In this document: positions 1 to 64,000 of the stretch, piece by piece
How positions within the stretch are numbered: position 1 is the first letter of the stretch
Layout of the letters: the number at the start of each line of letters is the position of its first letter
Origin: a virus
Direction: 5' to 3' (one strand)
UHGV virus genome: UHGV-0072281
Length of the DNA: 64,000 nucleotides
The notes under the pieces: generated by a model
The model's input: only the letters and a program-made list of their open reading frames with translations
Databases searched by the model: none
Told to the model about the DNA's origin: nothing
Translations under genes and position numbers: made by a program

Positions 1-103
1 GGCAGCGGCTGCGCCTACCAATAGCTTCGGTTCTTTCGGTAGCTTTGGTGCTCCTGACAATATTTCCACCACAGGCGGTGTATTCGGCGCTTTCGGCGAG
101 TAA
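1..103 (+). CDS. 3' end of an ORF entering from upstream; C-terminus is an FG-repeat tail (..AAAAPTNSFGSFGSFGAPDNISTTGGVFGAFGE*)
   Basis: Open frame (phase of position 2) from window edge to TAA at 101-103; shares APTNSFG motif with the next gene. Confidence 0.5.
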   Translation, partial: AAAAPTNSFGSFGSFGAPDNISTTGGVFGAFGE

Positions 104-122
104 AAATATCAAGGATTAATAA

Positions 123-1502
123 ATGAAAATTATTGAATTCTATAAATCGTTTCTTAAATCACAAGGATTCGATTTCGAGAACGATTTGCTTACCCGTGAT
201 GACGGTGAGCCAGCAGAATTTACCTACAACAAAGTGAAGCGCCGCCTGGCGCTTCCAACGTCGGCAATGATTAAGAAAGGAATGGAAGATGACGACGGGC
301 GTGAATGTCAGGCATTCCATCCTCTCTGTGAATCTGTGCTGGCCGGTGAATCGGGCACTATCCGTTTCTTGAAGAAATCCATCAATGCGAATTTGTTCAT
401 TCGTTCCTTTGCGTTGATTGACGCTATTCTGGAAACGGCTGCCAGCGGTAAAGCAATTCGTTCTGCGGCGTACAAGAAGTTCTTAACGGAACAGATTTGT
501 GAAGGGATGAAAGATCCGACGTTTGACGATCGTTTGGTAAAATCCTGGGAAGCAGTTAAACAATACGTTTATGGCTTATTGGAGCGCGATAAAAAGCACA
601 AAGTTACCCAGCTCTTTATTGCATCTGATTTAGTTATCGACGGTGTGAAGTTTAACCGTGTGGCTAATTATCGCCATATGTTCGAAGAAGAATCCTTAGA
701 CGGTACAGCAATGTACTTCTCGGTGAAGCTTCAACGTAAACAGGATAAGGTGATTATTCATCGCCTGCTGACCACTGTGTTCGGTTGGTATCCAAGCGTC
801 ACCGGTTCTAACGATTCCCGTCCGTACTTCGGGTCGTTAGCACGCGGTTGGGCACAGTACGTGGTAAACTACAATAACGTAGTGAAAGGGCTACGTGACC
901 ACACGCCACTGCGTCCGTTAGACGATGAATGGATTTCACAGCTGGACAACATGGAGATTTACGATAATGTCATTCAGACCTTGCCGTATAACACCGGTCC
1001 ACGTTCAGACAATCCTGAGCGTGATACCAGTGCCCGTGAGTTCAGAATTGACAGATCGTCGGCAACGGAACAGATCCCGACGAAGAAGGCGTCTGATGCG
1101 GATAAACCGAACCTGGACGATCCGGTAGAGTTCTTCCGTGCGCGTAAACAACGGATGGCTCCAACGAACAGCTTCGGTAATCTTTCTCCAGCAATGCAGC
1201 GTTTTGTGGAAGAACACAACACGACTAACCTGGCTGGTACAGGAATGGTAGGACGGATTTCTGTAGTAGATGCTTTCGGTGGCGAGCGTAAGAACAGCGG
1301 TTTTGGTGACGTAGGTGGATTCGGTCAACCGAACTCGTTGTCGAATACGTTTGGTGGTGGGCACTCTTTTGGCGGGGGTTCATCATTCGGAGGCAGCTCT
1401 TTCGGCAGCCAGCCTCAGTTTGGTTCGTCTAGCGGATTTGGTAGTAGTACAGGCAACCCATTTACCAGTGCTTCTACGAGTCCGTTTAAGAGCTCGTACT
1501 AA
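123..1502 (+). CDS. hypothetical protein with ~110-aa C-terminal Gly/Ser-rich FG-repeat tail
   Basis: 459-aa ORF, AAGGA SD 8 nt upstream of ATG; C-terminal region carries ~10 FG dipeptides (SFG, GFG, TFG, QFG); followed by terminator. Confidence 0.85.
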   Translation: MKIIEFYKSFLKSQGFDFENDLLTRDDGEPAEFTYNKVKRRLALPTSAMIKKGMEDDDGRECQAFHPLCESVLAGESGTIRFLKKSINANLFIRSFALIDAILETAASGKAIRSAAYKKFLTEQICEGMKDPTFDDRLVKSWEAVKQYVYGLLERDKKHKVTQLFIASDLVIDGVKFNRVANYRHMFEEESLDGTAMYFSVKLQRKQDKVIIHRLLTTVFGWYPSVTGSNDSRPYFGSLARGWAQYVVNYNNVVKGLRDHTPLRPLDDEWISQLDNMEIYDNVIQTLPYNTGPRSDNPERDTSAREFRIDRSSATEQIPTKKASDADKPNLDDPVEFFRARKQRMAPTNSFGNLSPAMQRFVEEHNTTNLAGTGMVGRISVVDAFGGERKNSGFGDVGGFGQPNSLSNTFGGGHSFGGGSSFGGSSFGSQPQFGSSSGFGSSTGNPFTSASTSPFKSSY

Positions 1503-1509
1503 GGTAGTA

Positions 1510-1540
1510 AAAAGAAGGGACACTGTCCCTTCTTTTTTTA
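1510..1540. terminator. bidirectional intrinsic terminator between convergent genes
   Basis: Hairpin gaaggga-cactg-tcccttc flanked by A-run upstream and T-run downstream. Confidence 0.7.
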
Positions 1541-1861
1541 ATCGTCTACGATGGTGCTAAGAATACTGGCGACGACCCCGGCATCTGGAACTATCAGCTC
1601 TGTAATCTCAGGGGTGAAGTTCATAGGGTCTTCCAAGTTATTGAGTAGCATCATTGGGTAGATGATGTTTTCGGCATAACCTTTCAGTTTGCAATAAGCG
1701 TAGAAATTGTGAATCTCAGGATAACTGAATCGTGGGTCTACAGTTTCTACTTTAGTTTGTGGGTGTTTACGCAGAAAATCTGTGTAATCGTGCAGCACTT
1801 TCCAGGTGCTGGTATAGGGCGCAGGTATGATTTCTTTTAGGGTAATAAAATCTTCAAGCAT
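1538..1861 (-). CDS. hypothetical protein
   Basis: 107-aa ORF, AGGAA SD upstream on minus strand, convergent with 123-1502. Confidence 0.6.
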   Translation of the reverse strand: MLEDFITLKEIIPAPYTSTWKVLHDYTDFLRKHPQTKVETVDPRFSYPEIHNFYAYCKLKGYAENIIYPMMLLNNLEDPMNFTPEITELIVPDAGVVASILSTIVDD

Positions 1862-1924
1862 AGTTGTTCCTAAATTAAGTGAGATAGATATTATCCTACC
1901 GAATCAACCTAAAGGAGCATTAAA

Positions 1925-4165
1925 ATGAAAACGCCAGTTGAGCTATTGAGCAGCGTCGCTGACCGTGAAGTCAATATCGCACAGGTATCAGGTGCAAGGG
2001 CATCGATGGTAGGTAACCATATGAAGTCCTCGGTCCCGATTGACCATCCTGAGCCGTCACCTCACTTTACGGGCGCAGATACCAATTACCACGATTTTCT
2101 GTTTAACGATATTGTGGAAGACAGTGGGAGCATCTGTCATTACACAACTAAGGAAGGTAGACAACGTCGTGCAACGTTTACCCGTTATGGTCGTCGTGGG
2201 GATTCCCGTGCGCTGGAACACGCGATATTCTTCCGTCGTGCAGAATGCCGTATTCCGGGCAAAACAATGATAGACGTTATCGAGATTAACTTTTATACTA
2301 ACCACGATAACGTGTTCTCTTCTGAGAAATGGGAATCACCAAAACTGCGTAGTTTGTTACGTGGTGAAACCGACCAGTTAGAAAAGGATGAAATCCTGAC
2401 GACGATGCCGTGCATGGTGGATGGTGAATTCGCAGACAGTGTGGTGCTGCCGACGGTTACCATCTCACACCCAGACATTATCGAGGATTCCTACACGATT
2501 TCCGAAGAAGCGGCACAGAAGCTTCACGGGTATGGGTTGAAGGTTATCGAGAAAACGTTGCGTGAAGACGAATTCTTACTGGATACCTACGGCTATAACG
2601 ATCCCGAGGGGAATCGTGTACCGCGCTATTTCCCAGACGTGGGTGAAGCGATTCGTGATGACGGGTTAGTTATCGCTTCTCGTCGTTTCGATGACCTGTA
2701 CGCAGCGATTGATGCAACCTTAGGGGAAACTCAACACGTTTCTCCGTTCTTCGATAGCTGTGATTACGTGGATGCCGATCCGATACACTATAAAGCACGT
2801 TTGGAAAACAACCACGAACTGATGGAACGTAGCGGAACGCGCATTGTTGATATTCAGGTTTGGCGTGATGAAACGTCGTGCGGTAATGGAACGAATAACA
2901 TTAACTGTACTGAAGAGAACAAACGTGAGCTTGACAAATACGCATTGGCGTTAAAGGACTACTACAATGCGATTGTTCGCTTCTATTTCTCCGTGTCGAG
3001 AGATAAAAACGTTATCTGGTCTCCCAAAGCGTGTGTGTTGCTGGAGAAAGCTTTTGCATCCGAAACGTACGAAGTCTACGCAGAGTTTCGTGAAGAAATT
3101 CGCGGGGTGATTGAAGATGCAATTCGTCGTGGCGAATACGGTAAAGAGAACGTAAGTCAACAGATTATCTCCAAATTGACTTCACCTGTTCAGCGTGGAT
3201 TAAGCGATCCCATCAATACGTACACAATTCGTATCGCGGTACGTTATCCGATCCCGGTGACGGTGTCTTCTAAGATTACCGACCGTTCGGGTACGAAAGG
3301 GATTGTGGGTCGTGTACTGCCAGTTGAACAGATGCCAATTAACGAGTTCGGCGAACGTGTTCACGTACTACGTTCAATGAACGCCGTAATTCGTCGTTCT
3401 ACCTACGCCGCGCTGTTCCACATGTATTGGTCAGCAGCATCTGAACAGCTGAAGATGCGTCTTAAACCGATGCTGGATGAAGGACGCATTGGTGAGTGTT
3501 GGGAAATCCTGATGGACTACCTTTCACGCTATAATCCAGAATGGGCGAACACGTTACAGGCTACGCATCCTACGGAGGATTTGCAGCGAGAACTCTTTAA
3601 AGAGATTTACGATTTCACCATCCGCATTTACCTACCTCACGAACTTGATGACACTCCGGTGGAAATCAGTGAACGTTTAGGTGAGTTTAAACCCCGTAAG
3701 TCGAAACTGCTTATTACCAATTACGATGGTAAACAGGAATGGACAAAAGACGAGTTTTACGTGGGTGGTGTAGAAACATTACGGCTTGATAAAACGGGAC
3801 GTGAATTCTCAAGTATTTCGTCGATGTACCTGAACTACCTGGGCACGATCGATGCGTCTAACCAAGGACGTGGTTCGTATCCGGTAAACTATAAAACGCT
3901 AAAATGGGCTGGTCCTTCGGAAGAACGACTATTAGCGGGTTATGGTCCAGGTAACTACGAAGAGGTTCACGATAGGGCAAATAACCCTGCTGTGCATCGA
4001 GAGATTTTAGTAGGGCTGTACCGATCTCAAACTCCTTCCAATCCGGGCGTACTGGTAGACCGGAATAAGCTCCCATTAGGAGATTCGCAGATTGACAGAA
4101 TGATGAAAAACATTCACAGCTGCGAAGGGTTTGAATTGGTGAAAATGAAAAGGGGCGAAGAATAA
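1925..4165 (+). CDS. multisubunit RNA polymerase beta-subunit-like protein (C-terminal portion of a split beta)
   Basis: 746 aa; AAAGGAG SD; motif SSKITDRSGTKGIVGRVLPVEQMP resembles conserved bacterial beta motif GDKxAGRHGNKGVxSKIxPxEDMP; immediately followed by beta-prime-like gene (rpoB-rpoC order). Confidence 0.55.
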   Translation: MKTPVELLSSVADREVNIAQVSGARASMVGNHMKSSVPIDHPEPSPHFTGADTNYHDFLFNDIVEDSGSICHYTTKEGRQRRATFTRYGRRGDSRALEHAIFFRRAECRIPGKTMIDVIEINFYTNHDNVFSSEKWESPKLRSLLRGETDQLEKDEILTTMPCMVDGEFADSVVLPTVTISHPDIIEDSYTISEEAAQKLHGYGLKVIEKTLREDEFLLDTYGYNDPEGNRVPRYFPDVGEAIRDDGLVIASRRFDDLYAAIDATLGETQHVSPFFDSCDYVDADPIHYKARLENNHELMERSGTRIVDIQVWRDETSCGNGTNNINCTEENKRELDKYALALKDYYNAIVRFYFSVSRDKNVIWSPKACVLLEKAFASETYEVYAEFREEIRGVIEDAIRRGEYGKENVSQQIISKLTSPVQRGLSDPINTYTIRIAVRYPIPVTVSSKITDRSGTKGIVGRVLPVEQMPINEFGERVHVLRSMNAVIRRSTYAALFHMYWSAASEQLKMRLKPMLDEGRIGECWEILMDYLSRYNPEWANTLQATHPTEDLQRELFKEIYDFTIRIYLPHELDDTPVEISERLGEFKPRKSKLLITNYDGKQEWTKDEFYVGGVETLRLDKTGREFSSISSMYLNYLGTIDASNQGRGSYPVNYKTLKWAGPSEERLLAGYGPGNYEEVHDRANNPAVHREILVGLYRSQTPSNPGVLVDRNKLPLGDSQIDRMMKNIHSCEGFELVKMKRGEE

Positions 4166-6264
4166 TGAAGGCGACTCCGGTTCACGTAAGAGACTTGTGC
4201 AAGTTGAATTCGGATCAGGTGTGGCTACTTCGGGGCGTTTACGACGTGTCCTTCGACGATGGGGTCACGTTGAGAATGTCTGGTCGACACATTAAGTTGA
4301 GCTGGCCGTATTGGGGATTAACCCAGTTTTATCCCCAAGTGCCAATCTCGTCGAACATGGCGTATAAGCATGGCGACACGGCAACTGACGATGCGCATCT
4401 GCGCTTTATGTCGTTGGCAGCTGTAGCAGCACGTAAGGCCGGAGTGGATCTGGCCGATACCCGTTACCTGTTATCACAGCACGTTTATGCGAATGCGTTT
4501 AACCTGACGGTGAAAAACCTGTTGTCGTATTGTGTTACCATTGACTACGATACGATGATGGAGATTTATCAGCATGAAAACTTCAAGCTGATTATCGAAT
4601 GGTCTAAACTCTATCCGACGGGTTACGATGAGGAGGGTAACGATAAGGTAGAAGAAGCCTATCAGCTCATTGAGAAAATCTTCAAAGATCCGAGACTCTC
4701 AAACAACCCAGTCGTCATGTCTGTGTTAGACCGCACACTGAAAATGGATCAGATTCTCCAGGCTTACATTCGTGGTAAGACTTCAGAGATTGACTCCCGT
4801 GTGTACTCTAACCAGGTATGGGAAGGTTTCTTCACCGGCTTGCATTCTGTTATCAGTCGACTGAAAGAAGCAGGTGCGACATCGCGTTCTCACCTGTATA
4901 ACACCGACAAGATTGCAGACGCAGAGTACGCATCGCGTAAGTTGCAGTTAGCGGCTAACGTGCTGATGTTCTTCGATTACGAAGACTGTGGTACACATCA
5001 CGTACACAGACACACCTTTACGAATTCGCCGTTGGAAGAAGCGAAATTCAAAGCGATGAAAGGAATGCGTTATCGCTTCGAAGGTACTGGTGGTCCGTGG
5101 TTACGATTCGAAGATGGTGAGTTTGAGAAAGTCTTGAACAAACCTATCGAGTTCCGTACCGCGATGTGTTGCAAAGGAATGTCACGACAGACTATCTGTG
5201 CAACGTGTATGGGTGACTTGATTTATAACCTGTCACCTGGCACATCGCCGGGTCACCTTGCGTCAACCGCAATCTCGGAAAAGGGTACTCAAGGTATTCT
5301 GTCGACGAAACACCTTGACTTCCTGCGTTATCTGCTGAACTTGGTCTTGTCGCCAAGAATGCGTGATTATCTCACGGAGTATAAGCACAACTCCGTTAAA
5401 GGGATTAGTTTACTGGAGAAGCCGCAATACGGTACCTGGGATGAATACCAACTAGTAATTTCGGATGAAGTGTATTCAGAGATTAGCCAGATTGCGTATC
5501 ATGAAGACCTGGACGATATTGATGAAACGGCACTCCCGGAAATTAATGACCTTACGTTTGTTCGTTTAGATGCAGAAGGGAATATACTGGCAGAAGATCC
5601 GATTGACGTTCGAATGGGCGTGTGCGGTAACTTCTCTAAGTCGTTCCTTCGCTTCTTCTTGAAGAATCGTGATAAGCTCGTATTCCCCAGCAAGAAAACG
5701 GTGCGTGTTCCGCTAAAAGGATGGAAACCGTCCTGGCCGATCCTAATTTATACGAATCGGTCTGAATCTATGGCGGAGTTTGTAGCAGGGTTGGAATTGA
5801 TTTTACGTTCGGTAGCATCGGACAAGTCAGATAACTTCGAACAGTTCTCGGACGAGTCAATGCGTTTGAGCAAGAAGAGTGGTAAGGTTAAACCGATTAC
5901 CCTCGTTCAGATGCGTGGTGCCACGGAGAAACAATGTACTCATGCGTTGTTCTACGTGTTCAAATATATCCAACGTAAGCTCAAAGGGATTCCGATGACG
6001 CACATCGCGATTATGTTGGCAATCTCTCGTGTTGAGTCACCTACTAACCCATTCCCGGCAGTAGGGTTTGACAGTGAGGATGCTGATGCCGCAGAAGGAA
6101 AACGTTTCGAAGATCACAATACGCTGATTGCGATGCGTTCTGCAATTCCGATGTTGTTGTTTGAGGGACAACAGAAGAACTTGGACAACGTACGTTTCTA
6201 TACGTCACGTAAACGTCCTGCTTCGTTGTACGACAATTCTGTCGCGGCAACGATTATTGAGTAA
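4165..6264 (+). CDS. multisubunit RNA polymerase beta-prime-like protein (C-terminal part: bridge helix, DCGT, trigger loop)
   Basis: 699 aa; ATGA start/stop overlap with upstream gene; FFDYEDCGTHH resembles E. coli beta-prime TEDDCGTHEG; CCKGMSRQTICATCMGDL...AISEKGTQGILSTKH resembles CDTDFGVCAHCYGRDL...SIGEPGTQLTMRTFH. Confidence 0.75.
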   Translation: MKATPVHVRDLCKLNSDQVWLLRGVYDVSFDDGVTLRMSGRHIKLSWPYWGLTQFYPQVPISSNMAYKHGDTATDDAHLRFMSLAAVAARKAGVDLADTRYLLSQHVYANAFNLTVKNLLSYCVTIDYDTMMEIYQHENFKLIIEWSKLYPTGYDEEGNDKVEEAYQLIEKIFKDPRLSNNPVVMSVLDRTLKMDQILQAYIRGKTSEIDSRVYSNQVWEGFFTGLHSVISRLKEAGATSRSHLYNTDKIADAEYASRKLQLAANVLMFFDYEDCGTHHVHRHTFTNSPLEEAKFKAMKGMRYRFEGTGGPWLRFEDGEFEKVLNKPIEFRTAMCCKGMSRQTICATCMGDLIYNLSPGTSPGHLASTAISEKGTQGILSTKHLDFLRYLLNLVLSPRMRDYLTEYKHNSVKGISLLEKPQYGTWDEYQLVISDEVYSEISQIAYHEDLDDIDETALPEINDLTFVRLDAEGNILAEDPIDVRMGVCGNFSKSFLRFFLKNRDKLVFPSKKTVRVPLKGWKPSWPILIYTNRSESMAEFVAGLELILRSVASDKSDNFEQFSDESMRLSKKSGKVKPITLVQMRGATEKQCTHALFYVFKYIQRKLKGIPMTHIAIMLAISRVESPTNPFPAVGFDSEDADAAEGKRFEDHNTLIAMRSAIPMLLFEGQQKNLDNVRFYTSRKRPASLYDNSVAATIIE

Positions 6265-6266
6265 AC

Positions 6267-6293
6267 GAGAGGGGCCTGCGCCCCTCTTTTTTT
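6267..6293 (+). terminator. intrinsic terminator
   Basis: Hairpin gaggggc-ctgc-gcccctc followed by T7 run. Confidence 0.75.
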
Positions 6294-6306
6294 GTAAGAG
6301 GGGAGC

Positions 6307-8016
6307 ATGTACGAATTCCACATGACCTTTACCAGCATGGGGGTAAGGGTTGAAGTCCCGTGCCGACAGATAGAGTCGGCGATACTTAAGTGGGCAGAAG
6401 AACATATGCACGCTCCTAAGATGGGCAAGCAATACGGTCGTATATTCACTGAACGTGGCGATCCGTATTACGCGCATATACCTTCTCTCCGCTCGTTTAT
6501 CTTCCACAGGAACTTTTCTGAGCGTTTACGCATTATTATTAATCGTACGGCCACCGAATTTGGCATTGAGTATAAGCTTTACGAGCATTACTTAACGCAG
6601 GGAACACCTTATCGGTGTAAGTTTGAAAACTACGGCTTTAAGATGGTGGAGGACGATGAGAATTCACGTTTCTTTTACCAGAATGCTGTGGTTGAAACGG
6701 CTTGCGAACCAAATCGTTTTCAAACCATCTTTGAAATTGGTACAGGGATGGGTAAGTCGAAAACGAACATGAAAGTAATGGTACGTAAGGGTGTCAGGAC
6801 GCTACTGATTCACCGTCCGACGTACATCTCAAAATGGTTGTTTGATTTAACTGAAGACCCAACGGGTTTACGTGAGTCGAAAGATGATGTTTTGGTTATC
6901 CAAGGCGTTCAGGCTATCTACGAAGCGTTAGAGATGGGGGAATCAGGCGAATTAGACAAACGTGGGATTAAGGTTATCATTATCTCGACGGTAACGTTGC
7001 AACGATTCCTTAAAGAGTACATTAACACTGCCGCAACTAACCCAGTGAACATTGATGATTTCTACAACACCTTAGGCGTTGGGTTCTTGTCAATGGATGA
7101 AGTGCATGAGCATTTTCATCTGGTGTACATGGCAGGAATAATGCTCAACCCACCACCGTCTGTTGAGATGTCTGCGACGTTACAGCCAGGTGAATCAAAA
7201 GCGTTTTTAGCCGAACGGTATCGAGAGCGTTTTCCACAAGAGTCACGTATATTCATTCCGATTATTCCTGCTGTACACGTTAAAGCGTTGTACTACAGCA
7301 TTGAGAATAAACGGTTTGCGTGGTGGGCGAATAAGATGACGCCGTATAACCACAAGCTATTCGAAGGTAAGTTAATAAGTGAGAACATGCACTTATCTTA
7401 CGCGGATATGGTGTGGGACGTCATCGAGCGAACGTATCTGGCGAGTTACCAGCCTGGTCAGAAAGTGCTGGTGTTGTTTGCAACCGTTGCGATGTGTGAG
7501 TTCTTTACAGAGTACGTGCGAGAGAAACTGGCACAGTCTGATAAGTTCCACGCGCTGATGGTTGCGAAATACAACGCGGGGGATTCGTATGACGACTTTA
7601 TTCAAGCGGATTTCTCGATTTCAACACCAGGGAAAGCAGGCACTGCGGTTGACAAACCGGGGTTGGTCCACATGTACATCACAACGCCTGTGGAAGACCA
7701 GCAGTTAAACCGTCAGATGGCCGGTCGCCCGCGTAAGATACTTCACAACGATTGGGGTGAACTCGATCCCGTTGTGTGGTTATTCCATTCACTCTCGATA
7801 GGGAAACACTGCAATTACTTGAATGCGCGTCAAAAGTCGCTTAGTGATTCTGTGTTGTCGTTTAAGATAGCTTCTTCACCGTATGTTGTAAGGAAAACCA
7901 ATGTTACTACCGCCGCAGCCGACCGAGCCAACAGCACCGTATGCCGGGCTGAACTTAGCAAGTTTTCTCGAAAAGGTTTTAAAGGCATACCCAGACGTCG
8001 AAAACGTCGTCGATAA
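6307..8016 (+). CDS. SF2 DExH-box helicase-like protein
   Basis: 569 aa; motif I-like GTGMGKSKT, motif II MDEVHEHFH (DExH), motif III MSATLQP in correct order and spacing; C-terminus ends IPRRRKRRR. Confidence 0.55.
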   Translation: MYEFHMTFTSMGVRVEVPCRQIESAILKWAEEHMHAPKMGKQYGRIFTERGDPYYAHIPSLRSFIFHRNFSERLRIIINRTATEFGIEYKLYEHYLTQGTPYRCKFENYGFKMVEDDENSRFFYQNAVVETACEPNRFQTIFEIGTGMGKSKTNMKVMVRKGVRTLLIHRPTYISKWLFDLTEDPTGLRESKDDVLVIQGVQAIYEALEMGESGELDKRGIKVIIISTVTLQRFLKEYINTAATNPVNIDDFYNTLGVGFLSMDEVHEHFHLVYMAGIMLNPPPSVEMSATLQPGESKAFLAERYRERFPQESRIFIPIIPAVHVKALYYSIENKRFAWWANKMTPYNHKLFEGKLISENMHLSYADMVWDVIERTYLASYQPGQKVLVLFATVAMCEFFTEYVREKLAQSDKFHALMVAKYNAGDSYDDFIQADFSISTPGKAGTAVDKPGLVHMYITTPVEDQQLNRQMAGRPRKILHNDWGELDPVVWLFHSLSIGKHCNYLNARQKSLSDSVLSFKIASSPYVVRKTNVTTAAADRANSTVCRAELSKFSRKGFKGIPRRRKRRR

Positions 8017-8284
8017 ACTGTGTACCGATCCAACATTGTCCGTAGCGTTCCACTACTATATGGTAACGGAACACTTCGCCGGTATGCAGATTTTCCAACG
8101 TGGTAAATGTTATTACATTACGCGTAACTCCAGTATCCGCAATACCTCGGCCTACGAGCTTTACAGCTGGGTGCTGTGGTCTGAAAACCCTGCGGGCAAT
8201 ATCGATGAAAACCCGAAGGTGGCTTATCGACTATACTCTGAGAAATGGCACAGTTGGGTAGCCGTTCCTCACGATAGCAATTAA
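7901..8284 (+). CDS. hypothetical protein (overlaps 3' end of helicase gene by 116 nt in another frame)
   Basis: 127-aa ORF with strong AAGGAAAA SD before ATG 7901 and terminator directly downstream. Confidence 0.5.
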   Translation: MLLPPQPTEPTAPYAGLNLASFLEKVLKAYPDVENVVDKLCTDPTLSVAFHYYMVTEHFAGMQIFQRGKCYYITRNSSIRNTSAYELYSWVLWSENPAGNIDENPKVAYRLYSEKWHSWVAVPHDSN

Positions 8285-8296
8285 AAAGTACAGAAC

Positions 8297-8328
8297 GGGT
8301 GTATATTGTGTACACCCTTTCTTTTTTT
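8297..8328 (+). terminator. intrinsic terminator
   Basis: Hairpin gggtgta-tattgtg-tacaccc then tttcttttttt. Confidence 0.7.
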
Positions 8329-8345
8329 GTTAAAGGAATATTAAA

Positions 8346-8918
8346 ATGTCACGTCGTAAGAAGAAACCCGCTTATAACCCACGTACTCTGGCGAAAAAAG
8401 AACTTCGCGAAAGCGTGAAATCAGTGTATAAACTACTGGTTATCTTTGAAGAACAGATGAAGATTCTGGCGGAGCGTATCGACAAAGAACGTGAAGTCTT
8501 GGAAGCTCTGGAGGAGCCAGAATACAAAGCCTTTGCTATTAAAGCGTTGGACGAAGCCAAAGCTGCGTTCGTTGGTCTGATGGCAGAAGGTAAAGAAAAA
8601 CTGGGTGCAAAACTTATTGAGATCGATAAGGTTGCGACCAATGCAAAAACCATGCTGGAAAACAACAGCTGGGCGTCTGTGAAAGACGAGTTTAGCGTGG
8701 AAAGCATGAACGTGACCACGTTAGAGACCGAAGCTGTGTGGCTGGGCAAAGATATCCAGGGCGCTGCCATTGAAATCCTGTCGCTGTATAACGGCCGCGC
8801 TGATTTTGTAAAACGCGCTATGCACCAGGGCCACACCTTTGCAGAAGCCTACGAACTGCTTCAACAAGCTGAAGCCGCAGTAAAACAACCCGACACTGAA
8901 GTCGTTACCGAGGTATAA
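8346..8918 (+). CDS. hypothetical protein (helical, Lys/Glu/Ala-rich)
   Basis: 190 aa; AAAGGAA SD. Confidence 0.8.
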   Translation: MSRRKKKPAYNPRTLAKKELRESVKSVYKLLVIFEEQMKILAERIDKEREVLEALEEPEYKAFAIKALDEAKAAFVGLMAEGKEKLGAKLIEIDKVATNAKTMLENNSWASVKDEFSVESMNVTTLETEAVWLGKDIQGAAIEILSLYNGRADFVKRAMHQGHTFAEAYELLQQAEAAVKQPDTEVVTEV

Positions 8919-8920
8919 AG

Positions 8921-10879
8921 ATGTCTGATTCATTAGACCAACGTCCTGGCAATGGACGCCGTCGTCTACAGACGGAACCTGTACAGGTTCACATCCCTGA
9001 GCTCGACTACAGCACTATGTCAGCGGACGATGGGATTATGGCCATTAAACGTGCCAACCCACAACTGTCCTTTGCAGAAGCTGAAGAAGCGTACAAAGGA
9101 CTGAACGTGGTGAAAGAAGAACCTATTCTTCAACCGCCTACGTTCGAAGAAGAACCCCTTCCTGAATTTCTACAGACCGAACTGACAGGACAACCTGTCA
9201 TTGCTGAAGTTGTAGAGCGTAAAGAAGTGGTCGTTGAAGAACGTAAACCGGAACCTGTCCTGGTAGCGGAAAAAACGCGGGAAGAATATGTTCCACCGGC
9301 TCCTGAACCTCAGGCACCTGCGGCGGATCACGAACCAGAAGCGACGCCCGTAGTAAAAGAGAAAGCTTCTACCGAACGTATCAACTTTGGCGATCAACCT
9401 GTTCATGAAGAGTTCTCGGAATTGGAAGAGGATTCAGAAGCCAGTGTAATGGCAAGCTTCGGCACGCTTATCGGTCTTTGCCAGGACCCGAACCTCGTCG
9501 GAAATGATTTGAAGAAGTTCTTCTCAAGTATTCCGAAAAGCAAAGACGGGCGCATGTTGTTCAAGTCCGAAGAACAGCGCGATTTGTACGAACGTCTGTA
9601 TCGTGCCCTGAACATGTCCCCACCTCGTTTACAGAATAACCTGCAAGCGTTTGATGTGGCCCTGTCACGTGATGACACAGCTTGGGAGCAGCGAGTACAG
9701 TTGCCGGGGATGAATAAACCGGTAGGTCTGATCAGTACCCGTCTCAACCAGCAGACAGGTGCAATTGCAGCCCTGCGTCGTCGTCGTAAATCTGGTATTC
9801 CTAACTGGGTATGGTTACCTGCCACGGGTATCTTCGTCGGCTTCCGTGCACCGTTGGAGCGCGAGATTTGTGACTTCGATATTGAATTGGCGTTAGAAAC
9901 CGCGAAGATTGGGATGCAGACTTATGGTCTGATGCTCTCCGCATCTTCTGGTGTTTACTTAAGCCACATGATCGAATTCGCTTTACGGTTTGTTACCGAT
10001 TGCAGCTTAGACTGCGAAGGTAACGACATGAAGACCGTACTGATGGATACCATCGATATTGCTGACTACTGGTTACTGTTAATCGGCGTTATGCAAGCGA
10101 AGTTCCCAGGTGGTTTACCGTGGACGCTGATTTGTGGCCACGAAGGTTGCGGTCATCAGGAAGACGTTCGTCTGAACCTGGCACGCTGTATCCGTATGGG
10201 GACTTCTCTGTATACGGACATTCAGCGTAATCTGTGGGCACTTCAACGCGGTAAAGACGACGCGACGATCACCCGTGCTGACCAGCGTAAGTTCGTTGAA
10301 GAACACATTAAAGACCCATCAGCGATTTTCGAACAAGACGGTATTATCGTTAAGTTTGGTCGTTCTACCCTGGGTAAATTCTTCGACAACACCGAACGTT
10401 GGATTGAAGAAACTAACGCTGCCACGACCTCTGCGTTGGCAGAGAAGGGCACAGAACGTGAGCGTGAAGACCACTTACGCTTAACCGCTGAAGCTCGTCG
10501 TCTAACCCGTTACGCGCACATGGTTGAATCTATCACCGTTATGGAAGAAATCTACGACGGTGAAGAATCCCACGAAGAACCTATCGTAGAGAAAGATTAC
10601 GATAAGATCGTCCAGATGTTGGAAGAACTGTCGTCCGATCGTAAATACGTGGCTAACTTCGAAGGCGCTATTGCGACGTACAACGACCGTAGCCGTCTGG
10701 CGGTGTTCGGGTATATGGGTCAACGTTGCCCAGCGTGTGGTAAAGCCGATGAAGGCGAGAAAGAAGGCGTGTATCGTGGTATCGTAACGATTTCCCCGGA
10801 CCGCGTTTTTTTCGAGCTATCTCGAGTGGTGTTCGAGATTCAGCGGTTTATGAGGGATCAATTCGGCGTTACTGGCTAG
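8921..10879 (+). CDS. hypothetical protein with acidic Pro/Glu-rich linker and C-terminal Cys pairs
   Basis: 652 aa; GAGG SD; region PEPVLVAEK..PAPEPQAPAADHEPEATP; CPACGK and CGHEGCGH motifs. Confidence 0.8.
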   Translation: MSDSLDQRPGNGRRRLQTEPVQVHIPELDYSTMSADDGIMAIKRANPQLSFAEAEEAYKGLNVVKEEPILQPPTFEEEPLPEFLQTELTGQPVIAEVVERKEVVVEERKPEPVLVAEKTREEYVPPAPEPQAPAADHEPEATPVVKEKASTERINFGDQPVHEEFSELEEDSEASVMASFGTLIGLCQDPNLVGNDLKKFFSSIPKSKDGRMLFKSEEQRDLYERLYRALNMSPPRLQNNLQAFDVALSRDDTAWEQRVQLPGMNKPVGLISTRLNQQTGAIAALRRRRKSGIPNWVWLPATGIFVGFRAPLEREICDFDIELALETAKIGMQTYGLMLSASSGVYLSHMIEFALRFVTDCSLDCEGNDMKTVLMDTIDIADYWLLLIGVMQAKFPGGLPWTLICGHEGCGHQEDVRLNLARCIRMGTSLYTDIQRNLWALQRGKDDATITRADQRKFVEEHIKDPSAIFEQDGIIVKFGRSTLGKFFDNTERWIEETNAATTSALAEKGTEREREDHLRLTAEARRLTRYAHMVESITVMEEIYDGEESHEEPIVEKDYDKIVQMLEELSSDRKYVANFEGAIATYNDRSRLAVFGYMGQRCPACGKADEGEKEGVYRGIVTISPDRVFFELSRVVFEIQRFMRDQFGVTG

Positions 10880-10992
10880 ACCCGAGAGAGATTCCTTCAG
10901 ACCACGTCATTAACACGCTTAAGTTAGACACCACCTCTTTATTCAAGCAACGCAGCACCCGCCCTATCACTTATCAAGAAGCGCATGACGAA

Positions 10993-11301
10993 TTGTTAGG
11001 TGCTTACGATTTGTCGATAGGGCTGGACACCGGTTCAAAGCACGTCGGCTTGTCAGATTTCGAAAACCCGGAATACGGGAGCTTACACGAAATTTGGATG
11101 GAAGTTTATTTGCGTGAGCAGATAAATGAACATTATCGACTCTCGTTTGACGAGTGGCTTAATCGTCCTCGTTGGGAGATTATGATGATGTTACGTGTGC
11201 TTAATCGCCGTAAAGCGTCGATTAAGAAAATCATGAGTGATGTTGCTGGCAGTGACCCAGAACTGCAAAATCTTGAGAAAGAGCTTAAGTTGAAAGGTTG
11301 A
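10993..11301 (+). CDS. hypothetical protein (start uncertain, TTG at 10993 or ATG at 11098)
   Basis: 102-aa ORF ending just before terminator. Confidence 0.45.
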   Translation: MLGAYDLSIGLDTGSKHVGLSDFENPEYGSLHEIWMEVYLREQINEHYRLSFDEWLNRPRWEIMMMLRVLNRRKASIKKIMSDVAGSDPELQNLEKELKLKG

Positions 11302-11304
11302 ATT

Positions 11305-11346
11305 TAAGGGAGTCTTAATAGACTCCCTTAGCTTTTTCTTTTTTTT
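11305..11346 (+). terminator. intrinsic terminator
   Basis: Hairpin taagggagtc-ttaata-gactccctta followed by long T-run. Confidence 0.8.
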
Positions 11347-11382
11347 TTGCTTTGGTATGAACCCCTTGTATTGGAAAAGGCT

Positions 11383-12234
11383 ATGATTGACATTTATACA
11401 GATTACGCCGCCGTTCTTACCGTCAATCGTTCGGAGGAACGTGCTGCACCGTTTCTGGATTTAGTCACGCTTTGCATGGACTACGGATACGACGTTGCGT
11501 TAAGTGATGTATACTGGCAACCGTCTTCTGACCCGGCTGACGAAACGGTTCGATTAGAAGGCATTATCGTTAAGTGTGCGGTAGCGTTAGGTAACCGTCT
11601 AGGGATAGCGTTAAATCCCCAGGAAGTTTACCATAAACCCAAAGAAACCGTACGTATTTTGGACGGTATTACTTCCAAGTTTGAAGAGTTTGAAGACACC
11701 GATACGCTTTATGGTATTGTGATGTCGGGCGAGACGCCAGAATACATTCTGGAAAGTATCTGTCGTTACGTTTACGGCGATGACAATATCCATTTCGAAG
11801 ATTTGGTTGTTCGGGTGTCTCCTCGTGTAATGACAGTGATGAGGAACTACCTGTCTTCTGTGACCGTAGACGAACAATTAGCGGCAGGTAACGACAGACG
11901 TTTGTCACGTATCGCTGATTACCTTCGTTTATATCCTCAAAACCCCTCAGCGTTCGTATTCCTTAACTTACCAGACCTGCCTGATTTGACCGTGGTTCAG
12001 CAGTCGCTGGTCTTCGATGTTGAAGACTACTCGGAAGCCGAGCTGTTGGTAATGTATGCAGTGGGCTTAACGATTATCGATAACGAGGATTACGAAGATG
12101 CGTATGGTGCGTTATCAGAGAACCTGGAGAAGCTCAACAACGAAGGGTTAAAACCGATTCCTATCTTGCAACCTGCTCTGGAAAGCTTGAAGGAGATTTA
12201 TAAGGTAGCGGAGGAAGACAATGACGAGATTTGA
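11383..12234 (+). CDS. hypothetical protein
   Basis: ATG 11383 preceded by GGAAAAGG; 283 aa; 14-nt overlap with next gene. Confidence 0.7.
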   Translation: MIDIYTDYAAVLTVNRSEERAAPFLDLVTLCMDYGYDVALSDVYWQPSSDPADETVRLEGIIVKCAVALGNRLGIALNPQEVYHKPKETVRILDGITSKFEEFEDTDTLYGIVMSGETPEYILESICRYVYGDDNIHFEDLVVRVSPRVMTVMRNYLSSVTVDEQLAAGNDRRLSRIADYLRLYPQNPSAFVFLNLPDLPDLTVVQQSLVFDVEDYSEAELLVMYAVGLTIIDNEDYEDAYGALSENLEKLNNEGLKPIPILQPALESLKEIYKVAEEDNDEI

Positions 12235-13522
12235 GTTTCTGGTGGCGGCTTGTAAAGCTGAAGCCTGGCGTCGTTTAGTGTGGCGTATTGCAATATTCAA
12301 CATGTCAGTGTTCCCGTCGAATCGTGAAGAACCTGAAGCGTTCGATATTACGTATATCGACGGAATGCCGCACTATTACGCGGTAGAAGATGGGAAAGGG
12401 GATTGGCAGCCCATTACTGATGGCGTGAAAGACCAAGAACTGTTTATTCCCGAAGAACAGTTTGAGTTGAAAGTCGATGACTACCCAGGATTAGAAGGAC
12501 CGATTCCTACTACCGTAGGACGTTATATTTTTAACTGGGTTGTTATCTGGTATGCGTTTGGTACACGCTTGCCGTATATGGGTATTTCACAAAACCCGTT
12601 AGAGTATCGTAAAGAGATGCACCGTCGTTGTTTGGATCACGAAACCGATGAACCTGAGAACGAAGGTGCTATTCGTCCGAGCATGATAGAACGCTTTGTA
12701 AGCGGCTTACACGAACTTGCACCGTTAACCGCTGGTATTGCACCAACAGGTACACTTAGAAGCCTTACGGTGCATCCTGATGCGTATAAAATACGTGATG
12801 CGTTGCTGTTAAAGCATAAGGACGAGTTAGACGACCCAGCAGTGATTGTTAAGATAGAAAAAGCACTGGACGAACTGGATAAACAGTGGCTGTCAGGTGA
12901 CCAATCTATCGAGTTCTATAACTCACCAAAATCACGAATGCGTCGACGTAAGTTGATGCTGATGTACGGGATTGAATCGTCTTTCCAGGAAGGGGGTAAC
13001 TATACGTTAATTCCTAACGCACTGGTGGAAGTTGATAAGGCGGGAATGGATAACCTGGTCGCGAAGTTTAACTCTATTCGCGAAGGTTCGTTCTCGCGTG
13101 GTGCAGAAACCGCGAAAGGTGGGGAACAGGTACGTATCATTCAGATGATTTTCCAGAACCACCGAATCGTTGCAGGTGATTGCGGGACGAAACTCACGCA
13201 CCCTGTGGTTATCACAAAAGACAACGTAAAACGTTACGTTGGGATGAACGCGATGGTTAATGGGAAGTTAACCTCCTTGACGGAAGAGTTTTTGAATAGT
13301 CAGCTAGGGAAAGTTGTGCGTCTACGCCGACCCATCTTATGTCAATACGGCCACATCGACTGCTGTACTGCGTGCTCCTCCGAAGCGAAAGGTGAAGAAC
13401 CTCGCGCTATCGCGGCGGATATTTCGTCAGCGTTCTCTAACGTTATGTCCGTGGCAATGGCCGCAATGCACGGTAAAGAAACCGTCGTTCAAGAATACGA
13501 TCCGTTGATCCATATCACCTAA
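12221..13522 (+). CDS. hypothetical protein
   Basis: 433 aa; GAGGAAGA SD before ATG. Confidence 0.8.
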   Translation: MTRFEFLVAACKAEAWRRLVWRIAIFNMSVFPSNREEPEAFDITYIDGMPHYYAVEDGKGDWQPITDGVKDQELFIPEEQFELKVDDYPGLEGPIPTTVGRYIFNWVVIWYAFGTRLPYMGISQNPLEYRKEMHRRCLDHETDEPENEGAIRPSMIERFVSGLHELAPLTAGIAPTGTLRSLTVHPDAYKIRDALLLKHKDELDDPAVIVKIEKALDELDKQWLSGDQSIEFYNSPKSRMRRRKLMLMYGIESSFQEGGNYTLIPNALVEVDKAGMDNLVAKFNSIREGSFSRGAETAKGGEQVRIIQMIFQNHRIVAGDCGTKLTHPVVITKDNVKRYVGMNAMVNGKLTSLTEEFLNSQLGKVVRLRRPILCQYGHIDCCTACSSEAKGEEPRAIAADISSAFSNVMSVAMAAMHGKETVVQEYDPLIHIT

Positions 13523-13534
13523 GGATTATTAGTA

Positions 13535-14044
13535 ATGGCAACCAAAGACATTTCTACCCAAGATGCTCGTCCCGCTGCTGTTAAGCGCTCCGCAGAAGCG
13601 GCAGTAGCTTATAGCCAAGATGACTCTTATCAGGTAAACCTTATTGCTGCGCAGTTAGACGAAGCAGGGAATACCATCGGTACCAACAAACCGAAAAACA
13701 CGTCGGAAGCAGACGACGCTTTCCGTAAACTGCATCAGTCTTTCCGTAGCCTGTTTGAACTGCGTGGTCAGGCGTTTATCGACGCTTTTAACGTTTTCGT
13801 TGCTGCTGCGATTAAACACAAGCGTAGCATCTTCTATTACCCGAATGTGAACTACCACCTGGATTGGTTCCACGATTCTGCTGAACGTGAAACCTACGTG
13901 GTGTTTATCAACATGCTGGTACGTTTTGCTAACTCTCAAGATAAAGCAAACTTCGCACAGCGTGACAACGTTAACCGTCTGCTGCAACGCGTAACTGACC
14001 CAGAGCTGCAACAGCTGCTGGCGTACTGCTTCAACGCGGCTTAA
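13535..14044 (+). CDS. hypothetical protein
   Basis: 169 aa; AAGGA SD; followed by terminator. Confidence 0.8.
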   Translation: MATKDISTQDARPAAVKRSAEAAVAYSQDDSYQVNLIAAQLDEAGNTIGTNKPKNTSEADDAFRKLHQSFRSLFELRGQAFIDAFNVFVAAAIKHKRSIFYYPNVNYHLDWFHDSAERETYVVFINMLVRFANSQDKANFAQRDNVNRLLQRVTDPELQQLLAYCFNAA

Positions 14045-14050
14045 TAAGCA

Positions 14051-14096
14051 TTACCCTACTCCCGAGAGGAGTAGGGTAGCTTTTATTTTTTCTTAG
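14051..14096. terminator. bidirectional intrinsic terminator; copy 1 of a duplicated 47-bp module
   Basis: Hairpin taccctactcc-cgaga-ggagtagggta then gcttttattttttc; stop codon of minus gene (TTA 14093-14095) inside module. Confidence 0.8.
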
Positions 14097-15874
14097 TGGG
14101 TGGTTTTGATGTATTCAAACGGATCGGTAATAGCCTCACCTTGACGACGTAAGAATGCTTCTAACACAACGTTCTTATCTGGCAGTAAGAAGAAGTCTGT
14201 TGCAATTTCCATTGCATTAACACGCCCTGCGGTAAGGTTAATCCCTACACGACGTCGTACTTCTTCAGGAACACCATGAATACTCAGTAACTCGATTAAC
14301 GTTGTTTCACGAGACTGGTTCATCATGTTCGTTGCAGAAGGATACGCCTGGGTTAAATCCGCATCTGCGGTTTGCCCACGGAATGCAGTGTAGAAATCAT
14401 CAAACTCTTTAATGATTCCTCGCAGGCCGTTTTCCGCGTTCATACACGCAGTTAACGTAACAATCCAACCGTCCGTACCGATAACCTCTTCATCGAAATC
14501 ATTACGCATTGCACTACCTACACAACCGATAACTAATCCTTGTTCATAAAGGTAATAGGTGTAAGCAATACAAATACGTTTTGGTAACGAAGGGAAGATA
14601 TCGTACATCGAATAACCCGCCAGTACGGAAATTGCTGAAGACAAGTCGTTCGTCTTTTTATCCAACAACACAATCATCAGGTTATCGAAGATGTTGTAAA
14701 CGCAGTATTCGAGCGGGAACTCTTTCTGTGCTTTTAAGTGCCATTCCAGTTTCTCCTCGTAAGGCAGCTCTGGCAAGTCTAACTTGTTTAAGCCCAGTTC
14801 AGTTTCCAGAATAGCGTTAAGTTTGTAAGAAGGACGTTGACCTTCGTGAACCCGCAGTGAACGGAACAGACACATTGCATCCACACAGTAGAACGATGCG
14901 GTACAATAAAGTACGTGCCACTGTTGTGAAGGCGCTTTGGTCAGTGATTTCGATTCCGTTTTCTTCGATGCTTCGTCTTTCTTGAAGTAAACACGACGGT
15001 ATTGTTTCGGTACATCAGGATGACAAAAGACGTCTTCCGGCGGAATCCCTGCGGCTTCTAGTGCTTCTAACATGCGTGAAATATCGAACTCGTGGTTCCA
15101 TGCGACTAATAAGTCAGGTAGACGAGGGTGAATCTCTTCAAACATGCGTTGAATACAGCAGCCGGAGTTTAAGCATTCGTAAACGAAGATTTTATATCCG
15201 GCAATAACGTCTTTGATTTCGGTCTTAGAATTGCCTTCCTTGTCTTTGCCACGAAAAGCAATTTTAGAAAGTAACTCCTTCGCACGTTTAATTAGTCGCG
15301 CTTCGAAGTTCTCACGACCGCAACGCGCAACGTAGTCTTTCGTTGCGAAGAAATGAATTTCGTCATCCAAAACAAAACTCATAATCCAAGGGTCTCGAGA
15401 TTTGTCTTCTTCTCGAGTTTCCACGTCGTATACGCAAATACGGTTAGGTGAAACGGCGTTAGGCCATTTCTTTATATATCTTTCTTTAATCCAGCTGGTG
15501 ATGGGTAAGTCAGCCCAGTAAACGTACGGAGAGGTACAGACTTGACGTAATGAACGTTTTTTGTCAGGAAATCTTGCTCCTAGACCCATCTGGATAGTTT
15601 GTGACATCATCACATCCGTGGTCATGTATTCCTGACACTTACTGCGTTCTTCGTATTCTTTCTTTTCTTGATGGTTACGGTGTTGTGGTAAAGTAATGTA
15701 GATAGGCCGTTTCAGATTTTCACGCATGACGATACGCGGGATGAATCTGCCATCTTTAGTATGGACGACCTCCTTTATGAGCACGAAGTCGTTTTCTTTC
15801 TGCTGATCGGTTGCGTACGAAACAAATTTGCACTCTTTGGCAATAACGTCTTCCGGTGCGTAATAGTTATTCAT
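14093..15874 (-). CDS. family-B DNA polymerase-type 3'-5' exonuclease domain protein (possible N-terminal piece of a split DNA polymerase)
   Basis: 593 aa from ATG at 15874; Exo I-like ICVYDVETRE, Exo II-like WNHEFDISRML, Exo III-like YCVDAMCL in order; no YGDTDS-type polymerase motif seen. Confidence 0.5.
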   Translation of the reverse strand: MNNYYAPEDVIAKECKFVSYATDQQKENDFVLIKEVVHTKDGRFIPRIVMRENLKRPIYITLPQHRNHQEKKEYEERSKCQEYMTTDVMMSQTIQMGLGARFPDKKRSLRQVCTSPYVYWADLPITSWIKERYIKKWPNAVSPNRICVYDVETREEDKSRDPWIMSFVLDDEIHFFATKDYVARCGRENFEARLIKRAKELLSKIAFRGKDKEGNSKTEIKDVIAGYKIFVYECLNSGCCIQRMFEEIHPRLPDLLVAWNHEFDISRMLEALEAAGIPPEDVFCHPDVPKQYRRVYFKKDEASKKTESKSLTKAPSQQWHVLYCTASFYCVDAMCLFRSLRVHEGQRPSYKLNAILETELGLNKLDLPELPYEEKLEWHLKAQKEFPLEYCVYNIFDNLMIVLLDKKTNDLSSAISVLAGYSMYDIFPSLPKRICIAYTYYLYEQGLVIGCVGSAMRNDFDEEVIGTDGWIVTLTACMNAENGLRGIIKEFDDFYTAFRGQTADADLTQAYPSATNMMNQSRETTLIELLSIHGVPEEVRRRVGINLTAGRVNAMEIATDFFLLPDKNVVLEAFLRRQGEAITDPFEYIKTTH

Positions 15875-15945
15875 GTTTTCACTCTCAAATCTAGCGGCTG
15901 CTATACTGATTTGTGGGTAATGTAATTTCTCAAAAGGAAACACAA

Positions 15946-17280
15946 ATGGGATACTGGCAAAATCACATTGCATCAGTTGCGGATGCAAAGGTTGTAGCCG
16001 CAGAATCGATTAAATTCCAAGATAAAAAGAAACTCGCAGAACTGGCAGACATTATTGCTAAATTTCGTGCAGCCGGAGACTTTAGTCCGGCCGGTTACGA
16101 GAGTTCTGGTGTTTCTGATTGGGTATTTAAAACCAATGGTATTAGCATTAACTTTAAGAACGGTAGCGAACTCGGTTTATTCGACGTTGCCTTTGCAGGT
16201 GTAGAACCACCTAAACTGGACGCTAACAGTCCGGTAATTGCGTCAATGGCGCGTGCACTGTACGCAGGTAATAAAGACCTGGACATGTACAGTAAGTTCA
16301 TTAAAGAAAACGAACTGAACAGCAGCATTGACGATTCCAGTGCGAAAATCAGCGGCGACTTGAGCAAAGTCAGTTCCCCGCTTTACCTGACCCCGGTGCT
16401 GTTGGAGAAACTGGAGCTCACCGATTTGGAGGTTGCTGCGGTAATCCTTCATGAAGTCGGTCACGTTTATTATTACTTCCGTACGCTGATGCGTACCGTG
16501 GTAACGGATTTACTGGCAGACGCTGCGGCTAACCGTATCATGGAAACCGAAGACCCGGCTGTTCGTTTACGTGTGGTTAAAGACGTTGAACGAATGCTGA
16601 ACACGAAAGTGAATCAGCCAGAGACCATCTGCACTGAGTACAAGAAAGAAAACGTCTACATGCACCTGGTAACAGATTTGCTGTTAGACCGTCCGTTCAT
16701 TAGCGGTAGTCAAGGCTTTGCAAACCGTACCTGGGAACGTGCTGCTGACGACTTCGCTGCCCGCTTTGGTGCTGCCCCGTACTTAGCTTCTGCACTGTAC
16801 AAAATGGAAACCAGCCCGTTCTATCTACTGCGTAACTCGTCGTATATGAACATGGGTGTCCATTTGACGATTGAGTTGTTCCGTGTGACTGCGCTGATTG
16901 CCCAAGCTGCCATTCCGATTCTTCCGGTTATCTCTGTTACGTTTGGGATGATTCTGAACGACCCAGATAACACCATCTACGATCCGCCGCAGGAACGTTT
17001 TGAAGCGATGCGCCGTACGCTGGTAGAAGAACTGAATACCATCAAAGACAAAAACACGAAAGCGGCTAACGAGCAACGTAAACGTATTCTGGATGGTATC
17101 GCGGTAATTGATCGAATTCTACTCACGGTTAAAGACAAAGATAACCTGTATCAGTTTATCTGGAAGACGCTGACACCGAAAGGGCGTCGTGACCGTGCTG
17201 CGGTGGATTATCAGCGCGCTATCGGGAAGTATATGTCGAATGACCTCCGTATCGCATCTGCCATGTTTAACGTCGATTAA
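15946..17280 (+). CDS. HExxH zinc metallopeptidase-like protein
   Basis: 444 aa from ATG 15946 (AAGGAAA SD); motif AAVILHEVGHVYYY. Confidence 0.4.
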   Translation: MGYWQNHIASVADAKVVAAESIKFQDKKKLAELADIIAKFRAAGDFSPAGYESSGVSDWVFKTNGISINFKNGSELGLFDVAFAGVEPPKLDANSPVIASMARALYAGNKDLDMYSKFIKENELNSSIDDSSAKISGDLSKVSSPLYLTPVLLEKLELTDLEVAAVILHEVGHVYYYFRTLMRTVVTDLLADAAANRIMETEDPAVRLRVVKDVERMLNTKVNQPETICTEYKKENVYMHLVTDLLLDRPFISGSQGFANRTWERAADDFAARFGAAPYLASALYKMETSPFYLLRNSSYMNMGVHLTIELFRVTALIAQAAIPILPVISVTFGMILNDPDNTIYDPPQERFEAMRRTLVEELNTIKDKNTKAANEQRKRILDGIAVIDRILLTVKDKDNLYQFIWKTLTPKGRRDRAAVDYQRAIGKYMSNDLRIASAMFNVD

Positions 17281-17294
17281 GTAAAGGTAAAACC

Positions 17295-17738
17295 ATGACG
17301 CATAAAGTTTCTCTGAATTCGTTAGTTCTTGATTTTAAACGCGCTAACGAAGGTAAAGGTGTCCAGGCGCAGCGTGCCCTGACTGGCCTGGTTGCATTCT
17401 CGCTGGCGTATAATGCCGATATGCCAGACAACGGACCGTATGGTTCTAATGAAGTTTCACAAATCAAACTTCGTCCACTGATGAAAAACGTGGTATCCGA
17501 CGTTAACGAACTTTACTGCGTTGACTTAGGCACTGTCGAAGACCTGACCGTTGCGTTGTTCTGTAATCGTTACGACAGCGCCTGGGGTGGACGTCGTGCA
17601 ATTGAAAACTTCTCCGTACGTGAGATTTTCAACGAAGCCTTAGGTGATGATGTTTGGAACACTGTCAACTTGTGGCTGGAACGTTTTGTCGACGCAGTGA
17701 AATTCTACATGGATGAAACGCGAGGCAAATTATCATGA
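17295..17738 (+). CDS. hypothetical protein
   Basis: 147 aa; AAAGG SD; ATGA overlap with next gene. Confidence 0.75.
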   Translation: MTHKVSLNSLVLDFKRANEGKGVQAQRALTGLVAFSLAYNADMPDNGPYGSNEVSQIKLRPLMKNVVSDVNELYCVDLGTVEDLTVALFCNRYDSAWGGRRAIENFSVREIFNEALGDDVWNTVNLWLERFVDAVKFYMDETRGKLS

Positions 17739-19408
17739 GTATGGAAATGACAGCAAACATTGCACAACCGCAATGGAAACTCGACGAACTTCCAACTATT
17801 ATCGAACAGCGAATGGAAGAACGTATCGATTCTGTCAGCCAGCTCAACCTCTACATGCAGCGTAACGAAGCCGATTTGATTTACGGTTCACGTATTATCG
17901 CGCAGATTGAAGCGATTCTTCGTGAAGTTCGTAAAGCGGGTCTAAACCGCGACGTTGCCGTAGCGACGGAATCTTTGCGTCCGGGCACTATCCCGAAAGC
18001 GGTGCAGAGCATCCTGACGTCGAACTACAGCCGTACTCATCAGAAAGAAACCGTCATCGCGCTAGAGTCTTACGCGAACTTCGGTAAGATCAGTCTTATC
18101 GTGATGGTAATGATGGGGATTATGAAAATCCTGAACTGGATTATCAGTAACGCTGTACCGTTTGCAGGGGCTGCTGACGTAGATGGGGACGAGTATCGTG
18201 ACAAACTCTTAGAGAAGATCGATGCGGTTCCTTTCATTGAACGTCTGAAAATCACCGCGCTGAAAGAAGCGTATATGGACGCGTCGAAGGGACTGAAAGA
18301 CGGTGAACTGAATAACCTGGAATTGGCTATTCTGATGGCCGATGAAGTCCTGACGAACATGAACGCAGAAGACCTGTTGAATAAGCTTAGCGCAGCTCTG
18401 GGACGTTCTCCGTTCGTAGGGATGTTTAAAGACTACACGAAACGTCGTCAGAATGAACAGCAGGTTATCCACGATATCCTCGATACGTTGCTGCGTACTA
18501 ATATCGGTTGTGCGGTATTCAGTCAGCAGGTTTGTGACGAAGTGTACAAAGCTTTACCGGCGGACGTTCGTAAAGCAGGTATCAACATTCCTAACGAAGC
18601 GTTCTACCGCCAGATGGGAAGAAACCTGGAGAGCTTCTCCGCAGGGTTAAAACGTTTAGATCAGTCGTTAAAAGACCTCAAGTCGTATTACTTCTCGGGT
18701 GACCGCACGCTGGGTACGGATCAAGAAAACCGCATTAGTGCAACGGGGATCGTTCAAGCACTGGCGTTGCTTAACGGCGAAATTGAAATAGCGTTAACCG
18801 ATTTTGCATCGTGTCGTGGTGCACCGCTACCAACGATAATGGTGAAATCCGATCGTGACTTAATCGGTTATTCGTCTCGAGAGTTCGGTAATGGATTCAT
18901 CATCGCTTCTGCGGGGGTTAACTCGTATTTCGGTTCTGCGGCTAACATGGAAATTATGCGCCAGGAACTGAGCTTTACCAGCGGTGATTCTCGTGAATTG
19001 TTAGCGTGTCTGATTACGTTAGCTCGCAGCGGGATTACTAAAGGGCCAGCCGATACGTCTATTGACCGCTTCAAAGTGGTGGAGAAACAGATCGAGAAAG
19101 TGGTTAGCCAGTTGAAAGACATGTCACGCCAATCTCGTTCTGGTATGAACAGCAAAGCTTGGCAGATGATGGAACAAGCGTTCCGTGACGAAGCACAACG
19201 TTCAGATCTGTACGAATTGGGCTTTGGTCGTGAATTGACGACGATGACCGTGATGGACCCAGAACGAAACGTGTGGGATTCTGTTGCGTTTACGACGGAA
19301 CTGATTAAGTCCTGGACAACTGCCGCCGGTGCTCTGGCGACGATTCTGAAACGGGCTAAGAACAACCCGCTGGTAAAAGGTGGGAAGTTTAATAAACTCG
19401 TCGATTAA
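17735..19408 (+). CDS. hypothetical protein
   Basis: 557 aa ORF, translationally coupled to upstream gene. Confidence 0.8.
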   Translation: MSMEMTANIAQPQWKLDELPTIIEQRMEERIDSVSQLNLYMQRNEADLIYGSRIIAQIEAILREVRKAGLNRDVAVATESLRPGTIPKAVQSILTSNYSRTHQKETVIALESYANFGKISLIVMVMMGIMKILNWIISNAVPFAGAADVDGDEYRDKLLEKIDAVPFIERLKITALKEAYMDASKGLKDGELNNLELAILMADEVLTNMNAEDLLNKLSAALGRSPFVGMFKDYTKRRQNEQQVIHDILDTLLRTNIGCAVFSQQVCDEVYKALPADVRKAGINIPNEAFYRQMGRNLESFSAGLKRLDQSLKDLKSYYFSGDRTLGTDQENRISATGIVQALALLNGEIEIALTDFASCRGAPLPTIMVKSDRDLIGYSSREFGNGFIIASAGVNSYFGSAANMEIMRQELSFTSGDSRELLACLITLARSGITKGPADTSIDRFKVVEKQIEKVVSQLKDMSRQSRSGMNSKAWQMMEQAFRDEAQRSDLYELGFGRELTTMTVMDPERNVWDSVAFTTELIKSWTTAAGALATILKRAKNNPLVKGGKFNKLVD

Positions 19409-19415
19409 AAAAGAA

Positions 19416-19462
19416 GTACCCTACTCCTTATCGGGAGTAGGGTAGCTTTTATTTTTTCTTAG
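19416..19462. terminator. bidirectional intrinsic terminator; copy 2 of duplicated 47-bp module
   Basis: Hairpin taccctactcc-ttatcg-ggagtagggta then gcttttattttttc; stem and flank identical to 14051-14096, loop differs. Confidence 0.8.
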
Positions 19463-22413
19463 TCTGCGCTGGTATCGTGACGGTTGTAAGCGATAACAAT
19501 ATCGTCTTTCAGACCGATGTCACCACTGGCTTCAATATCCAGTTTCTTACCAATCGTTGCACGTGCAGCTTCGGATACTACAGTAAACAGACGCATGTCT
19601 TTGTCTGGCCCCATCGCATCCAACTCAACGCCGATAATCGACGTGTCAAGCGTTTCGCTGAGCTTATTACCAATCTCTGTTGCCGAGATAGTAAGATGTG
19701 AACCCAAGTAGTCGTTGATAACTTGAGACGTTTTCTTACGGATCTGCGTTAACAGATCGCTGTTGCTACGGTTAGCCGCAGTCAGGTAATAACGAACGGT
19801 AAACTGGTTTTCAGCTGGTATCGGCGTAACCACCCCGTCTTCGGTACGTGCATCGATATAACCCATCGTGGTGATAGGAACGAAATACCCTTCCGTACGC
19901 TCTAACAACATCGGTTTTAACGTCGGTAGAACCACGGTCACGTAGTTAACGATATTCTCAATAACTGCGTTCAGATAGGATTTCGCAGACGCTGTGGTAG
20001 CGAATTTATAACGTGCGTCGAAGACCGCCATTTCACTACGGAACTTAATAGAACGAGATTTCGCAATCTTAGGATTACCGTACTCGTCTTTTACTAAGTC
20101 CCCTTCGTGGTGTAGGATAATCTGCTGGCCGGTTTCGTCAAGCTTAGGATCGCCTTTACGGTGTTCGTAAGTGATTTGTAGCGGTGGTGTACGGCCTGCG
20201 TCGTACGTGTAAACCGGAACCCCATTCTCATCACGTTTCACCACGTCAATTTCCCACGTCGCTAACACGTCTTTGTCGTAATACTCGTAGTTGATGCTGT
20301 CAGTAACAGCACGAGCTTTACGCCAATAGTACGTCATCGCTTTACCCAGTTCGATTTTGAATATCTCGTGAGTAATACCGATAGCGTCGCGAGAAGGCGG
20401 TATGATTAACGCATCCATCTCTACACGTTCGTAGTTCCCAGGGTAATAACCTGTACAACCGTAGAACAGGTTAAAATCTGTCAGCAGTGCGACAGGGGTT
20501 TCCGTTGGGTTACTTCCGTTAATACGGGTGTTGGTCAGTACCAGTTCGTCGTTACGGTCAACGTCCAGGTTAGTTTCCAGCAAGAACTCCCAAACACGTT
20601 CACTGCCCTGCTTACCGACTAACGTACCGTTAATGTACGCCAAGGTGTTATCGGAATTACGAGGACGGAAAGACAGTTGTGCAAAGACTTGGTCATCAGC
20701 CAGTGCCTGGTAAGGTGCTTCTGATTTCGTAACCGTACGCAGCACATAACCCGCTTCCGTTTTCTCGATAGTGTAGTCAGCAGTAACGACACTGAGCTCC
20801 GTCGAGACGTTGGTCGCAATAAAGCGTTTGGAGTTTAATACCGGTTTATCCAACTGGTAAATACGTACGTCAATCGCTTTGTTGTTAATGTCAACAACGT
20901 AATGGAACGGTGTAAACAAATAACGGTTAGTGTTTGCTGCGTTAATCAGGTCTTCCTTACGCATGGTCTTCGCTAACACCGTCATTTCGGCATCTACAGT
21001 TAGACTGGTATCCGTAAAGCGATACAGCGTGTCAGGAAGAATGGTCAGGCGATTACCGTTGACTTTCACCGTCGGGAGATTAACCAGCTCGTTCCAGGAG
21101 AAATAGAACGGGGCAGTAATCGTTCCTATCGGTGAACTGACGTTAGCAATCGTCGATTCCAACATCGGTGCGGTCATGAAGTACGTACGACTGGTCACGT
21201 AGTCGTTAGGTTTAGACAACATGAGACCGTAATCAGAAACCGTAGCCTCAAGCTGCTTTTCTGTCACGGGCAGTTTACGTGCACCTACGGCGTTGTTAAC
21301 AACGCGAGTACGTAAATCACTGAACGAAAGCTGACTACGACCACCCGATAGCATCTTCCCAGCTTTTGCTGCAAGCTGTTTAATAGAGAACGCTTTAATC
21401 GGGTTGATATAGTTCGCGTCGTATTCTTCGTTTAAATCGCGTAGGCTGAAACTATACTCGTCGGACGGATACGCAGAGATGTCCAATTCCAACGGCCCTA
21501 AGGTCGTAAAGACGTCCATCCTGATAGTCCCACTGACGAGATTCTTCGCCATGTAAATAGATGGAATCGTACAACGGATGTTGCCGTTACCCACCTGAAT
21601 CAATGCTGTTGGTGTGTTCGGGTCGTAAACATCACGACTGTGGGTGTGTTGAATCTCTACCCACTTGTTGCTGCCCGTTGCCTTCATCCAAACACGAACA
21701 TAGAAGAACTTGTTAGTGTAACTACGCGTCATGACAAACGTGTTGCTACCTTCGACGGTGTTACTTTCTTCTTTTACCGCATACTGCATCACCGGAATAT
21801 GGATAGCCAGTAGCTGTGAAGATGTTGTGTTAGCGGACGTTAGTTCCCATTCCAGTGCGTTCGTGGAAACTGGTGAAATCGGTGATTGTGTTTCAGTAAT
21901 CCACAGTACCTGGAAAGCCGGGTTCTCGTTCGTTCCGTACGGGAGTACACGGATTTCGATTGGATATTGAATAGCAAACGTGTAACCAGAAACCGTAAAG
22001 ACCGTGTCACGTGGGATAACGACTTTACGAACCCCCGCGATTTGCAACGGATACGCTTTCGAGATTAAGCTGTCAACGTCAATTAACAGTAACAGTTCTG
22101 TAGTAGCAGGCTGCGCAAAGACGTCAACGTAATCCACGTCTGACATGTGTCGGAACAGGTCATCGTAAGTCTGCGCCATTGACGGGAACGTTTTAGGAAT
22201 AGATTCCTGGAGTCCCATCAATGTAGCGTGCCCCATCATTGTTCCCATTTCTGCCAAATAAACGACAGGGTCGGTAGGGTCACGGAGATAAATCTGACCA
22301 TCGGCATCTTCAACATCTTGAAGCTGGTTTAGCAGCATTGTCTGCATCGCCGCAGGGTTGTGTGCGAACAGCAGAAGTTTCTTTGCCAAAGTATCGTAAG
22401 TTGTTGAACTCAT
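19459..22413 (-). CDS. hypothetical large protein (possibly virion structural)
   Basis: 984-aa ORF; TGATG-type junction with upstream minus-strand gene. Confidence 0.8.
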   Translation of the reverse strand: MSSTTYDTLAKKLLLFAHNPAAMQTMLLNQLQDVEDADGQIYLRDPTDPVVYLAEMGTMMGHATLMGLQESIPKTFPSMAQTYDDLFRHMSDVDYVDVFAQPATTELLLLIDVDSLISKAYPLQIAGVRKVVIPRDTVFTVSGYTFAIQYPIEIRVLPYGTNENPAFQVLWITETQSPISPVSTNALEWELTSANTTSSQLLAIHIPVMQYAVKEESNTVEGSNTFVMTRSYTNKFFYVRVWMKATGSNKWVEIQHTHSRDVYDPNTPTALIQVGNGNIRCTIPSIYMAKNLVSGTIRMDVFTTLGPLELDISAYPSDEYSFSLRDLNEEYDANYINPIKAFSIKQLAAKAGKMLSGGRSQLSFSDLRTRVVNNAVGARKLPVTEKQLEATVSDYGLMLSKPNDYVTSRTYFMTAPMLESTIANVSSPIGTITAPFYFSWNELVNLPTVKVNGNRLTILPDTLYRFTDTSLTVDAEMTVLAKTMRKEDLINAANTNRYLFTPFHYVVDINNKAIDVRIYQLDKPVLNSKRFIATNVSTELSVVTADYTIEKTEAGYVLRTVTKSEAPYQALADDQVFAQLSFRPRNSDNTLAYINGTLVGKQGSERVWEFLLETNLDVDRNDELVLTNTRINGSNPTETPVALLTDFNLFYGCTGYYPGNYERVEMDALIIPPSRDAIGITHEIFKIELGKAMTYYWRKARAVTDSINYEYYDKDVLATWEIDVVKRDENGVPVYTYDAGRTPPLQITYEHRKGDPKLDETGQQIILHHEGDLVKDEYGNPKIAKSRSIKFRSEMAVFDARYKFATTASAKSYLNAVIENIVNYVTVVLPTLKPMLLERTEGYFVPITTMGYIDARTEDGVVTPIPAENQFTVRYYLTAANRSNSDLLTQIRKKTSQVINDYLGSHLTISATEIGNKLSETLDTSIIGVELDAMGPDKDMRLFTVVSEAARATIGKKLDIEASGDIGLKDDIVIAYNRHDTSAD

Positions 22414-23717
22414 CAGTTAGTACCTGCCTCTGTAACAAGACCATTGACACTGTCAAGTAATCCTGCTTTCTTGAGAATATATTGATAGTCTGCTTGGTAG
22501 ACATACCAGGTAAGCTTGCGCCGTACGGAATCGATATGTGGATAACCGTAATAGTTAAATAAAGGCAATAACTGTGGCGCGATAGGAACAAGTTGGTTGC
22601 TGGCCATCGGGATAAAATTCCCCGAAGCGACTGAGCCGGGCTGCGGGAGCATATCTGGGTTAAACATCCCAACGGTTTTATTGAACATCTCCATGTAAAG
22701 CGGATCGTTAAACCGTGCCCCGATTGCTTGCCAGTTGATGTTAATCGTCACGTCGTCGTTTAACTGCGGTTTTGAGTTATCGACGTTCGCCATTTGACCC
22801 GCGTTATCGTTCATCGGCCAGGCTACACAAATTGTCCAGAAACGGGTAATGTTCCCTAACGCATCGTAACGTAGACCGTAGATACGTGACTGGTAATCAA
22901 TGCGTCGTTGGATGGAGTTGCGCATCTTCGGACGGAACTTACCCATCTTAACACCCGCCATATACTCCAACCACACGCCCATCATTCTCATTAATGGGTC
23001 ACCGTAGGGGTTGTTTAGGGACATTGACACAGAGAACGCGTTGTTGATTTCGTGCGTAGAATCAACCATACCCCATTGTTCACGCATCAAACCTTCACTG
23101 GCCATCCAGTTATCGACGGACTGATCGGGTGTTCCGCTTAAACTGATCAGCTGCGTACTGAGTATTGGTATGAACGCTTGTAGATTATCGAATCTTACCT
23201 GCGGCATAAACGGAGTACCTAAGCGGTTTCTTCGTATCCCCGTTTTGCTCTCAACAGGTGAGTCCGAAAACCCTAATTCGAAATCAGGGTCGAGAGCAGC
23301 AAGTATCGAATAATCTAAAGAGTCCTTCGGCTGCAATGCCATGTTTGACATTTTACGCGACTTGGCAATGTTGTCGTAGCACAGGTTGAAATCGGGCCGG
23401 GTAATAAATGTTAGACCACCGTATTCTCGGTTGATTGGCGTGGGGTTAGACGCCATCATATGGTTGAACCCCATGTAGGGGTTGGTCAAACGCTGCGCAG
23501 CAAGACCCAAACCTACAGTAAGGCGGATACGATCGTTCCATGCCGTAAGTTCGGTGTTTGCATCGTAAGGTGTTGCCGGATTGTTGTTGCTGAGTCGGTT
23601 ATTAAAATACCCGGCAACAGAAGGCACCGCATCTGCGTTATTCGGATTGTGGAGAGAATCGTCGTAATCAGTATTCGGGTCATACCCCGGATCGTTCTTA
23701 TCTGTCTCGTCACTCAT
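22413..23717 (-). CDS. hypothetical protein (Asn/Pro/Asp-rich N-terminus)
   Basis: 434-aa ORF; GGAG SD within palindrome AACTCCGGAGTT. Confidence 0.8.
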   Translation of the reverse strand: MSDETDKNDPGYDPNTDYDDSLHNPNNADAVPSVAGYFNNRLSNNNPATPYDANTELTAWNDRIRLTVGLGLAAQRLTNPYMGFNHMMASNPTPINREYGGLTFITRPDFNLCYDNIAKSRKMSNMALQPKDSLDYSILAALDPDFELGFSDSPVESKTGIRRNRLGTPFMPQVRFDNLQAFIPILSTQLISLSGTPDQSVDNWMASEGLMREQWGMVDSTHEINNAFSVSMSLNNPYGDPLMRMMGVWLEYMAGVKMGKFRPKMRNSIQRRIDYQSRIYGLRYDALGNITRFWTICVAWPMNDNAGQMANVDNSKPQLNDDVTININWQAIGARFNDPLYMEMFNKTVGMFNPDMLPQPGSVASGNFIPMASNQLVPIAPQLLPLFNYYGYPHIDSVRRKLTWYVYQADYQYILKKAGLLDSVNGLVTEAGTN

Positions 23718-23743
23718 CTTTAACTCCGGAGTTCATTAGGAAA

Positions 23744-24850
23744 ATGTTAGAAAAAACGTTTGAGACAAGCGTTGTCTCTTTCCTCTCCAGACTTCCCATG
23801 CTGTTTCGTTCGCGTGCGGAGTCGACGGAGGAATTTAACTCAGTGCTCTATAACGAGCACATTACCTTAGTCGAACAAAGCCTGCTGGGTTTAGATTACC
23901 TTCCGGGAATTCTGGAGAAAATCCAAGTTTTGCTGGCAGGAAACCAACTTACTGCAATCTCCCTGTTAACGGGTGTGCCTGATGTTGATATTATCGGTAC
24001 GCTGGATCAAGTAAGTACCCGTCGTAGCGCACTCGATAACGCAGTGCGTAGCGGCTCACGCTTAGCAGCACTGGCAGTCGGCGAATCTTCCCGCCTAGGA
24101 TTACCATCATACGATAAAATCGGCATTGCTGTGGGTGAATCCACCCGCCGTGTCGCACAGGAATCCAAAGGTTCCGTTACTGGTGGTAAAGCAGACCCGA
24201 TTAAACAACTGTTCGATCAGGAAGGACTGTCTAACGGGAAAATGTTCTCTGTAACGTTTGAACGTGACGGTAATAAAGTCGAACTTCCAATGCGTTTACG
24301 TTTGGACGTTAAGTCTCTTCCGACCGACCAGATTGAAACACTGATTGCATTCAGCGACCAGACGAAAACGTTCTGGGAACGTTGGCTACGAGCGCGTGTA
24401 GGTGCACTGAGCTATGTTAAAGACATTGCGTTCTGCAACGACCTGGTAGAAGAATACCGTAAGAACCGTTATCGCGATAAGTCAGGTTACTATCGTAAGA
24501 TGATGGAGAAGAAAAACGGCAACTGGCTGTCTGGCTTGCTGACGCTGGCACCGTCTATTAATAACGCTTCTTCTGTTATGGTGGTTTCTCAAGACACTAT
24601 CGACGGTCTGACCGCCCAGCTAGGCGGTGAGTTTGACGATTTCAATATTCGTCAGCGTGTCTTTAAAGACACCTTAACCGTCTATTACGTGGTAGTGGAC
24701 ACTGCGTGGAACCGCGTTACTATTTATACTCGCGGTCAGAACGGTTCTCAGGAACTTGATAAATCCGATTTCAGCAAAGCGAAGTCCGGTAGCGCCGATG
24801 TGAACAAAATCATTGAAGCGTATCGCTCTGGCGCACAGCCAGTTCTTTAA
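23744..24850 (+). CDS. hypothetical protein
   Basis: 368 aa; AGGAAAA SD. Confidence 0.8.
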   Translation: MLEKTFETSVVSFLSRLPMLFRSRAESTEEFNSVLYNEHITLVEQSLLGLDYLPGILEKIQVLLAGNQLTAISLLTGVPDVDIIGTLDQVSTRRSALDNAVRSGSRLAALAVGESSRLGLPSYDKIGIAVGESTRRVAQESKGSVTGGKADPIKQLFDQEGLSNGKMFSVTFERDGNKVELPMRLRLDVKSLPTDQIETLIAFSDQTKTFWERWLRARVGALSYVKDIAFCNDLVEEYRKNRYRDKSGYYRKMMEKKNGNWLSGLLTLAPSINNASSVMVVSQDTIDGLTAQLGGEFDDFNIRQRVFKDTLTVYYVVVDTAWNRVTIYTRGQNGSQELDKSDFSKAKSGSADVNKIIEAYRSGAQPVL

Positions 24851-24860
24851 GGGGTAAGGC

Positions 24861-25796
24861 ATGGCATTCCCGAATATGCTCGCTATGTTGTTGCCGAGCT
24901 TTGAAGCAACAAACTTGAAAAATCAGCTTTCGTCCAACTGCGATGCAATTGGCGAACAACTTTTACCACGTTTCCAGTCTTTACAAGAACTGGTAGCGTC
25001 GAAAGAAGGCAAACCGTTTAAATCGAAAACGGTACAAGAAATATCCGATGAGGTGGTTAACTACCTGCGGACTTCCGGTCTGGAAGCCAAAGGTCTCCGC
25101 AATCCATCGATGTTAGAGTACATCGTTTCCTCGATGGAAAACGTGTTGCAGTTGCGTTCTTTCTTAGACCAATGTATTGCGCGTGACATTGGTAAATCGT
25201 TAGTCACGTCTTCAATGACGTTTAATAAATTAACGGTGCTCAGACTGCTTGACCTGATTGATTTCTTCACAGGTTACAGCGCTACTTTACTTAACTACGT
25301 TACCGCAGAAGAGATTGCCGCTGTCGAAGGCTCGAATATTGAAGTGAAGGGCATCGGTCCGAATGACCTTCAATACCTCAATACTCGTTCGGTCTCTTAC
25401 TGCATCGCCATCCGTGTTTTGGCAACGCCGGTAAATAAACTGAAAGCGGATTATGCCGAAATCCCAGAAGCGATTTTCAATGACGAAACTTACGGTGAGT
25501 TGGTTCAGCAGTTCGGTTCGGGCTCGACTGACCCGCTGGGAATGAGCAGTGTACCGTTCCCGATCTCACTGGTACTTCGCGTTCGTTTGAATATTGCTGA
25601 AAGGCAGATGGATAAATACGACGAGTGCGTAGAAGCAGCGAAAGCTGCGGAGTTGCGTATCCTGCTTTACAAAAAGCAAGTAGCGGAAGGTAAGGGAGAT
25701 GCGCACATCGAAAAACTCATCGAGCTAAGTGAAAAGCATCTGTTGGAACTCAAGCATAAGCGTGAGCGTCTTGAGAAGAAATACGGTTTAGTGTAA
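24861..25796 (+). CDS. hypothetical protein
   Basis: 311 aa; AAGGGG SD. Confidence 0.8.
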   Translation: MAFPNMLAMLLPSFEATNLKNQLSSNCDAIGEQLLPRFQSLQELVASKEGKPFKSKTVQEISDEVVNYLRTSGLEAKGLRNPSMLEYIVSSMENVLQLRSFLDQCIARDIGKSLVTSSMTFNKLTVLRLLDLIDFFTGYSATLLNYVTAEEIAAVEGSNIEVKGIGPNDLQYLNTRSVSYCIAIRVLATPVNKLKADYAEIPEAIFNDETYGELVQQFGSGSTDPLGMSSVPFPISLVLRVRLNIAERQMDKYDECVEAAKAAELRILLYKKQVAEGKGDAHIEKLIELSEKHLLELKHKRERLEKKYGLV

Positions 25797-25813
25797 ACCG
25801 TTAGGAGAGCCTC

Positions 25814-26374
25814 ATGTTTGAGCACGATAGTCCCGATTTTAATGTGGCTGTAGAGCGCATTAAAACCTATATGTCGATTTTATCAAAAAACCCAATCGAC
25901 ACACACGATGACGAGCTTATTCACAAAACGCTGGAAGCGTGTGCGGTTGTATTACCGTACTTTCGTCTGTTAGCTGCTGACTCTGTGCAGCAGGTATTAT
26001 ATGACGAATATCCGCAGGTCGGATTTACCTTTAATACGTTTTATAACGAAAGCGTAGCCTTCCTGCTTGATGGTAAACGACGCACCGTGACGTTAGGACA
26101 GTGGTCCGTATTGCTGTCGTCGTACATGAATGATGTTCGCAATACGAAGAACGTTGAACAGACGGGCTCATTGGGTGGACGTCTTCTTGCTGCTGCGTTT
26201 GGTCGCCGGGGTACTGTACGTAATATGGGTTCCGCTCACCAGTCTGTTGAGTGTAGCAAACGTCTTTTATCTTATGCAGACCATGAACTGCTGGCACGCT
26301 GGATGACACGCCCGAACGGGTTGTCCGACATGATCTCGTCGTTAGCAGTGTTTTTGAAAATCGCACGTCCCTAA
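25814..26374 (+). CDS. hypothetical protein
   Basis: 186 aa; AGGAGAG SD. Confidence 0.75.
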   Translation: MFEHDSPDFNVAVERIKTYMSILSKNPIDTHDDELIHKTLEACAVVLPYFRLLAADSVQQVLYDEYPQVGFTFNTFYNESVAFLLDGKRRTVTLGQWSVLLSSYMNDVRNTKNVEQTGSLGGRLLAAAFGRRGTVRNMGSAHQSVECSKRLLSYADHELLARWMTRPNGLSDMISSLAVFLKIARP

Positions 26375-26433
26375 GGGGGCCCCTCATTCTAGGGGCGTGT
26401 AATTGGGTTATATAACCAAAGGAAATAAACGAA

Positions 26434-27705
26434 ATGGCAAATTTCGCAAAAACTCGCGCCGCTCGTGAATCGATGGAAGCGGCCGATGAAGTAATCGACG
26501 GTATCAGCAACGTTGAACCGGCAGAAGAGAACCTGGACGTCCAGCTTGCAGACGTAGCCTCTATCGACGGTCAGCTCGAACAGCTGGAAACCGACGGTGA
26601 AACCCTGGCTGCCGATACTGAGCGTACTGAAGACGCTATCGATCAGGCGGAAGAAGCCGTTGCTAACGGTGAAGAAATGCCGGAAGAAGCGGTTGCCCTG
26701 CAAGAAGTGGCTCAGGAATCCATCTCACGTCGTTGGAACCTGGAACGCACCAAACTGGCTCGCGAATCCTATCGCCGTGGCCGTGGCATGACTGCTGCTG
26801 CGCAGGAAGGCTGGAAAGAAACCCTGAAAGGTCTTTACGAGCGTTTCATTCAGTTCTGTAAAGAAGTGATTGCGAAGATCAAAGACCTGAAACTGAAATA
26901 TTTCAACGTCGGTAAGACCGCACAGAAACGTGCGAAGAAATATCAGGAAATGCTGCGCAAGCTGGGCAAACAGAAAAATGATACCATCTCCGGTGGCTTC
27001 ATTACTAAGCTGTCCATTGAAGGTAAATTCGATGCAGCTGGTTCTATCGCTATCGCGAAAGAAGTAACCTCTGGTAAAGCTAAAGGTGCTATTAGCGCAC
27101 TGGAAAAACAAGCTGGTGAAGCTGTTACTGCTGTAACCAAAGGTGACGATGAAGCATTCAAAGCAATGCGTGGCGATCAGCCGGTAGAACTGTTCGGTAA
27201 AGCAGCGTCTAAACTGCATAACCTGCCGAACTTTGAAAACGGCGATGCGTCTAAACTGCTGGCTCTGCCGGGTAACGCATACGTTCAGTCCGGTACTAAA
27301 GAACTGGCTGGCGGTCACAAATTTACCGCTGTTGCATTCATGAGCACTGGCGATGCCTCTGACGATAAAGACGTGAAAACTCCGTCTGTTTCTGAAATGG
27401 CTGGCGCTGCTTCTTCTCTGGAATCTATCGGTAAAGGCTTCGAAGCTGTACTGAAAGACTTCCGTGCTTACGATGCAGAGATTGCAAAACTGCAACAGGC
27501 CGCTGAGAAAGCTGCTAACGCGCTGAACAGCGAAAAAGACGAAAGCAAGTGGGATGGCCTGCGTAATGCTCGCCAAGCTGCTGACCAGTCTGTTAAGAAC
27601 TACCAGACCCTGAACCGTGCCGTTAGTTATGTTGCTAACACCGTAATTAGCGGTTTGAACGGTTACCTGGGCGCTGGTATCGGTGCTTACGAAAAATCTA
27701 AGTAA
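26434..27705 (+). CDS. abundant-looking paralogue A: acidic N-terminal propeptide-like region, coiled-coil middle, conserved C-terminal GAGIGAYEKSK
   Basis: 423 aa; AAAGGAAA SD; visibly enriched for ctg/cgt/ggt/aac/gaa codons; N-term MANFAKTRAARESMEA..; motif ALQEVAQESISRRWN. Confidence 0.9.
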   Translation: MANFAKTRAARESMEAADEVIDGISNVEPAEENLDVQLADVASIDGQLEQLETDGETLAADTERTEDAIDQAEEAVANGEEMPEEAVALQEVAQESISRRWNLERTKLARESYRRGRGMTAAAQEGWKETLKGLYERFIQFCKEVIAKIKDLKLKYFNVGKTAQKRAKKYQEMLRKLGKQKNDTISGGFITKLSIEGKFDAAGSIAIAKEVTSGKAKGAISALEKQAGEAVTAVTKGDDEAFKAMRGDQPVELFGKAASKLHNLPNFENGDASKLLALPGNAYVQSGTKELAGGHKFTAVAFMSTGDASDDKDVKTPSVSEMAGAASSLESIGKGFEAVLKDFRAYDAEIAKLQQAAEKAANALNSEKDESKWDGLRNARQAADQSVKNYQTLNRAVSYVANTVISGLNGYLGAGIGAYEKSK

Positions 27706-27785
27706 TACTTAGGTTTACGGTTCCGAACAGTTCTTGAAATAAATCATCAGGGGAGCGAAACGCTCCCCTTAGAGGAAAGCTTAAA

Positions 27786-29048
27786 ATGGCGAATTTCTAC
27801 AAAAACAAAATTGCTCGTGAGTCAATGGAAGCGAACTCTACTGTCGTTCCAGATGGTATTGAGCTGCCAGCAGAGTCTATCGAAGGTACTCTGGCTGATA
27901 TCGAGCACGACACTAAACCGATCGAAGCGCTGGACGCTGACGCAGAGCTGCTGGCGGAAGACGGCGACGAAACCGATGCGCAGCTGGACGTTCTGGACGA
28001 AGCTCAGGCTTCCGCTGACGGCGAAGGTGGTGAAGATGGCGACGATCAGATGGACGCTGAAGAAGACATGCCGGACGACGCTGCTAAAGCGCTGGATGTT
28101 GCTCAGGAATCCATCCGTTCTCGCTGGAACTTCGAACACCGTTCTTCCGTTGCTCACGAATCTTACGGCGCTCGTAACCGTCGTCAGGTTGCTCGTGAAT
28201 CCCTGTGGGACGACATTAAAGCCTTCCTGAAACGTTTCTGGGAATGGCTGAAAGAGCAAGGCCGCAAACTGAAAGATCGTTGGCTGAAATTCCACAACCA
28301 GGGTAAATCTATCCAGGCTCGTGCGAAGAAATACGACGAAGCTATTCGTAAACTGGGCAAACAGAAGAAAGATGAAATCTCCGGTGGTTTCATCAAGTGC
28401 CTGTCTGTTGACGGTAAGTTCGTTGGTAACGATGTACCACGTCTGAAAGACGCGATGAGCCGTGTTTCTTCTTTCTACAGCAAACACGTTCCAACTCTGC
28501 TGGCTTCTGGTACCGCTCTGGTTGCAGACGTATCCAAAGCTAACGGTGCTCAGGCTGAGCAACTGCGTGCTGAATTTGCTGCGCTTTCTAAAGAAGATGG
28601 CGACAAAGAATTCCGCCTGGGCAACATGGTTATGCAGACCAACTTCGATGAAGATGGTGGCTTTAGCTTCACTCACGTTGAAGCAGAAAATGCTGTTGAA
28701 ACCAGCGTGAAAACTCCGTCTGTAAGCGAACTGGCTAAACTGAACGGTTTCTTCACCGATCTGGGTAAACAGATTGAGAAGAACGTTCTCGAATACCGTA
28801 AGACCGAGCAGGCTCGTGAGAAGTTCGCTCAGTCTATCGAGAAACTGCTGAAAGAAATCGATAACGTCAAGATCGATGAAAAACCAGAACTGACTGAAGG
28901 CGTACGTGTTGCACGTCGCTATGTTAACAGCATTCGCAGCGCAGTATCCCTGTGCGAGAAAGTTGTTGCTTCTGCTCAGAAAAACCTGGTTAGCGGCGTT
29001 AGCGGTTATATCAGCGCCGGTATCGCAGCGTACGAAAAGTCTAAGTAA
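27786..29048 (+). CDS. abundant-looking paralogue B of 26434-27705
   Basis: 420 aa; N-term MANFYKNKIARESMEA.., motif ALDVAQESIRSRWN, C-term SAGIAAYEKSK; same codon bias. Confidence 0.9.
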   Translation: MANFYKNKIARESMEANSTVVPDGIELPAESIEGTLADIEHDTKPIEALDADAELLAEDGDETDAQLDVLDEAQASADGEGGEDGDDQMDAEEDMPDDAAKALDVAQESIRSRWNFEHRSSVAHESYGARNRRQVARESLWDDIKAFLKRFWEWLKEQGRKLKDRWLKFHNQGKSIQARAKKYDEAIRKLGKQKKDEISGGFIKCLSVDGKFVGNDVPRLKDAMSRVSSFYSKHVPTLLASGTALVADVSKANGAQAEQLRAEFAALSKEDGDKEFRLGNMVMQTNFDEDGGFSFTHVEAENAVETSVKTPSVSELAKLNGFFTDLGKQIEKNVLEYRKTEQAREKFAQSIEKLLKEIDNVKIDEKPELTEGVRVARRYVNSIRSAVSLCEKVVASAQKNLVSGVSGYISAGIAAYEKSK

Positions 29049-29069
29049 TCGTTGATTATTTAGCGTAGA

Positions 29070-29113
29070 ATCACCCCGCGATGCGGGGTGATTTCTTTTT
29101 TCTTTTTTTTTTT
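29070..29113 (+). terminator. strong intrinsic terminator
   Basis: 10-bp stem atcaccccgc-gat-gcggggtgat followed by >20 nt T-rich run. Confidence 0.9.
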
Positions 29114-29118
29114 CGATT

Positions 29119-29168
29119 AAAAATAATTTCAGATATATATTACTTAAGTGAGATTACACAGTAATCTC
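29119..29168 (+). promoter_or_regulatory. conserved promoter-like element, copy 1 (core TTTCAGATATATATTACTTAAGTGAGA)
   Basis: Near-identical to 37372-37423 over ~50 nt; located between terminator and next gene. Confidence 0.5.
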
Positions 29169-29203
29169 TTTACGACTTGTTTATTACGTTTAGGAGAAAT
29201 ATC

Positions 29204-29845
29204 ATGAGCCGCATTAATTTAACTGATTTTGTTGATGGTGTTGTAACTTTAGAAAGCAAAGGCGCGACCTTAGTTGCTCCGAATGCCAAAGTGCTGGATT
29301 TAAATCCTGTAGAAGTGATTGCTATTTCTACTTGGTTACGTTTGTCTTACGACAAGAAATTCGAAGGGTTAGAGAAAGAATCTCTAACTGTCAATACTCG
29401 TGAGTTTGTCTTTAAAGAAATCGACAGCGAAAAATTGGAAGCTTTCTCAAAACAGATGGTTAATCCACGTACAGACGGTGATGTCGGTATGCGCGAATAC
29501 AGTGGTGAAAAATACCATGCGTTTACTGATGCCCATGTTGCGTTGTGTGAGAAAGGTGAAGGGAGATTCGTTGCTGTTTGTTTCTTCCATTTAATCGCGC
29601 CGAAACAGAAAGATTTGCTGTTTGAAATCGCGAAGGATTCGGCAGAAGCGGTTATGGATACGATTGTTGAACTTTTCGAAGCGATGCGTGATATTCCGCG
29701 TGTGTTAGAAGTAAGTGAGGGACCTATGGATAGCTTTAAAATTCTACCATTGATTTATAGTAAGGACCATGAAGAGGAATGTACATTCGTCCTGTTCAAT
29801 GGTTCGATGGCTGCGTCTGTAAAACAGTTCGCTGCATCCATTTAA
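29204..29845 (+). CDS. hypothetical protein
   Basis: 213 aa from ATG 29204 with AGGAGAAA SD. Confidence 0.8.
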   Translation: MSRINLTDFVDGVVTLESKGATLVAPNAKVLDLNPVEVIAISTWLRLSYDKKFEGLEKESLTVNTREFVFKEIDSEKLEAFSKQMVNPRTDGDVGMREYSGEKYHAFTDAHVALCEKGEGRFVAVCFFHLIAPKQKDLLFEIAKDSAEAVMDTIVELFEAMRDIPRVLEVSEGPMDSFKILPLIYSKDHEEECTFVLFNGSMAASVKQFAASI

Positions 29846-29850
29846 ATACA

Positions 29851-29880
29851 AAGCCCTCCGTAGAGGGCTTTTATTTTTTC
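29851..29880 (+). terminator. intrinsic terminator
   Basis: Hairpin aagccctc-cgta-gagggctt then ttattttttc. Confidence 0.8.
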
Positions 29881-29899
29881 GACCTTTAGGAGAATAGAA

Positions 29900-30451
29900 A
29901 TGAACAAATTTAATATCTTAGACGCTAAAATCGTATCCGAGTCTTCTATTCAGCAAGAAATCTTTCGTGTTCAGTTCGGCGAGAAAGTTCTGAATATCCC
30001 ACGTCCCGTTATGATTGGCTTAGCGATATTCGTTAACAACAGCCATTGCAACGGTTCGGCGTTGTCAGTTCTTGAGTACGGTGACTATCAGTTTTATATT
30101 CCAGAGCATCTCGAGTATAACCGTTTTATTGAACTTAAACCGTTCTATAAATTCATGCTTGATGCAGGGTATTCGATTCTAACCAAAACGTATATTCGTG
30201 ACTACTCGAAGTTAGAATCTTTCTATCGTGCCCGTGGTCTTCGTGTCCCGCAACCGTTTGACGGATACCAGACCCGCGTTGTGTTAACTGCGCCGTTAAC
30301 GAAAGAACTGGCTTCCTATAAACTGGATATCGAGCAGAAACTACTGCGTGACGACTTACTGAAAATCTATAACCAGTTGTCCGTGGTACCTTCTTCAACT
30401 GTCTCGAACATTGAACCAGAGTACGGAATAAGACAATACAAGGAAGGTTAA
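29900..30451 (+). CDS. hypothetical protein
   Basis: 183 aa; AGGAGAA SD. Confidence 0.8.
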   Translation: MNKFNILDAKIVSESSIQQEIFRVQFGEKVLNIPRPVMIGLAIFVNNSHCNGSALSVLEYGDYQFYIPEHLEYNRFIELKPFYKFMLDAGYSILTKTYIRDYSKLESFYRARGLRVPQPFDGYQTRVVLTAPLTKELASYKLDIEQKLLRDDLLKIYNQLSVVPSSTVSNIEPEYGIRQYKEG

Positions 30452-30452
30452 G

Positions 30453-30758
30453 ATGAAACCGAGAGCCGACCGAGTAGACGTAATACATTTTGAAGAGTGT
30501 GAAACCGAGTATCAGGTTAAACGCACTGATTTACGTTTAGTTATTCCTAAGCTAAACGAACCTGAGTGGAACGGCGAGCTGATGGTACCGCTTGCCGAAC
30601 CAATTAAAACGGGGACAGGCGAGATTAATTATCTCCATTTAGAAGCCGCCGGACGCAAAGTAACCGTTTGGCATCTTGCTGACGGTTACAAAACCAGTCA
30701 GCTTACACGTAAAGCATTTATTCGGAAATTAAGAAAGTCGACGGGAGTTGTGAAATGA
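30453..30758 (+). CDS. hypothetical protein
   Basis: 101 aa; AAGGAAGG SD; ATGA overlap with DHFR gene. Confidence 0.7.
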   Translation: MKPRADRVDVIHFEECETEYQVKRTDLRLVIPKLNEPEWNGELMVPLAEPIKTGTGEINYLHLEAAGRKVTVWHLADGYKTSQLTRKAFIRKLRKSTGVVK

Positions 30759-31291
30759 CAGTTACTGTATCTTTGATTGCGGCAGCGGGACTTAATAATG
30801 AAATAGGGAAAGACAATAAACTCCCTTGGCATATTCCCGATGACTTGAAGAACTTCAAAGCACTTACGTCAGGTAAGGTTATTGTGATGGGACGTAAGAC
30901 GTGGGAGTCTTTGGGATGTAAACCTTTACCAAACCGACATCATTTTGTGCTAACAAGAAAGCCTGATGATTTGCCCACAATGAAAGGGGTAATTTATTCT
31001 AAAGGTAAAATGGAAGCGTTTATTGAATTTCTCAAAATAACGATCAAGGAAAAAGATTTTCCCAAGGAAATTTTTATCATCGGGGGCGCAGAAATTTACC
31101 GCCAGGCGTTGCCATATGCGGATAAGATCTATCTGTCGCGCGTAGAAGCTAAAGTTGACGGTGCGGATGCGTTCTTTCCTGAAATCGATCGCGATGAGTT
31201 TAAATTGGTTTATAACTTAACGCACTGCTCGAAACCAGAAAGTGGTATTCCGCGTTGGCATTATCAGATTTGGAAAAGAGATGGGCACTGA
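30755..31291 (+). CDS. dihydrofolate reductase
   Basis: 178 aa; IAAAGLNNEIGKDNKLPWHIPDDLKNFKALTSGKVIVMGRKTWESLG and IIGGAEIYRQALPYADKIYLSRVEAKVDGDAFFPEID closely parallel E. coli FolA. Confidence 0.93.
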   Translation: MTVTVSLIAAAGLNNEIGKDNKLPWHIPDDLKNFKALTSGKVIVMGRKTWESLGCKPLPNRHHFVLTRKPDDLPTMKGVIYSKGKMEAFIEFLKITIKEKDFPKEIFIIGGAEIYRQALPYADKIYLSRVEAKVDGADAFFPEIDRDEFKLVYNLTHCSKPESGIPRWHYQIWKRDGH

Positions 31292-31577
31292 GTTTGTAAC
31301 CTTAGAAAAACTCTTTTTAGGCAGCGTCGCGAAAGGGAAGATAGCCAGTTTCACTTGGAACCGCACTCCCGTAAAATACGCGTTTCTACGTCGTTTACAC
31401 TACGAGAAAAGCATCAAGCTGGTCTTGGTCGTGTTGTTCGAAAACAAGCGTGGATTGTTGATTAATAATCATCGTTTTGCGGCGGAGATCTGGGCGACCA
31501 CATCTGGCGGCGAGGAAGCATCTGTTGGCTTTGCTAACGATGAGGTTATCTTTGAGGGTATACCTTATCTGTTATAG
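31281..31577 (+). CDS. hypothetical protein
   Basis: 98 aa from ATG 31281, overlapping DHFR stop by 11 nt; terminator downstream. Confidence 0.55.
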   Translation: MGTEFVTLEKLFLGSVAKGKIASFTWNRTPVKYAFLRRLHYEKSIKLVLVVLFENKRGLLINNHRFAAEIWATTSGGEEASVGFANDEVIFEGIPYLL

Positions 31578-31590
31578 CACAGATAAACGT

Positions 31591-31625
31591 AAAAGGGGAC
31601 TTCGGTTCCCTTTTATTTTTTTTTC
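31591..31625 (+). terminator. intrinsic terminator
   Basis: Hairpin aaaaggggac-ttcg-gttccctttt (one mismatch, UUCG loop) then T-run. Confidence 0.75.
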
Positions 31626-31666
31626 ATTTCGCGCCTGTGATATGACTATAACGAAGGAACAAGCCA

Positions 31667-33175
31667 ATGCAACAGTATTTTGAAATTCCGTCGTTAGACG
31701 CGACCATTCGCAAACCGATAATCGATGGCGTTATACAACGTGTACTTAATGAATCAGGTATTGATAAAGCAGCGGTTGTTTTCCTTGATGAATTCAATAG
31801 CGCTCATCAACCCGATTCCACGTTAGGCGACGGTACAGAAGTTGAGTACAGCTCGCCTGAAAAGGTGTATGTTGAAGTAGAAGAAGAACGCGATGAGTGG
31901 GCCAGAATCAATCGTCAGGTTGGTCAGCAAGCCGAACCGTACTTCTTTGAAAACTCCGTCGATCAGGTGCGTGCCTGGCCCGTTAGAACGATGTATAACG
32001 TAACGGTGACGTTACGACGTACCAGTGCTTCTCGCGATGAGTTATTGCGCTGGACAAACCGTTTAGACTCGTTAGTGGACATGGGTCGCTATTCGACAAT
32101 GACCGAGTCAGAAGCGTTTTATTATATTCCGAAGCCAGCACTGAAATTGTTGAATGCCTGTTATGTCGCCGCAGGGACTCGTGTACCGACGTTTGACGAT
32201 TTTAAAGCCTATCTCAAGGCGTACTTTACACCCGACGTGTTTCGCGCTGCTAACGTTGCCGGTGGACAGGAATCTATTGCGGTTCGCTATGCACCTACTC
32301 GCTTAGAGACTGTATACGACGTTCAGACACCTGCCTGGGATAAAGACGAGAACCACTGGGAAGCTACATTCGTCGTGCGTTTCTCTTATCAACGTCCTGA
32401 AGAGATTGTGGTTTCGTATCCGTATATCATCAACCAGACACCGCTTCCTGATGAATATTGGCCAGAGATAGATCCACCGTGGGTGTCTAACGAAGAACTG
32501 GTGTATCGTCATCCGCAACAAAAGAATCTCGATTCAACGTGGTGGATTAACGAAACCCGTCAGTATATTCGTTTACCGTATCTACTGTCACCGACAGAAC
32601 AGTTCCACCGTACACATTCCCCGTTAAAAGATAAACTCTTACACGTTTTCGGAACAGACGTTGTATTTGATGAAGACAACATGAGCTCACCGAAAGTGTT
32701 ATCTGTGGAGGATTTACCGTACGAGTGGAATCCAGATTTGTTGCCGTATATCGAACACTGTCGAGCAATAGACCCTACCGGGCAGACAGGTGTCTTCCGT
32801 GTGGAGCTGTTCGAAGAAGGACAAATCATCGAACCGCGTTTCTATCATTGGGAAGACAATACCTTCTTTTTGAAAGGACGTGATTTAAAAGTTAACAAGA
32901 GTTACTACCTAACCGAATCGGTGATGTTCGACTGGCGAGGGATGAACCTGTGGCCACTCCAGCTCTATCCTAAAGCTGCGAAGGTGTTGATAGAATGGTT
33001 ATTTCCGAAATGGGATGTACCGGACTGGTGGTGGGATAAACCCGTATTACCGCCTAGTGTTGTCGACGACATTAATAAACTGATTCCTAACGTAGAAGCC
33101 CGCGTCTTGCTGACGGTGCTGAACTCGACTGTGATTACCATGCGAGGGACAGAGAATGCTCAAAGCGAAGCGTGA
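31667..33175 (+). CDS. hypothetical protein
   Basis: 502 aa; AAGGAA SD. Confidence 0.8.
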   Translation: MQQYFEIPSLDATIRKPIIDGVIQRVLNESGIDKAAVVFLDEFNSAHQPDSTLGDGTEVEYSSPEKVYVEVEEERDEWARINRQVGQQAEPYFFENSVDQVRAWPVRTMYNVTVTLRRTSASRDELLRWTNRLDSLVDMGRYSTMTESEAFYYIPKPALKLLNACYVAAGTRVPTFDDFKAYLKAYFTPDVFRAANVAGGQESIAVRYAPTRLETVYDVQTPAWDKDENHWEATFVVRFSYQRPEEIVVSYPYIINQTPLPDEYWPEIDPPWVSNEELVYRHPQQKNLDSTWWINETRQYIRLPYLLSPTEQFHRTHSPLKDKLLHVFGTDVVFDEDNMSSPKVLSVEDLPYEWNPDLLPYIEHCRAIDPTGQTGVFRVELFEEGQIIEPRFYHWEDNTFFLKGRDLKVNKSYYLTESVMFDWRGMNLWPLQLYPKAAKVLIEWLFPKWDVPDWWWDKPVLPPSVVDDINKLIPNVEARVLLTVLNSTVITMRGTENAQSEA

Positions 33176-34526
33176 TAAGCCGTCAACATTTGAACCCGTA
33201 GACCGGCCTATCCCCGAATTAAATAAACCACAGGACGGTGTAAAAGAAACCACCAATATCGTTACGCAACCCACACGTACAACCGTTACTGATTTAGACC
33301 GTATTCCAAAGCAATACCTAATGAAGTATCTGGAGGGGTCAGCGTGGACGGTGGACTTCTTTAACTTCCTGAAAGGAAGAAACGACGCCAAGAAGTTTTT
33401 CGATTCGAAAGTGCTTACACCTGACCAACAGGTGGAGAAAATCATCGGGTTGGAGCTGCGTGTAACGTCACCTCTCGACCGAAGCCAAGACACCACGAAC
33501 AAAACGTTCAGCATGTCAGGCGCTGCAACAATTGCAAACTCGATTATCCCTAACGAAGGTTGCTTTTTCATCGCCCCTATCGGTGACGGTCGTTTCGCGT
33601 TGTTTAACGTTACCAACGTTGTGCGTATGTCGAATAACAAAGTCGCGACGTACAACATTGAATACACGTTACTTTTCGAAGTTGACCCAGAAACCGCAGA
33701 AACGATTCGTCGTTGTACCGTACGTGAATACTACTACGTTGCAGAGCGTGCCTGGACAGGTGGTGATACACTTCTCACACCGAAAGAGTACCGTGCGTTC
33801 CTGGAAGTCGTTGACGCGATTGAAGACATTGAACAGACATATGTGAAACGTTTCTACGACGGTGAAACGGCCACGTTGTTGTTCCCACACGATCGTCACA
33901 GCGACGGTTTGCGTAGCCGTGCTTACTACGACGTGTTCTTAGCGCTGTTTGTGCGTGCGGTGGGGTTACGTACCGTAGGTAAGGATATTCAGATTTATCC
34001 GCATCCACCGATGAACGTGGAAGACATTGAAACGGTGTGGACAGCGCTGCTGCAACAGTCGCCAACGTTCTTAGCAGATTACAAACGTGACAGCACGGTG
34101 TGGCAAACGAAAACTTTCCGTACGATGCAACATCGTAACTCGGTAACGTGGTCGTTGATCTCTGATACCCGGTTCTTTACGGAAGAGTTAAAGCCAGGTT
34201 ACGGGATGGCGCAACGTTTCCCCGGTCAGTGGCCAGAATGGAAACCATTTGAACCGGTTGAAGTTGAAAACTATCGTGGGAACGAAGGGGAGTCTATTCC
34301 GGCCTTCCTACCACTGTCCTTTAAACCGTATTTGCTGAGCGAGACGTTCTACGACGGTTCTTACAGTTCGTTGTTGGAATACGGCTTGTACTTGTATCTG
34401 CATAAACGTCCGCTACCGTCGGTAATTGCGTTAAAACTGTTTGAGGAAGTTTATAAGCTCCCGAAAGACGCACAGTTCTATTACATTCCGATGGTGTATC
34501 TGCTTTTAAGATATTCGAGGGATTAA
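33156..34526 (+). CDS. hypothetical protein
   Basis: 456 aa; overlaps upstream gene by 20 nt. Confidence 0.75.
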   Translation: MLKAKRDKPSTFEPVDRPIPELNKPQDGVKETTNIVTQPTRTTVTDLDRIPKQYLMKYLEGSAWTVDFFNFLKGRNDAKKFFDSKVLTPDQQVEKIIGLELRVTSPLDRSQDTTNKTFSMSGAATIANSIIPNEGCFFIAPIGDGRFALFNVTNVVRMSNNKVATYNIEYTLLFEVDPETAETIRRCTVREYYYVAERAWTGGDTLLTPKEYRAFLEVVDAIEDIEQTYVKRFYDGETATLLFPHDRHSDGLRSRAYYDVFLALFVRAVGLRTVGKDIQIYPHPPMNVEDIETVWTALLQQSPTFLADYKRDSTVWQTKTFRTMQHRNSVTWSLISDTRFFTEELKPGYGMAQRFPGQWPEWKPFEPVEVENYRGNEGESIPAFLPLSFKPYLLSETFYDGSYSSLLEYGLYLYLHKRPLPSVIALKLFEEVYKLPKDAQFYYIPMVYLLLRYSRD

Positions 34527-34527
34527 T

Positions 34528-35067
34528 GTGTCAGTGAAACGTAGTGCGGCATTTATGCTGTTCCATAAGTGGGTAGCATGGCGGGTTCCTGAATGGACAA
34601 CCATTACCCAGTATATGTCGCAAGAACACGGATTGTTCTTGCCGAATGACGAAAAGAAAGCACGAGCGATTTTGTTGAATAAGAAAACGGTGTATATGCG
34701 GCCATTTGAAGTGGCGGTGTATGCAGAGACCGGTGCTGCGTTAGATGTTCACGATCCGAATGATGGTATTATCGTTTACGGGTATATCATGGAACACCTA
34801 GCAGATTGGTTACATTACATGCAAGAGCCTCATCTGACGACGCGTAAAGTGCCGATAGAAGGACTCCGCCAGTTCAACGCCTTAGCATGTAAACTTTTTC
34901 CCGTTGCTAACCGATACGGTTATTTTAAGAAACCGGAAGTGACGATGGCGACGTCGGTACAAGCGTTATTTGGAGAGGTGCGTTTAGAAACGCAGCAACA
35001 CCGTTTTAACGATACGATAATGCGTCGCATAGAAGCGATTTATCGTAAAAGGGGAGGTATACTGTAA
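34528..35067 (+). CDS. hypothetical protein (GTG start proposed)
   Basis: 179 aa; GAGGGA SD 8 nt before GTG 34528. Confidence 0.6.
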   Translation: MSVKRSAAFMLFHKWVAWRVPEWTTITQYMSQEHGLFLPNDEKKARAILLNKKTVYMRPFEVAVYAETGAALDVHDPNDGIIVYGYIMEHLADWLHYMQEPHLTTRKVPIEGLRQFNALACKLFPVANRYGYFKKPEVTMATSVQALFGEVRLETQQHRFNDTIMRRIEAIYRKRGGIL

Positions 35068-36386
35068 TGTCGTTTGGTCGGTTACAGAACATAGCAAACG
35101 TGCACATTGCACAAGCGGCGGGATTACCGGCCATCGAATACGTGCCTATCATTACGGTACGTGGCACAGTTATCAGCGTATTCAAAACGTTGTCGATAAT
35201 CCATGCCAGTAACTTCGCACAGGACTTAACGACTATCACCCATCTTACCGTGATGATACCGTTAAGCCAACAGCGTGTGTTAACGTCTTCCGCAGACGGG
35301 GATTTGTCCGTGAAAATTCTAATGCGGACAATGAACAAGAAAACCGTTGCGAAACTCGACTATCGGGGTATCGTCGTGAACAACCACGATCCCGATATGG
35401 AATCGCCCACGATGTTCTTAGGTGAGTCTGACCAGAAAGCGTTAGCGGTCGTCACCCTGGAGTTGATGGACGAGTCGATGTGGTTCTTACGTTGCCGTCA
35501 AGTCGGTGGGATTTATCACGAGACAGATGGTCTTAGTGTTGTTCGTGCACTGCTGGCAGATACGTTACCTACTGGTGATGCGCCAGAAGGCCAGTTGGTG
35601 GGTGTGGAGTACGAGGAAGAGGAGCAACAGCCCTATCGGGATATTTTGATTCCTGACTCGGAAAGTTTCCTGTCCGTGTTCGATTACCTTCAGAATCGTT
35701 ACGGGGTTTATAGTCAAGGTCTGGGGGTGTTCCTCTACAAACACCGTTGGTATATTTTCCAACCTTGGGACTCTAAGAAGTTTTCATCAGCGAAGAATAA
35801 GCTGGTGATTATAAACCTACCGAAAGAGAAAGCAGCGTATCTGAATAAGACCTGCCACATTGACGGTGACGTGATTTACCTGATATGTGGTGGTGATGTC
35901 CACACCTTCGAAGATAAAGACTCCTTAGCACTAAACCAAGGTACCGGTTATCGTGTGGGGTCTATCCGTGCGTTGGATGGCCGTGCGTCTTCTTTCTCGT
36001 CAGGCGATGTTTCTGCTACAACGTCAGATTCGTTCGTGTCAGCGGCTGATCCGACGCAATATCCAGGTGGGGTAGTTAACGCACCAATAGACCCGAACCA
36101 ACACTTCTCGGATACGGATAAACCGCAACGGTCTAAGTTGGCGGCGGCGAAAGGGACGCTAACAGCAACAACCTGGAACGCATCAACGTACGGCTTACTC
36201 CGTCCTGGGATGGCAGTAAAATACATTTATGCGAATAACTATGGTGTATACACGCGTTACGGAACATTAGTTGCAGAAGTTTTCCAAGGTGCAATTGATG
36301 GTGGTTCAGCGGCTTCACCACGGTTTAATACCATTAGTCAGTTGACGTTGTGGCTGACTAATGAAAATTTTACATCCACAACGTAA
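35067..36386 (+). CDS. hypothetical protein
   Basis: 439 aa; GGAGG SD; TAATG overlap. Confidence 0.8.
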   Translation: MSFGRLQNIANVHIAQAAGLPAIEYVPIITVRGTVISVFKTLSIIHASNFAQDLTTITHLTVMIPLSQQRVLTSSADGDLSVKILMRTMNKKTVAKLDYRGIVVNNHDPDMESPTMFLGESDQKALAVVTLELMDESMWFLRCRQVGGIYHETDGLSVVRALLADTLPTGDAPEGQLVGVEYEEEEQQPYRDILIPDSESFLSVFDYLQNRYGVYSQGLGVFLYKHRWYIFQPWDSKKFSSAKNKLVIINLPKEKAAYLNKTCHIDGDVIYLICGGDVHTFEDKDSLALNQGTGYRVGSIRALDGRASSFSSGDVSATTSDSFVSAADPTQYPGGVVNAPIDPNQHFSDTDKPQRSKLAAAKGTLTATTWNASTYGLLRPGMAVKYIYANNYGVYTRYGTLVAEVFQGAIDGGSAASPRFNTISQLTLWLTNENFTSTT

Positions 36387-36418
36387 GTTATGTCGACAGC
36401 AACCTAAAGGATTTGTTA

Positions 36419-37219
36419 ATGAGCAATTTACTTACTTTCCGCATGTCTGGTCAAACGTTAATGCAGATTGACGAGTACGAAAAAGAACATTTCGCTAAAC
36501 CGTCCAAACTGTTAGAACGTTGCTTAAAGGTTATTCCAGGCGGCGAGCACTGTCAGCTAGATTTCGTCATGGCGTCTTCTGCTGACAAAACGGTCTCTGT
36601 TATCTACACGGTTGACGGAGTACAGGGCCATCGCTTATTACCGATTGAAGAAAAAGGTTCTTTGGGTAATTTGTTGTTCTTGCACGCAATCACGACTGCG
36701 GTAGTGACGGGAGCACTGGGAGCGCAGTACGGTTTCGCCTATTGTTATTTCTACGCACAGAAGTTGGCGAATGCGGTAGTTCCAGGAGAACCAGAAACGT
36801 ATCCGAAGTATATCGAACGTTTGCTTCCGACGCATTTTGCTGAGTCTGACGACTATGAGTTCAATGCTTTCCGTTTCACGATGATTGGCGAAGCACGCGA
36901 TCCTGAAAACACCATTGCGTTACGTGCTGTTGTTCGTTACGCAGTAATTTCGTCTGACAGCGGAATGGCAAGCAACTTCAACGAAGTGTTCCCGGTTATG
37001 CAACTAGGTCCGTATATCACGTTTAACGCGTATGTACCGTTTACTTGTCAGTTAATCGGCCCGCAGGATAATGATTCTATCCTCCCGATTACTGAAGAGA
37101 AAGGTCTACATATTCGTGATGCCGTAGAAGTCATCAACGATAAACGTTTTACGATCTCATCGAAAAGCGGCATCGCCGATGAAGAACTTGCGGTTGTGAA
37201 CAAAATGCAAGTGATGTAA
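36419..37219 (+). CDS. hypothetical protein
   Basis: 266 aa from ATG 36419 with AAAGGA SD. Confidence 0.8.
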   Translation: MSNLLTFRMSGQTLMQIDEYEKEHFAKPSKLLERCLKVIPGGEHCQLDFVMASSADKTVSVIYTVDGVQGHRLLPIEEKGSLGNLLFLHAITTAVVTGALGAQYGFAYCYFYAQKLANAVVPGEPETYPKYIERLLPTHFAESDDYEFNAFRFTMIGEARDPENTIALRAVVRYAVISSDSGMASNFNEVFPVMQLGPYITFNAYVPFTCQLIGPQDNDSILPITEEKGLHIRDAVEVINDKRFTISSKSGIADEELAVVNKMQVM

Positions 37220-37225
37220 AATTAT

Positions 37226-37264
37226 CCCGTTACCCACAAAGGTAACGGGATGTCCTTTTATTTA
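37226..37264 (+). terminator. intrinsic terminator
   Basis: Hairpin cccgttacc-cacaaa-ggtaacggg then tccttttattt. Confidence 0.7.
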
Positions 37265-37371
37265 CTCGTAAACGCGTCTTAGACGCTGTTTTACACCTTA
37301 AGACGATTAATGGTGTTTAAAAAATAAAAGGTCGTCAGAATGCGATACAGCGCGTTTTAGAGGGTGTTTTA

Positions 37372-37423
37372 ATTAAAATATTTTCAGATATATATTACTT
37401 AGGTGAGAGAATTACGTAATACT
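37372..37423 (+). promoter_or_regulatory. conserved promoter-like element, copy 2 (core TTTCAGATATATATTACTTAGGTGAGA)
   Basis: Matches 29119-29168 at nearly every position; 48 nt upstream of ATG 37456. Confidence 0.5.
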
Positions 37424-37455
37424 CATTTATCGTATACCTAATTAGGAGCTATATC

Positions 37456-37599
37456 ATGATTTCTGTAAAACACAAAAAAGCTATCTTCGCTGTTGTTATC
37501 GCTGTTGTTCTGGGTTGCCTGTACCTGGATATCGACAAAGGCTACGACACTTGCATCGACAACGGTAATTCCGTTGCGCAGTGCACTGGTCGTGGTTAA
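37456..37599 (+). CDS. small single-pass membrane peptide (47 aa)
   Basis: MISVKHKKAIFAVVIAVVLGCLYLDIDKGYDTCIDNGNSVAQCTGRG; AGGAG SD; optimal codons; own promoter-like element and terminator; too short for the ORF track. Confidence 0.65.
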   Translation: MISVKHKKAIFAVVIAVVLGCLYLDIDKGYDTCIDNGNSVAQCTGRG

Positions 37600-37603
37600 T
37601 GTA

Positions 37604-37636
37604 TAAGGCACCTTCGGGTGCCCTTAATTTTTTTAT
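37604..37636 (+). terminator. intrinsic terminator
   Basis: Hairpin ggcacc-ttcg-ggtgcc then cttaattttttt. Confidence 0.75.
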
Positions 37637-37653
37637 TAATTGGAGCATAAACG

Positions 37654-38469
37654 ATGATTACTATTAAAGATTATTTTCCGCGTGGGTTGAGCAATGAAAA
37701 CTTCGTTCCAACTGAAGACATTGCCATCGTTGCAGAGTCCAGCGATAAGTCTTTTAAACTCTACTTGAGTACGGCAGCAGGAAAATCCACTCTTATCCTT
37801 CGTGAACCTGAAGTGATAAGCATCTGCTCGTTTGGGGGTGGTGTAGAAGGAACGATTAACTGGTTGAAATCCAGAATGCATCGTTTGCTTATCGTGAATA
37901 CCGATCCTGTGATTCGTTTACAGCAATTGAAATCGTTGAATGAAATTATCGTCGGATTATTGGAACATGAAACGTTTGGTAATGCTGAGATTGCGGAAGC
38001 GATTAAATCTGTAGAACTAATCGAGTGGAGCGATATCGAATACGAACGTGCTGGGTTATTCGCAATGTACGGTGATGATAATCCCGTTGCGTTTGCACAA
38101 ACGTTGGATAATGTTACCGTAACAGCGCGCGTATTGTTTGGTTTACAACGTGTTGAGTTTGAACTGAAACACGTCTACGTGAGCAATAAACCGGAGATGG
38201 TGGAGACATTGATTCGTGCTTTCGCATACCCGTTAGACGGTGAATGGGAACAGCAGATTAATGAAGCGTTAGAAGCCATGCATTTCCTGGCTGAAACGTT
38301 AAGGAAGGATGAGAAATTGAAAGGTCGTGTTTATCCAGAACACGATTTTGTTTGTGAAGAATGTGGAGCACAGTATCAAATCCGTGTTCCTTTAACCGGC
38401 CTAACATTCCCGCAAGCCAACGTGCAATGTAAGGAATGTGGTCATGTTCAATACGTAGCGATTAAATAA
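37654..38469 (+). CDS. hypothetical protein with C-terminal zinc-ribbon-like Cys pairs
   Basis: 271 aa; GGAG SD; C-terminal CEECGAQ...CKECGH. Confidence 0.8.
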   Translation: MITIKDYFPRGLSNENFVPTEDIAIVAESSDKSFKLYLSTAAGKSTLILREPEVISICSFGGGVEGTINWLKSRMHRLLIVNTDPVIRLQQLKSLNEIIVGLLEHETFGNAEIAEAIKSVELIEWSDIEYERAGLFAMYGDDNPVAFAQTLDNVTVTARVLFGLQRVEFELKHVYVSNKPEMVETLIRAFAYPLDGEWEQQINEALEAMHFLAETLRKDEKLKGRVYPEHDFVCEECGAQYQIRVPLTGLTFPQANVQCKECGHVQYVAIK

Positions 38470-38475
38470 AAGCAA

Positions 38476-38518
38476 CCCCTAATCCCGAAAAGGATTAGGG
38501 GTACACTTTATTTATTTT
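38476..38518 (+). terminator. intrinsic terminator
   Basis: Hairpin cccctaatcc-cgaaaa-ggattagggg then T-rich run. Confidence 0.8.
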
Positions 38519-38541
38519 CGCTCTTAAAAGGAAATTGTGTC

Positions 38542-38697
38542 ATGAGAAATGTTAATGCAATGCTTAACCAGGCATTTGTTAACCAACAGCGTTTTCAGGA
38601 ACGCTTAGCACAACTTAAAACACAACACAGACCACCACAACAAAGAGTGGTTAAGAGCAAGTTCGGCGAAATGGTTTTCGAAAGAAAATCTTTCTAA
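38542..38697 (+). CDS. small basic protein, paralogue 1 of 3 (51 aa)
   Basis: MRNVNAMLNQAFVNQQRFQERLAQLKTQHRPPQQRVVKSKFGEMVFERKSF; AAAAGGAAA SD; not in ORF track (<60 aa). Confidence 0.55.
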   Translation: MRNVNAMLNQAFVNQQRFQERLAQLKTQHRPPQQRVVKSKFGEMVFERKSF

Positions 38698-38704
38698 TAA
38701 CCGT

Positions 38705-38731
38705 TAGGGGTGTGACAGCACCCCTTTTTAC
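38705..38731 (+). terminator. intrinsic terminator
   Basis: Hairpin aggggtg-tgacag-cacccct then ttttt. Confidence 0.7.
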
Positions 38732-38847
38732 GCTTTAACTTTTCCAAAGAGAAGTTAAAGCAGTAAGGACTGTTGGCGCAGTCCTTACTTGTCATCGCTA
38801 TTACAGAAACGTGATAGCACAATTCTAATTTTTAGAGGCGATCAGAA

Positions 38848-39015
38848 ATGTTCGACAGTATTACACAAATTTTTAACACTACCGTAAACAATCACGCTCA
38901 GCAAGCGAAGTTTAATGAACGATTAAGGGAAGTTCAACAATTAGGATTAAATAAAAGATTAAAATCTTCCAATAATCCTCGAGTACAGATCTTCACCGAA
39001 AGGAGAAGTAACTGA
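38848..39015 (+). CDS. small basic protein, paralogue 2 of 3 (55 aa)
   Basis: MFDSITQIFNTTVNNHAQQAKFNERLREVQQLGLNKRLKSSNNPRVQIFTERRSN; shares QLG-NKRLK-S-N---QI-TE-RS with paralogue 3. Confidence 0.6.
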   Translation: MFDSITQIFNTTVNNHAQQAKFNERLREVQQLGLNKRLKSSNNPRVQIFTERRSN

Positions 39016-39023
39016 TAAAAACA

Positions 39024-39053
39024 AGGTGAGCTGTTGGAGCAGCTCACCTTTTA
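39024..39053 (+). terminator. intrinsic terminator
   Basis: Hairpin aggtgagctg-ttggag-cagctcacct then ttt. Confidence 0.65.
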
Positions 39054-39111
39054 CAACGCCATTACGTTTCCGTAATGGATTTCTTTAATCACCCTACAAA
39101 GAGGGCTTACC

Positions 39112-39285
39112 ATGAACAATGGTTACTACTTTACTGACAAAATGCTTGCAGAACAATATGCAGCAAAAACCAATTTACAGCAACGTATCTACGAGTATAG
39201 TCAACTCGGTGCGAATAAACGATTAAAACCATCAACCAACCGTTTCACACAGATAATCACTGAAAAAAGGAGTGAACGCTACTAA
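39112..39285 (+). CDS. small basic protein, paralogue 3 of 3 (57 aa)
   Basis: MNNGYYFTDKMLAEQYAAKTNLQQRIYEYSQLGANKRLKPSTNRFTQIITEKRSERY. Confidence 0.6.
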   Translation: MNNGYYFTDKMLAEQYAAKTNLQQRIYEYSQLGANKRLKPSTNRFTQIITEKRSERY

Positions 39286-39420
39286 CTAATAAAAGGGGGT
39301 GTGCTACCACCCCCTACTTAGTTCAGCAGTTGTCTTTCGTTCATAAATATTAGATGTCTTGTTTTTTTTTGCTTTTCGGGACGCATAAGGGGTCGTAGGG
39401 GGAGCCGAAGCTCCCCAGAC

Positions 39421-40983
39421 TCAAAAGAGTTCGTCACCCATACCGCCTGTAAAGACGTTAATCGACGATGCAGTCACTGTTTCTTCTTTATCGCAATCCC
39501 ATGGCAGAATGCCAACTTCACGGAAAGGTATTACTGTATAATGGTAAGCTTCTTTAGTATCGATAATTGTACGGTGTTTACCACGTTGTACTTCTAAGTA
39601 ACTATGCCCATTGACAACACGTTTGTTAAAATACATCTCACCGTCAGCTTCGTTATCCAAGCTGGAGCAGTTATCGTAAAGACCGCGACCTGGTAAGTTC
39701 TTACAGAAACTTGCTGGGTCTAACGCTTTTAATTTTTTGCCTTCTGGTGAGATTTGGTGTGGCGCTAACAAGAAACCACGGTTACGTACTACCTGGATGT
39801 TTCGAGCGATACGATAAATTTCTTTAATGTCGCTACCGGCAATCCCGTTACCGTGACCTGCTTTACTGATAGTCCCGAAATAGTCTCCGCGAATCCCAGC
39901 TACATGATAACCTCGACGCTTTAAGTCCAGTATTAAGTCGTTTAAGTAATGTATTTTAAAATCTGAGTTTGTGTGTTTCTGAAAGATGTACTCCCAACCG
40001 TTAGCCCGCATTTTACTACAGAGGTAGTCCGACATTTTTGTGTTGTGTAAAGCTTTCTCTTCGTCGGTAGCGTTTTCAGAAGCAACCATAACCGGTGCTT
40101 CACCTTCAAAATGACCGTAGAGCGCTTGGTACGCATACGCCAAATTAACGTCCAGTTCGTTCTCTAAACTTAAATCGAGAATAACCGGCTGTAAATCCCC
40201 TTTAACGTTTTCCATTACCTTTTCAGGCGTATTGAATACCGGAATACTGATAGACAACAACAGACTAAAAAGCGATTTACAGTTAAAGGGCAGTGCAGGC
40301 ATTAGCCAAAGTTCTTCAGTAATCCCTTTGTTACAACCCAACATCTGGTTAATGGCTTTCCATCCGGTACGTAAACCATTACCCGCTGCTTTCTTACTGA
40401 TTGAGTCGAACACATGTACGAACGGTGCACGGTTATCCGTAATAAGTTCACCTACGAGTGAGGGAATCTTATTATGAGAGCGTTCACTGAACGTAGAGAG
40501 ACTATCTCTGAGGTCGTTGAGCGCTGTTTGTAAATCAACGCGCGTTTCGGTTCCGTTCAGTGCGCCTAACGTACGACCTAATTTTTGTTTCAGTTGTACG
40601 CCTTGAATAGCTTGACGTAATTGGAAGTAGTATTGTGCTACTTGACGGTTAAGATGCTCGATGCGTGCTTCTGGTTCTTCTGGAATATCATCTTCCAGGA
40701 ATTTGGTAATCGTATCGTATAGAGGACGTATTTGCGTAGTGGCCAGTTTCAAACGTTTCATGACGTTTGTGTGGTCGTAAGGCATACCGCCGTCTATGAT
40801 GGATGTGATGATATCCTTGATTTCGACGAGGGCGGCACGTTCGTCACCTTCCTCTACGTAATCAGGAAGCTTAGCCTCTAACAGCACTTTTCTTATGACC
40901 TCGTGATCCTTCTCAGGGTCGGTCAGCAGACTTTCAGTGTATAGTGTGGCTAATGCGGTTATCAACATCATTTTGTTATTCAT
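39421..40983 (-). CDS. hypothetical protein
   Basis: 520-aa ORF; start codon 13 bp from divergent gene start. Confidence 0.8.
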   Translation of the reverse strand: MNNKMMLITALATLYTESLLTDPEKDHEVIRKVLLEAKLPDYVEEGDERAALVEIKDIITSIIDGGMPYDHTNVMKRLKLATTQIRPLYDTITKFLEDDIPEEPEARIEHLNRQVAQYYFQLRQAIQGVQLKQKLGRTLGALNGTETRVDLQTALNDLRDSLSTFSERSHNKIPSLVGELITDNRAPFVHVFDSISKKAAGNGLRTGWKAINQMLGCNKGITEELWLMPALPFNCKSLFSLLLSISIPVFNTPEKVMENVKGDLQPVILDLSLENELDVNLAYAYQALYGHFEGEAPVMVASENATDEEKALHNTKMSDYLCSKMRANGWEYIFQKHTNSDFKIHYLNDLILDLKRRGYHVAGIRGDYFGTISKAGHGNGIAGSDIKEIYRIARNIQVVRNRGFLLAPHQISPEGKKLKALDPASFCKNLPGRGLYDNCSSLDNEADGEMYFNKRVVNGHSYLEVQRGKHRTIIDTKEAYHYTVIPFREVGILPWDCDKEETVTASSINVFTGGMGDELF

Positions 40984-40996
40984 GGAGCATCCTTAA

Positions 40997-41521
40997 ATGC
41001 AAATTCGTTTTAGTCCACCGTGGGAAGTTCAGCCTAACATAGATAAAGGCGCTGCCGTTAAAAGTGTAGAATTGCTCCAGGCAGGGTTCTTTAACTGGTT
41101 ATATGACTGTCCGAATGGTTTCAGTTCTATCATCTTACCTGAAGTAAGTCGTTCTGCTATTTATAAAGCGTTAATGGCTCCGCCTGTACTTCCAGGTAAA
41201 TATTATGATCAGGTGTTACGTCTGGTCGAATCAGGCGAAAAGGTTTCCCTTGACGATTTATATGGGGAAACAATTCCTTGTCGCTTACGCTGGGTCTTTA
41301 CCCAACGTGGTGATACGATTGTGGCGTCATTTGCAGAAGCGAAGTCCGGTTCGGGTTTTTCTTCGGGTGAAGACCACGCTGCGAAAAAGATGTTCTGCGC
41401 AGAACTTTTTAAATATATGCGTACCAAGACTCGCGTCGTGGATGACTGCTTCAGTACCTCAACGCAGTTTGCCGCTAACGAAGTGCTGACGCAATTATAC
41501 GCATGTCATTTATCTCATTAA
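40997..41521 (+). CDS. hypothetical protein
   Basis: 174 aa; GGAG SD 9 nt upstream. Confidence 0.75.
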   Translation: MQIRFSPPWEVQPNIDKGAAVKSVELLQAGFFNWLYDCPNGFSSIILPEVSRSAIYKALMAPPVLPGKYYDQVLRLVESGEKVSLDDLYGETIPCRLRWVFTQRGDTIVASFAEAKSGSGFSSGEDHAAKKMFCAELFKYMRTKTRVVDDCFSTSTQFAANEVLTQLYACHLSH

Positions 41522-41533
41522 GGTATTAAACAA

Positions 41534-43819
41534 ATGAAAGATACCCGAATCTCTAATTTAGAGAAACTCGTAGAAGCCGGTACTAGTCTGGCCCAAAACG
41601 TCATCGGCAACAACACCGCCAGCGAAATGTGGAAGACGATTGTTGCAGGCGAGTCCGTACGTAGCAACGCAAAAGTATTTGGCGCTCTGCGTGACGAAGC
41701 ATCACAGCACTATGCCAACGCTTTTGGCGGCAAGAAAATGTCTCATGCTGCGACCGTCGCTTCCGCAATGATTCTGGGCGTAGCTAACCACGGTAAAGAC
41801 CTGCAAGAACGTGTTGCCCAGGAATACGCTAAGCCGGAATTCCACACCAAGTATAACCTGGATATTGGTATCCCTGGTGCGCAAGGTGGTGATTGGGGTC
41901 GTGAGCGTATGGTTGTTGCTCAGGAATACTACAGCAACAAAGACTACGACAAAAACTTGGGCCTGACCTGGACCCTGAACGTACGTGCTCTGGAAACTCA
42001 GTCCAAGTTTGCTGAAACACTGTTCCCGACCATTACCGTTGACACCAACGATGTTGGTATTACCGTACGTACTAAAGTGACTACCGTTTCTCGCGGTATC
42101 ATGAACGCGCTGCTGAGCAAAGACGTCGTTGAAGATCATCGTCGTCCGCTGCACAACGCACTGACTGACCACACCGTTCTCCAGGACGAAGCGATCAACA
42201 TCGTTCCTTACGTAATGGAAACCGGTGAAAACCAGGAATACTTCGTAAGCGAAGATCTGGTTCCGAACGAAAAAGTTCGCCTGGGTCGTGTACCTCCGTA
42301 TCCGACTAACTACCTGAGCTTTGCAAACGACACGCTGAACCTGTTCCAGCTGTCTGCGCATCCGGGTATCGTTCAGGAAGGTTACGATGAAACTGATGAA
42401 ATCGCACCGGGTTGTGCTCTGGGCAGCCTGCTGATTTCTGTACGTAAACCGGCCGAAGAAGCGAAAGCGGGTAAATTCATCAAACTGCACGTTCGTGACA
42501 TGCAGTTCGCAACCTTCCAGCGTCCTGCTGAAGGTGACGGCCGTGAACTGGTTCTGCAATTCCGTCGTACCGCGTTCTCTCTGAATGCGAAAACCACTGA
42601 CTGGAAAGGCGACGCTATTCCGGCACTGCAAGCACTGGGCCAGAACTCCTACACCCTGCGCTACGTTATCACCATCACCATGTCCCTGTTCACCAGCGGC
42701 CAGTTCGGTGGTAAAGTAGACATTTCCGGCCACAAACTGGAAATCGAAGGTCTGTACGATGCAACTGGTAACAAAGTTGATACCAAGTCTGGTACCGGCA
42801 AAGTTATCCTGGATGGCCTGAAACTCGAACTGATGGGCTGGCGCTTCGATGGTACTCGTACCAACGAAAACCGTCGTACCCAGGGTCTGCTGCTTGACCC
42901 AATTTGGGAACAGGAAAACTACAAACTGCAATACGGTTCTCCGATTCTGACCAAGTCTCCGGTTGGTGTTGAATACGACGACACTGAACGTCTGGATGAC
43001 CTGATCTCTGCGGTGAACATCCGTAACGAACAGCTGGCTATTACTCAGACGCTGTCTTACACTGAAGCAGTACGTAACGCAGCCGCTGCGATGATCACTC
43101 CGTGGGACAAACCGGCTATCCGTGGTCTGGGCCGTCACTGGGTTGCTCCGTGGTTCAAAGAGTCTGACTACAAAGTCGATGAAGTTGTTCAGTCTCTGGA
43201 TACCAAAGAAGCGCTGATCAACGCTCGTCAGGGTCTGTTGCAGCGTATCGGTAGCCAGGTAACTCAGGCTATCCAGGATTCTCGTTTCATTCCTGCACTG
43301 CGCCTGCTGACCGCTGATCCGGACATTCTTCCGAAAGTTATTATCGCAACTGACGAACCGACTGCATCCATGCTGCTGCTGGTTCAGGGCGACCAACGTC
43401 TGCTGGGCGACCGTTATGAATACGAAGTCGTTACCACCAACGATGACCGCTGGCGTATCTACAACGCAGCTGACGATTCCTGGACTCGTCGTCTGCAATG
43501 GTTCCTGAAAGTTCCGACTGCGGACGATGGTTCCTACTGCGTACTGAACTGGGGTAACCACTTCTGGTCTCCGATCATGGTTACCAACATCAACATTCAG
43601 CGTAACGGTTCTACTTCTAAAGAACTGGCTGTACAGCCGCGTAACGCGCATATCTGCCACTGCCCGATCACTGGTCTGATTTGGGTTAAAGGCATCACCA
43701 AACTGGTTGAAGAAAAACTGGCTTACAACGTTTCTGTAGAACAGAACGGCCAGAAACAAACCGAAGGTGGTGTAGCAGGTAACCTTGCTGTCGAAGGCAA
43801 AGCTACCGCTGGTAAATAA
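41534..43819 (+). CDS. candidate major capsid protein
   Basis: 761 aa, size class of phiKZ-type major capsid proteins; strongest optimal-codon bias in window; AAGG SD; strong terminator downstream; S/A/G-x-E motifs in N-terminal ~100 aa; no homology check possible. Confidence 0.45.
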   Translation: MKDTRISNLEKLVEAGTSLAQNVIGNNTASEMWKTIVAGESVRSNAKVFGALRDEASQHYANAFGGKKMSHAATVASAMILGVANHGKDLQERVAQEYAKPEFHTKYNLDIGIPGAQGGDWGRERMVVAQEYYSNKDYDKNLGLTWTLNVRALETQSKFAETLFPTITVDTNDVGITVRTKVTTVSRGIMNALLSKDVVEDHRRPLHNALTDHTVLQDEAINIVPYVMETGENQEYFVSEDLVPNEKVRLGRVPPYPTNYLSFANDTLNLFQLSAHPGIVQEGYDETDEIAPGCALGSLLISVRKPAEEAKAGKFIKLHVRDMQFATFQRPAEGDGRELVLQFRRTAFSLNAKTTDWKGDAIPALQALGQNSYTLRYVITITMSLFTSGQFGGKVDISGHKLEIEGLYDATGNKVDTKSGTGKVILDGLKLELMGWRFDGTRTNENRRTQGLLLDPIWEQENYKLQYGSPILTKSPVGVEYDDTERLDDLISAVNIRNEQLAITQTLSYTEAVRNAAAAMITPWDKPAIRGLGRHWVAPWFKESDYKVDEVVQSLDTKEALINARQGLLQRIGSQVTQAIQDSRFIPALRLLTADPDILPKVIIATDEPTASMLLLVQGDQRLLGDRYEYEVVTTNDDRWRIYNAADDSWTRRLQWFLKVPTADDGSYCVLNWGNHFWSPIMVTNINIQRNGSTSKELAVQPRNAHICHCPITGLIWVKGITKLVEEKLAYNVSVEQNGQKQTEGGVAGNLAVEGKATAGK

Positions 43820-43834
43820 TATCGAATAAAAAGT

Positions 43835-43872
43835 GTCTAAGCCCCAAAAGGGCTTAGACCTTTTATTTTTTT
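43835..43872 (+). terminator. strong intrinsic terminator
   Basis: Hairpin gtctaagccc-caaaa-gggcttagac then ttttatttttttc. Confidence 0.85.
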
Positions 43873-43884
43873 CTTTCTATTATT

Positions 43885-43911
43885 TTTCGGATAGATATTA
43901 TTAAAGAGAGA
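43885..43911 (+). promoter_or_regulatory. conserved promoter-like element, copy 3 (TTTCGGATAGATATTATTAAAGAGAGA)
   Basis: 22/27 identity to copies 1 and 2; again directly downstream of a terminator. Confidence 0.4.
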
Positions 43912-43937
43912 CTGTCAGTTGGTTTAAAGGAGAGTTT

Positions 43938-43988
43938 ATGGAAAAATTACAGTTAAAACTAAAGATATGTACCATTATTAAAACTTAA
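43938..43988 (+). CDS. 16-codon upstream ORF / possible leader peptide (MEKLQLKLKICTIIKT)
   Basis: Strong SD AAAGGAGAG 6 nt before ATG; stops 12 nt before ATG of 44001 gene, which itself lacks an SD. Confidence 0.3.
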   Translation: MEKLQLKLKICTIIKT

Positions 43989-44000
43989 TCTGGCCCTTAC

Positions 44001-45011
44001 ATGAACCGTCTTGATATTGATGTGGTACCCAGTGTTACTGACCGCTCGTTGTATCAAAAGTCAGGACTACAAAAACTCATCACTTTTGAGAATAATACTG
44101 GTGTGCCAATTTACGTCACTGAAACCAGTGGCGGTAGCTTTATTTTAACTCCGTCCAAAAGCACGGCTGATGAGCATGGGGTTGTTGTTTATGTAACGTA
44201 TCAATCGTTCGGAAATCTGGCTAACCTGAACGGGTTTGCAGAAGTCTTACCAGAAAAACAATTCACTAAATTTTGTGCAGATTTAAAGGAGAAAGGAGAG
44301 GTCACACTCCGATACGTCGTCGACGATATCGGTGCTTTATTACGTGGGGACTTGGTTGTATTGAAGCAGTTAGGATTTGCATTTTCAATTACACCAGTTC
44401 GATTAGAAAGTACACCACCGAGTGTAAGGCCAGGAGGTGAGAGAACTGAATTTACATTGGGTGTTATTGTTGTGCAGCGTTACGACGATCCCGAATTATA
44501 TCGTTGGATTAGATTCTACGGAACGCGCATGGAAGTACAACCGATTCTATCGCGGTATTACGAACCGGGTGTGTACATGGTAATAGGAGGAGGAGACAAA
44601 GTAGAAGGGAGCAGGATGATTCACTTTGAGTTCGATGACTTATTGTCACCGTTCCGTGTTTTTAAAGATAAAGAAACAGCCACTGCGTTTCGATGGCAAG
44701 AAACGTTACCGGATATTCACGAGATAAAGGAAAAGCTGGAAAGTCAATACAGAGAAAAATTAGAAAGTTTGGATTCGGCAAAAGACAAACTGGAATTAGA
44801 ACACAAAAAACAACTACAGAATTTGGCTTTAGAAAAGGAGCGTTTGACTCTAGCGTATAAACAACAAGAACTAGAAGCAAAGTCTCGGGCAGAGGCACGA
44901 AAAGAATTCTACGAGACTCGTTCTTACATTCGTAAAGATGGGTCAGACCTATTTAAATCAGTCCCTGCGTATCTGGCGGCGGGTGTCGCATTTATAGGGA
45001 TGCTAAAGTAA
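44001..45011 (+). CDS. hypothetical protein with C-terminal coiled coil and terminal hydrophobic segment
   Basis: 336 aa; C-terminal KLESQYREKLESL...KQQELEAK then AYLAAGVAFIGML; AT-rich codon usage. Confidence 0.75.
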   Translation: MNRLDIDVVPSVTDRSLYQKSGLQKLITFENNTGVPIYVTETSGGSFILTPSKSTADEHGVVVYVTYQSFGNLANLNGFAEVLPEKQFTKFCADLKEKGEVTLRYVVDDIGALLRGDLVVLKQLGFAFSITPVRLESTPPSVRPGGERTEFTLGVIVVQRYDDPELYRWIRFYGTRMEVQPILSRYYEPGVYMVIGGGDKVEGSRMIHFEFDDLLSPFRVFKDKETATAFRWQETLPDIHEIKEKLESQYREKLESLDSAKDKLELEHKKQLQNLALEKERLTLAYKQQELEAKSRAEARKEFYETRSYIRKDGSDLFKSVPAYLAAGVAFIGMLK

Positions 45012-45021
45012 GGAGCGTGGC

Positions 45022-46797
45022 GTGTTTAAAGATGCAATCAGAAAGCTTAAAGAGGATGGCAAAATAGTACCCTTTAACCGAGCGATTGCGGAAGGTGTCG
45101 GTTATACCCAGGCCAAAGATGGTATACACGAACGTGTTCAGATTATCTTGAAACGTGAGCTGGATTATCATCCTGTTGATAATCCGCGTGTTCCTGAAGG
45201 GCTGGCTGTATTAGGTGTACGGTTAATGTCGCCGTTTGAAACGTTCATCTATAAGCTGTCTCGTTCTGAGAGCAGCAGAATGGATAGACGCCGTGGTGTG
45301 ATGTCCATTGCGAACACCGATGCGTATATGGTCATGTCAACATTCCGTATTCCAGGAGATTCTCGACCGATCTCAAGACCGATTAACTTACCCTTTATCC
45401 GTCGTGGTGGTTTAATGAACTATTACGGTACGACGTATCACGTTGCGCCGGTTATTCACCAGCCAGGTATCTGTCGCGAACACGGTGGGGTATTTGTTAA
45501 CTTTGACTTTAAACGTAAAGCCTCGTTGAAATTCTGTAAGCAACCTGTCCGTGTGTTAGTCAACGGTAAAAAAGAGGAGCTATTCTTACCAGGAACCAAA
45601 AACCTGTTCAAAGCGAAGAACGCAACACATCCCGATACTGACGAGAAACCGTTAATGTATTGGTTGTTCGGACGTTACGGATTTAAAGAAGCGATTAAAC
45701 GCTATACTGGTGTTGACGTAGAAATTTATCCATCGTTTAAGATCCCAGAACTCGATCTCAACGAGAAAGTTGTAATCAGTTCCGGTGAATCGAAATATAA
45801 CCGTTCGATAATGTACGCGGTTGTCGTACCCGCAGAAGCATTGCCGAACGTGGATAAAGTCGGTTGGGATCAAAACGAGCATTTATTGCTGGCTGCAATT
45901 GCTGCGTTCTTCAAAGCTGCTCACTACTATTGCAGTAAACAATCTATTAAGAACGGTAACGTCACACCGCTGCCGCCGCTGTTTACCGCAATTAACGAGT
46001 TAGCGATGGAAGACGATATTGCTAATCTGAACTCTGCTCCGATTTGGCGTGAGATTCTGGGAAGAAGTATCGTAGGACTGAAACCTTCCGATATTGAGTT
46101 AGCGCACAGTATGGCGAAACACTATACTGAATGTGATCGCTATGTTAACTCAACGTTCCGTGCAGAACTGAAGATGACCGATCCCGACATTCCAGACGAT
46201 ATGGATATGTTTGATTTCTTCTGGTATGCAACGAAACTGATGGTACGTACCCGTTTGACCAAACAGGGCGACATTCCGTCGATGTACGGAAAACGTTTAA
46301 CCGTAACTGACTACTTACTGTTAGGTGACCGTGGGTTTACACCAACGGTAGCGGCTATTCGTTTCCAGCTGGGACAAACGGAGAACCGTTCGCCGGAATC
46401 CTGCGCGAATATGATTCGTAGCGCACTCAATAAAGAAATTGTCACGAGTCTGGTACTGCGTAATATCACCGGTAATGGCGGTGTAAGTTATTTTAACGCA
46501 TCAACAGAATCCATGGTGTTAGGAGTATCCACACACGCGATCAGTCAAACTGAAACGGAATCTAAACGCAACAGCAAGGGCGGTAAAACGGTTAACCTTA
46601 ACGACCGTACGAAACACGCTTCTGCATCGCATCTGGAGTGTGGTAACGTTTATTATATTCCGAAATCATCCCCGTTCAAATGGGGTGTCCTTAACCCGTA
46701 TATGAAAACTAACCGTCAGTTAGTGATGGTTCGTAATCCAAAACTTGACGAGTTAATTCAAGCAACTGAAGAAGACATTGCGAAGATTGGCCGTTAA
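45022..46797 (+). CDS. hypothetical protein (GTG start proposed)
   Basis: 591 aa; AAGGAG SD 6 nt before GTG 45022. Confidence 0.75.
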   Translation: MFKDAIRKLKEDGKIVPFNRAIAEGVGYTQAKDGIHERVQIILKRELDYHPVDNPRVPEGLAVLGVRLMSPFETFIYKLSRSESSRMDRRRGVMSIANTDAYMVMSTFRIPGDSRPISRPINLPFIRRGGLMNYYGTTYHVAPVIHQPGICREHGGVFVNFDFKRKASLKFCKQPVRVLVNGKKEELFLPGTKNLFKAKNATHPDTDEKPLMYWLFGRYGFKEAIKRYTGVDVEIYPSFKIPELDLNEKVVISSGESKYNRSIMYAVVVPAEALPNVDKVGWDQNEHLLLAAIAAFFKAAHYYCSKQSIKNGNVTPLPPLFTAINELAMEDDIANLNSAPIWREILGRSIVGLKPSDIELAHSMAKHYTECDRYVNSTFRAELKMTDPDIPDDMDMFDFFWYATKLMVRTRLTKQGDIPSMYGKRLTVTDYLLLGDRGFTPTVAAIRFQLGQTENRSPESCANMIRSALNKEIVTSLVLRNITGNGGVSYFNASTESMVLGVSTHAISQTETESKRNSKGGKTVNLNDRTKHASASHLECGNVYYIPKSSPFKWGVLNPYMKTNRQLVMVRNPKLDELIQATEEDIAKIGR

Positions 46798-46836
46798 CCA
46801 CGAAAGACGTATTAAGACCTATTAGGAGAATTAAGA

Positions 46837-48447
46837 ATGGCAAGCTACAGCGAAACTCGTGAATTTATCTTGAAAGTTGTAATGGCTAAACAGGATCAGC
46901 TGTTGAACTATCTCGTCGATGCGATGAATGCGAAAGGGATAAAAGAAGATCCGTTTGTTAATGCAGCGTGCATTGTAGGTAACTGGTATCTGCAAAACCG
47001 TCGTCCTAACGACCAGACTAACGTTGCGGTTATCGAAACCTTTAAGGCAACGCTGTATAGCCGTCTGTTAGGTTTAGGCCTGACGCCGTTGCAGCCGGAC
47101 ATTCATAGCGCGTTAGAGAAAGCGTTTGTGCTGGCGAATCAACTTGCAGAAGAAGCTCGTCGTGCCGGGCAGGGTGGATTCGGTGTACGTACTGAACCAG
47201 TTAACTTCGGTATTCAGAATTCACAGAATGCGCAACCAACCGCACCGATTCAGGGTTCTTCTGTACCAATGGCCAGCTATACTCCGGCAGGTGTAACAGT
47301 GCAACCTGTACAACCCGCTCCGGTATTCGGCGGTACTCCGCAACCTCAACCTCAGCCGCAATCGCAGCCTGCTATTATTCAGCCGGCTGTTCCGCAGGAA
47401 GTGATGAACAAAAGCAAGCCTGTGGATATGAATAAGGAAACGATGGATGATATCATTCAACGTGCTAACCGTCCTCACCATGACATTTTGCGGGTAGAAA
47501 TTGTGGAAGACTATTTAGATCACGAGCTGAAAGAAAAGATTCAGCAAAACGTTGTTTCGCCGAAAGAAGCTAACACACGCGTCAAGAATTCTGTGTATGC
47601 AGAACATCGTGACTGGGGTGATAAGGTTAGTGAACTGGTTGAAGATAACGACAAACAATATTGCTCGTATGACGATGCGGGTATCATGGTGAAAGTCGAA
47701 AGCGAATATCGTCTGTATCCGATGGCACAGACTGAAACTTCTGCGGTGTATCTCCAGGAGTTTTATAGTTCGGTTCGCCAGATTATCGACGATCTCGATA
47801 CCGTACGTGATATTGACGATATTGAAAAGCTGATGGAGCGTGTTTCTAATGACGTCTTCAGACTGCGTGACCTTGCACAACGTTTGTTAATGTACTTCCT
47901 CACCAAATCTGATGAGAATGAAACGTATCGTAGCGAATGTTCAATGTTTACTCGTCGTTTCGTTGCAACATTAACCGTGCTGGTTCACAACGCTATCTCC
48001 GTGGCATCTGCTTACGGTAAAGACGTTCCGGGTACGAAATTCGTACAATTGGAATGCTGCCTGGATGACATGACCTACTTTAAAGAGACAGTGTATGGTC
48101 GTACCATCGGTGAAAACGGCGTGAGCAAGTCTGCGGATTATTTCCGTGAAATGTTCCTGCTAATCGCACGTTCTCTGCGTAAGCTGCACATTCGTCTGAC
48201 CTGCGATAATAAAGCCATTGAACTGTCTCAGGTAACGTACACGATTTCTCTGCAAGCAGATTATCAATCCGCTAACGATCGTCATATCGTGGAAATCTCT
48301 TCGTTTGGTAATAGCTTCGAACCGATTGTTTCAATCTACGAAGTCATTAACCAGAAAGCACCAGAAGCGTTCATTAAACTTAAGACCCCGTCTCACGTTT
48401 ATTCGCTACTGAGCACAGGTGACGTTACTGCACCGGTTCGTTATTAA
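46837..48447 (+). CDS. hypothetical protein with PQ-repeat linker
   Basis: 536 aa; AGGAGAA SD; low-complexity GTPQPQPQPQSQPAIIQPAVPQ. Confidence 0.8.
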   Translation: MASYSETREFILKVVMAKQDQLLNYLVDAMNAKGIKEDPFVNAACIVGNWYLQNRRPNDQTNVAVIETFKATLYSRLLGLGLTPLQPDIHSALEKAFVLANQLAEEARRAGQGGFGVRTEPVNFGIQNSQNAQPTAPIQGSSVPMASYTPAGVTVQPVQPAPVFGGTPQPQPQPQSQPAIIQPAVPQEVMNKSKPVDMNKETMDDIIQRANRPHHDILRVEIVEDYLDHELKEKIQQNVVSPKEANTRVKNSVYAEHRDWGDKVSELVEDNDKQYCSYDDAGIMVKVESEYRLYPMAQTETSAVYLQEFYSSVRQIIDDLDTVRDIDDIEKLMERVSNDVFRLRDLAQRLLMYFLTKSDENETYRSECSMFTRRFVATLTVLVHNAISVASAYGKDVPGTKFVQLECCLDDMTYFKETVYGRTIGENGVSKSADYFREMFLLIARSLRKLHIRLTCDNKAIELSQVTYTISLQADYQSANDRHIVEISSFGNSFEPIVSIYEVINQKAPEAFIKLKTPSHVYSLLSTGDVTAPVRY

Positions 48448-48491
48448 GTTTGGATTGGGGGTGGAAACATCCCCATTTTTAAGGAGTGCGT

Positions 48492-48740
48492 ATGGCCGCT
48501 TATGTTGATTACAGTAAAGCCAAGATAGAGCTAAACGTAATTGATACCGTAGAGCGTTTAAAGCAACAACTTTCTTTGGAGTTATATCAACTTCGCGTCC
48601 GTATTCACGAGCGTGAACAACTTATTGAGAAACATCCATTATTTATCGACGAGAAGCAGGTAAAACTTATCACTGCGGAGTTAGAAGTTATGGCCGCAGA
48701 GAAACTGTTACTCGAAGAACGCATCGCTGCTATTGGTTAA
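48492..48740 (+). CDS. small coiled-coil protein
   Basis: 82 aa from ATG 48492 (AAGGAG SD 5 nt upstream); followed by terminator. Confidence 0.65.
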   Translation: MAAYVDYSKAKIELNVIDTVERLKQQLSLELYQLRVRIHEREQLIEKHPLFIDEKQVKLITAELEVMAAEKLLLEERIAAIG

Positions 48741-48750
48741 TCATCACACA

Positions 48751-48782
48751 AGGAGAGCCGAAGCTCTCCTCCTTTATTTTTA
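48751..48782 (+). terminator. intrinsic terminator
   Basis: Hairpin aggagagc-cgaa-gctctcct then cctttatttttatt. Confidence 0.75.
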
Positions 48783-48828
48783 TTCCCCAATTTATTATAG
48801 CCGCCCACTATAGTGAGGGAATGAGGAA

Positions 48829-49134
48829 ATGATTAAATATGTTGTTATTAATGTAAACTACGAACGTAGTCCACGTTTTCGCTTCGAATTACCTGAAACC
48901 AATGCAACCATGGAGTTTAATCGCTACTTTTTAGAGCATTCAAACACCAAAGTCAATCGCGGTAGATACTAGCTTATCTACTATAATGCACGTAATGAGT
49001 TACTGAAAGCCGTCAAGAAATCAGGTCAGCAAGAATTGTTAGCGAAACTGATGGCGTTTGATAACGATCCTTTAGCAATAGGAATTATGTTAGACCTTGT
49101 TATCAATAAAGACGAAATAGCGTGGTCCGAATAA
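48829..49134 (+). pseudogene. 101-codon reading frame interrupted by one in-frame TAG (48970-48972): pseudogene or readthrough/suppression candidate
   Basis: ATG 48829 with GAGGGA/AGGAAA SD; 47 codons, TAG, then 53 further sense codons in the same frame ending TAA 49132-49134 just before a terminator. Confidence 0.4.
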
Positions 49135-49190
49135 AAAAGCTACTCCGACCCCAGAAGGGTCGGAGTAGGCTCGAATTATTTTTTTTTTGC
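49134..49190. terminator. bidirectional intrinsic terminator
   Basis: 12-bp stem ctactccgaccc-cagaa-gggtcggagtag flanked by A-run upstream and T10 downstream. Confidence 0.85.
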
Positions 49191-49193
49191 TAT

Positions 49194-51911
49194 TTAGAGA
49201 GTTTCATCGCTGTTGTCATCTGCACCGGTATCCGTCTCGTCCGTGCCTTCAGTTGAAACGTCTTCTTCCGTTGCCGTATCGGTTTCCGTCGTTTCATCGT
49301 CAGTCATGTCCAAGTCTTCATCACCGCCCAGATCGTCACCACCTAAGTCCTCATCGCCTCCTAAGCCGCCGTCATCTTCAGTGCCGCCGCCAAAGTCGCT
49401 GCTACCGCCGAAGTTATTGGCGTCTTCAGGATTCAGATCAGCCGCTTTTGCTAACGTTTCAACTTTCCCTGTTACACGTTTTGCCAACTGAATCAGTGTC
49501 TTAGATGCAGACGCAATTTCGTCAGAGATCATCTTAACGTTTTCACCGCGTTTCTCTTCATCGTAAATCAGGTCGAACATATCGTTCTCAATACCCTGAC
49601 TACGTAACCAGTGGCGCGCGTAGAAGGTCTTAACCATCGTCTTGAGGTCATCAGGTGACATTTCAATACCTTCGTTCTGAAGCATATTAGCAATGTCATC
49701 CGTGACCACCAGATCTGCAAGTTTCTCGATAAATTCATAGCGTTTATCGAAGAGATCAGCTTGAGATGCTGTTGCAGAAGTATCAGGTGGTGGCAAGGTG
49801 ACCTTCATACCGTTGATAAACTTCGCCATATACTCTGACGTTTGTTTTGTCATCTCTTCGCTAGATACATTCGGATTCTGCTCACGGATATACTCAACGA
49901 TAATACGGATGAGTTCTGCTTGCAGTTTCGGTGAAGCTTGCAGACTGTTTGTAACGTAGCGCGTAAGCGGGGTTGAGAGGATTTCCTGTTTCTTCACAAT
50001 CTGTTGAGTAACCAACAGCGATTTAGAATAAATCTGAGAAGCAAACTCCAGGTTCTCCGGGGTAAGTACAAGGTCAGGATCAACACACGCGATGTGACAT
50101 GTACGGCGTAACAGGTTCTCGTCAATTTGTTGATCAGGAACTTTATACTCCGGCGTGGTATCAGACACAGACACTTTGTGGCTGGCGTAGTAATCGTTAC
50201 CCGTTACGTTAAAGGCAATCCCCGCGTTAGCTCCCATTGCCCAAGCATCGTTAATATCCCCCCACATCGGTAAACGACGGTTGTAGGAGTTAAGGATATC
50301 TGATTTGGCTTGGTCGACAGTTTTTTGACCGTTTGCATCGTCCGGTGACAGCTCAATGTCGTACTGCATGTGACGTGCCGAGTTTAGTACAGATGAGTTC
50401 ATTGTCGCAAACAGCAGTGCCATCCTGACGGTGGAGATGATAAAAGAGCGTTCAGTGATAGAAACCCCGATACCATCTTCGTTAAAATCCGTTGCAAAAT
50501 AGCATAGGTTATTAACCGGAATGTAAACCACTTGAGTATGACGTTTTGCGAGATGACGCGCTAACAGAATACGGCCGAATGTTTCGGTAATATTCATGCT
50601 GATTTCTGCGCCACCTAGTGCCTGACTTAATGCGCGAGCAAATTCGTTTTCAGCGATTTCACCGCAACGTGTACTTAAACGGTTGGCGATTTCCGGGGTA
50701 ATGCGAGAAGTGTTCCCTAAGCCCAGATTAGAACGGTTAATGATGCTGTCCGTCATCCCGTCGTTATTCAGGTAGTTCATAAAGTTCGCATCGCCGTACA
50801 GCGAGGAGCGAGCATTGATGAAGTTACCCATGTCATCTACGATGGTCAGATAACCAATAGGGTTACGAACGTCATCGCCAATTACCAGTGGCAGCGTTGA
50901 CTCTGCGGGCAGTAAACGTTCGATGTATTCGATTTTGTTATTCTCATCCATTGAGATAATAGGAATATCACCGTACGTTTGTGTTTTCGGTGTTGACTTA
51001 TACGCCTCGTTTAAATCACCCAAGTTAATGAACCCTTTTTCAGCAGCGTCACGCTGACGGTCATCGAAAGATTGGTTAGGGTCGAACGGACTGCCACCGT
51101 TTGGTGTAGACGGCTTTTCATATGCGGCTTGCTCTAATTGCCCGTACAAACCCGTACGTGCGTTCTCATGCGCGATACGACGATACAAATCCGGCAGCAT
51201 GGTAATGCGCGGGTTATCGGTAATCGTGATTTCCATCTGGAATTTATCCGAGAACATCGAATCGTGCTTACCGAAATCGATTTTCAACGTCTGAGGACCA
51301 GTAACGGCTCCGTGTAAACGGTTGAGAATTGATTCCACACCAACTCGCTGCCCTTCTTTCGGCGCATTAATAGGCCCGAGAATACCAAGCTGTTGTTCGA
51401 AGAACGCCGTTTGGGAACGACGAATAGATTCAGTAGCGACCTTTGTATTCAGACCGAATAATTGGTCGAAGCCGGTATCCGAGATTATCATCACTGGACT
51501 TGCGCCTTTGGTTTTTAACGCATCGTAAATCCACTGATATAATTTCTTAGGTAGCTGACGAATGTTATCGTGATAATCACGGGTCGGTGTCAGTAGCGCG
51601 TTACGCAGATCAATGGGGATGTCCGCGAAGTTGTCGTAAATCAACGTCGTGTTGATTAAGTCTTTTGTTGATAACAGGCTCGAAGTTGCAATAGTAACGA
51701 TTGTTTCGAGTTCAGGTAACGCATCAAAGATACGTTCCGCATTTTTGATAGTACGAATACGTGAACTCGCAATTGCCGTGAGTTCTTGACGTGTTGGCGT
51801 AGAACCACCCTCGCTACGCGTACCGCGTTGTTGCTGAGGTGCTGGGCCCGTAGTTTTACGAAGAATTGCAGCTACGGCGGGGTCGCCCGTTAATTTACTA
51901 ATATCGTCCAT
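49194..51911 (-). CDS. hypothetical large protein with extremely acidic Gly/Asp/Glu/Thr-rich C-terminal tail
   Basis: 905-aa ORF; C-terminal ~75 aa NNFGGSSDFGGGTEDDGGLGGDEDLGGDDLGGDEDLDMTDDETTETDTATEEDVSTEGTDETDTGADDNSDETL. Confidence 0.8.
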   Translation of the reverse strand: MDDISKLTGDPAVAAILRKTTGPAPQQQRGTRSEGGSTPTRQELTAIASSRIRTIKNAERIFDALPELETIVTIATSSLLSTKDLINTTLIYDNFADIPIDLRNALLTPTRDYHDNIRQLPKKLYQWIYDALKTKGASPVMIISDTGFDQLFGLNTKVATESIRRSQTAFFEQQLGILGPINAPKEGQRVGVESILNRLHGAVTGPQTLKIDFGKHDSMFSDKFQMEITITDNPRITMLPDLYRRIAHENARTGLYGQLEQAAYEKPSTPNGGSPFDPNQSFDDRQRDAAEKGFINLGDLNEAYKSTPKTQTYGDIPIISMDENNKIEYIERLLPAESTLPLVIGDDVRNPIGYLTIVDDMGNFINARSSLYGDANFMNYLNNDGMTDSIINRSNLGLGNTSRITPEIANRLSTRCGEIAENEFARALSQALGGAEISMNITETFGRILLARHLAKRHTQVVYIPVNNLCYFATDFNEDGIGVSITERSFIISTVRMALLFATMNSSVLNSARHMQYDIELSPDDANGQKTVDQAKSDILNSYNRRLPMWGDINDAWAMGANAGIAFNVTGNDYYASHKVSVSDTTPEYKVPDQQIDENLLRRTCHIACVDPDLVLTPENLEFASQIYSKSLLVTQQIVKKQEILSTPLTRYVTNSLQASPKLQAELIRIIVEYIREQNPNVSSEEMTKQTSEYMAKFINGMKVTLPPPDTSATASQADLFDKRYEFIEKLADLVVTDDIANMLQNEGIEMSPDDLKTMVKTFYARHWLRSQGIENDMFDLIYDEEKRGENVKMISDEIASASKTLIQLAKRVTGKVETLAKAADLNPEDANNFGGSSDFGGGTEDDGGLGGDEDLGGDDLGGDEDLDMTDDETTETDTATEEDVSTEGTDETDTGADDNSDETL

Positions 51912-51922
51912 TGGGGTCTCCG

Positions 51923-54106
51923 ATGCAGAGATTTAACATATTTCGTGAACAGAACATCGCGTTGGCGAAATCACTGATTATTAAATCAGAATCAATCGCA
52001 CAACAGATGAATCTGGCAATAACCGAGAACGGCGGTTTCGTTTCCGATAACCGAAGTACGTGGCGATACTACCTGCATTTAGCAGGACAACGTCACGAAT
52101 GGGATAAGCCCATTTACATAACGTCGCTCGACACGCAAGAGCAGATAGAATTAACGACAGCCAACCTGTCCCGTCATAAAAAGACCTCAAACGTATTTCG
52201 TTCGAACGGTGAGTACATTGAGGAGCTGATCAGAACGTATCCTGACTACGCGATTTATATCCGAGGTGTGTTTAATCCGGTGGATATAAACTACGCCATC
52301 CGTGTGGCTGATTGTTCTATTCTCTATTACGACAGTTCATTAGTGGAGTCGCAAGAGACGTCACTGATGTCGAGATTGGAAGACAGAATAAGGGCAGCTC
52401 ACGTTCGCTATATGTCAGAAGGGTGGAAAGTTCACAACGATGCGTTCGTGTTAGCATTCTACTGTATTCTGTATCCGCAGCTACCCGGCATTATCGGCTA
52501 TATCCGTTCTTCTTTACAGCATACCACGGAAACACACTCGTTTTACGTGACAGAGTTCTTAGCATCACACCAAGAACTTCACGAGTTTATGCCGTATCTG
52601 ACCCAGAAACAGAAATTCATTCTTTATCGGAACATTCGTTACTGGGAACGTAACTCGGGGAAAGAGGAGATTTTCGACTGGCAGATTGATGCATTGCTGA
52701 CAGGTTGGGGGATGCCTGCGGTTGGGTATAATGTTGCACAACAGATACACGAACCGAAGGATGATGATGACTCCACGTTAACACCGTTACCGATCGGTTA
52801 TCAGCAATCGCTTAACTATACGGAAAAGGATTCTGGTCGAGACCTTGACATTGTAACGACGACAGACATTATCCAGAAGGAAGTCGCGTTAGCGTACAAT
52901 AACCCGGCGTACGAACCGGAGTATCAGGAAGACTTAGATACCCGTTTAAGTTTAACGCAATACCCTAACCTGAAAACCAAACTCATTGAAGTTACAGCAG
53001 TCGACCCAGAAGCGATTGAGCGCTTCGAGTATCTGCATAACCTCTTTAACGAATGGGTACATCTCGTCGCGAAAGGGAAATACAACATTTACCACGAGAT
53101 TCTTAACCCAACAAACGGGGATACCTTAAAGCTTAGCTCAAAAGAGTTATTGGCGCTGTTCTTATACGCGGCGTATAAAGGGTATTCTGACGTTGCGTTA
53201 GAAGAGATTCCTGCGTTCAACGTATTCGGGGTGTTAATCAAACGTTGGGTTTCGTTCGACGAAATGGAACAACATTTAATCCCGAGCTGGGAAAACCGTT
53301 TCGAAGCGTTGATTAACTATTATACCGATACACACACAGAAGTCGTCGGAACGATTCTTAGTGCTGATGAACTCTACGACACGGTTAATGAAATCATTAC
53401 CCAGAAACGTCGTCGTTGGCGTTATAGTCAAAACCGTCGGAAGATTCCTGACCGTGCTGCGGGCTTGATGCTGTTTAACTACCATTACCGTGATTATCGC
53501 TGCGATTTAAAACTGAACTACCGTAACTACGATGAGTTCTTTAAAACGTTCGGGTTAGATTATACATTGGTTTCGGCGGAGACGTGGCAAGACATTGCTA
53601 TTGATGCGTTTAACACCGCGACTAACCTGGAAACCCGTGCAACGATTTCACAGTCTGAGATTCAGCGTGCAATGGTACGATTGATGACGAAGTTGTCATC
53701 CTACACCGTACATTTTGCTGCGCGAATGGGGTCAGATTCTTACGACGTTATGGACCCGCTCTGTCCCATCTTAGGGGATATCCCTATGAGTGGGGAGGGG
53801 ACAATTACAATTATTGAACCCCTCTTAGGCGTACAGCAAGTTACGCGTCACCAGTATATATCCACCGACACTGTGTTACCGGCAGCGCCTGTTATTAAAG
53901 AACTGTCGATGCCGCAGCACATCAAACTCAGGATGAACATTTACATGGGCATCCGAGTGAAAGTAACACAGCAGGTTGTGGTGGATATTAACGAGCCGAC
54001 TACCGGGGTTGTTAAAGTGAAATCTTCGCTTGACGATTGGACGTTAAACGAACAGGTGAAAATTAACGATCTTGACGGCTTCACGCTTGACCAGCTACCT
54101 AAGTGA
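51923..54106 (+). CDS. hypothetical protein
   Basis: 727 aa from ATG 51923; start lies 12 nt from divergent gene start. Confidence 0.75.
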   Translation: MQRFNIFREQNIALAKSLIIKSESIAQQMNLAITENGGFVSDNRSTWRYYLHLAGQRHEWDKPIYITSLDTQEQIELTTANLSRHKKTSNVFRSNGEYIEELIRTYPDYAIYIRGVFNPVDINYAIRVADCSILYYDSSLVESQETSLMSRLEDRIRAAHVRYMSEGWKVHNDAFVLAFYCILYPQLPGIIGYIRSSLQHTTETHSFYVTEFLASHQELHEFMPYLTQKQKFILYRNIRYWERNSGKEEIFDWQIDALLTGWGMPAVGYNVAQQIHEPKDDDDSTLTPLPIGYQQSLNYTEKDSGRDLDIVTTTDIIQKEVALAYNNPAYEPEYQEDLDTRLSLTQYPNLKTKLIEVTAVDPEAIERFEYLHNLFNEWVHLVAKGKYNIYHEILNPTNGDTLKLSSKELLALFLYAAYKGYSDVALEEIPAFNVFGVLIKRWVSFDEMEQHLIPSWENRFEALINYYTDTHTEVVGTILSADELYDTVNEIITQKRRRWRYSQNRRKIPDRAAGLMLFNYHYRDYRCDLKLNYRNYDEFFKTFGLDYTLVSAETWQDIAIDAFNTATNLETRATISQSEIQRAMVRLMTKLSSYTVHFAARMGSDSYDVMDPLCPILGDIPMSGEGTITIIEPLLGVQQVTRHQYISTDTVLPAAPVIKELSMPQHIKLRMNIYMGIRVKVTQQVVVDINEPTTGVVKVKSSLDDWTLNEQVKINDLDGFTLDQLPK

Positions 54107-54113
54107 GAAAACC

Positions 54114-54641
54114 ATGGCATATCGCGTCGACTTAACGAAAACTCCGAAACAAATTCTGGTAGATCGTATTAACTACGTTTTCGGGGTATCCTATACCACT
54201 GACAACATCGATTTTAACGATAAAGGTGTGCAACCACTGACGAAAGACGAAGCCCGTCGTTATGGACTGGAATCGAAAGTGGCCGCTGACTTTAAAAACG
54301 GTGTTGCGGGGAACCAGGAATTCATCTTAACCCGTGTTGACCTGGCAGCGTTCTTAGCTGACGAACCGGTTACGGTACCGAAAGGCGAAGTAACCAGCAG
54401 CCAAGAACTGGCAGACTATATCGTTGCTCAGACCGGTATTGATTTGACCAAAGACGACATTATGATCGAGCCTATCAGTGAGGAACTCGATTCTTATGAT
54501 GTTCGCTTAGTCCCGAATCACTTATCTTTTAAAGGAACGATTCCGGTCGTATTTACTGACCCCACACCACGTACGTTGGCGTCTCTCGTGACGAAACTTG
54601 CGCTGGACGGGTTCCGCCCTGGAGAATTAATCAATGTCTAA
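54114..54641 (+). CDS. hypothetical protein
   Basis: 175 aa from ATG 54114. Confidence 0.7.
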   Translation: MAYRVDLTKTPKQILVDRINYVFGVSYTTDNIDFNDKGVQPLTKDEARRYGLESKVAADFKNGVAGNQEFILTRVDLAAFLADEPVTVPKGEVTSSQELADYIVAQTGIDLTKDDIMIEPISEELDSYDVRLVPNHLSFKGTIPVVFTDPTPRTLASLVTKLALDGFRPGELINV

Positions 54642-55521
54642 TGTCAAAGTTTACGACGGTAAACTCTCGACGGTAACACTTAATGCGATGCGTCTGGCTA
54701 CCGCATTAATTACCGGTGCCGATGTGCAATACCCACAGAAGTCCACACTGAATGAGTTTTATAAGCTCATGCAAACCCCAGTGCCGGACGGTAAAGCACG
54801 TCCCCATTTGCAGTACATGGCGATTGGTAACCGTGGCCACATGGTCGACACATCAGATGTTGTTGCTGATGTTGTTCCTGTAGCTAAAGAACCTATCGCG
54901 TCCGGGATGTTTTCACGCGTTCCGTTTGTCCTGCGTACTAAAGACAACGATTTGTCTGATGAACAGCGTAAGAACTACGCTTTCCGTACTCTGGAAACCA
55001 TCAACAAACGTGAGTATTGGGCGTACTATTTAAAACGCATTGACATGCGTGCAGTAAAAACTACCGACTACGACATTAAGCGTGAGAACGGTGTTGAAAC
55101 TGTAGAAGACTTTGTTTATACGGACACTGAACTGAACCCAGTACCGAAAGTGTTGCCGGATTACGATTACGATGATGACGGTACTGTTGCAATTCCAGAT
55201 GGCCGTTATGTGGAATCAGGTGCAGACCTGGTTATCCCGTGGACGGACTTTGATGTTCAGGAGTACATGAACGTGACCAGCATTATGCGCGGCAGCCCTC
55301 GTAGTTCGATTATCTCTGAACTGGCACTGTGCTCCGGTTTAGACCAGGTAACGTCTGGTGACTCTGCGACTGGTTCGAAGTTCAGTTACACTGAAGCTAT
55401 TGGTGTACAAGCCCTGTATTACATTTCGATGTTTACTAACCTGGCGCAGACGAACGATAAATTGTCACTGACAATCCGTATCGGTCAACCTGCGCCGTTC
55501 TTCTTAGGGACAGCGAATTAA
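54634..55521 (+). CDS. hypothetical protein
   Basis: 295 aa; GGAGAA SD. Confidence 0.8.
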   Translation: MSNVKVYDGKLSTVTLNAMRLATALITGADVQYPQKSTLNEFYKLMQTPVPDGKARPHLQYMAIGNRGHMVDTSDVVADVVPVAKEPIASGMFSRVPFVLRTKDNDLSDEQRKNYAFRTLETINKREYWAYYLKRIDMRAVKTTDYDIKRENGVETVEDFVYTDTELNPVPKVLPDYDYDDDGTVAIPDGRYVESGADLVIPWTDFDVQEYMNVTSIMRGSPRSSIISELALCSGLDQVTSGDSATGSKFSYTEAIGVQALYYISMFTNLAQTNDKLSLTIRIGQPAPFFLGTAN

Positions 55522-56165
55522 TGTTGATTCCTGAGCCGAGACTTCCCGATAAGATGGTCAGGATCGCGGCGATAGACCCCGGTACGAGCCATCTCGGGAT
55601 GGCGGTGTTGGATTGGGAATATGGCAGCGACCAAGCCGAAGTGGTGTGGGCTGATACTATGCATGTATTAGACCCAACACATCCAAGTGCGTTTGCAGAA
55701 TGTGTTGGTAAACGCGACGATCGCTTAGTAAAACTCGAAGCGTGCTACCGTGAGTTTCTTCGGATTGCGCGTCCGACGTTCGTTGCAACAGAAACGCCGT
55801 TCATGCGGCGGGCAAAACTCTCCGCGTATGAATCTGGCGTAGAGTTACAGCTGATGCTGAGACGGGCGTTATGGGACGTGTTTCCAGAGAAGGTGCTACA
55901 CGGGTTCAATCCGATTATTGTAAAATCATTCGTCGGTGTGGAAGCGAAAGGAACGGACAAAACAGATATGTTTCGTGCCGTAACGAAGTTGTATCGCGAC
56001 CACGCGTTGATTGACATTACGACTTTGGACGAGCACAGTATCGATGCCGTGGCGGTGGGGAATATCTTTGTCAGGGTAAACCTGTTAAACTTGAATAGTC
56101 TCCTACCGCCAAAACAAAAGTCTATTAAGACAGCAAAACGGCGGAGAAGACGTCGGAGGAAATAG
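55521..56165 (+). CDS. RuvC-like Holliday junction resolvase
   Basis: 214 aa; N-terminal RIAAIDPGTSHLGMAVLD, FVATETPF and HSIDAVAVGN match RuvC catalytic Asp/Glu/Asp-containing segments; C-terminus KTAKRRRRRRRK. Confidence 0.65.
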   Translation: MLIPEPRLPDKMVRIAAIDPGTSHLGMAVLDWEYGSDQAEVVWADTMHVLDPTHPSAFAECVGKRDDRLVKLEACYREFLRIARPTFVATETPFMRRAKLSAYESGVELQLMLRRALWDVFPEKVLHGFNPIIVKSFVGVEAKGTDKTDMFRAVTKLYRDHALIDITTLDEHSIDAVAVGNIFVRVNLLNLNSLLPPKQKSIKTAKRRRRRRRK

Positions 56166-56167
56166 CG

Positions 56168-56746
56168 ATGTCGCAACCAACACAAGACGTGTCGGCCGCA
56201 ATTCTTGACATTCTTATCCAAGCGGGGAACAGAAAGTTAAGTAAAGAGCAGTCCGAAGAACTGTCTAAGATTCTCAAAGACAACTTCGGTGACGAAATCT
56301 CTGTAGACGTAACACGGTCGGGTACAAAGATTCTGTCGGAGTTACGTCCAACGCTTCTTGAGAACCTCGGAAAGATGGCGGAAAACTTTCAGCAGCAAGC
56401 CACAAACGCTGTAGAGAGTTTAGGTGACGAAGTAAGCAAAGAAACGATGTTGACACTGTGGCCGAAACTTGCTGGCGCACAGAAGTTCATTATTGTTCTG
56501 CTTGCATTCGCCACTGTTGTCGTGACAGGCTTCTTAGCGTACGACACTCATCAGAACTTTCCAAAAGACAGCATGGAAGTGTTGTTTGTATCCTTACTTC
56601 CGCTGTTCGGATTGGTAGTGTTCTCAACGTGGCCAATTAAAACATTGGCTTACAAGTCGTTGGAGATTGCTACCAAAGTCGTCGAGAAGAAACTTGAGAA
56701 ATCAGGTCAGGTCATCGCGAAGCCAGAAACAAAGACAACGAAATAA
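56168..56746 (+). CDS. membrane protein (two predicted TM helices)
   Basis: 192 aa; GGAGG SD; hydrophobic segments FIIVLLAFATVVVTGFLAY and VLFVSLLPLFGLVVFSTWPI. Confidence 0.75.
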   Translation: MSQPTQDVSAAILDILIQAGNRKLSKEQSEELSKILKDNFGDEISVDVTRSGTKILSELRPTLLENLGKMAENFQQQATNAVESLGDEVSKETMLTLWPKLAGAQKFIIVLLAFATVVVTGFLAYDTHQNFPKDSMEVLFVSLLPLFGLVVFSTWPIKTLAYKSLEIATKVVEKKLEKSGQVIAKPETKTTK

Positions 56747-56750
56747 AACC

Positions 56751-56790
56751 AACCTCTACCTTCGGGTAGAGGTTTTCTTCTTTTTATTTT
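56751..56790 (+). terminator. intrinsic terminator
   Basis: Hairpin aacctctacc-ttcg-ggtagaggtt then T-rich run. Confidence 0.85.
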
Positions 56791-56834
56791 ACAATTTTTG
56801 ATCATACTGTGAGACTTCTAGCGAGGAGATTTAG

Positions 56835-57521
56835 ATGAAGGAATTGCAATTAAGAAAGCGTACTACTCTTATCCCCCTTAAGGAACTAAAACAGTGTCCC
56901 GTTTTCTACTCACCGAAAGATCACCTAGATTTATCTAAAGAGAAAAAGATTATTATTTCTGCCTTCCGAGAAGTAATCAATCTTCGTTATTTCGCGGCAC
57001 CAATGGATTGTGCTATCGAACATGCTATGTTGGATGGAAGAACGTCGCTTACAGTTTACGATTTGTTAGAAGAAAAGAATATCGGTATTGAAACTGGTAT
57101 ACTGAGAGTAAACAAAAATGAGTTATTAGAAAGTCAAAAACAACTAATGACAGGTGTTCAATTACTCTTAGAGCAATATGGCTTCTATTCGGAAAAACCA
57201 ACTTCTGCGGTATCTACACAACCCATCATCTGTGACCATGGGTTTGAGGTAGAATGGAAAACAATTCGAGGGCAAGATTTTATTTTAATACATTGGTTCG
57301 TTCCCTATCTTTGGAAAGAGCGTACCACAGTTTATGCTTTACTTGAATTCGCTGTCTACTGGAGCATTTATAAAAAAGAACGTGCTACTGCAATGAAAAC
57401 GGTAATGACCACACCGTTAAATCAACTTTTTACCTCTGGGTTAGAAACAGATTTTAACGAACTATGTACAACTATTTTCAAGATGGAGTATGGCTATGCA
57501 CCAGTTGGATATAACCGCTGA
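56835..57521 (+). CDS. hypothetical protein (AT-rich codon usage)
   Basis: 228 aa; GAGGAG SD. Confidence 0.75.
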   Translation: MKELQLRKRTTLIPLKELKQCPVFYSPKDHLDLSKEKKIIISAFREVINLRYFAAPMDCAIEHAMLDGRTSLTVYDLLEEKNIGIETGILRVNKNELLESQKQLMTGVQLLLEQYGFYSEKPTSAVSTQPIICDHGFEVEWKTIRGQDFILIHWFVPYLWKERTTVYALLEFAVYWSIYKKERATAMKTVMTTPLNQLFTSGLETDFNELCTTIFKMEYGYAPVGYNR

Positions 57522-57972
57522 TAAAATCTCCGCTAAATTTCCACAATTACGTGAATACATCAACGACTTAAATTCAATTCGGGAAACACCGGTTAGAATT
57601 ACGTTAGCAGTTGAAGATGATATTACTCACGGTATTGCGATCTGGGAGCCGGGGAATCTTATTTATCTGGTGGTGGCGGAAGGTTCTCGACGTTTCGGTG
57701 TTGGTTCGTTTTTATTGCAATATGTTCAATTGAATTCCGATCGTCAAATGGTGACGTGCCGTGTCCACCCTTCGAACATTGACGGCCTGTGTTTCTTTTC
57801 GAAAAAGGGCTACCAGATTGACCGTTGGTATATCGCCAGCGACTCTCGTCGGTATTTTCGTATGACGAACGGTAACGTTGTTTCGTCATACGCCCCGCCG
57901 GAAGAAGGATATTTGGTGGATTTTATCGAAAACACGCCCATCTTTCTCTCTGTTGCGGATAAAATTTATTAA
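57490..57972 (+). CDS. GNAT-family N-acetyltransferase-like protein
   Basis: 160 aa; motif A-like SRRFGVGSFLL and downstream FFSKKGYQI. Confidence 0.5.
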   Translation: MAMHQLDITADKISAKFPQLREYINDLNSIRETPVRITLAVEDDITHGIAIWEPGNLIYLVVAEGSRRFGVGSFLLQYVQLNSDRQMVTCRVHPSNIDGLCFFSKKGYQIDRWYIASDSRRYFRMTNGNVVSSYAPPEEGYLVDFIENTPIFLSVADKIY

Positions 57973-57988
57973 CCGTTGAGAGTCTAAA

Positions 57989-58465
57989 ATGATACGTGTC
58001 GAATATGAGACGCGGTGCTTAGAAGACAATCGAGCAAAAGCATTACGTTGTGTTGAAATCGTCCCCGCACACGAACTGGATATTCAAGCTGGTAAGGTTC
58101 GGGGCGTTCCGGTTAAGATCGTACAACACAGCCATTGTTCGCAATATAAAGAGAAAGCTGTCCCAGTAGTACGTTCCAGTAAACGAGAAGACTTTTCAGA
58201 ACTCCGTAAGTGTTTTCAACGACACTACCGCCGGAGTAAATGGAAGGTGTTGGTATTAATGTTAGTCGACGATTTCATTAAAGACCTGGTTTGGGAAGAA
58301 GTGCTTAAAGAGCGTGGTTTTCAACCCAAACCGTTCTCGTATCACTGGGAACGTTTCAAAAAGAAATACCACGAGTCATTGCGTTGGTCTCCGAACACAC
58401 GGAATATGATGCCACGTTTGGAATCAATGCCTTGGCTTCGTGTTTATCTCGATGAGGTAAACTGA
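57989..58465 (+). CDS. hypothetical protein
   Basis: 158 aa; GAGAG SD; TGATG overlap with next gene. Confidence 0.7.
   Translation: MIRVEYETRCLEDNRAKALRCVEIVPAHELDIQAGKVRGVPVKIVQHSHCSQYKEKAVPVVRSSKREDFSELRKCFQRHYRRSKWKVLVLMLVDDFIKDLVWEEVLKERGFQPKPFSYHWERFKKKYHESLRWSPNTRNMMPRLESMPWLRVYLDEVN

Positions 58466-64000: not shown

What the first reader, a model, noticed from the sequence alone, without database searches (positions are those of the whole stretch)
23715..23746. Divergent genes with start codons only 26 bp apart sharing a palindromic Shine-Dalgarno
Minus gene 22413-23717 and plus gene 23744-24850 are separated by 26 bp containing the perfect palindrome AACTCCGGAGTT, which presents GGAG to both mRNAs. 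Comparable back-to-back starts occur at 40983/40997 (13 bp) and 51911/51923 (11 bp). There is no room for conventional promoters between them, so transcription must start inside the opposite coding region, the genes must be expressed from far-upstream promoters, or very short promoters are used.
Basis: seen in the sequence. Interest (0 to 1): 0.45.

Follow-up and report, generated by a model that had tools for sequence, protein, structure and literature searches.

The report
Back-to-back phage genes with embedded promoters
Two oppositely oriented virion genes of an SPN3US-like giant phage start only 26 bases apart, with their ribosome-binding sites abutting as a palindrome; they are most likely transcribed from tiny phage-specific TATG promoters hidden inside each other's coding sequence, as measured for one direction in the relative phiKZ, so the arrangement is real but ordinary for this phage family.

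Summary
Minus gene 22413-23717 and plus gene 23744-24850 are phiKZ gp88 and gp89 homologues. They are separated by 26 bp containing AACTCCGGAGTT. The two other tight junctions (13 and 11 bp) are also real.

All three junctions are conserved in five genera of SPN3US-like jumbo phages, and ACTCCGGAGT is invariant in 11 genomes. The palindrome is best read as two abutting Shine-Dalgarno cores, CTCC for the minus gene (6-nt spacing) and GGAG for the plus gene (12 nt, the longest in the window). As a 12-bp palindrome it is not rarer than chance.

The phage encodes split multisubunit RNA polymerases and has phiKZ-type early promoters. No spacer holds a TATG, the phiKZ late-promoter core. Eight antisense TATGs lie 55-799 nt inside the opposite genes and point at the junctions. 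All eight are invariant across six genera, against 0 of 20 antisense TATGs elsewhere.

TATG is also strongly avoided in coding sequence on both strands. In phiKZ, the gp89 operon's mapped start site (88779, TTATCGTATG) lies inside gp88. The window has the same 10-mer antisense at 24107-24116.

Start sites were not measured here. This is a new member of a known kind.

The parts
22413..23717 (-). Minus gene, 434 aa. Homologue of phiKZ gp88 and SPN3US 'virion structural protein 3'. First gene of a two-gene minus operon.
   Evidence: ORF; phrog_3196; N-terminus conserved in 10 relatives; synteny with phiKZ gp88.
19459..22413 (-). Second gene of the minus operon, 984 aa, phiKZ gp87 homologue.
19417..19444 (.). 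Bidirectional intrinsic terminator, TACCCTACTCC-loop-GGAGTAGGGTA, with T-runs on both strands. It ends the minus operon and blocks plus-strand read-through from upstream.
23718..23743 (.). 26-bp spacer between the divergent start codons. It contains no TATG on either strand.
23722..23733 (.). Perfect 12-bp palindrome AACTCCGGAGTT. The core ACTCCGGAGT is invariant in 11 genomes.
23724..23727 (-). Shine-Dalgarno core of the minus gene (GGAG on the minus strand), 6 nt from its ATG.
23728..23731 (+). Shine-Dalgarno core of the plus gene (GGAG), 12 nt from its ATG. Spacing is 10-12 nt in nine of the ten relatives and 6 nt in EarlPhillipIV.
23744..24850 (+). Plus gene, 368 aa. Homologue of phiKZ gp89 and SPN3US 'virion structural protein 4'. 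First gene of the plus operon.
23459..23465 (+). Predicted proximal late promoter for the plus operon. TATGGTT is antisense inside the minus gene. Predicted +1 is G at 23462, giving a 282-nt leader.
   Evidence: Invariant in 11 genomes and the third-longest invariant run of the gene.
23166..23174 (+). Predicted distal late promoter for the plus operon, TGGTATGAA. Predicted +1 is G at 23172, giving a 572-nt leader. It uses the rare Ile codon ATA of the minus gene.
   Evidence: Longest invariant run of the minus gene in 11 genomes.
24107..24116 (-). Predicted late promoter for the minus operon. TATCGTATGA is antisense inside the plus gene (codons TCA-TAC-GAT, Ser-Tyr-Asp). Predicted +1 is G at 24108, giving a 391-nt leader.
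   Evidence: Longest invariant run of the plus gene in 11 genomes. Identical to the phiKZ late-promoter core at start site 88779.
40984..40996 (.). Junction 2 spacer GGAGCATCCTTAA, between the DnaB-like helicase gene (minus) and the gene preceding the major head protein gene (plus). The SDs are crossed.
40890..40899 (+). Predicted late promoter TTCTTATGAC inside the helicase gene. Predicted +1 is at 40897, 100 nt before the plus ATG at 40997. A second site, GGAATCTTATTATGA, lies at 40463-40477.
   Evidence: The two longest invariant runs of that region in 6 genera.
41037..41046 (-). Predicted promoter for the helicase gene, TTATCTATGT on the minus strand. Predicted +1 is at 41038, 55 nt before the minus ATG at 40983.
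51912..51922 (.). Junction 3 spacer TGGGGTCTCCG, with crossed SDs.
51120..51124 (+). Invariant ATATG inside minus gene 49194-51911. Predicted +1 is at 51124, 799 nt before the plus ATG at 51923.
52175..52179 (-). Invariant TTATG on the minus strand, inside plus gene 51923-54106. Predicted +1 is at 52175, 264 nt before the minus ATG at 51911.

Best explanation
The window comes from an SPN3US-like, nucleus-forming (phiKZ-like) jumbo phage that transcribes its genes with its own multisubunit RNA polymerases.

The 26-bp junction is a maximally compacted divergent translation-initiation region. Two 4-nt Shine-Dalgarno cores, CTCC (read on the minus strand) and GGAG (plus strand), abut. Together with similar A/U-rich linkers they form the palindrome.

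Transcription does not start in the spacer. The non-virion RNA polymerase is inferred to start at phiKZ-type late promoters, whose only specific element is TATG with G as +1. These promoters are embedded antisense in the opposite gene. For the plus operon they are at 23459-23462 and 23169-23172. For the minus operon the site is at 24111-24108.

Each mRNA would therefore carry a leader of 282-572 nt (plus) or 391 nt (minus), antisense to the 5' part of the other gene. The two primary transcripts would overlap by at least 647 nt. The same design holds at junctions 40983/40997 and 51911/51923.

Shown here: the anatomy, the conservation, the motif statistics and the phiKZ precedent. Inferred: that these TATGs are used as start sites in this phage.
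For: 1. Identity of the phage. The window is about 75-77% identical in DNA to SPN3US-like phages. It encodes split RNA polymerase beta/beta' genes. It carries phiKZ-type early promoters, AGATATATATTACT.

2. Conservation of the junction. It is present in 10 relatives from 5 genera, with spacers of 21-29 bp and an invariant ACTCCGGAGT. The starts are confirmed by conserved N-termini.

3. No TATG lies in the spacer. The longest nucleotide run invariant in 11 genomes is TCATACGATA (antisense TATCGTATGA) in the plus gene. In the minus gene it is the antisense TGGTATGAA, with antisense TATGGTT third. Three of 4 antisense TATGs are invariant against 1.9% of all 4-nt windows (P=2.9e-5). None of 9 sense TATGs is invariant.

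4. Wider test over 28 genes and 33 kb in 6 genera. Eight of 32 antisense TATGs are invariant, and all 8 lie 55-799 nt upstream of a tight divergent start and point at it. The split is 8 of 12 near junctions against 0 of 20 elsewhere (Fisher P=4.7e-5). Against the local background of 4.3%, the binomial P is 4.7e-9. Three of the eight retain the rare Ile codon ATA, which makes up 8% of Ile codons.

5. TATG is avoided in coding sequence on both strands relative to synonymous-codon shuffles. On the sense strand, 162 are observed against 278 expected (z=-10.4, third most depleted of 256 4-mers). On the antisense strand, 49 against 92 (z=-6.3). This is comparable to GAGG and GATC.

6. An intergenic TATG follows a terminator upstream of gene 31667 in all 6 genomes.

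7. Precedent at the homologous phiKZ junction. ONT-cappable-seq unit TU072 starts at 88779 and covers gp89-gp90. In AF399011 that position is the G of TTATCGTATG, 175 nt inside the gp88 coding sequence. At phiKZ gp83|gp84, the minus start site 81969 lies inside gp84.

8. The crossed SDs at junctions 2 and 3 force start sites into the opposite gene.

9. The bidirectional terminator at 19417-19444 argues against read-through into the plus gene.
Against: No transcript 5' ends exist for this phage or any SPN3US-like phage in the literature I could search.

In phiKZ, TATG is necessary but not sufficient in vitro (PMC4666361), and 32 of 149 phiKZ start sites have no recognisable motif (PMC10914365). 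Other promoters may therefore exist closer to or in the spacer.

The phiKZ data list no transcription unit for gp88/gp87. The minus-direction precedent therefore comes from another junction.

The positions of the embedded TATGs are not homologous between phiKZ/RAY and the SPN3US-like clade. The phiKZ site reads GTCGTAGCA in the window.

Leaders of up to 799 nt are long.

The 6-11 genomes are phylogenetically related, so the P values overstate independence.

Two rows of the supplementary table (P046, P047) have sequences offset from their listed positions.

The 12-nt SD spacing of the plus gene is suboptimal.
Confidence: 0.66

Rival explanations
1. Transcription starts in or at the edge of the spacer from a promoter class with no TATG, such as a middle-type or so far undefined phage promoter. 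The polymerase footprint would simply cover the neighbouring coding sequence, giving very short leaders. The conserved palindrome or the conserved first codons of the minus gene would be part of that promoter.
For: The first 15 codons of the minus gene have the highest synonymous-codon identity of that gene, 0.69 against 0.505 overall. Within them, GTCTCGTYACTCAT is invariant in 10 of the 11 genomes, all except EarlPhillipIV. In phiKZ about a fifth of mapped start sites have no motif (PMC10914365). In phiKZ and RAY the longer spacers do contain a minus-strand TATG overlapping the plus gene's SD.
Against: At junctions 2 and 3 each SD touches the opposite start codon, so no start site within the spacer could give an mRNA that carries its SD. 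None of the three spacers has a TATG. CTCCGGAG occurs only once in 64 kb, so it is not a general promoter element. This rival does not explain why the embedded antisense TATGs are the most conserved stretches of the flanking genes.
Confidence: 0.15
2. The invariant palindrome ACTCCGGAGT is, in addition to or instead of two SDs, the binding site of a dimeric DNA- or RNA-binding regulator that co-controls both operons.
For: It is perfectly conserved over 10 bp in 11 genomes while neighbouring spacer bases vary. The next pair out changes on both sides together, AA..TT to TA..TA in the Machina clade, keeping the symmetry. The plus gene's GGAG spacing of 10-12 nt is longer than usual.
Against: The element occurs once in the window, and the other two tight junctions have different, non-palindromic spacers. 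Eight of the ten invariant bases are explained by the two SD cores. The extended symmetry follows from two similar A/U-rich linkers. More distant relatives (phiKZ, RAY, Goslar) have the two SDs separated by 11-30 bp with no common palindrome. The both-sides change is a single event.
Confidence: 0.08
3. The genes are expressed by read-through from far-upstream promoters on long polycistronic transcripts, with no promoter near the junction.
For: Many genes in the window start only about 10-20 nt after a terminator hairpin. Read-through therefore must occur somewhere in this genome.
Against: For the plus gene, read-through would have to pass the strong bidirectional terminator at 19417-19444 and then 4.2 kb of antisense sequence. 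For each minus operon, a minus-strand promoter must in any case lie within the downstream plus-strand genes. That is the embedded-promoter model at a larger distance. Conserved antisense TATGs are found only within 800 nt of the junctions.
Confidence: 0.06
4. One or both start codons are mis-assigned and the genes really start further apart.
For: The PHROG profile for the minus protein begins at residue 50.
Against: Both N-termini are conserved as protein in 10 relatives, with the Met aligned (offset by one residue for the plus protein of EarlPhillipIV) and indels in whole codons. No in-frame upstream start exists for the plus gene. Independent annotations in 10 genomes agree. Each start has a GGAG upstream.
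Confidence: 0.03

Closest known systems
phiKZ late promoters of the non-virion RNA polymerase (5'-T(-3)ATG(+1)-3'; Ceyssens 2014, Yakunina 2015 PMC4666361, Putzeys 2024 PMC10914365)
   Same: The core is the same, and for the minus-operon site the same 10-mer (TATCGTATGA) as the phiKZ promoter at start site 88779. Both sit upstream of virion genes and inside coding sequence. In phiKZ the promoter of the homologous gp89 operon also sits inside the homologous opposite gene, gp88. The early-promoter motif is also shared.
   Different: Use of these sites as start sites is inferred here, not measured. Their positions within the genes are not homologous to the phiKZ/RAY site. In the SPN3US-like clade the spacers are compacted to 11-29 bp and contain no TATG at all, whereas the phiKZ and RAY spacers (39 and 53 bp) still carry a minus-strand TATG.
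Overlapping divergent transcription units, such as the 'excludon' type of long antisense-overlapping 5' leaders in Listeria and other bacteria (from general knowledge), and phiKZ gp83|gp84 start sites P043/P044
   Same: Divergent genes whose primary transcripts are predicted to overlap head-to-head: 647, 142 and 1052 nt at the three junctions. phiKZ P043 (+81932) and P044 (-81969) overlap by 38 nt, with P044 inside gp84.
   Different: No evidence here that the overlap is regulatory. An excludon is defined by a demonstrated inhibitory effect of one long transcript on the opposite gene, which was not tested.
Back-to-back Shine-Dalgarno sites in compact divergent bacterial and phage intergenic regions
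   Same: GGAG complementary to the 16S rRNA 3' end lies upstream of each ATG. The 6-nt spacing for the minus gene is typical of this window.
   Different: The two cores abut with no base between them, giving a palindrome. The plus gene's spacing (12 nt) is the longest in the window. At junctions 2 and 3 the SDs are interleaved (crossed) rather than back-to-back.

Membership tests
phiKZ-type late promoter (nvRNAP) | TATG motif, all four bases required | tested here: met
   TATG is present and invariant at 23169, 23459 and 24108(-) in 11 genomes, and at 40473, 40894, 41038(-), 51121 and 52175(-) in 6 genera.
phiKZ-type late promoter (nvRNAP) | The G of TATG is the transcription start site | not testable with these tools
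   No transcript 5'-end data exist for this phage or its close relatives. Only the phiKZ homologous operon has a mapped start site, 88779.
phiKZ-type late promoter (nvRNAP) | Phage encodes the multisubunit non-virion RNA polymerase, including a gp68-like specificity subunit | tested here: inconclusive
   Split RNA polymerase beta/beta' genes are found in the window at 1925-4165, 4165-6264 and 12221-13522. Whether these are the virion or non-virion set was not determined. A gp68 homologue was not looked for.
phiKZ-type late promoter (nvRNAP) | The motif behaves as a signal: it is selected where used and avoided elsewhere | tested here: met
   TATG is depleted in coding sequence on both strands (z=-10.4 and -6.3). 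Conserved copies are confined to positions upstream of divergent or late genes.
Shine-Dalgarno translation initiation site | Complementarity to the 16S rRNA 3' end | tested here: met
   GGAG is on both strands and invariant in 11 genomes. The core is only 4 nt, and the flanking bases do not extend the pairing (read from the sequence).
Shine-Dalgarno translation initiation site | Spacing of about 5-10 nt to the start codon | tested here: inconclusive
   Minus gene: 6 nt, met. Plus gene: 12 nt in the window, 10-12 nt in nine of the ten relatives, 6 nt in EarlPhillipIV. This is at the edge of the functional range and the longest in the window.
Palindromic operator of a dimeric regulator | Recurrence of the site at co-regulated promoters, or a cognate binding protein | tested here: not met
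   CTCCGGAG occurs once in 64 kb. The other tight junctions have unrelated spacers. Protein binding is not testable here.
Leaderless mRNA | Start site at the start codon, with no SD | tested here: not met
   All six genes at the three junctions have SD-like motifs at 6-12 nt. phiKZ dRNA-seq found no leaderless transcripts (PMC8244752).
Structured RNA element at the junction | Stable or covarying secondary structure | tested here: not met
   Fold z-scores are -0.30, -0.29 and +0.70. The alignment fold gives -1.7 kcal/mol with weak covariation. There are no Rfam hits.

The most novel reading that the evidence does not exclude
The head-to-head antisense overlap of the divergent transcripts (142-1052 nt, conserved in position across five genera) would be a regulatory device rather than a by-product of compaction. 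Pairing of the two leaders, or polymerase collision, would couple or balance expression of the opposed operons in an excludon-like manner, possibly with RNase III processing. The invariant CUCCGGAG palindrome, present in both RNAs, would serve as the nucleation or processing site, or as the site of a dimeric factor.
Probability: 0.1. Interest if true: 0.65.

Novelty: new member of a known kind. Interest (0 to 1): 0.4.

Why it matters
The analysis gives base-precise, testable start-site predictions for SPN3US-like jumbo phages, for which I found no transcription map.

It indicates that the minimal TATG late promoter of phiKZ probably operates across a distant branch of the nucleus-forming phages. 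It also shows that such promoters can be located by comparative genomics. They appear as invariant synonymous sites inside genes, against a background of genome-wide TATG avoidance. That bears on an open problem in the field: what makes a TATG a promoter when the motif alone is insufficient.

For genome engineering of these phages, recoding the 5' parts of these genes could silence the neighbouring divergent operon.

Tried and rejected
- **Sigma-70 promoter scan.** Across 17-30 kb it found fewer sites than the shuffles (11 against 15.7) and none in the spacer, so host-type promoters give no explanation.
- **RNA structure of the junction and palindrome.** Not different from shuffles.
- **Terminator-like hairpin at 23762-23778.** It lies in the predicted minus leader and the plus gene's codons 7-12, but it is not convincingly conserved (consensus -1.7 kcal/mol). 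I dropped it.
- **Rfam.** No family matched in the whole window.
- **Homologous position of the phiKZ/RAY embedded promoter.** That site is the NLSYDN codons of gp88. In the window it reads GTCGTAGCA (NLCYDN), with no TATG. The promoter position is therefore not conserved between clades.
- **TATG between terminators and starts in intergenic regions.** Only 3-4 of 14 such regions have one, which is inconclusive alone. One of them, upstream of 31667, is conserved in all 6 genomes.
- **Supplements of PMC10914365 and PMC11512511.** Not held. The bioRxiv version supplied the phiKZ start-site table, in which rows P046 and P047 show sequences offset from their listed positions. I relied only on position 88779, which coincides with the G of TATCGTATG in AF399011.
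- **gp119 homology.** tblastn of the small gene before the major head protein gene found no phiKZ homologue, so I could not equate the 40894 site with phiKZ P119L.
Full report
**What is there**

The sequence is as described. The minus-strand ATG is at 23717-23715 and the plus-strand ATG at 23744. The 26-bp spacer is CTTTAACTCCGGAGTTCATTAGGAAA, with the perfect palindrome AACTCCGGAGTT at 23722-23733.

The window belongs to an undescribed SPN3US-like jumbo phage, about 75-77% identical in DNA to Seoulvirus and Erskinevirus genomes. It encodes split RNA polymerase beta/beta' subunits.

The two genes are the homologues of phiKZ gp88 (minus) and gp89 (plus), annotated as virion or head structural proteins. 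The minus gene heads a two-gene operon that ends at a bidirectional terminator at 19417-19444.

**Are the starts right, and is the feature more than chance?**

Ten relatives from five genera (Seoulvirus, Erskinevirus, Machinavirus, Wellingtonvirus, Derbicusvirus) have the same divergent pair, with annotated spacers of 21-29 bp. Both N-termini are conserved as protein, with the initiator Met aligned (offset by one residue for the plus protein of EarlPhillipIV) and whole-codon indels. The start codons therefore stand.

A 12-bp perfect palindrome is not unusual in itself: the window has 16 against 15.6 expected. CTCCGGAG occurs once against 0.54 expected.

What is unusual is conservation. ACTCCGGAGT is invariant in all 11 genomes while the rest of the spacer varies. 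The next pair out changes on both sides in the Machina clade, from AA..TT to TA..TA.

**The palindrome**

GGAG lies 6 nt from the minus ATG, which is typical. My gene calls in the window have SD-like motifs mostly at 5-9 nt. For the plus gene the same motif on the other strand lies 12 nt from the ATG. That is the longest spacing in the window. In the relatives it is 10-12 nt in nine and 6 nt in EarlPhillipIV.

In more distant relatives the two SDs face outward with a gap between them. The spacer is 39 bp in phiKZ, 53 bp in RAY and 34 bp in Goslar. The SPN3US-like state looks like the same design compacted until the two cores touch.

The extended symmetry is explained by both genes having A/U-rich SD-to-ATG linkers. 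The RNA does not fold unusually. The motif does not recur in the window.

I therefore read the palindrome as two abutting SDs rather than one shared site or an operator. An extra role cannot be excluded.

At junctions 2 (GGAGCATCCTTAA) and 3 (TGGGGTCTCCG) the SDs are crossed. Each lies against the other gene's start codon. An mRNA that carries its own SD must therefore begin inside the opposite gene.

**Where transcription starts: background**

phiKZ-like phages do not use host RNA polymerase. Their late promoters have only a TATG core overlapping the start, with G as +1. All four bases are required in vitro, but the motif alone is not sufficient (PMC4666361, PMC7598289, PMC7618050).

The window has the phiKZ early-promoter motif, AGATATATATTACT, in several intergenic regions. 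Promoter specificity therefore seems conserved between the clades.

**Where transcription starts: evidence at junction 1**

None of the three tight spacers contains a TATG.

In codon alignments of the two junction-1 genes across 11 genomes I looked for the longest runs of invariant nucleotides.

- In the plus gene the longest run is TCATACGATA at 24107-24116. Read antisense this is TATCGTATGA.
- In the minus gene the longest run is the antisense TGGTATGAA at 23166-23174. The third longest is the antisense TATGGTT at 23459-23465.

Three of the 4 antisense TATGs in these genes are invariant, against 1.9% of all 4-nt windows (P=2.9e-5). None of the 9 sense TATGs is invariant.

**Where transcription starts: the wider test**

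I extended the test to 28 genes (33 kb) with orthologues in SPN3US, Asesino, Machina, Wellington and EarlPhillipIV.

Eight of 32 antisense TATGs are invariant. All eight lie 55-799 nt upstream of one of the three tight divergent starts and point at it.

| Junction | Invariant antisense TATGs (leftmost plus-strand base, strand) |
|---|---|
| 1 (23717/23744) | 23169 +, 23459 +, 24108 - |
| 2 (40983/40997) | 40473 +, 40894 +, 41038 - |
| 3 (51911/51923) | 51121 +, 52175 - |

Near the junctions 8 of 12 are invariant, against 0 of 20 elsewhere (Fisher P=4.7e-5). Against the local background of 4.3% the binomial P is 4.7e-9.

Three of the eight keep the rare Ile codon ATA, which makes up 8% of Ile codons.

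**Independent lines of support**

TATG is among the most avoided 4-mers in coding sequence relative to synonymous-codon shuffles.

| Strand | Observed | Expected | z |
|---|---|---|---|
| Sense | 162 | 278 | -10.4 |
| Antisense | 49 | 92 | -6.3 |

This is comparable with GAGG (internal SD) and GATC.

An intergenic TATG is conserved after a terminator, upstream of gene 31667, in all six genomes.

Three conserved sense TATGs lie just upstream of the major head protein gene.

**Experimental precedent**

In the phiKZ ONT-cappable-seq data (bioRxiv 10.1101/2023.10.13.562163, supplement), transcription unit TU072 covers gp89-gp90 and starts at 88779. In AF399011 that base is the G of TTATCGTATG, and it lies 175 nt inside the oppositely oriented gp88 coding sequence.

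The window's predicted minus-operon promoter has the same 10-mer, TATCGTATGA.

RAY keeps the phiKZ site at the homologous codons, ATTATCGTATGACA. The SPN3US-like clade has lost it there, and its conserved TATGs lie elsewhere in the gene.

At phiKZ gp83|gp84, the late start site P044, attributed in the table to Ceyssens et al. 2014, is at 81969 on the minus strand. It lies inside gp84 and overlaps the plus start site at 81932.

**Model**

Late in infection, the phage polymerase is inferred to start at the following sites.

| Operon | Predicted +1 | Leader length |
|---|---|---|
| Plus (23744 onward), proximal | 23462 | 282 nt |
| Plus (23744 onward), distal | 23172 | 572 nt |
| Minus (23717 down to 19459) | 24108 | 391 nt |

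Both leaders run through the spacer, so each mRNA carries its SD. The two primary transcripts would overlap by at least 647 nt. The corresponding overlaps are 142 nt at junction 2 and 1052 nt at junction 3.

Whether that overlap has any regulatory consequence is unknown.

**Caveats**

- No 5' ends have been mapped in this clade.
- TATG alone is not sufficient in phiKZ, and about a fifth of phiKZ start sites have no motif.
- phiKZ shows no mapped unit for gp88/gp87.
- The compared genomes are related, so the P values are optimistic.
- Two rows of the supplementary table are offset from their listed positions.
- The first 15 codons of the minus gene show raised synonymous conservation, 0.69 against 0.505 overall. 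I cannot assign this. It could reflect translation-initiation constraints or an element in the plus leader.

**Verdict**

This is a new member of a known kind, the phiKZ-type late transcription architecture. It is notable for extreme compaction and for clear comparative evidence of promoters written into synonymous sites.

Noticed in passing
window 41392-41414: A 23-nt run, GTTCTGCGCAGAACTTTTTAAAT, is invariant in six genera and is the longest invariant run found. It consists of the palindrome TTCTGCGCAGAA plus a T-run. It lies inside the small gene 40997-41521, about 120 nt upstream of the major head protein start at 41534. It could be an attenuator, a processing site or a regulatory site.
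   Followed up: no
window 26350-26410 (end of gene 25814-26374 and the following intergenic region): The sequence CACGTCCCTAAGGGGGCCCCT..TCTAGGGGCGTG is almost identical in all six genomes, including its non-coding part. It looks like a hairpin without a T-run, upstream of the internal head protein gene 26434.
   Followed up: no
L014-L018, about 60-90 nt upstream of the orthologues of window gene 44001-45011: In five relatives a TATG sits in the loop of a hairpin whose stem sequence differs between genomes but stays complementary. It is followed by an early-promoter motif, GAGATAGATATTATC. The window's own region (43820-44102) is organised differently.
   Followed up: no
window approx. 1880-1895, 29140-29160, 37395-37415, 43895-43910: The AT-rich motif AGATA(T/G)ATATTA(C/T) recurs. 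It matches the phiKZ early (virion RNA polymerase) promoters listed in the phiKZ start-site table. One copy lies in the looser 63-bp divergent spacer 1862-1924.
   Followed up: partly
window 14054-14080 and 19417-19444: Two nearly identical bidirectional terminators, TACCCTACTCC-loop-GGAGTAGGGTA followed by GCTTTTATTTTTTC, each sit between convergent genes.
   Followed up: no
window 40714-40722 and 37425-37437: ATCGTATAG is invariant in six genera, and TTTATCGTATAC lies in an intergenic region. Both resemble the late motif TATCGTATG but have TATA in place of TATG. Relatives have TATAGGAGG where the window has TATGGAGG upstream of gene 59598. This may be a variant start motif.
   Followed up: no
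whole window, coding sequences: Besides TATG, the 4-mers GATC, AATT, GAGG, CTAG, AAAA and TTTT are strongly depleted relative to synonymous-codon shuffles. This suggests avoidance of Dam or restriction sites, internal SDs and T/A runs.
   Followed up: no
window 23673-23717 (first 15 codons of the minus gene): This stretch has the highest synonymous-codon identity of the gene, 0.69 against 0.505 overall. GTCTCGTYACTCAT is invariant in 10 of 11 genomes. The cause is unknown.
   Followed up: partly
bioRxiv 10.1101/2023.10.13.562163, supplementary start-site table, rows phiKZ P046 and P047: The listed 50-bp upstream sequences end at 88530 and 88779 in AF399011, but the listed start-site positions are 88779 and 89053. 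The rows appear offset, and both sequences end in TATG inside gp88.
   Followed up: partly

What the first reader, a model, noticed from the sequence alone, without database searches (positions are those of the whole stretch)
26434..29048. Tandem highly expressed paralogues with acidic propeptide-like N-termini and conserved VAQES motif
The two ~420-aa proteins share N-terminal MANFxK..ARESMEA, a very acidic ~80-residue region, a conserved block VAQESI(S/R)(R/S)RWN(L/F)E, the block KKY(Q/D)E..RKLGKQK.D.ISGGFI, and a C-terminal (G/S)AGI(G/A)AYEKSK. Both are strongly biased to optimal codons, which implies high abundance. In phiKZ-like phages the prohead protease cleaves after S/A/G-x-E, and paralogous abundant head or inner-body proteins are processed this way; AQE immediately before the conserved block fits a propeptide cleavage site. 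The divergence of the N-terminal acidic regions against conserved mature parts fits this.
Basis: partly seen in the sequence, partly recalled or inferred. Interest (0 to 1): 0.6.

Follow-up and report, generated by a model that had tools for sequence, protein, structure and literature searches.

The report
Jumbo-phage internal head protein pair

Summary
Both belong to Pfam PF12699 (phiKZ-like internal head proteins) and are syntenic orthologues of Salmonella phage SPN3US gp53 and gp54. Published work shows those are present at more than 600 copies each per capsid and are cleaved by prohead protease gp245 after A-x-E. All mapped SPN3US sites are kept here. The mature N-termini are 30 residues further on (AQE-125|GWKETLK in W1, ARE-138|SLWDDIK in W2). 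Four [V/I/L/A]-A-x-E|S sites are conserved across 116 family members. What is new here is minor: the cassette is a recombination hot spot compared with 99-100% identical flanks in close relatives; an intergenic hairpin shows covariation; and the nearest relatives are deposited as 222-kb "plasmids". Verdict: a new member of a known kind, of low interest.

The parts
26379..26396 (+). Hairpin (GCCCCT...AGGGGC) directly after the stop codon of the upstream gp52-like gene. A leader sequence, GTGTAATTGGGTTATA(TA)ACCAAAGGAA, follows it and is nearly identical in SPN3US and Asesino.
   Evidence: RNAfold of the orthologous intergenic regions of four genomes; sequence read.
26419..26424 (+). Shine-Dalgarno-like AAGGAA, 9 nt upstream of the W1 ATG.
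   Evidence: Read directly from the sequence.
26434..27705 (+). W1, 423 aa: orthologue of SPN3US gp53 (70% identity), a PF12699 internal head / ejection protein.
26434..26469 (+). W1 residues 1-12 (MANFAKTRAARE|S): conserved N-terminal leader ending at cut site 1, ARE-12. It resembles a capsid-targeting sequence.
   Evidence: 75% identity between the paralogues over residues 1-16 against 35% over 17-91. ARE-12 is cleaved in SPN3US gp53. A10, E12 and S13 are invariant in 43 family members.
26470..26718 (+).
   Evidence: pI 4.05. AQE-95 is cleaved in SPN3US gp53. The site is conserved in 55 of 55 gp53-like proteins as [VI][AG]xE|S.
26719..26808 (+). W1 residues 96-125: basic 30-aa linker (pI 11.6) that contains cut site 3 (ARE-111|S) and ends at the maturation site AQE-125|G.
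   Evidence: The SPN3US gp53 maturation peptide (E)GWKETLK is reported.
26809..27702 (+). W1 predicted mature protein, residues 126-423: 31.9 kDa, pI 9.3. A long-helix bundle with a beta-rich subdomain at about residues 177-315.
   Evidence: AlphaFold2 model with pLDDT 83 and pTM 0.80; BFVD fold matches to jumbo-phage internal head proteins.
27749..27769 (+). GC-rich intergenic hairpin (8-9 bp stem, AAA loop, no T-run) immediately before the W2 ribosome-binding site AGAGGA (27771-27776).
   Evidence: Covariation: 100% of cells paired and 4 of 8 pairs with compensatory changes across 4 distinct sequences.
27786..29048 (+). W2, 420 aa: orthologue of SPN3US gp54 (62% identity), a PF12699 internal head / ejection protein.
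27786..28199 (+). W2 propeptide, residues 1-138 (15.1 kDa, pI 4.1), with A-x-E|S sites ARE-12, AQE-108, AHE-125 and the maturation site ARE-138|SLWDDIK.
   Evidence: SPN3US gp54 is cut at AQE-124 and ARE-137, mapped onto W2.
28200..29045 (+). W2 predicted mature protein, residues 139-420: 31.6 kDa, pI 9.3. Residues about 200-420 are the most divergent stretch compared with near-identical relatives.
29068..29113 (+). Strong intrinsic terminator (12-bp stem, 7 GC pairs) followed by a long T-run, closing the two-gene unit.
   Evidence: It is conserved in position in SPN3US, Asesino and the E. ludwigii replicon, with different stem sequences.

Best explanation
W1 and W2 are the gp53/gp54-type 'paralog family A' internal head (ejection) proteins of an SPN3US-like jumbo phage. 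SHOWN HERE: family membership, orthology, synteny, retention of every mapped protease site, the charge split between the two halves, and capsid-protein-level codon bias. SHOWN IN ORTHOLOGUES (published): more than 600 copies of each per capsid; incorporation into the prohead as the main components of a T=1 inner shell under the T=27 capsid; cleavage after A-x-E by the S80 prohead protease gp245; retention of the C-terminal product of about 31 kDa in the DNA-filled head. INFERRED: both genes are transcribed late as one unit bounded by a hairpin and a strong terminator. The conserved 12-residue leader acts like a capsid-targeting signal. The acidic segment of about 85-95 residues offsets the charge of the basic mature domain and/or contacts the capsid wall during assembly. 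The protease cuts at four conserved sites (E-12, E-95/108, E-111/125, E-125/138), breaking the propeptide into small pieces and releasing a basic helical protein of about 31 kDa that stays with the packaged DNA. At infection this protein probably leaves with the genome, as phiKZ gp93, gp95 and gp97 do.
For: PF12699 hits at 1.9e-73 and 3.6e-59 and phrog_2497 'internal head protein' at 1.5e-145 and 8e-123. The gene order gp50-gp51-gp52-gp53-gp54...DHFR is the same as in SPN3US and Asesino. Identity to SPN3US gp53 is 70% and to gp54 62%. The window proteins carry the exact mature N-terminal peptides GWKETLK and SLWDDIK. SPN3US sites ARE-12, AQE-95 and AQE-125 sit at identical residue numbers in W1, and AQE-124 and ARE-137 map to AHE-125 and ARE-138 in W2. 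In 116 family members all four sites are kept as [VILA]-A-x-E|S with a free P2, while A-x-E triplets in the mature part are not conserved. Site positions P3, P1 and P1' are invariant in 7 of 12 cases against 27 of 411 elsewhere (p = 7e-6). As an internal control, the sites in the gp45-, gp47- and gp50-like proteins, the major capsid protein and the portal encoded in the same window are all retained. The window's 95-99% identical relative encodes an S80 protease 81% identical to gp245. Propeptide pI is 4.1-4.2 and mature pI 9.3; the predicted masses of 31.9 and 31.6 kDa match SPN3US (31.5 and 30.3 kDa). The codon bias equals that of the capsid gene. The AF2 fold matches 107 jumbo-phage virion proteins, with TM-scores up to 0.85. 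Literature: copy number (PMC5694885), inner shell (PMC7552025), injection of phiKZ PF12699 proteins (bioRxiv 10.1101/2024.03.24.586471).
Against: There is no experimental data for this phage, so abundance, cleavage and ejection are all transferred from orthologues that are 62-70% identical. The protease gene is not in the window. Ejection is itself inferred for SPN3US gp53 and gp54, and in phiKZ one PF12699 protein (gp162) stays in the head. Sites E-111 of W1 and E-12 and E-108 of W2 have no mass-spectrometry support in SPN3US. The charge-offset role of the propeptide is inference only.
Confidence: 0.88

Rival explanations
1. One reading: a single propeptide cut at VAQE|S, so the mature proteins start at SISRRW / SIRSRW and the conserved block marks the mature N-terminus.
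For: VAQE|S fits the gp245 logo exactly (V at P4, S at P1'). It is invariant in all 61 gp54-like proteins and kept as a site in all 55 gp53-like proteins. AQE-95 is cleaved in SPN3US gp53.
Against: In SPN3US the dominant semi-tryptic peptides and the gel mobility place the mature N-termini at E-125|GWKETLK (57 spectral matches) and E-137|SLWDDIK. Both peptides and both sites are identical in the window proteins. AQE-95 is listed as an additional cut inside the propeptide.
Confidence: 0.07
2. Dual-product model, as for phiKZ gp93 and gp162: the piece between cut 1 and cut 2 (W1 13-95, W2 13-108) is not discarded. It stays on the inner capsid wall as a fibre-like cementing protein, and only the helical C-terminal domain becomes internal or ejected cargo.
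For: In the 3.5 A phiKZ capsid, gp93 residues 14-84 and gp162 residues 19-134, both bounded by protease sites, are resolved on the inner surface (PMC11297242). SPN3US gp53 shows unusually many spectra from its propeptide region in mature heads. Between close relatives the W2 propeptide is far better conserved than its mature part, as would be expected if it contacts the conserved capsid protein.
Against: There was no detectable sequence similarity to the solved phiKZ chains. AF2 predicts one long helix at 34-77 packed on the bundle rather than extended arms. The strongly acidic composition has no stated counterpart in the phiKZ paper sections read here. The SPN3US authors interpret the residual peptides as incomplete clearance.
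Confidence: 0.25
3. The proteins are mainly scaffold or core proteins. Their job is to build the T=1 inner shell that guides T=27 capsid assembly, and the mature fragments are DNA-associated leftovers that are not functionally ejected.
For: gp53 and gp54 are the main constituents of the inner shell in protease-deficient capsids. Heads lacking them are unstable (243(am114)). No classical scaffold has been assigned. phiKZ gp162 is not injected.
Against: Unlike classical scaffolds, the bulk of each protein stays in the mature head at high copy number. The homologues phiKZ gp93, gp95 and gp97 are visibly injected with the DNA. This role does not exclude the ejection role.
Confidence: 0.2
4. The proteins are membrane-active ejected effectors with a ClyA-type pore-forming fold or ESCRT-III-like remodelling activity, which build or breach membranes (for example the early infection vesicle).
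Confidence: 0.03

Closest known systems
Salmonella phage SPN3US gp53 and gp54 ('paralog family A', high-abundance E proteins; Thomas, Ali, Weintraub et al.; PMC5694885, PMC10052503, PMC7552025)
   Same: Same tandem arrangement and flanking genes, the same Pfam family and nearly the same lengths (423/420 aa against 425/419). The N-terminal leader MANFxK..ARES is shared, the A-x-E sites sit at the same or +1 residue numbers, and the mature N-terminal peptides are identical. Predicted propeptide and mature masses match. The terminator and the intergenic hairpin are in the same positions.
   Different: Only 70% and 62% amino-acid identity and about 75% nucleotide identity. P2 differs at one site (AHE-125 against AQE-124). 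The genome of the closest relatives is about 222 kb rather than 240 kb. Nothing has been tested experimentally for this phage.
Pseudomonas phage phiKZ inner-body proteins gp93, gp95, gp97, gp162 and others (PF12699; Thomas et al. 2012; PMC11297242; bioRxiv 10.1101/2024.03.24.586471)
   Same: The Pfam family and the helix-rich fold are shared. Processing is by an S80 prohead protease after x-E, including a cut about 12-17 residues from the N-terminus. The proteins are abundant, associated with DNA, and packaged inside the head.
   Different: phiKZ has seven or eight paralogues at about 100-200 copies each, which form a discrete cylindrical inner body; SPN3US-type phages have two paralogues at more than 600 copies each and no visible inner body. 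The phiKZ protease accepts S/A/G at P3, whereas here all conserved sites have A. Sequence identity is too low for direct alignment to the solved phiKZ fragments.
Phage T4 internal proteins IPI, IPII and IPIII with a capsid-targeting sequence cleaved by gp21 (comparison drawn by the SPN3US authors, and from general knowledge of T4)
   Same: These are small-to-medium basic proteins packed with the DNA and injected with it. A short conserved N-terminal leader is removed by the prohead protease after a glutamate.
   Different: There is no sequence or fold relationship. The T4 leaders are about 10-19 residues, not a multi-cut propeptide of 125-138 residues. The T4 internal proteins are dispensable, whereas loss of gp53 and gp54 incorporation destabilises SPN3US heads.
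phiKZ gp86 (vertex-binding minor capsid protein, PDB 8y6v chain G)

Membership tests
Pfam PF12699 phiKZ_IP / PHROG 2497 internal head protein | Full-length match to the family profile above the curated cut-off | tested here: met
   248.3 and 201.4 bits against the 27-bit gathering score, covering profile positions 2-387 of 387. phrog_2497 at 1.5e-145 and 8e-123.
Pfam PF12699 phiKZ_IP / PHROG 2497 internal head protein | Helix-rich fold shared with the virion internal proteins of jumbo phages | tested here: met
   AF2 model with pLDDT 83 and pTM 0.80. 107 BFVD matches with E <= 1e-3 and TM-scores up to 0.85, from Pseudomonas, Ralstonia, Erwinia, Klebsiella and Vibrio jumbo phages.
SPN3US gp53/gp54 orthologous pair (paralog family A) | Tandem pair in conserved synteny (gp50-gp51-gp52 upstream, dihydrofolate reductase a few genes downstream) | tested here: met
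SPN3US gp53/gp54 orthologous pair (paralog family A) | A-x-E protease sites at the positions mapped by mass spectrometry, and the same mature N-terminal peptides | tested here: met
   ARE-12, AQE-95 and AQE-125|GWKETLK in W1; AHE-125 and ARE-138|SLWDDIK in W2. Family-wide conservation; enrichment p = 7e-6.
SPN3US gp53/gp54 orthologous pair (paralog family A) | An S80-family prohead protease (gp245 homologue) encoded by the same phage | tested here: inconclusive
   No homologue in the 64-kb window, which is expected because the gene lies about 170 kb away in SPN3US. The window's 95-99% identical relative NZ_CP134650.1 encodes one at 81% identity. Sites in five other substrates in the window are retained.
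SPN3US gp53/gp54 orthologous pair (paralog family A) | High copy number in the virion head | not testable with these tools
   Proxy only: codon bias equal to that of the major capsid gene.
SPN3US gp53/gp54 orthologous pair (paralog family A) | Actual cleavage in vivo, and ejection into the host | not testable with these tools
   Requires virion mass spectrometry and infection microscopy.
ClyA-family alpha-pore-forming toxins | Significant structural match, plus a hydrophobic beta-tongue or membrane-inserting segment | tested here: not met
   [not shown]
ESCRT-III / Snf7 / PspA superfamily | Match to the Snf7 family profile that recurs across members and lies in the functional (mature) protein | tested here: not met
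   Only a borderline profile-to-PDB hit (E = 0.0045-0.012), confined to the propeptide. Snf7 is absent from the recurrent weak Pfam hits of 43 members.

The most novel reading that the evidence does not exclude
The gp53/gp54 cassette is a hot spot for allele exchange. In a genome otherwise 99-100% identical to its relatives, identity drops exactly at the W1 start codon and reaches 59-72% over the mature half of W2, with synonymous divergence 10-50 times that of the flanking genes. One reading is that the ejected, host-exposed domains are swapped among co-circulating jumbo phages under pressure from host defences that sense incoming phage proteins. Under that reading the better-conserved 'propeptide' would be constrained because, as in phiKZ gp93 and gp162, it is a functional capsid-lining piece rather than waste.
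Probability: 0.2. Interest if true: 0.5.

Novelty: new member of a known kind. Interest (0 to 1): 0.2.

Why it matters
This is mainly a confirmation: a sequence-only reading correctly recovered a biochemically characterised maturation system. The practical gains are modest. The two proteins can now be annotated; they are labelled 'hypothetical protein' in the closest public records, which are filed as plasmids. The mature N-termini can be predicted precisely (G126 and S139). The family comparison shows four conserved cut sites rather than the two or three seen by mass spectrometry, which gives specific targets for the missing SPN3US peptides. The sharp recombination boundary at this cassette could be a lead on how jumbo phages diversify the proteins they inject.

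Tried and rejected

(2) ESCRT-III/Snf7 similarity. I rejected it as coiled-coil or acidic composition. It lies in the propeptide only and does not recur in the Pfam scans of 43 members.

(4) Search for a solved structure by sequence. The single sequence gave nothing and the profile gave nothing relevant.

(5) Further paralogues in the window. A profile search of 99 ORFs found only W1 and W2; the next best hit had E = 0.49.

(6) The long antisense ORFs (26725..27576 and 27822..28676, minus strand). I rejected them as genes because the same antisense frame is open in every orthologue and in the capsid gene, which is a by-product of codon bias.

(7) Sigma-70 promoters. None were found in 25700-29950, against 4.7 expected by chance. 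This is consistent with transcription by phage RNA polymerases, but the true promoter was not identified.

(8) Positive selection as the cause of W2 divergence. dN/dS is 0.07-0.38 with very high dS, so recombination explains the divergence better than point-mutational selection does.

(9) The C-terminal AYE|KSK as a fifth cut site. It fits A-x-E, but P1' is K and the E is not conserved in the gp53-like clade, so there is no support.
Full report
OBSERVATION. They align over their full length at 36% identity, E 3e-59. Up to the AQE motif the N-termini are strongly acidic: 28 D/E against 4 K/R in W1 and 35 against 5 in W2, pI 4.05 for both. The codon-bias claim also holds. The two genes have the lowest effective number of codons of the 53 genes I delimited in the window (33.3 and 31.7 against a median of 48.2). 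Their E. coli-type CAI values are 0.68 and 0.72, ranks 3 and 1. The long antisense ORFs inside both genes are a by-product of that bias, because the same antisense frame is open in every orthologue and in the capsid gene.

IDENTITY. Both proteins match Pfam PF12699 'phiKZ-like phage internal head proteins' at 248 and 201 bits against a 27-bit cut-off, across the whole profile. Both also match PHROG 2497 'internal head protein'. At about 75% nucleotide identity the region matches SPN3US-like Salmonella phages and Erwinia phages such as Asesino, Stratton and phiEaH2. In those genomes the same tandem pair sits between the same neighbours. W1 is 70% identical to SPN3US gp53 and W2 is 62% identical to gp54. 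An AlphaFold2 model of W1 (pLDDT 83, pTM 0.80) shows long helices with a beta-rich subdomain. It matches 107 predicted viral structures at E <= 1e-3 with TM-scores up to 0.85; all of the top 50 listed that carry a name are jumbo-phage virion or internal head proteins. A family profile found no further paralogue among the 99 ORFs of the window.

WHAT IS KNOWN ABOUT THE ORTHOLOGUES. SPN3US gp53 and gp54 ('paralog family A') are, with the capsid protein, the most abundant head proteins, conservatively more than 600 copies each (PMC5694885). In protease-deficient capsids they are the main constituents of a T=1 inner shell beneath the T=27 capsid. That shell disappears on maturation, although the proteins stay in the head (PMC7552025). 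The prohead protease gp245 cuts after A-x-E, with a preference for V at P4 and S at P1'. Table 2 of PMC10052503 lists gp53 sites ARE-12, AQE-95 and AQE-125, the last being the maturation cut that gives (E)GWKETLK. It lists gp54 sites AQE-124 and ARE-137, the last being the maturation cut that gives (E)SLWDDIK. In phiKZ, the PF12699 proteins gp93, gp95 and gp97 are injected with the DNA, while gp162 stays in the head.

MAPPING ONTO THE WINDOW. W1 has ARE-12, AQE-95 and AQE-125|GWKETLK at the same residue numbers as gp53. W2 has AHE-125 and ARE-138|SLWDDIK, matching gp54's 124 and 137. The predicted products are a propeptide of 13.7 kDa and a mature protein of 31.9 kDa for W1, and 15.1 and 31.6 kDa for W2. 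SPN3US gives 13.8/31.5 and 14.8/30.3 kDa. The final boundary is 30 residues downstream, and the conserved VAQESIxxRW block is part of what is removed. That 30-residue stretch is basic (pI 11.6), unlike the acidic segment before it.

FAMILY-WIDE TEST. I aligned the two window proteins with 114 full-length homologues from a 5.8-billion-protein search, 116 sequences in all: 55 gp53-like and 61 gp54-like. Four sites are conserved in both clades as [V/I/L/A]-A-x-E|S(G), with P2 free to vary: E-12, E-95/108, E-111/125 and E-125/138. A-x-E triplets in the mature region are not conserved. In a 43-sequence alignment, 7 of the 12 P3/P1/P1' positions are invariant against 27 of 411 other positions (Fisher p = 7e-6). 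Eleven of the 12 are at least 90% conserved. A-x-E density is about 3.3 times higher in the propeptides than in the mature parts (counted). This suggests four cuts per protein, more than mass spectrometry has detected so far.

INTERNAL CONTROL AND THE PROTEASE. The window also encodes orthologues of five other gp245 substrates, and every mapped site is retained. These are gp45-like AAE-31, gp47-like ATE-79 and ALE-111, gp50-like AQE-140, the capsid protein AQE-131, and the portal ATE-161 and AHE-249 (the RefSeq start codons shift two of the published residue numbers). The protease itself is not in the window. It is present in the window's closest relative, annotated as an S80 family morphogenetic serine protease and 81% identical to gp245.

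EXPRESSION ANATOMY. No sigma-70-like promoter occurs in 25700-29950, against 4.7 expected by chance. That fits phages which use their own RNA polymerases. A hairpin follows the upstream gene's stop codon, and after it comes a leader that is almost identical in SPN3US and Asesino. A GC-rich hairpin without a T-run lies directly before W2's ribosome-binding site. A 12-bp stem with a long T-run follows W2. The intergenic hairpin is 100% paired in four distinct sequences, with compensatory changes at 4 of its 8 pairs, and no slid register comes close. Its role, whether attenuation, processing or transcript stability, is unknown.

MECHANISM, WITH SHOWN AND INFERRED STEPS KEPT APART. Shown here: orthology, retention of the sites, the charge split (propeptide pI 4.1-4.2, mature pI 9.3) and capsid-level codon bias. 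Shown in orthologues: abundance, the inner-shell location in proheads, cleavage by gp245, and retention of the mature part in the head. Inferred: the conserved 12-residue leader works like a capsid-targeting sequence. It is 75% identical between the paralogues over residues 1-16, against 35% in the following segment, and the SPN3US authors themselves draw the T4 analogy. Also inferred: the acidic segment offsets the charge of the basic domain or contacts the capsid until the protease fragments it, and the basic product of about 31 kDa then stays with the DNA and probably leaves with it.

A REFINEMENT NOT EXCLUDED. In the 3.5 A phiKZ capsid, the N-terminal pieces of the PF12699 proteins gp93 (residues 14-84) and gp162 (residues 19-134) are bounded by protease sites and remain on the inner wall as fibre-like cement (PMC11297242). 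SPN3US gp53 gives unusually many spectra from its 'propeptide' in mature heads. W1 13-95 and W2 13-108 might therefore be functional products rather than waste. I could not test this. No sequence similarity to the solved phiKZ chains was found.

UNEXPECTED SIDE FINDING. The window's nearest relatives are circular 222-kb replicons deposited as plasmids: Enterobacter ludwigii NZ_CP134650.1 and E. coli NZ_CP173450.1. Against both, the window is 99-100% identical from 23700 to about 26500. From about the W1 start codon onwards identity falls to 83-93% through W1 and to 59-72% over 28395-29087, which is W2 residues about 200-420. The next ORF is replaced altogether. The two relatives stay 96-100% identical to each other throughout. 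Synonymous divergence is 0.32 for W1 and 0.56 for W2, against 0.008-0.045 in the flanking genes and the capsid gene, and dN/dS stays below 0.4. This is the signature of a recombinational allele swap, not of point-mutational positive selection.

IDEAS TESTED AND DROPPED. The ClyA-type pore-former reading, the ESCRT-III/Snf7 reading and gp86 homology all failed or remain unproven.

VERDICT. It describes a system already characterised experimentally in SPN3US and phiKZ. The window proteins are new, unannotated members of that family, with the maturation boundary corrected by 30 residues. Interest is low. The recombination hot spot and the possible second life of the 'propeptide' are the only leads that go beyond the literature.

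Noticed in passing
whole window; L005 (NZ_CP134650.1) and L003 (NZ_CP173450.1): The closest relatives of the window (95-99% nucleotide identity) are circular 222-kb replicons deposited as plasmids of Enterobacter ludwigii (gull cloaca) and E. coli (human urine), with nearly all genes labelled 'hypothetical protein'. Many contigs of about 220-227 kb in Salmonella, Shigella and E. coli isolate assemblies carry the same proteins. It looks like a jumbo phage travelling with bacterial isolates, either in a carrier state or as contamination, and misfiled as a plasmid.
   Followed up: partly
window 26434-29845: Sharp mosaic boundary. Identity to both relatives is 99-100% up to about the W1 start codon, 83-93% through W1, 59-72% at 28395-29087 and 48% from 29187. 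dS is 0.32 and 0.56 against 0.008-0.045 in the flanking genes, with dN/dS below 0.4. This indicates a recombinational swap of the internal-head-protein cassette.
   Followed up: partly
window 29177-29845 (+): A 222-aa ORF directly after the terminator has no Pfam or PHROG hit. Both near-identical relatives have only a 177-nt ORF at this position. SPN3US and Asesino have unrelated-looking hypothetical genes of 756 and 657 nt there.
   Followed up: no
window 27749-27769: An intergenic hairpin lies just before the W2 ribosome-binding site and has no T-run. It is conserved in position in SPN3US, Asesino and the two 'plasmids', with 4 of 8 base pairs changed on both sides and 100% pairing. Its function is unknown.
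   Followed up: yes
window 29127-29169: Downstream of the terminator, the motif TTTCAGATATATATTAC..AGTGAGATT(n)AATCTC, an AT-rich box followed by a small hairpin, is nearly identical in the window, SPN3US, Asesino and the E. ludwigii replicon, even though SPN3US and Asesino are only about 75% identical to the window at the nucleotide level. It is a candidate phage promoter or regulatory element for the next gene.
   Followed up: no
window 26397-26425: The leader upstream of W1, GTGTAATTGGGTTATA(TA)ACCAAAGGAA, is almost invariant across SPN3US, Asesino and the window. It is a candidate late promoter or 5' UTR element. No sigma-70-like promoter was found anywhere in 25700-29950.
   Followed up: no
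window 23744-24850 (+): The upstream gp50-like virion protein (84% identical to SPN3US gp50) also carries RVAQE|S at E-140. This aligns with the ATE site that mass spectrometry mapped in gp50, which is E-145 in RefSeq numbering and 'ATE-127' in the paper. The published residue numbers for gp47 and gp50 do not match the RefSeq start codons.
   Followed up: yes
window 25814-26374 (+): The gp52-like ORF immediately upstream matches Pfam PF25618, the phiKZ gp91 vertex-binding protein, just above its cut-off (28.7 bits against 27, E 1.4e-6). The cassette therefore sits among inner-capsid-surface proteins.
   Followed up: no
[not shown]
   Followed up: partly
window 27691-27702 and 29034-29045: The conserved C-terminus ...AYE|KSK also fits A-x-E three residues from the end. 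However, P1' is K and the E is not conserved in the gp53-like clade, so a C-terminal trim is not supported.
   Followed up: partly

Follow-up and report, generated by a model that had tools for sequence, protein, structure and literature searches.

Gene organization of the window

The window analysed here, a 64,000-nucleotide stretch of the viral genome UHGV-0072281, can be assigned from its sequence to a phiKZ-like (Chimalliviridae-type) jumbo phage with multisubunit phage RNA polymerase (RNAP) genes. Its relatives, the Salmonella phage SPN3US and the Erwinia phages phiEaH2 and Asesino, are distant (ca. 74% nucleotide identity in patches), and its RNAP proteins are 70–77% identical to those of the SPN3US/Erwinia phage group. 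The window is collinear with SPN3US at about 27–91 kb and, more loosely, with phiKZ gp70–gp82. The genome encodes split multisubunit virion and non-virion RNAPs. The RNAP beta-like gene pair at 1925–4165 and 4165–6264 corresponds to PHROG 3295/3015, and tblastn hits of this pair included genes annotated as 'non-virion RNAP subunit' in KTN4 and 'nvRNAP beta subunit 2' in RAY. Another RNAP beta-like gene is located at 45022–46797, and its orthologue is annotated as 'putative RNA polymerase beta subunit' in Asesino and Kwan. The RNAP subunits of the window phage and phiKZ are about 23–27% identical. PHIKZ080, whose homologue is encoded at 12221–13522, carries the annotation 'RNA polymerase beta subunit / structural head protein'. 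The presence of this gp80 homologue shows that the phage carries the virion RNAP machinery, the enzyme proposed below for the promoters in the window.

The features discussed in this study are listed below in the order of their coordinates; copies of the repeated element are numbered 1 to 4, and their scores are those of the weight matrix described in the next section.

1869..1901, + strand, predicted class B (variant-type) promoter, copy 4; core GATAGATATTAT at 1883–1894; predicted start G1901; score 26.9
12221..13522, + strand, phiKZ gp80 homologue, virion RNA polymerase subunit (BLASTP with PHIKZ080, E=8e-48, 27% identity, 434 aa)
26434–29048, two internal head proteins (PHROG 2497)
29068..29113, + strand, intrinsic terminator from the terminator scan; 12-bp stem (7 G-C pairs) at 29068–29094, followed by a long T-run
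29118..29150, + strand, predicted class A (strong-type) promoter, copy 1, from −32 to +1; score 46.0
29132–29143, + strand, core of copy 1, GATATATATTAC; predicted start G29150, in a register that follows AR9
29150..29168, + strand, 5'-terminal hairpin of copy 1, GAGATTAC-aca-GTAATCTC, beginning at the predicted +1; −8.2 kcal/mol
29204..31577, + strand, non-structural gene block downstream of copy 1, ending at a terminator (31589–31616)
37373..37405, + strand, predicted class A (strong-type) promoter, copy 2; core at 37387–37398; predicted start G37405; score 44.9
37405..37424, + strand, 5' hairpin of copy 2, GAGAGAATTACGTAATACTC, weak and imperfect; about −1.5 to −2 kcal/mol
37456..37599, + strand, 47-aa gene (PHROG 8574) after copy 2, orthologue of SPN3US ACQ60_gp200
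37607–37622, + strand, terminator after the 47-aa gene, from the terminator scan
43835..43859, + strand, intrinsic terminator after the major head protein gene (41534–43819)
43876..43908, + strand, predicted class B (variant-type) promoter, copy 3; core GATAGATATTAT at 43890–43901; predicted start G43908; score 34.8

The block that follows copy 1 comprises genes for a 213-aa hypothetical protein, members of PHROG 12369 and PHROG 9893, a dihydrofolate reductase (DHFR; 30755–31291), and a small ORF, and its gene order is the same in SPN3US. Copy 3 is followed by a 16-aa small ORF, the gene at 44001–45011, and the RNAP beta-like gene at 45022–46797. The 16-aa ORF (MEKLQLKLKICTIIKT; 43939–43989, + strand) has a strong ribosome-binding site (RBS), and the gene at 44001–45011 has no obvious one. 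A second promoter of the variant type lies directly before the orthologue of the latter gene in SPN3US (72685) and Asesino (74901), and the window is without a counterpart of it.

Copies of the element in the window

The element first drew attention as a pair of nearly identical sequences of ca. 50 bp. A 27-nt core, TTTCAGATATATATTACTTA[A/G]GTGAGA, was located at 29127–29153 and 37382–37408, on the + strand in both cases; TTTCAGATATATATTACTTARGTGAGA represents this core in the two full copies. No match to it was obtained in 100 dinucleotide-preserving shuffles. The near identity reported by the first-pass annotation thus holds for the core; the true spans of the pair are 29120–29168 and 37375–37424, from which the coordinates given earlier deviate by 1–3 nt. 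Copies 1 and 2 differ at two positions across their first 34 nt, and beyond these they have only the ability to form a hairpin in common. When both strands of the whole window were searched with the core, the third-best match was at 43885–43911 (22 out of 27 positions), exactly as had been claimed for the third copy. The fourth-best match, on the opposite strand, reached 19 out of 27, which is at the chance level.

All three copies precede gene starts as described, with an RBS and a start codon downstream. The accompanying statement that each copy lies just after a strong terminator applies to copies 1 and 3. The terminator at 29068–29113 closes the internal-head-protein operon and abuts copy 1. 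On the other hand, copy 2 is located about 130 nt past its terminator (37223–37252). Upstream of copy 2, at about 37336–37366 on the + strand, there is a conserved hairpin, GAATGCG-ATACAG-CGCGTT, followed by TAGAGGGTGT. Compensatory-looking changes were seen in this hairpin in SPN3US and four IMG/VR relatives; since it lacks a T-run, it was not regarded as a terminator.

The window was then scanned with the pattern GATAKATATTAY-N6-G, allowing at most one mismatch. Four hits were obtained against an expectation of 0.14, and all four were on the + strand and intergenic. An independent weight matrix was built only from 20 SPN3US sites and covered positions −32 to +4. The sites with cores beginning at 29132, 37387, 43890, and 1883 scored 46.0, 44.9, 34.8, and 26.9, respectively, whereas the fifth and lower hits in the window scored at most 8.6 and the peaks in ten random windows ranged from 3.9 to 11.1. 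Since every other score fell within the random range, the window contains exactly four sites of this family. All four are upstream of non-structural genes, read GATA(T/G)ATATTA(C/T)-N6-G, and are separated from the first start codon by 24–54 nt.

The fourth site, at 1883–1901, was overlooked in the first-pass annotation and is new here. It reads GATAGATATTAT-CCTACC-G and is separated by 24 nt from the downstream gene pair for the non-virion RNAP beta-like proteins (1925–4165 and 4165–6264). A weaker relative of the element containing GTGAGA had been noted at 1875–1884. The GTGAGA itself is not conserved in the orthologous regions, but the sequence abuts the genuine fourth site. The other two proposed GTGAGA relatives, at 48811–48822 and 56806–56816, were missing from the top hits of the weight matrix in the window and therefore score no better than random sequence. 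Each of them has a small block in common with SPN3US, yet neither fitted the promoter model, and they were rejected as members of the family. The former overlaps a conserved inverted repeat, TTTATTATAG-CCGCCCA-CTATAGTGAGG, at 48790–48822 (+ strand), just before a small gene; the SPN3US counterpart at 77570 reads TTATTATAGAG-TAG-CTCTATAATGAGG. This repeat is outside the early-promoter model and possibly serves as another kind of signal.

Conservation of the sites in related phages

Conservation in related genomes had been suggested as a check on the proposed promoter. Every copy has a counterpart at the orthologous position in SPN3US, Asesino, and IMG/VR relatives, whereas the flanking intergenic DNA has diverged. 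The sites at 1883, 29132, 37387, and 43890 correspond to positions 28970, 56295, 65414, and 72487 in SPN3US and to positions 29796, 57393, 66946, and 73982 in Asesino, respectively. The pattern GATAKATATTAY-N6-G (at most one mismatch) gave 22 hits in the whole genome of SPN3US, 21 of which were on the + strand. Twenty of the 22 were intergenic and immediately upstream of a co-oriented gene, and none in the whole genome preceded the major head, tail sheath, terminase, or virion RNAP genes. For Asesino, the initial 100 kb yielded 13 sites, every one on the + strand and at the same orthologous positions. The block upstream of copy 2, TTTCAGATATATATTACYTAGGTGA, reads the same in the window, SPN3US, and four IMG/VR relatives. 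Its invariance amid visibly diverged intergenic flanks indicates that the promoter block is under purifying selection, as judged from these alignments. At copy 4, AGATAGATATTATCYTACYGA does not vary among the window, SPN3US, Asesino, and phiEaH2.

A scan of IMG/VR with an exact 17-mer returned 84 loci, mostly on contigs of ca. 205–246 kb with up to 4–5 copies each. In these copies, the motif is followed by YTARGTGAGA, the hairpin, an RBS, and then an ATG 50–75 nt downstream. When the variant 14-mer GATAGATATTATCT was used as the query, unrelated contigs were among the matches listed. The exact 17-mer, together with a similar upstream ATTGAAAATAT block, was also present in non-jumbo viral contigs of 19–51 kb (IMG/VR L028, L043, L049, L056, and L084), in which it is followed by CTGAGAGAAAG and not by YTARGTGAGA.

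Comparison with mapped early promoters

The early promoters of AR9, which were mapped experimentally, have the consensus AAATATATATTAT-(6N)-G+1, and transcription in phiKZ and phiR1-37 likewise starts 6 nt past the consensus element (PMC5312081). Because the AR9 early transcripts are present by 5 min and are chloramphenicol-independent, these promoters were attributed to the virion RNAP, for which single deviations from the consensus are reported to matter (PMC5312081). Up to 2017, virion RNAP had been purified from no phage of the group of AR9, according to the same paper (PMC5312081). All RNAP-encoding jumbo phages have a highly conserved AT-rich motif of ca. 10 nt near −10 before their early operons; where transcripts were profiled, this motif is the early promoter and is attributed to the injected virion RNAP (PMC7598289). 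For phiKZ, 28–32 early promoter sites of the virion RNAP are reported (Ceyssens 2014, as cited in PMC8244752 and PMC10914365), and the early motif is found at the mapped early primary start of PHIKZ054 (PMC8244752).

A 50-kb stretch of phiKZ was examined directly for promoter sites. The sequences upstream of PHIKZ054, 058.1, and 068 read ...AAATTT(G/C)AGAT(T/C)TATATTAC-6N-G, and copy 1 in the window was identical to the PHIKZ054 site at 26 of the 31 positions from −30 to +1, as counted by eye. In the register of AR9, the sequence of the window is ATATATATTAC-TTAAGT-G; that is, an extended AT-rich element of the TATATTAC/T type is present near −10, and the predicted start is 6 nt further on. 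Neither the phiKZ late consensus (TATG at the start) nor the AR9 late consensus (AACA-N6-TA/G) was found in register, and the element precedes non-structural genes. A search of the full-text literature for TATATTAC as a string returned unrelated papers only.

The window sites resemble the phiKZ early promoters in the core TATATTAC, the TG/G six nucleotides downstream, the upstream ATTT(C/G)AGAT block, and the A-tract, as well as in being intergenic, co-oriented with non-structural genes, and often located after terminators. However, the window lineage has GATATATATTAC where phiKZ has GAT(T/C)TATATTAC, and it differs from phiKZ in its strongly conserved GAGA start followed by a hairpin and, as far as can be seen, in the second discrete variant, GATAGATATTAT. 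The AT-rich core, the register, the 6-nt spacer, and the G start are common to the window and AR9. In contrast to the window phage, AR9 infects Bacillus and contains uracil in its genome; its consensus, which has a terminal T, does not include the upstream TTTCA block, and a 5' hairpin is not reported for it. The sites scanned in SPN3US and the Erwinia phages also fit the AT-rich description near −10 according to the predicted motifs of Lavysh 2016, as relayed in PMC7598289.

These comparisons suggest that the element is probably (with a probability of about 0.8) an early promoter of the phiKZ-like jumbo phages, that is, a promoter of a known kind belonging to the virion RNAP type. The first-pass annotation had envisaged a promoter recognised by a phage RNAP, and its proposal is supported by the presence of RNAP genes, the early-promoter sequence with its register and G start, and the conserved positions. 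Which polymerase acts, when it does so, and at which nucleotide it starts are all inferred from homology with phiKZ and AR9, that is, with phages whose RNAP subunits are only about 23–27% identical.

Hairpin at the predicted 5' end

The region from +1 to +26 was folded for 26 distinct strong-type sites of relatives and compared with shuffled sequences in which the first five bases were kept. The mean fold energy was −5.1 kcal/mol, compared with −1.6 kcal/mol for the shuffled sequences, and 23 of the 26 sites folded lower than their own shuffles. Position +1 was paired in 19 of these sites, against 11.5 expected. Among nine hairpins of equal length, 95.8% of the cells pair, whereas the value dropped to 42–54% with the partners slid; two of the base pairs exchange AU, CG, GC, and GU. 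Since the set is small and the sequences are related, this covariation is supportive rather than conclusive. The variant copies have a short leader; copy 4 forms no hairpin, and that of copy 3 is weak (−1.8 kcal/mol).

A DNA-level structure or an earlier transcription start was considered as another source of the stem and tested through its extension upstream of +1. Extension by up to 4 bp was seen in some relatives and was not significant (p = 0.12–0.24), which fits an RNA hairpin formed from the first transcribed base. The stems that reach upstream of the predicted +1 in relatives leave a little doubt about the exact start. A search of the whole window against Rfam gave no family at the gathering score. 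The tRNA and Pfam searches of the window and the downstream proteins gave only weak, sub-threshold zinc-ribbon hits in a 271-aa protein.

Phage N4 also injects a virion polymerase, and its conserved early promoters include a hairpin. However, N4 relies on a single-subunit polymerase, and the hairpin of its promoter is formed by DNA upstream of the start, whereas the window phage has multisubunit enzymes and a hairpin that starts at +1 and has the character of an RNA 5' stem-loop. The likeness to N4 is an analogy only.

Two types of site

The bases at −14 and −7 vary together in SPN3US: six sites have T/C, 15 have G/T, and two are mixed (Fisher p = 4.6e-4). The 5' hairpin in SPN3US goes with the T/C type, with a mean fold energy of −7.1 kcal/mol compared with −2.9 kcal/mol (p = 0.004). 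Each orthologous site keeps its type in the window, SPN3US, and Asesino alike. In the window, the strong type is represented by copies 1 and 2 and the GATAGATATTAT type by copies 3 and 4, both of which precede non-virion RNAP genes. Sites of either type carry T at −32 and, without exception, A at −29; the A-tract, the core register, and the G at +1 do not differ between the types either. Based on this common extended architecture, they were treated as one family recognised by one enzyme. The variant core, AGATA-T-TATCT, is near-palindromic (1885–1895 and 43892–43902 in the window), and at SPN3US 191603(+)/191619(−) a variant core between divergent genes scores on both strands.

It is conceivable, though on balance unlikely, that the lineage comprising SPN3US, the Erwinia phages, and the window phage has the virion-polymerase promoter in two distinct versions, each tied to its own genomic positions, the second of which is timed or tuned differently and controls the non-virion RNAP genes. 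Under this two-version reading, GATATATATTAC would be an immediate-early promoter with an obligatory 5' RNA hairpin, and GATAGATATTAT would be a promoter without a systematic hairpin, whose timing would be set by, for instance, a phage DNA-binding factor or the second polymerase. If this were true, the 'middle' switch would come down to a tractable difference, namely two bases and the leader structure.

Alternative explanations

The types might also be two separate promoter classes, with GATATATATTAC being early and dependent on the virion RNAP, and GATAGATATTAT being middle and dependent on either the non-virion RNAP or the virion RNAP plus a factor that would bind the near-palindrome AGATA-T-TATCT. 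A separate temporal class was kept under consideration because the orthologous RNAP pair of 201phi2-1, encoding the non-virion beta/beta' subunits, is transcribed from a middle and not an early promoter (PMC11512511). The coupling of −14 with −7, the association of the hairpin with one type in SPN3US, and the retention of the type at each orthologous site in the window, SPN3US, and Asesino point in the same direction. So do the reported sensitivity of the AR9 virion RNAP to single deviations from its consensus (PMC5312081) and the reverse-strand matrix scores of 13–17 at three variant sites (among them SPN3US 191603/191619), which reflect dyad symmetry. Nevertheless, the whole extended architecture is common to both types, which favours one recognising enzyme, and the mapped early consensus of AR9 ends in T, as does the variant type (PMC5312081). 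In addition, the middle motif of phiKZ looks different, being a TACT centred at −22 after an A-rich repeat (PMC8244752), and the non-virion RNAP genes need to be expressed before that enzyme exists. We therefore consider a division into early and middle classes doubtful and retain the reading of all four sites as early promoters of the virion RNAP.

Two explanations that do without a phage RNAP promoter fit the data far less well. An ordinary host sigma-70 promoter, through which the bacterial RNAP would transcribe phage early genes, is suggested by TATATT at −14 to −9 (five of the six bases of TATAAT), by the presence, in many copies, of a (T)TGATT or CGATTA block 17 bp further upstream, and by the description of the phiKZ early motif with an 'extended −10 box' (PMC8244752). 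However, the match to the −35 sequence is only three out of six at both strong copies, by eye, and neither copy 1 nor copy 2 was called in a consensus scan (TTGACA/TATAAT, spacer of 16–18 bp, at least 4/6 in each hexamer, and 9/12 overall). A sigma-70 promoter would not need several of the conserved positions, namely TTTCAGATA, AC at −8/−7, and YTARGTG. The same motif is found in Pseudomonas phages and its AR9 form in a Bacillus phage, with about 20 sites per phage genome. Furthermore, phiKZ-type infections are insensitive to rifampicin, and the AR9 early transcripts appear without new protein synthesis (PMC5312081). Transcription by the host enzyme from these sites is thus very improbable. 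A dispersed element other than a promoter, such as an operator, an RNA leader, a replication or packaging signal, or a mobile terminator-linked cassette, would account for the frequent abutment on terminators, the hairpin, and the near-palindromic, operator-like variant core. Its strand and position would then not be expected to be tied to downstream gene starts, as they are at all four sites in the window and at 20 of the 22 sites in SPN3US, nor to stand at a fixed distance from the ATG (24–54 nt in the window). Target-site duplications and flanking repeats are both absent, the orthologous positions have been kept over a long divergence and are not scattered, and the sequence matches experimentally mapped promoters. 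An origin of this kind is accordingly the least plausible of the explanations considered, and an early promoter of the virion RNAP remains the preferred one.

Proposed mode of action of the probable early promoters

Judging from the homology with phiKZ and AR9, the capsid would carry the multisubunit virion RNAP, which would enter the cell together with the injected DNA. The enzyme would bind an extended AT-rich signal from about −32 to −5, in which T at −32 is followed by the A-tract (from −29), by TTTCA (−23 to −19), and by the core GATA(T/G)ATATTA(C/T) (−18 to −7). Transcription is predicted to start at the conserved G six nucleotides past the core (G29150, G37405, G43908, and G1901) and would take place within minutes of infection, without host RNAP and without new protein synthesis. 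Since the upstream terminators would block read-through from the virion-protein operons, each promoter is expected to open an independent early unit. In the transcripts from the strong copies, the conserved GAGA start would form the 5' arm of an initial stem-loop, and this hairpin most likely shields the 5' end of the early mRNA from decay. Early transcription from the variant copies before the non-virion RNAP genes would yield the second polymerase, which would take over later.

On this basis, four early transcription units can be placed in the window together with their predicted start nucleotides. The genes likely to be expressed first are those of the DHFR-containing block, the gene for the 47-aa protein, and both non-virion RNAP gene sets. 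The promoter is deeply conserved, with about 84% identity to phiKZ compared with about 25% for the polymerase subunits. The motif could therefore serve as a cheap marker of early genes on metagenomic jumbo-phage contigs. The two types of site and the covarying hairpin at +1 are modest new details that bear on early-to-middle switching and early mRNA stability, respectively.

Other signals in the window

A 25-nt string, GGAGTAGGGTAGCTTTTATTTTTTC, is identical at 14068–14092 and 19434–19458 (+ strand). It forms the 3' arm and T-run of a terminator stem, CCCTACTCC/GGAGTAGGG, located between convergent genes, and the same CCCTACTCC/GGAGTAGGG stem was found in phiEaH2 (L002, about 2945–2985). The stem seems to represent a conserved family of terminators, of the sort that is reported for phiKZ and 201phi2-1.

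In SPN3US, AATCGACYATTA, followed by a few bases and AAGGAG, occurs just upstream of early-region start codons, for example at 57148, 65457, 94282, 114032, 167594, and 224199. It was considered as a second promoter and rejected, as it is also found before operon-internal genes beside the RBS and is absent from the intergenic regions of the window. From this absence, AATCGACYATTA is probably a lineage-specific motif of the translation initiation region.

The region at 38470–39420 consists of 951 nt without a long ORF and contains five terminator-like hairpins on both strands. Several very small genes are annotated in the collinear region of SPN3US.

Follow-up and report, generated by a model that had tools for sequence, protein, structure and literature searches.

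A conserved 47-residue peptide gene of an SPN3US-like jumbo phage, encoding a putative early envelope factor with a predicted disulfide-loop tail

The open reading frame located at 37456..37599 (plus strand) of the window, that is, of the whole 64,000-nucleotide stretch of DNA analyzed here, is a real gene under selection. It encodes a 47-aa peptide (MISVKHKKAIFAVVIAVVLGCLYLDIDKGYDTCIDNGNSVAQCTGRG) and adds a member to a family that had been catalogued before (PHROG 8574, the SPN3US gp66 family). Judging by its sequence features, the product is most likely an early membrane- or lipid-anchored peptide carrying a small periplasmic disulfide loop. The family is already known as one of hypothetical proteins under PHROG 8574, and what is added here is the assignment of its promoter to the early type, a codon optimality above that of the capsid gene, an anchor that is interchangeable between members, and an invariant Cys-loop tail.

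Gene, family and genomic neighborhood

The occurrence of this reading frame goes beyond chance, since the peptide matched PHROG 8574 over its full length (residues 1–47 on profile positions 1–47 of 47, E-value = 3.4e-23), the annotated frame was the only open one in 12/12 diverse homologues, and pairwise dN/dS values of the gene were 0.14–0.33, with synonymous sites close to saturation. The 47-aa ORF and its translation agree with the preliminary description of this DNA, and the conservation of the frame in relatives, named there as a check, was found. Its statement that the peptide was unannotatable by length does not hold: the homologues are annotated CDSs in GenBank, the family is catalogued in PHROGs, and the window gene itself had already been called in the Logan collection. 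The strong Shine–Dalgarno (SD) sequence mentioned there was also read from the sequence (AGGAG, 37444–37448, plus strand, 7 nt 5′ of the ATG). The tail had pN values of 0.12–0.31, versus 0.28–0.51 in the N-terminal half, so that the C-terminal half is under tighter constraint. The Rfam scan revealed no RNA family at the peptide locus, and an RNA element in place of a peptide was rejected on this basis. A sub-threshold match to the fluoride riboswitch (37118–37186, minus strand), located inside the upstream gene, was taken as chance.

The annotated homologues, designated "hypothetical protein", included SPN3US_0066 (gp66, ACQ60_gp200), CHRISDB_82 (gp82) and HUXLEY_81 (gp81); the members from Erwinia phage ChrisDB, from Huxley, from Kwan (gp81) and from SPN3US were full-length, with sizes of 45–47 aa and identities of 43–56%. 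The tblastn search detected the gene in 61 phage records, which belonged to the Seoulvirus and Machinavirus groups and represented jumbo phages of Salmonella, Erwinia, Escherichia and Proteus; most of these records carry an annotation of the gene as a 45–47-aa hypothetical protein. When 5.8 billion proteins were searched by profile, approximately 31 clusters were obtained, all of 45–51 aa, and an exhaustive HMMER search over 1.84 billion representatives retrieved only the family and one further protein, P0033, which is considered below together with the tail. Peptides with 100% identity were present on IMG/VR contigs of 151–225 kb. None of the 185,579 bacterial and archaeal species genomes carried the peptide gene, and the existence of cellular homologues was rejected accordingly. 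The family is confined to SPN3US/Machinavirus-like jumbo phages, and the window, in which genes for RNA polymerase beta-like subunits and for a capsid protein of the phiKZ type are present, belongs to a phage of this kind with its own RNA polymerases. One family member, P0010, was carried by a 21.8-kb contig (NCBI TPA) labelled Salmonella enterica; more probably than a chromosomal copy, this contig represents DNA of a jumbo phage that entered a bacterial assembly through a carrier state or contamination.

Searches of Pfam, NCBIfam and PADLOC, the PDB sequence search and Foldseek against the PDB gave no significant match for the peptide. Weak matches either covered the hydrophobic segment only or were sub-threshold (Rz-like spanin, E = 0.042; AimP, E = 0.11; melan-A; CRF receptor). 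An arbitrium-like signalling peptide was rejected: only the signal-peptide region matched AimP, and the invariant tail opposes the diversification expected of such a peptide. In the literature search, no published data were found on SPN3US gp66, nor any expression, localisation or phenotype data for the family.

Upstream of the peptide gene lies the end of an inner-body/structural module, in which a homologue of gp64, a head–tail joining or neck protein (PMC5105663), is followed by a 268-aa homologue of SPN3US gp65 (36413..37219, PHROG 8163). Downstream, a 271-aa gene (37654..38469) represents the counterpart of SPN3US gp70 (identity = 23%, E-value = 4e-13), which has been reported as an essential non-virion protein (PMC5105663), and its product has a C-terminal CxxC…CxxC zinc ribbon. 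Beyond it there are three small paralogous genes and then a helicase gene on the other strand. These tandem paralogues (38542..38697, 38848..39015 and 39112..39285), with hairpins between them, encode 51–57 aa with the basic pattern …F/LxxRLxxL…RLK… and resemble SPN3US gp71/gp72 (48 aa). The homologues of the peptide gene occupy the same place, with the gp65 homologue ahead of them and the gp70 homologue and the helicase behind. No endolysin, holin, spanin, fibre or receptor-binding gene was found in the neighborhood of the peptide gene in the window.

In many relatives, the stop codon of the peptide gene overlaps the ATG (TAATG) of a 60-aa gp67-family gene (PHROG 14868), an arrangement pointing to translational coupling of the two genes, which may also form a functional pair. 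The gp67-family products are acidic, look cytoplasmic and end in …QEIY (L003 3129–3311, which is SPN3US gp67; L002 3090–3272; L019; L023–L026); in ChrisDB gp83, a member of the same family, the annotated start is apparently too early. In the window, tblastn revealed no gp67-family gene, and a partner of this family was rejected for the window; a terminator follows the peptide gene instead. Compared with the SPN3US gp66 family, the window gene shares the tail, the position, the sequence TTTCAGATATATATTAC at the operon head and the codon optimization, whereas it differs from SPN3US in being monocistronic with a terminator, in lacking the coupled gp67-family gene and in having the lipobox Cys.

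Promoter element, terminators and codon usage

The peptide gene forms a self-contained unit, as had been described, in which a promoter element, an SD sequence, the ORF and a terminator lie between two terminator hairpins. The upstream intrinsic terminator hairpin (37223..37252), with a 12-bp stem and 6 GC pairs, terminates the preceding 268-aa gene (dG = −19.1 kcal/mol, z = −5.39; 0/200 shuffles folded as well). The downstream intrinsic terminator, consisting of GGCACCTTCGGGTGCC and a T-run (37607..37635, plus strand), has its hairpin part at 37607–37622 (dG = −11.6 kcal/mol, z = −2.4), and the same gene-then-terminator arrangement is present in Huxley-type relatives. The hairpins 37223–37252 and 38475–38502 score as terminators on both strands, and the flanking genes are all on the plus strand. 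The 5′ UTR of the peptide gene is without stable structure and folds no better than shuffles (z = +1.2); given this leader fold, a 5′-UTR hairpin common to both promoter copies was dropped.

The preliminary description was right in assigning the gene a promoter-like element of its own, but the element is not of the sigma-70 type, and its phage-specific nature had been overlooked. From the upstream terminator to the ATG, the sigma-70 scan was empty, which ruled out a promoter of this type for the peptide gene, and the element matches a phage early promoter. It is represented by AAAATATTTTCAGATATATATTACTTAGGTGAGA (37375..37408, plus strand) with the core TATATTAC at 37391–37398, and the 40-nt intergenic element containing it (37369–37409) is the only stretch of the region with a DNA identity of more than 90% to SPN3US-like genomes, each of which carries several copies. 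In the window, a second copy was found at 29120–29153 (0.00 copies expected by chance) and a weak third copy at 43878–43911, each copy being located 3′ of a terminator and 5′ of an SD and an ATG. The copy at 29120–29153 directly follows a terminator and T-tract and precedes a 213-aa gene (29204..29845), and the weak copy is located after the terminator of the major capsid gene and precedes a 336-aa gene (44001..45011). The core 17-mer TTTCAGATATATATTAC was identical upstream of the SPN3US gene and, in most other relatives examined, at the head of the small-gene operon containing the gene.

The predicted early promoter consensus of phages N1M2, OBP, 201phi2-1 and phiKZ, with the core TATATTAC, has been tabulated (PMC7058600). 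The sequence TTTCAGATATATATTACTTAGGTGAGA fits the consensus of N1M2, OBP and 201phi2-1 and contains the phiKZ core, and the sequence features of phiKZ-type early promoters were found here, namely, a conserved AT-rich motif (…TTTCARRYAKATATTAY…) that is present in multiple copies, intergenic and located at operon heads. A review on the RNA polymerases of jumbo phages places the center of such motifs close to −10 relative to early starts, names the injected virion RNA polymerase as the enzyme reading them, and states that they were confirmed in every case in which transcripts were profiled (PMC7598289). Since the motif matches the consensus and the window encodes RNA polymerase beta-like subunits, we infer that the element is a phage-specific early promoter of the virion-RNA-polymerase type, its timing being deduced from the motif. 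Transcription would start near 37404–37408, and a monocistronic transcript of approximately 230 nt from near 37404 is predicted. For the SPN3US-like group, the start and the polymerase dependence of phiKZ-related early promoters were not found mapped in the literature.

The Fop value of the peptide gene (E. coli-type optimal-codon set) was 0.93, ranking first among the 48 window genes, and exceeded those of the phiKZ-type major capsid protein (0.85) and of two internal head proteins. When 46-codon windows were drawn at random from the genes of the window, only 0.1% of them attained this value. In 8/8 relatives examined, the homologue had the highest Fop among its neighbors. The optimal codons reported in the preliminary description were strongly borne out, although the excess over the capsid gene had escaped it. 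The peptide gene is apparently very highly expressed, as far as codon usage indicates. The next most codon-optimised genes after it were those at 13535..14044, 26434..27705, 27786..29048 and 41534..43819, which encode a 169-aa PHROG 7825 protein, two paralogous internal head proteins and the major capsid protein; codon optimality suggests abundant production of the 169-aa protein as well.

Anchor, lipobox and conserved tail

The hydrophobic helix and short Cys-containing tail described earlier correspond to residues 9–24, which are hydrophobic, followed by Cys33 and Cys43. In the family alignment of 34 sequences, the N-terminal half was variable and consisted of a basic stretch (consensus HK[KR]AI) followed by 16–19 uncharged residues; the basic n-region of the window peptide contains K5, K7 and K8. 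As basic residues precede the anchor, an N-in, C-out orientation is predicted.

Residues 1–21 (37456..37518, plus strand) comprise an n-region, an h-region and a lipobox according to the PS51257-type rule of PROSITE (K/R in the first 7 residues, lipobox [LIVMFWSTAG]2-[LIVMFYSTAGCQ]-[AGS]-C, Cys at 15–35), with which the window peptide agrees in full (K5/K7, an uncharged h-region and V17-V18-L19-G20-C21). The lipobox V18-L19-G20-C21, with its Cys codon at 37516–37518 (plus strand), is predicted to be cut by signal peptidase II, the residue at +2 being Leu. In Enterobacterales, Leu at this position predicts outer-membrane sorting (Lol avoidance rule). Membrane targeting had been recognized in the preliminary description, whereas the lipoprotein signal VLG|C21 had been overlooked. 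From these signals, lipidation of the window peptide and its cleavage to a 27-residue outer-membrane lipopeptide are probable; C21 could also simply sit in a transmembrane helix.

The lipobox was not conserved across the homologues: Cys recurred, in divergent subclades, in the same alignment column of 16/34 members, of which 14 passed the whole lipoprotein rule (14/34 of the family), and the SPN3US, Huxley and phiEaH2 types have V/S/T/M at this position. The UniRef label for the phage Kwan member is 'Lipoprotein'. As the lipobox Cys is absent from over half of the family, including SPN3US, lipidation cannot be essential to the function of the family. The window junction VLG|CLYL is closest to the non-lipobox Huxley type AFG|SLYL, and this resemblance suggests that the lipobox Cys was gained or lost more than once. 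Signal peptidase I cleavage of Cys-less members in general was set aside, the residue at −1 not always being small among the 34 sequences; it may occur in the Huxley type (AFG|S) only. A structure in which residues 22–28 form an amphipathic beta-strand, combined with signal peptidase I cleavage, was also rejected: AF2 gave a continuous helix 4–35.

The lipobox of the window phage, together with the weak match to PHROG 4297 ('Rz-like spanin', E = 0.042), would be in line with an outer-membrane spanin component (Rz1-like) or another late lysis lipoprotein. This is, however, highly improbable: the match covers the hydrophobic segment only, no adjacent, overlapping or embedded i-spanin ORF was present in the window, the mature part is without proline, whereas o-spanins are proline-rich, the lipobox is absent in half of the family, and the promoter is of the early type.

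The predicted periplasmic tail (residues 30–47; 37543..37596, plus strand) is conserved, with C33, G37, S39, C43, T44, G45 and R46 invariant and Y30, N36 and G47 at least 90% conserved, which corresponds to the family motif Y-x-x-C-x-x-NG-x-S-x-x-x-CTGRG-stop. In the AF2 model, obtained with a 33-sequence alignment (mean pLDDT 86), a helix 4–35 is followed by an NGNS turn and a short helix 40–44, and Cys33 and Cys43 flank the turn. Given this geometry, the tail probably contains a C33–C43 disulfide, and a Cys pair with nine residues between its members fits an oxidising compartment. The occurrence of family members with either a lipid or a transmembrane anchor argues for the tail being the functional part and for its putative target being reachable from both membranes.

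It should be noted that the same features bear on the alternative that the peptide, instead of binding a protein, inserts into lipid to disturb or organize membranes, like entericidin, thionin or disruptin, either as a membrane-active toxin or as a component of the early phage infection (EPI) vesicle. The high abundance implied by codon usage would be compatible with such an action, phiKZ-like phages, SPN3US among them, build an early compartment bounded by lipid (bioRxiv 10.1101/2024.03.24.586471), and two weak signals below threshold recall a stapled helical hairpin of the thionin/viscotoxin type. These signals, however, were insignificant (Foldseek E > 4; Pfam below the cut-off and in a different protein), and the net charge of the mature tail is not cationic but acidic to neutral. 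Moreover, the hydrophobic half is poorly conserved and the polar tail invariant, whereas the reverse would be expected of a peptide directed at lipid, and an action of this kind is considered quite unlikely.

P0033 (L028 448–1593, Logan SRR21621036) is a 381-aa metagenomic protein with four tandem AYxxCIGNG[NA][ST]xxQC loops, which are closely like the tail of the peptide and are preceded by signal-peptide-like, membrane-spanning-looking segments; its Pfam Thionin match was sub-threshold. The loop may represent an extracytoplasmic Cys-loop module, or the likeness may have arisen by convergence, so that P0033 provides a lead and no proof of homology.

Putative role and comparison with known envelope factors

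Among the functions listed in the preliminary description, an envelope role (superinfection exclusion or inhibition of an envelope component) is the most plausible, whereas its holin/antiholin-like reading found no support: the promoter motif is early, no endolysin, spanin or holin gene is adjacent, and selection acts on the tail and not on the transmembrane segment. No holin family was matched in the Pfam, PHROGs and NCBIfam scans, and in place of the endolysin/spanin neighbors and late expression characteristic of holins, the surroundings are a neck/structural module, the gp65/gp70 homologues, small genes and a helicase. The peptide is consequently not favored as a holin or spanin, and from the comparison of these features envelope protection or superinfection exclusion is more likely than lysis.

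A lysis-timing regulator of the antiholin type would act through its tail, which would bind the periplasmic domain of a class III-type holin and delay lysis, e.g., on superinfection. In phage T4, lysis is delayed when RI attaches to holin T at its periplasmic domain, and rI is likewise transcribed early. A single N-in/C-out anchor with a conserved periplasmic tail would suit this function; furthermore, lysis by phiKZ is slower at high multiplicity, and a lysis-inhibition system has been suggested (PMC12894885). The peptide gene, however, has no endolysin, holin or spanin gene close by, whereas the lysis genes of phiKZ and their regulator are clustered in one cassette (PMC12894885). The match to PHROG 4297, the sole one to a lysis family, is insignificant and concerns the transmembrane region only, and the extreme codon optimization suggests bulk stoichiometric use over a regulator. 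A role in lysis timing is therefore regarded as unlikely.

According to the best explanation, which we put forward tentatively as a possibility falling somewhat short of probable, the product is an abundant early exported peptide whose tail protects or seals the infected envelope, e.g., in superinfection exclusion. The virion-RNA-polymerase promoter would fire directly after DNA entry, the locus acting as a monocistronic early unit; the unstructured leader of approximately 50 nt, the AGGAG and the extreme codon optimization would lead to heavy translation of an mRNA of approximately 230 nt ended by the hairpin terminator. On export, the product would cross the inner membrane while its basic N-terminus stays on the inner side. 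In the window phage, the lipobox VLG|C21 would direct lipidation and cleavage to a 27-residue lipopeptide, and in about half of the family the same tail would be held on an uncleaved transmembrane anchor. The helix–turn–helix tail of approximately 18 residues, with its C33–C43 staple and CTGRG-COOH end, would bind a periplasm-accessible target stoichiometrically. We conjecture that the purpose is superinfection exclusion or resistance to lysis from without, achieved by blocking the receptor complex or the peptidoglycan hydrolase of the incoming tail, as with T5 Llp or T4 Spackle.

Several findings stand against this explanation. The lipobox Cys is missing in over half of the family; the gene is located between the neck-protein module and non-virion genes and not beside a receptor-binding gene, as known exclusion lipoprotein genes are; and even the smallest exclusion lipoprotein characterised so far is twice as large as the mature part of the peptide. 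In addition, the coupling to the cytoplasmic-looking 60-aa gp67-family gene is unexplained by an exclusion model, and the early timing is predicted from the motif.

The early promoter, the high expression and the conserved periplasmic tail would also suit an inhibitor of a host envelope machine, serving to reshape the cell or to disarm a defence and not to exclude phages. Candidate targets would be peptidoglycan synthesis/hydrolysis, Tol-Pal, Lpt/Bam, flagellar/pilus assembly or a membrane-bound abortive-infection effector. The position of the gene, which heads a block of small early genes next to the counterpart of the essential non-virion gp70, is in favor of host takeover of this kind. However, no similarity to known inhibitors was found, the PADLOC and Pfam searches being empty, no specific target is indicated, and except for the target this reading overlaps with the best explanation. 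We consider it rather doubtful.

A further version of envelope protection is offered as a speculation, and its correctness would be somewhat surprising: SPN3US/Machinavirus-like, nucleus-forming jumbo phages may flood the periplasm within minutes with a disulfide-stapled mini-domain of 23–27 residues (C-x-x-NG-x-S-x-x-x-CTGRG-COOH), carried on an interchangeable lipid or transmembrane anchor, which would represent a new class of tiny envelope-locking factors. Its target would be the peptidoglycan hydrolase or ejection apparatus of the incoming tail, or a trans-envelope host machine. If true, this would be a means of exclusion, or of defence against lysis from without, unrelated to Llp/Cor, Imm and Spackle.

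For early envelope handling and superinfection exclusion by nucleus-forming jumbo phages, the peptide gene, conserved in jumbo phages of the four host genera named above, is a compact and tractable candidate; its invariant, predicted periplasmic motif is tiny and could be made synthetically. If the peptide blocks phage entry, this would matter for the design of jumbo-phage cocktails and would provide a minimal scaffold binding an envelope target; if it has no measurable effect, it is one more small hypothetical phage gene.

The documented analogues are T5 Llp, the Cor family and Rtp45, which are small, early, disulfide-containing periplasmic exclusion lipoproteins (PMC9586334, PMC12685063); Llp has a Cys11–Cys58 disulfide and binds stoichiometrically to the periplasmic face of the receptor (PMC9586334, PMC12685063, bioRxiv 10.64898/2026.03.26.714494). 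The likeness would be that of a phage-encoded small lipoprotein made early; the window gene has a lipobox and an early-promoter motif, from which lipidation and timing are predicted. The mature proteins of that group have approximately 55–61 aa, compared with approximately 27 aa in the window peptide; their genes are located beside a receptor-binding gene, whereas the window gene is beside the gp65 homologue, with gp64 upstream; and they have a lipid anchor, whereas half of the gp66 family has a transmembrane anchor instead. No Llp/Cor/Rtp45 match was obtained in Pfam and PHROGs, and the PDB sequence and Foldseek searches revealed no significant match to the solved structures of Llp and Rtp45 (PMC9586334, PMC12685063). 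Membership of the Llp/Cor/Rtp45 families is thus not supported.

The entericidins EcnA/EcnB and comparable tiny lipoproteins of enterobacteria have 41–48-aa precursors with a lipobox and mature lipopeptides of approximately 21–27 residues. They resemble the window peptide in precursor size, lipobox and mature length, but the entericidins, which are chromosomal toxin/antidote pairs, are without the Cys-pair tail, and the Entericidin family of Pfam (PF08085) gave no match at E <= 1. T4 Spackle and Imm, early exported small proteins of a virulent myovirus, guard an infected cell against further phages; in the case of Spackle, the lysozyme of the incoming tail is inhibited in the periplasm. Both are larger than the peptide (83–97 aa), neither is a lipoprotein, and sequence or fold similarity to the peptide is absent, so that the comparison is one of analogy only; a Spackle-like, periplasm-spanning target would tolerate either type of anchor.
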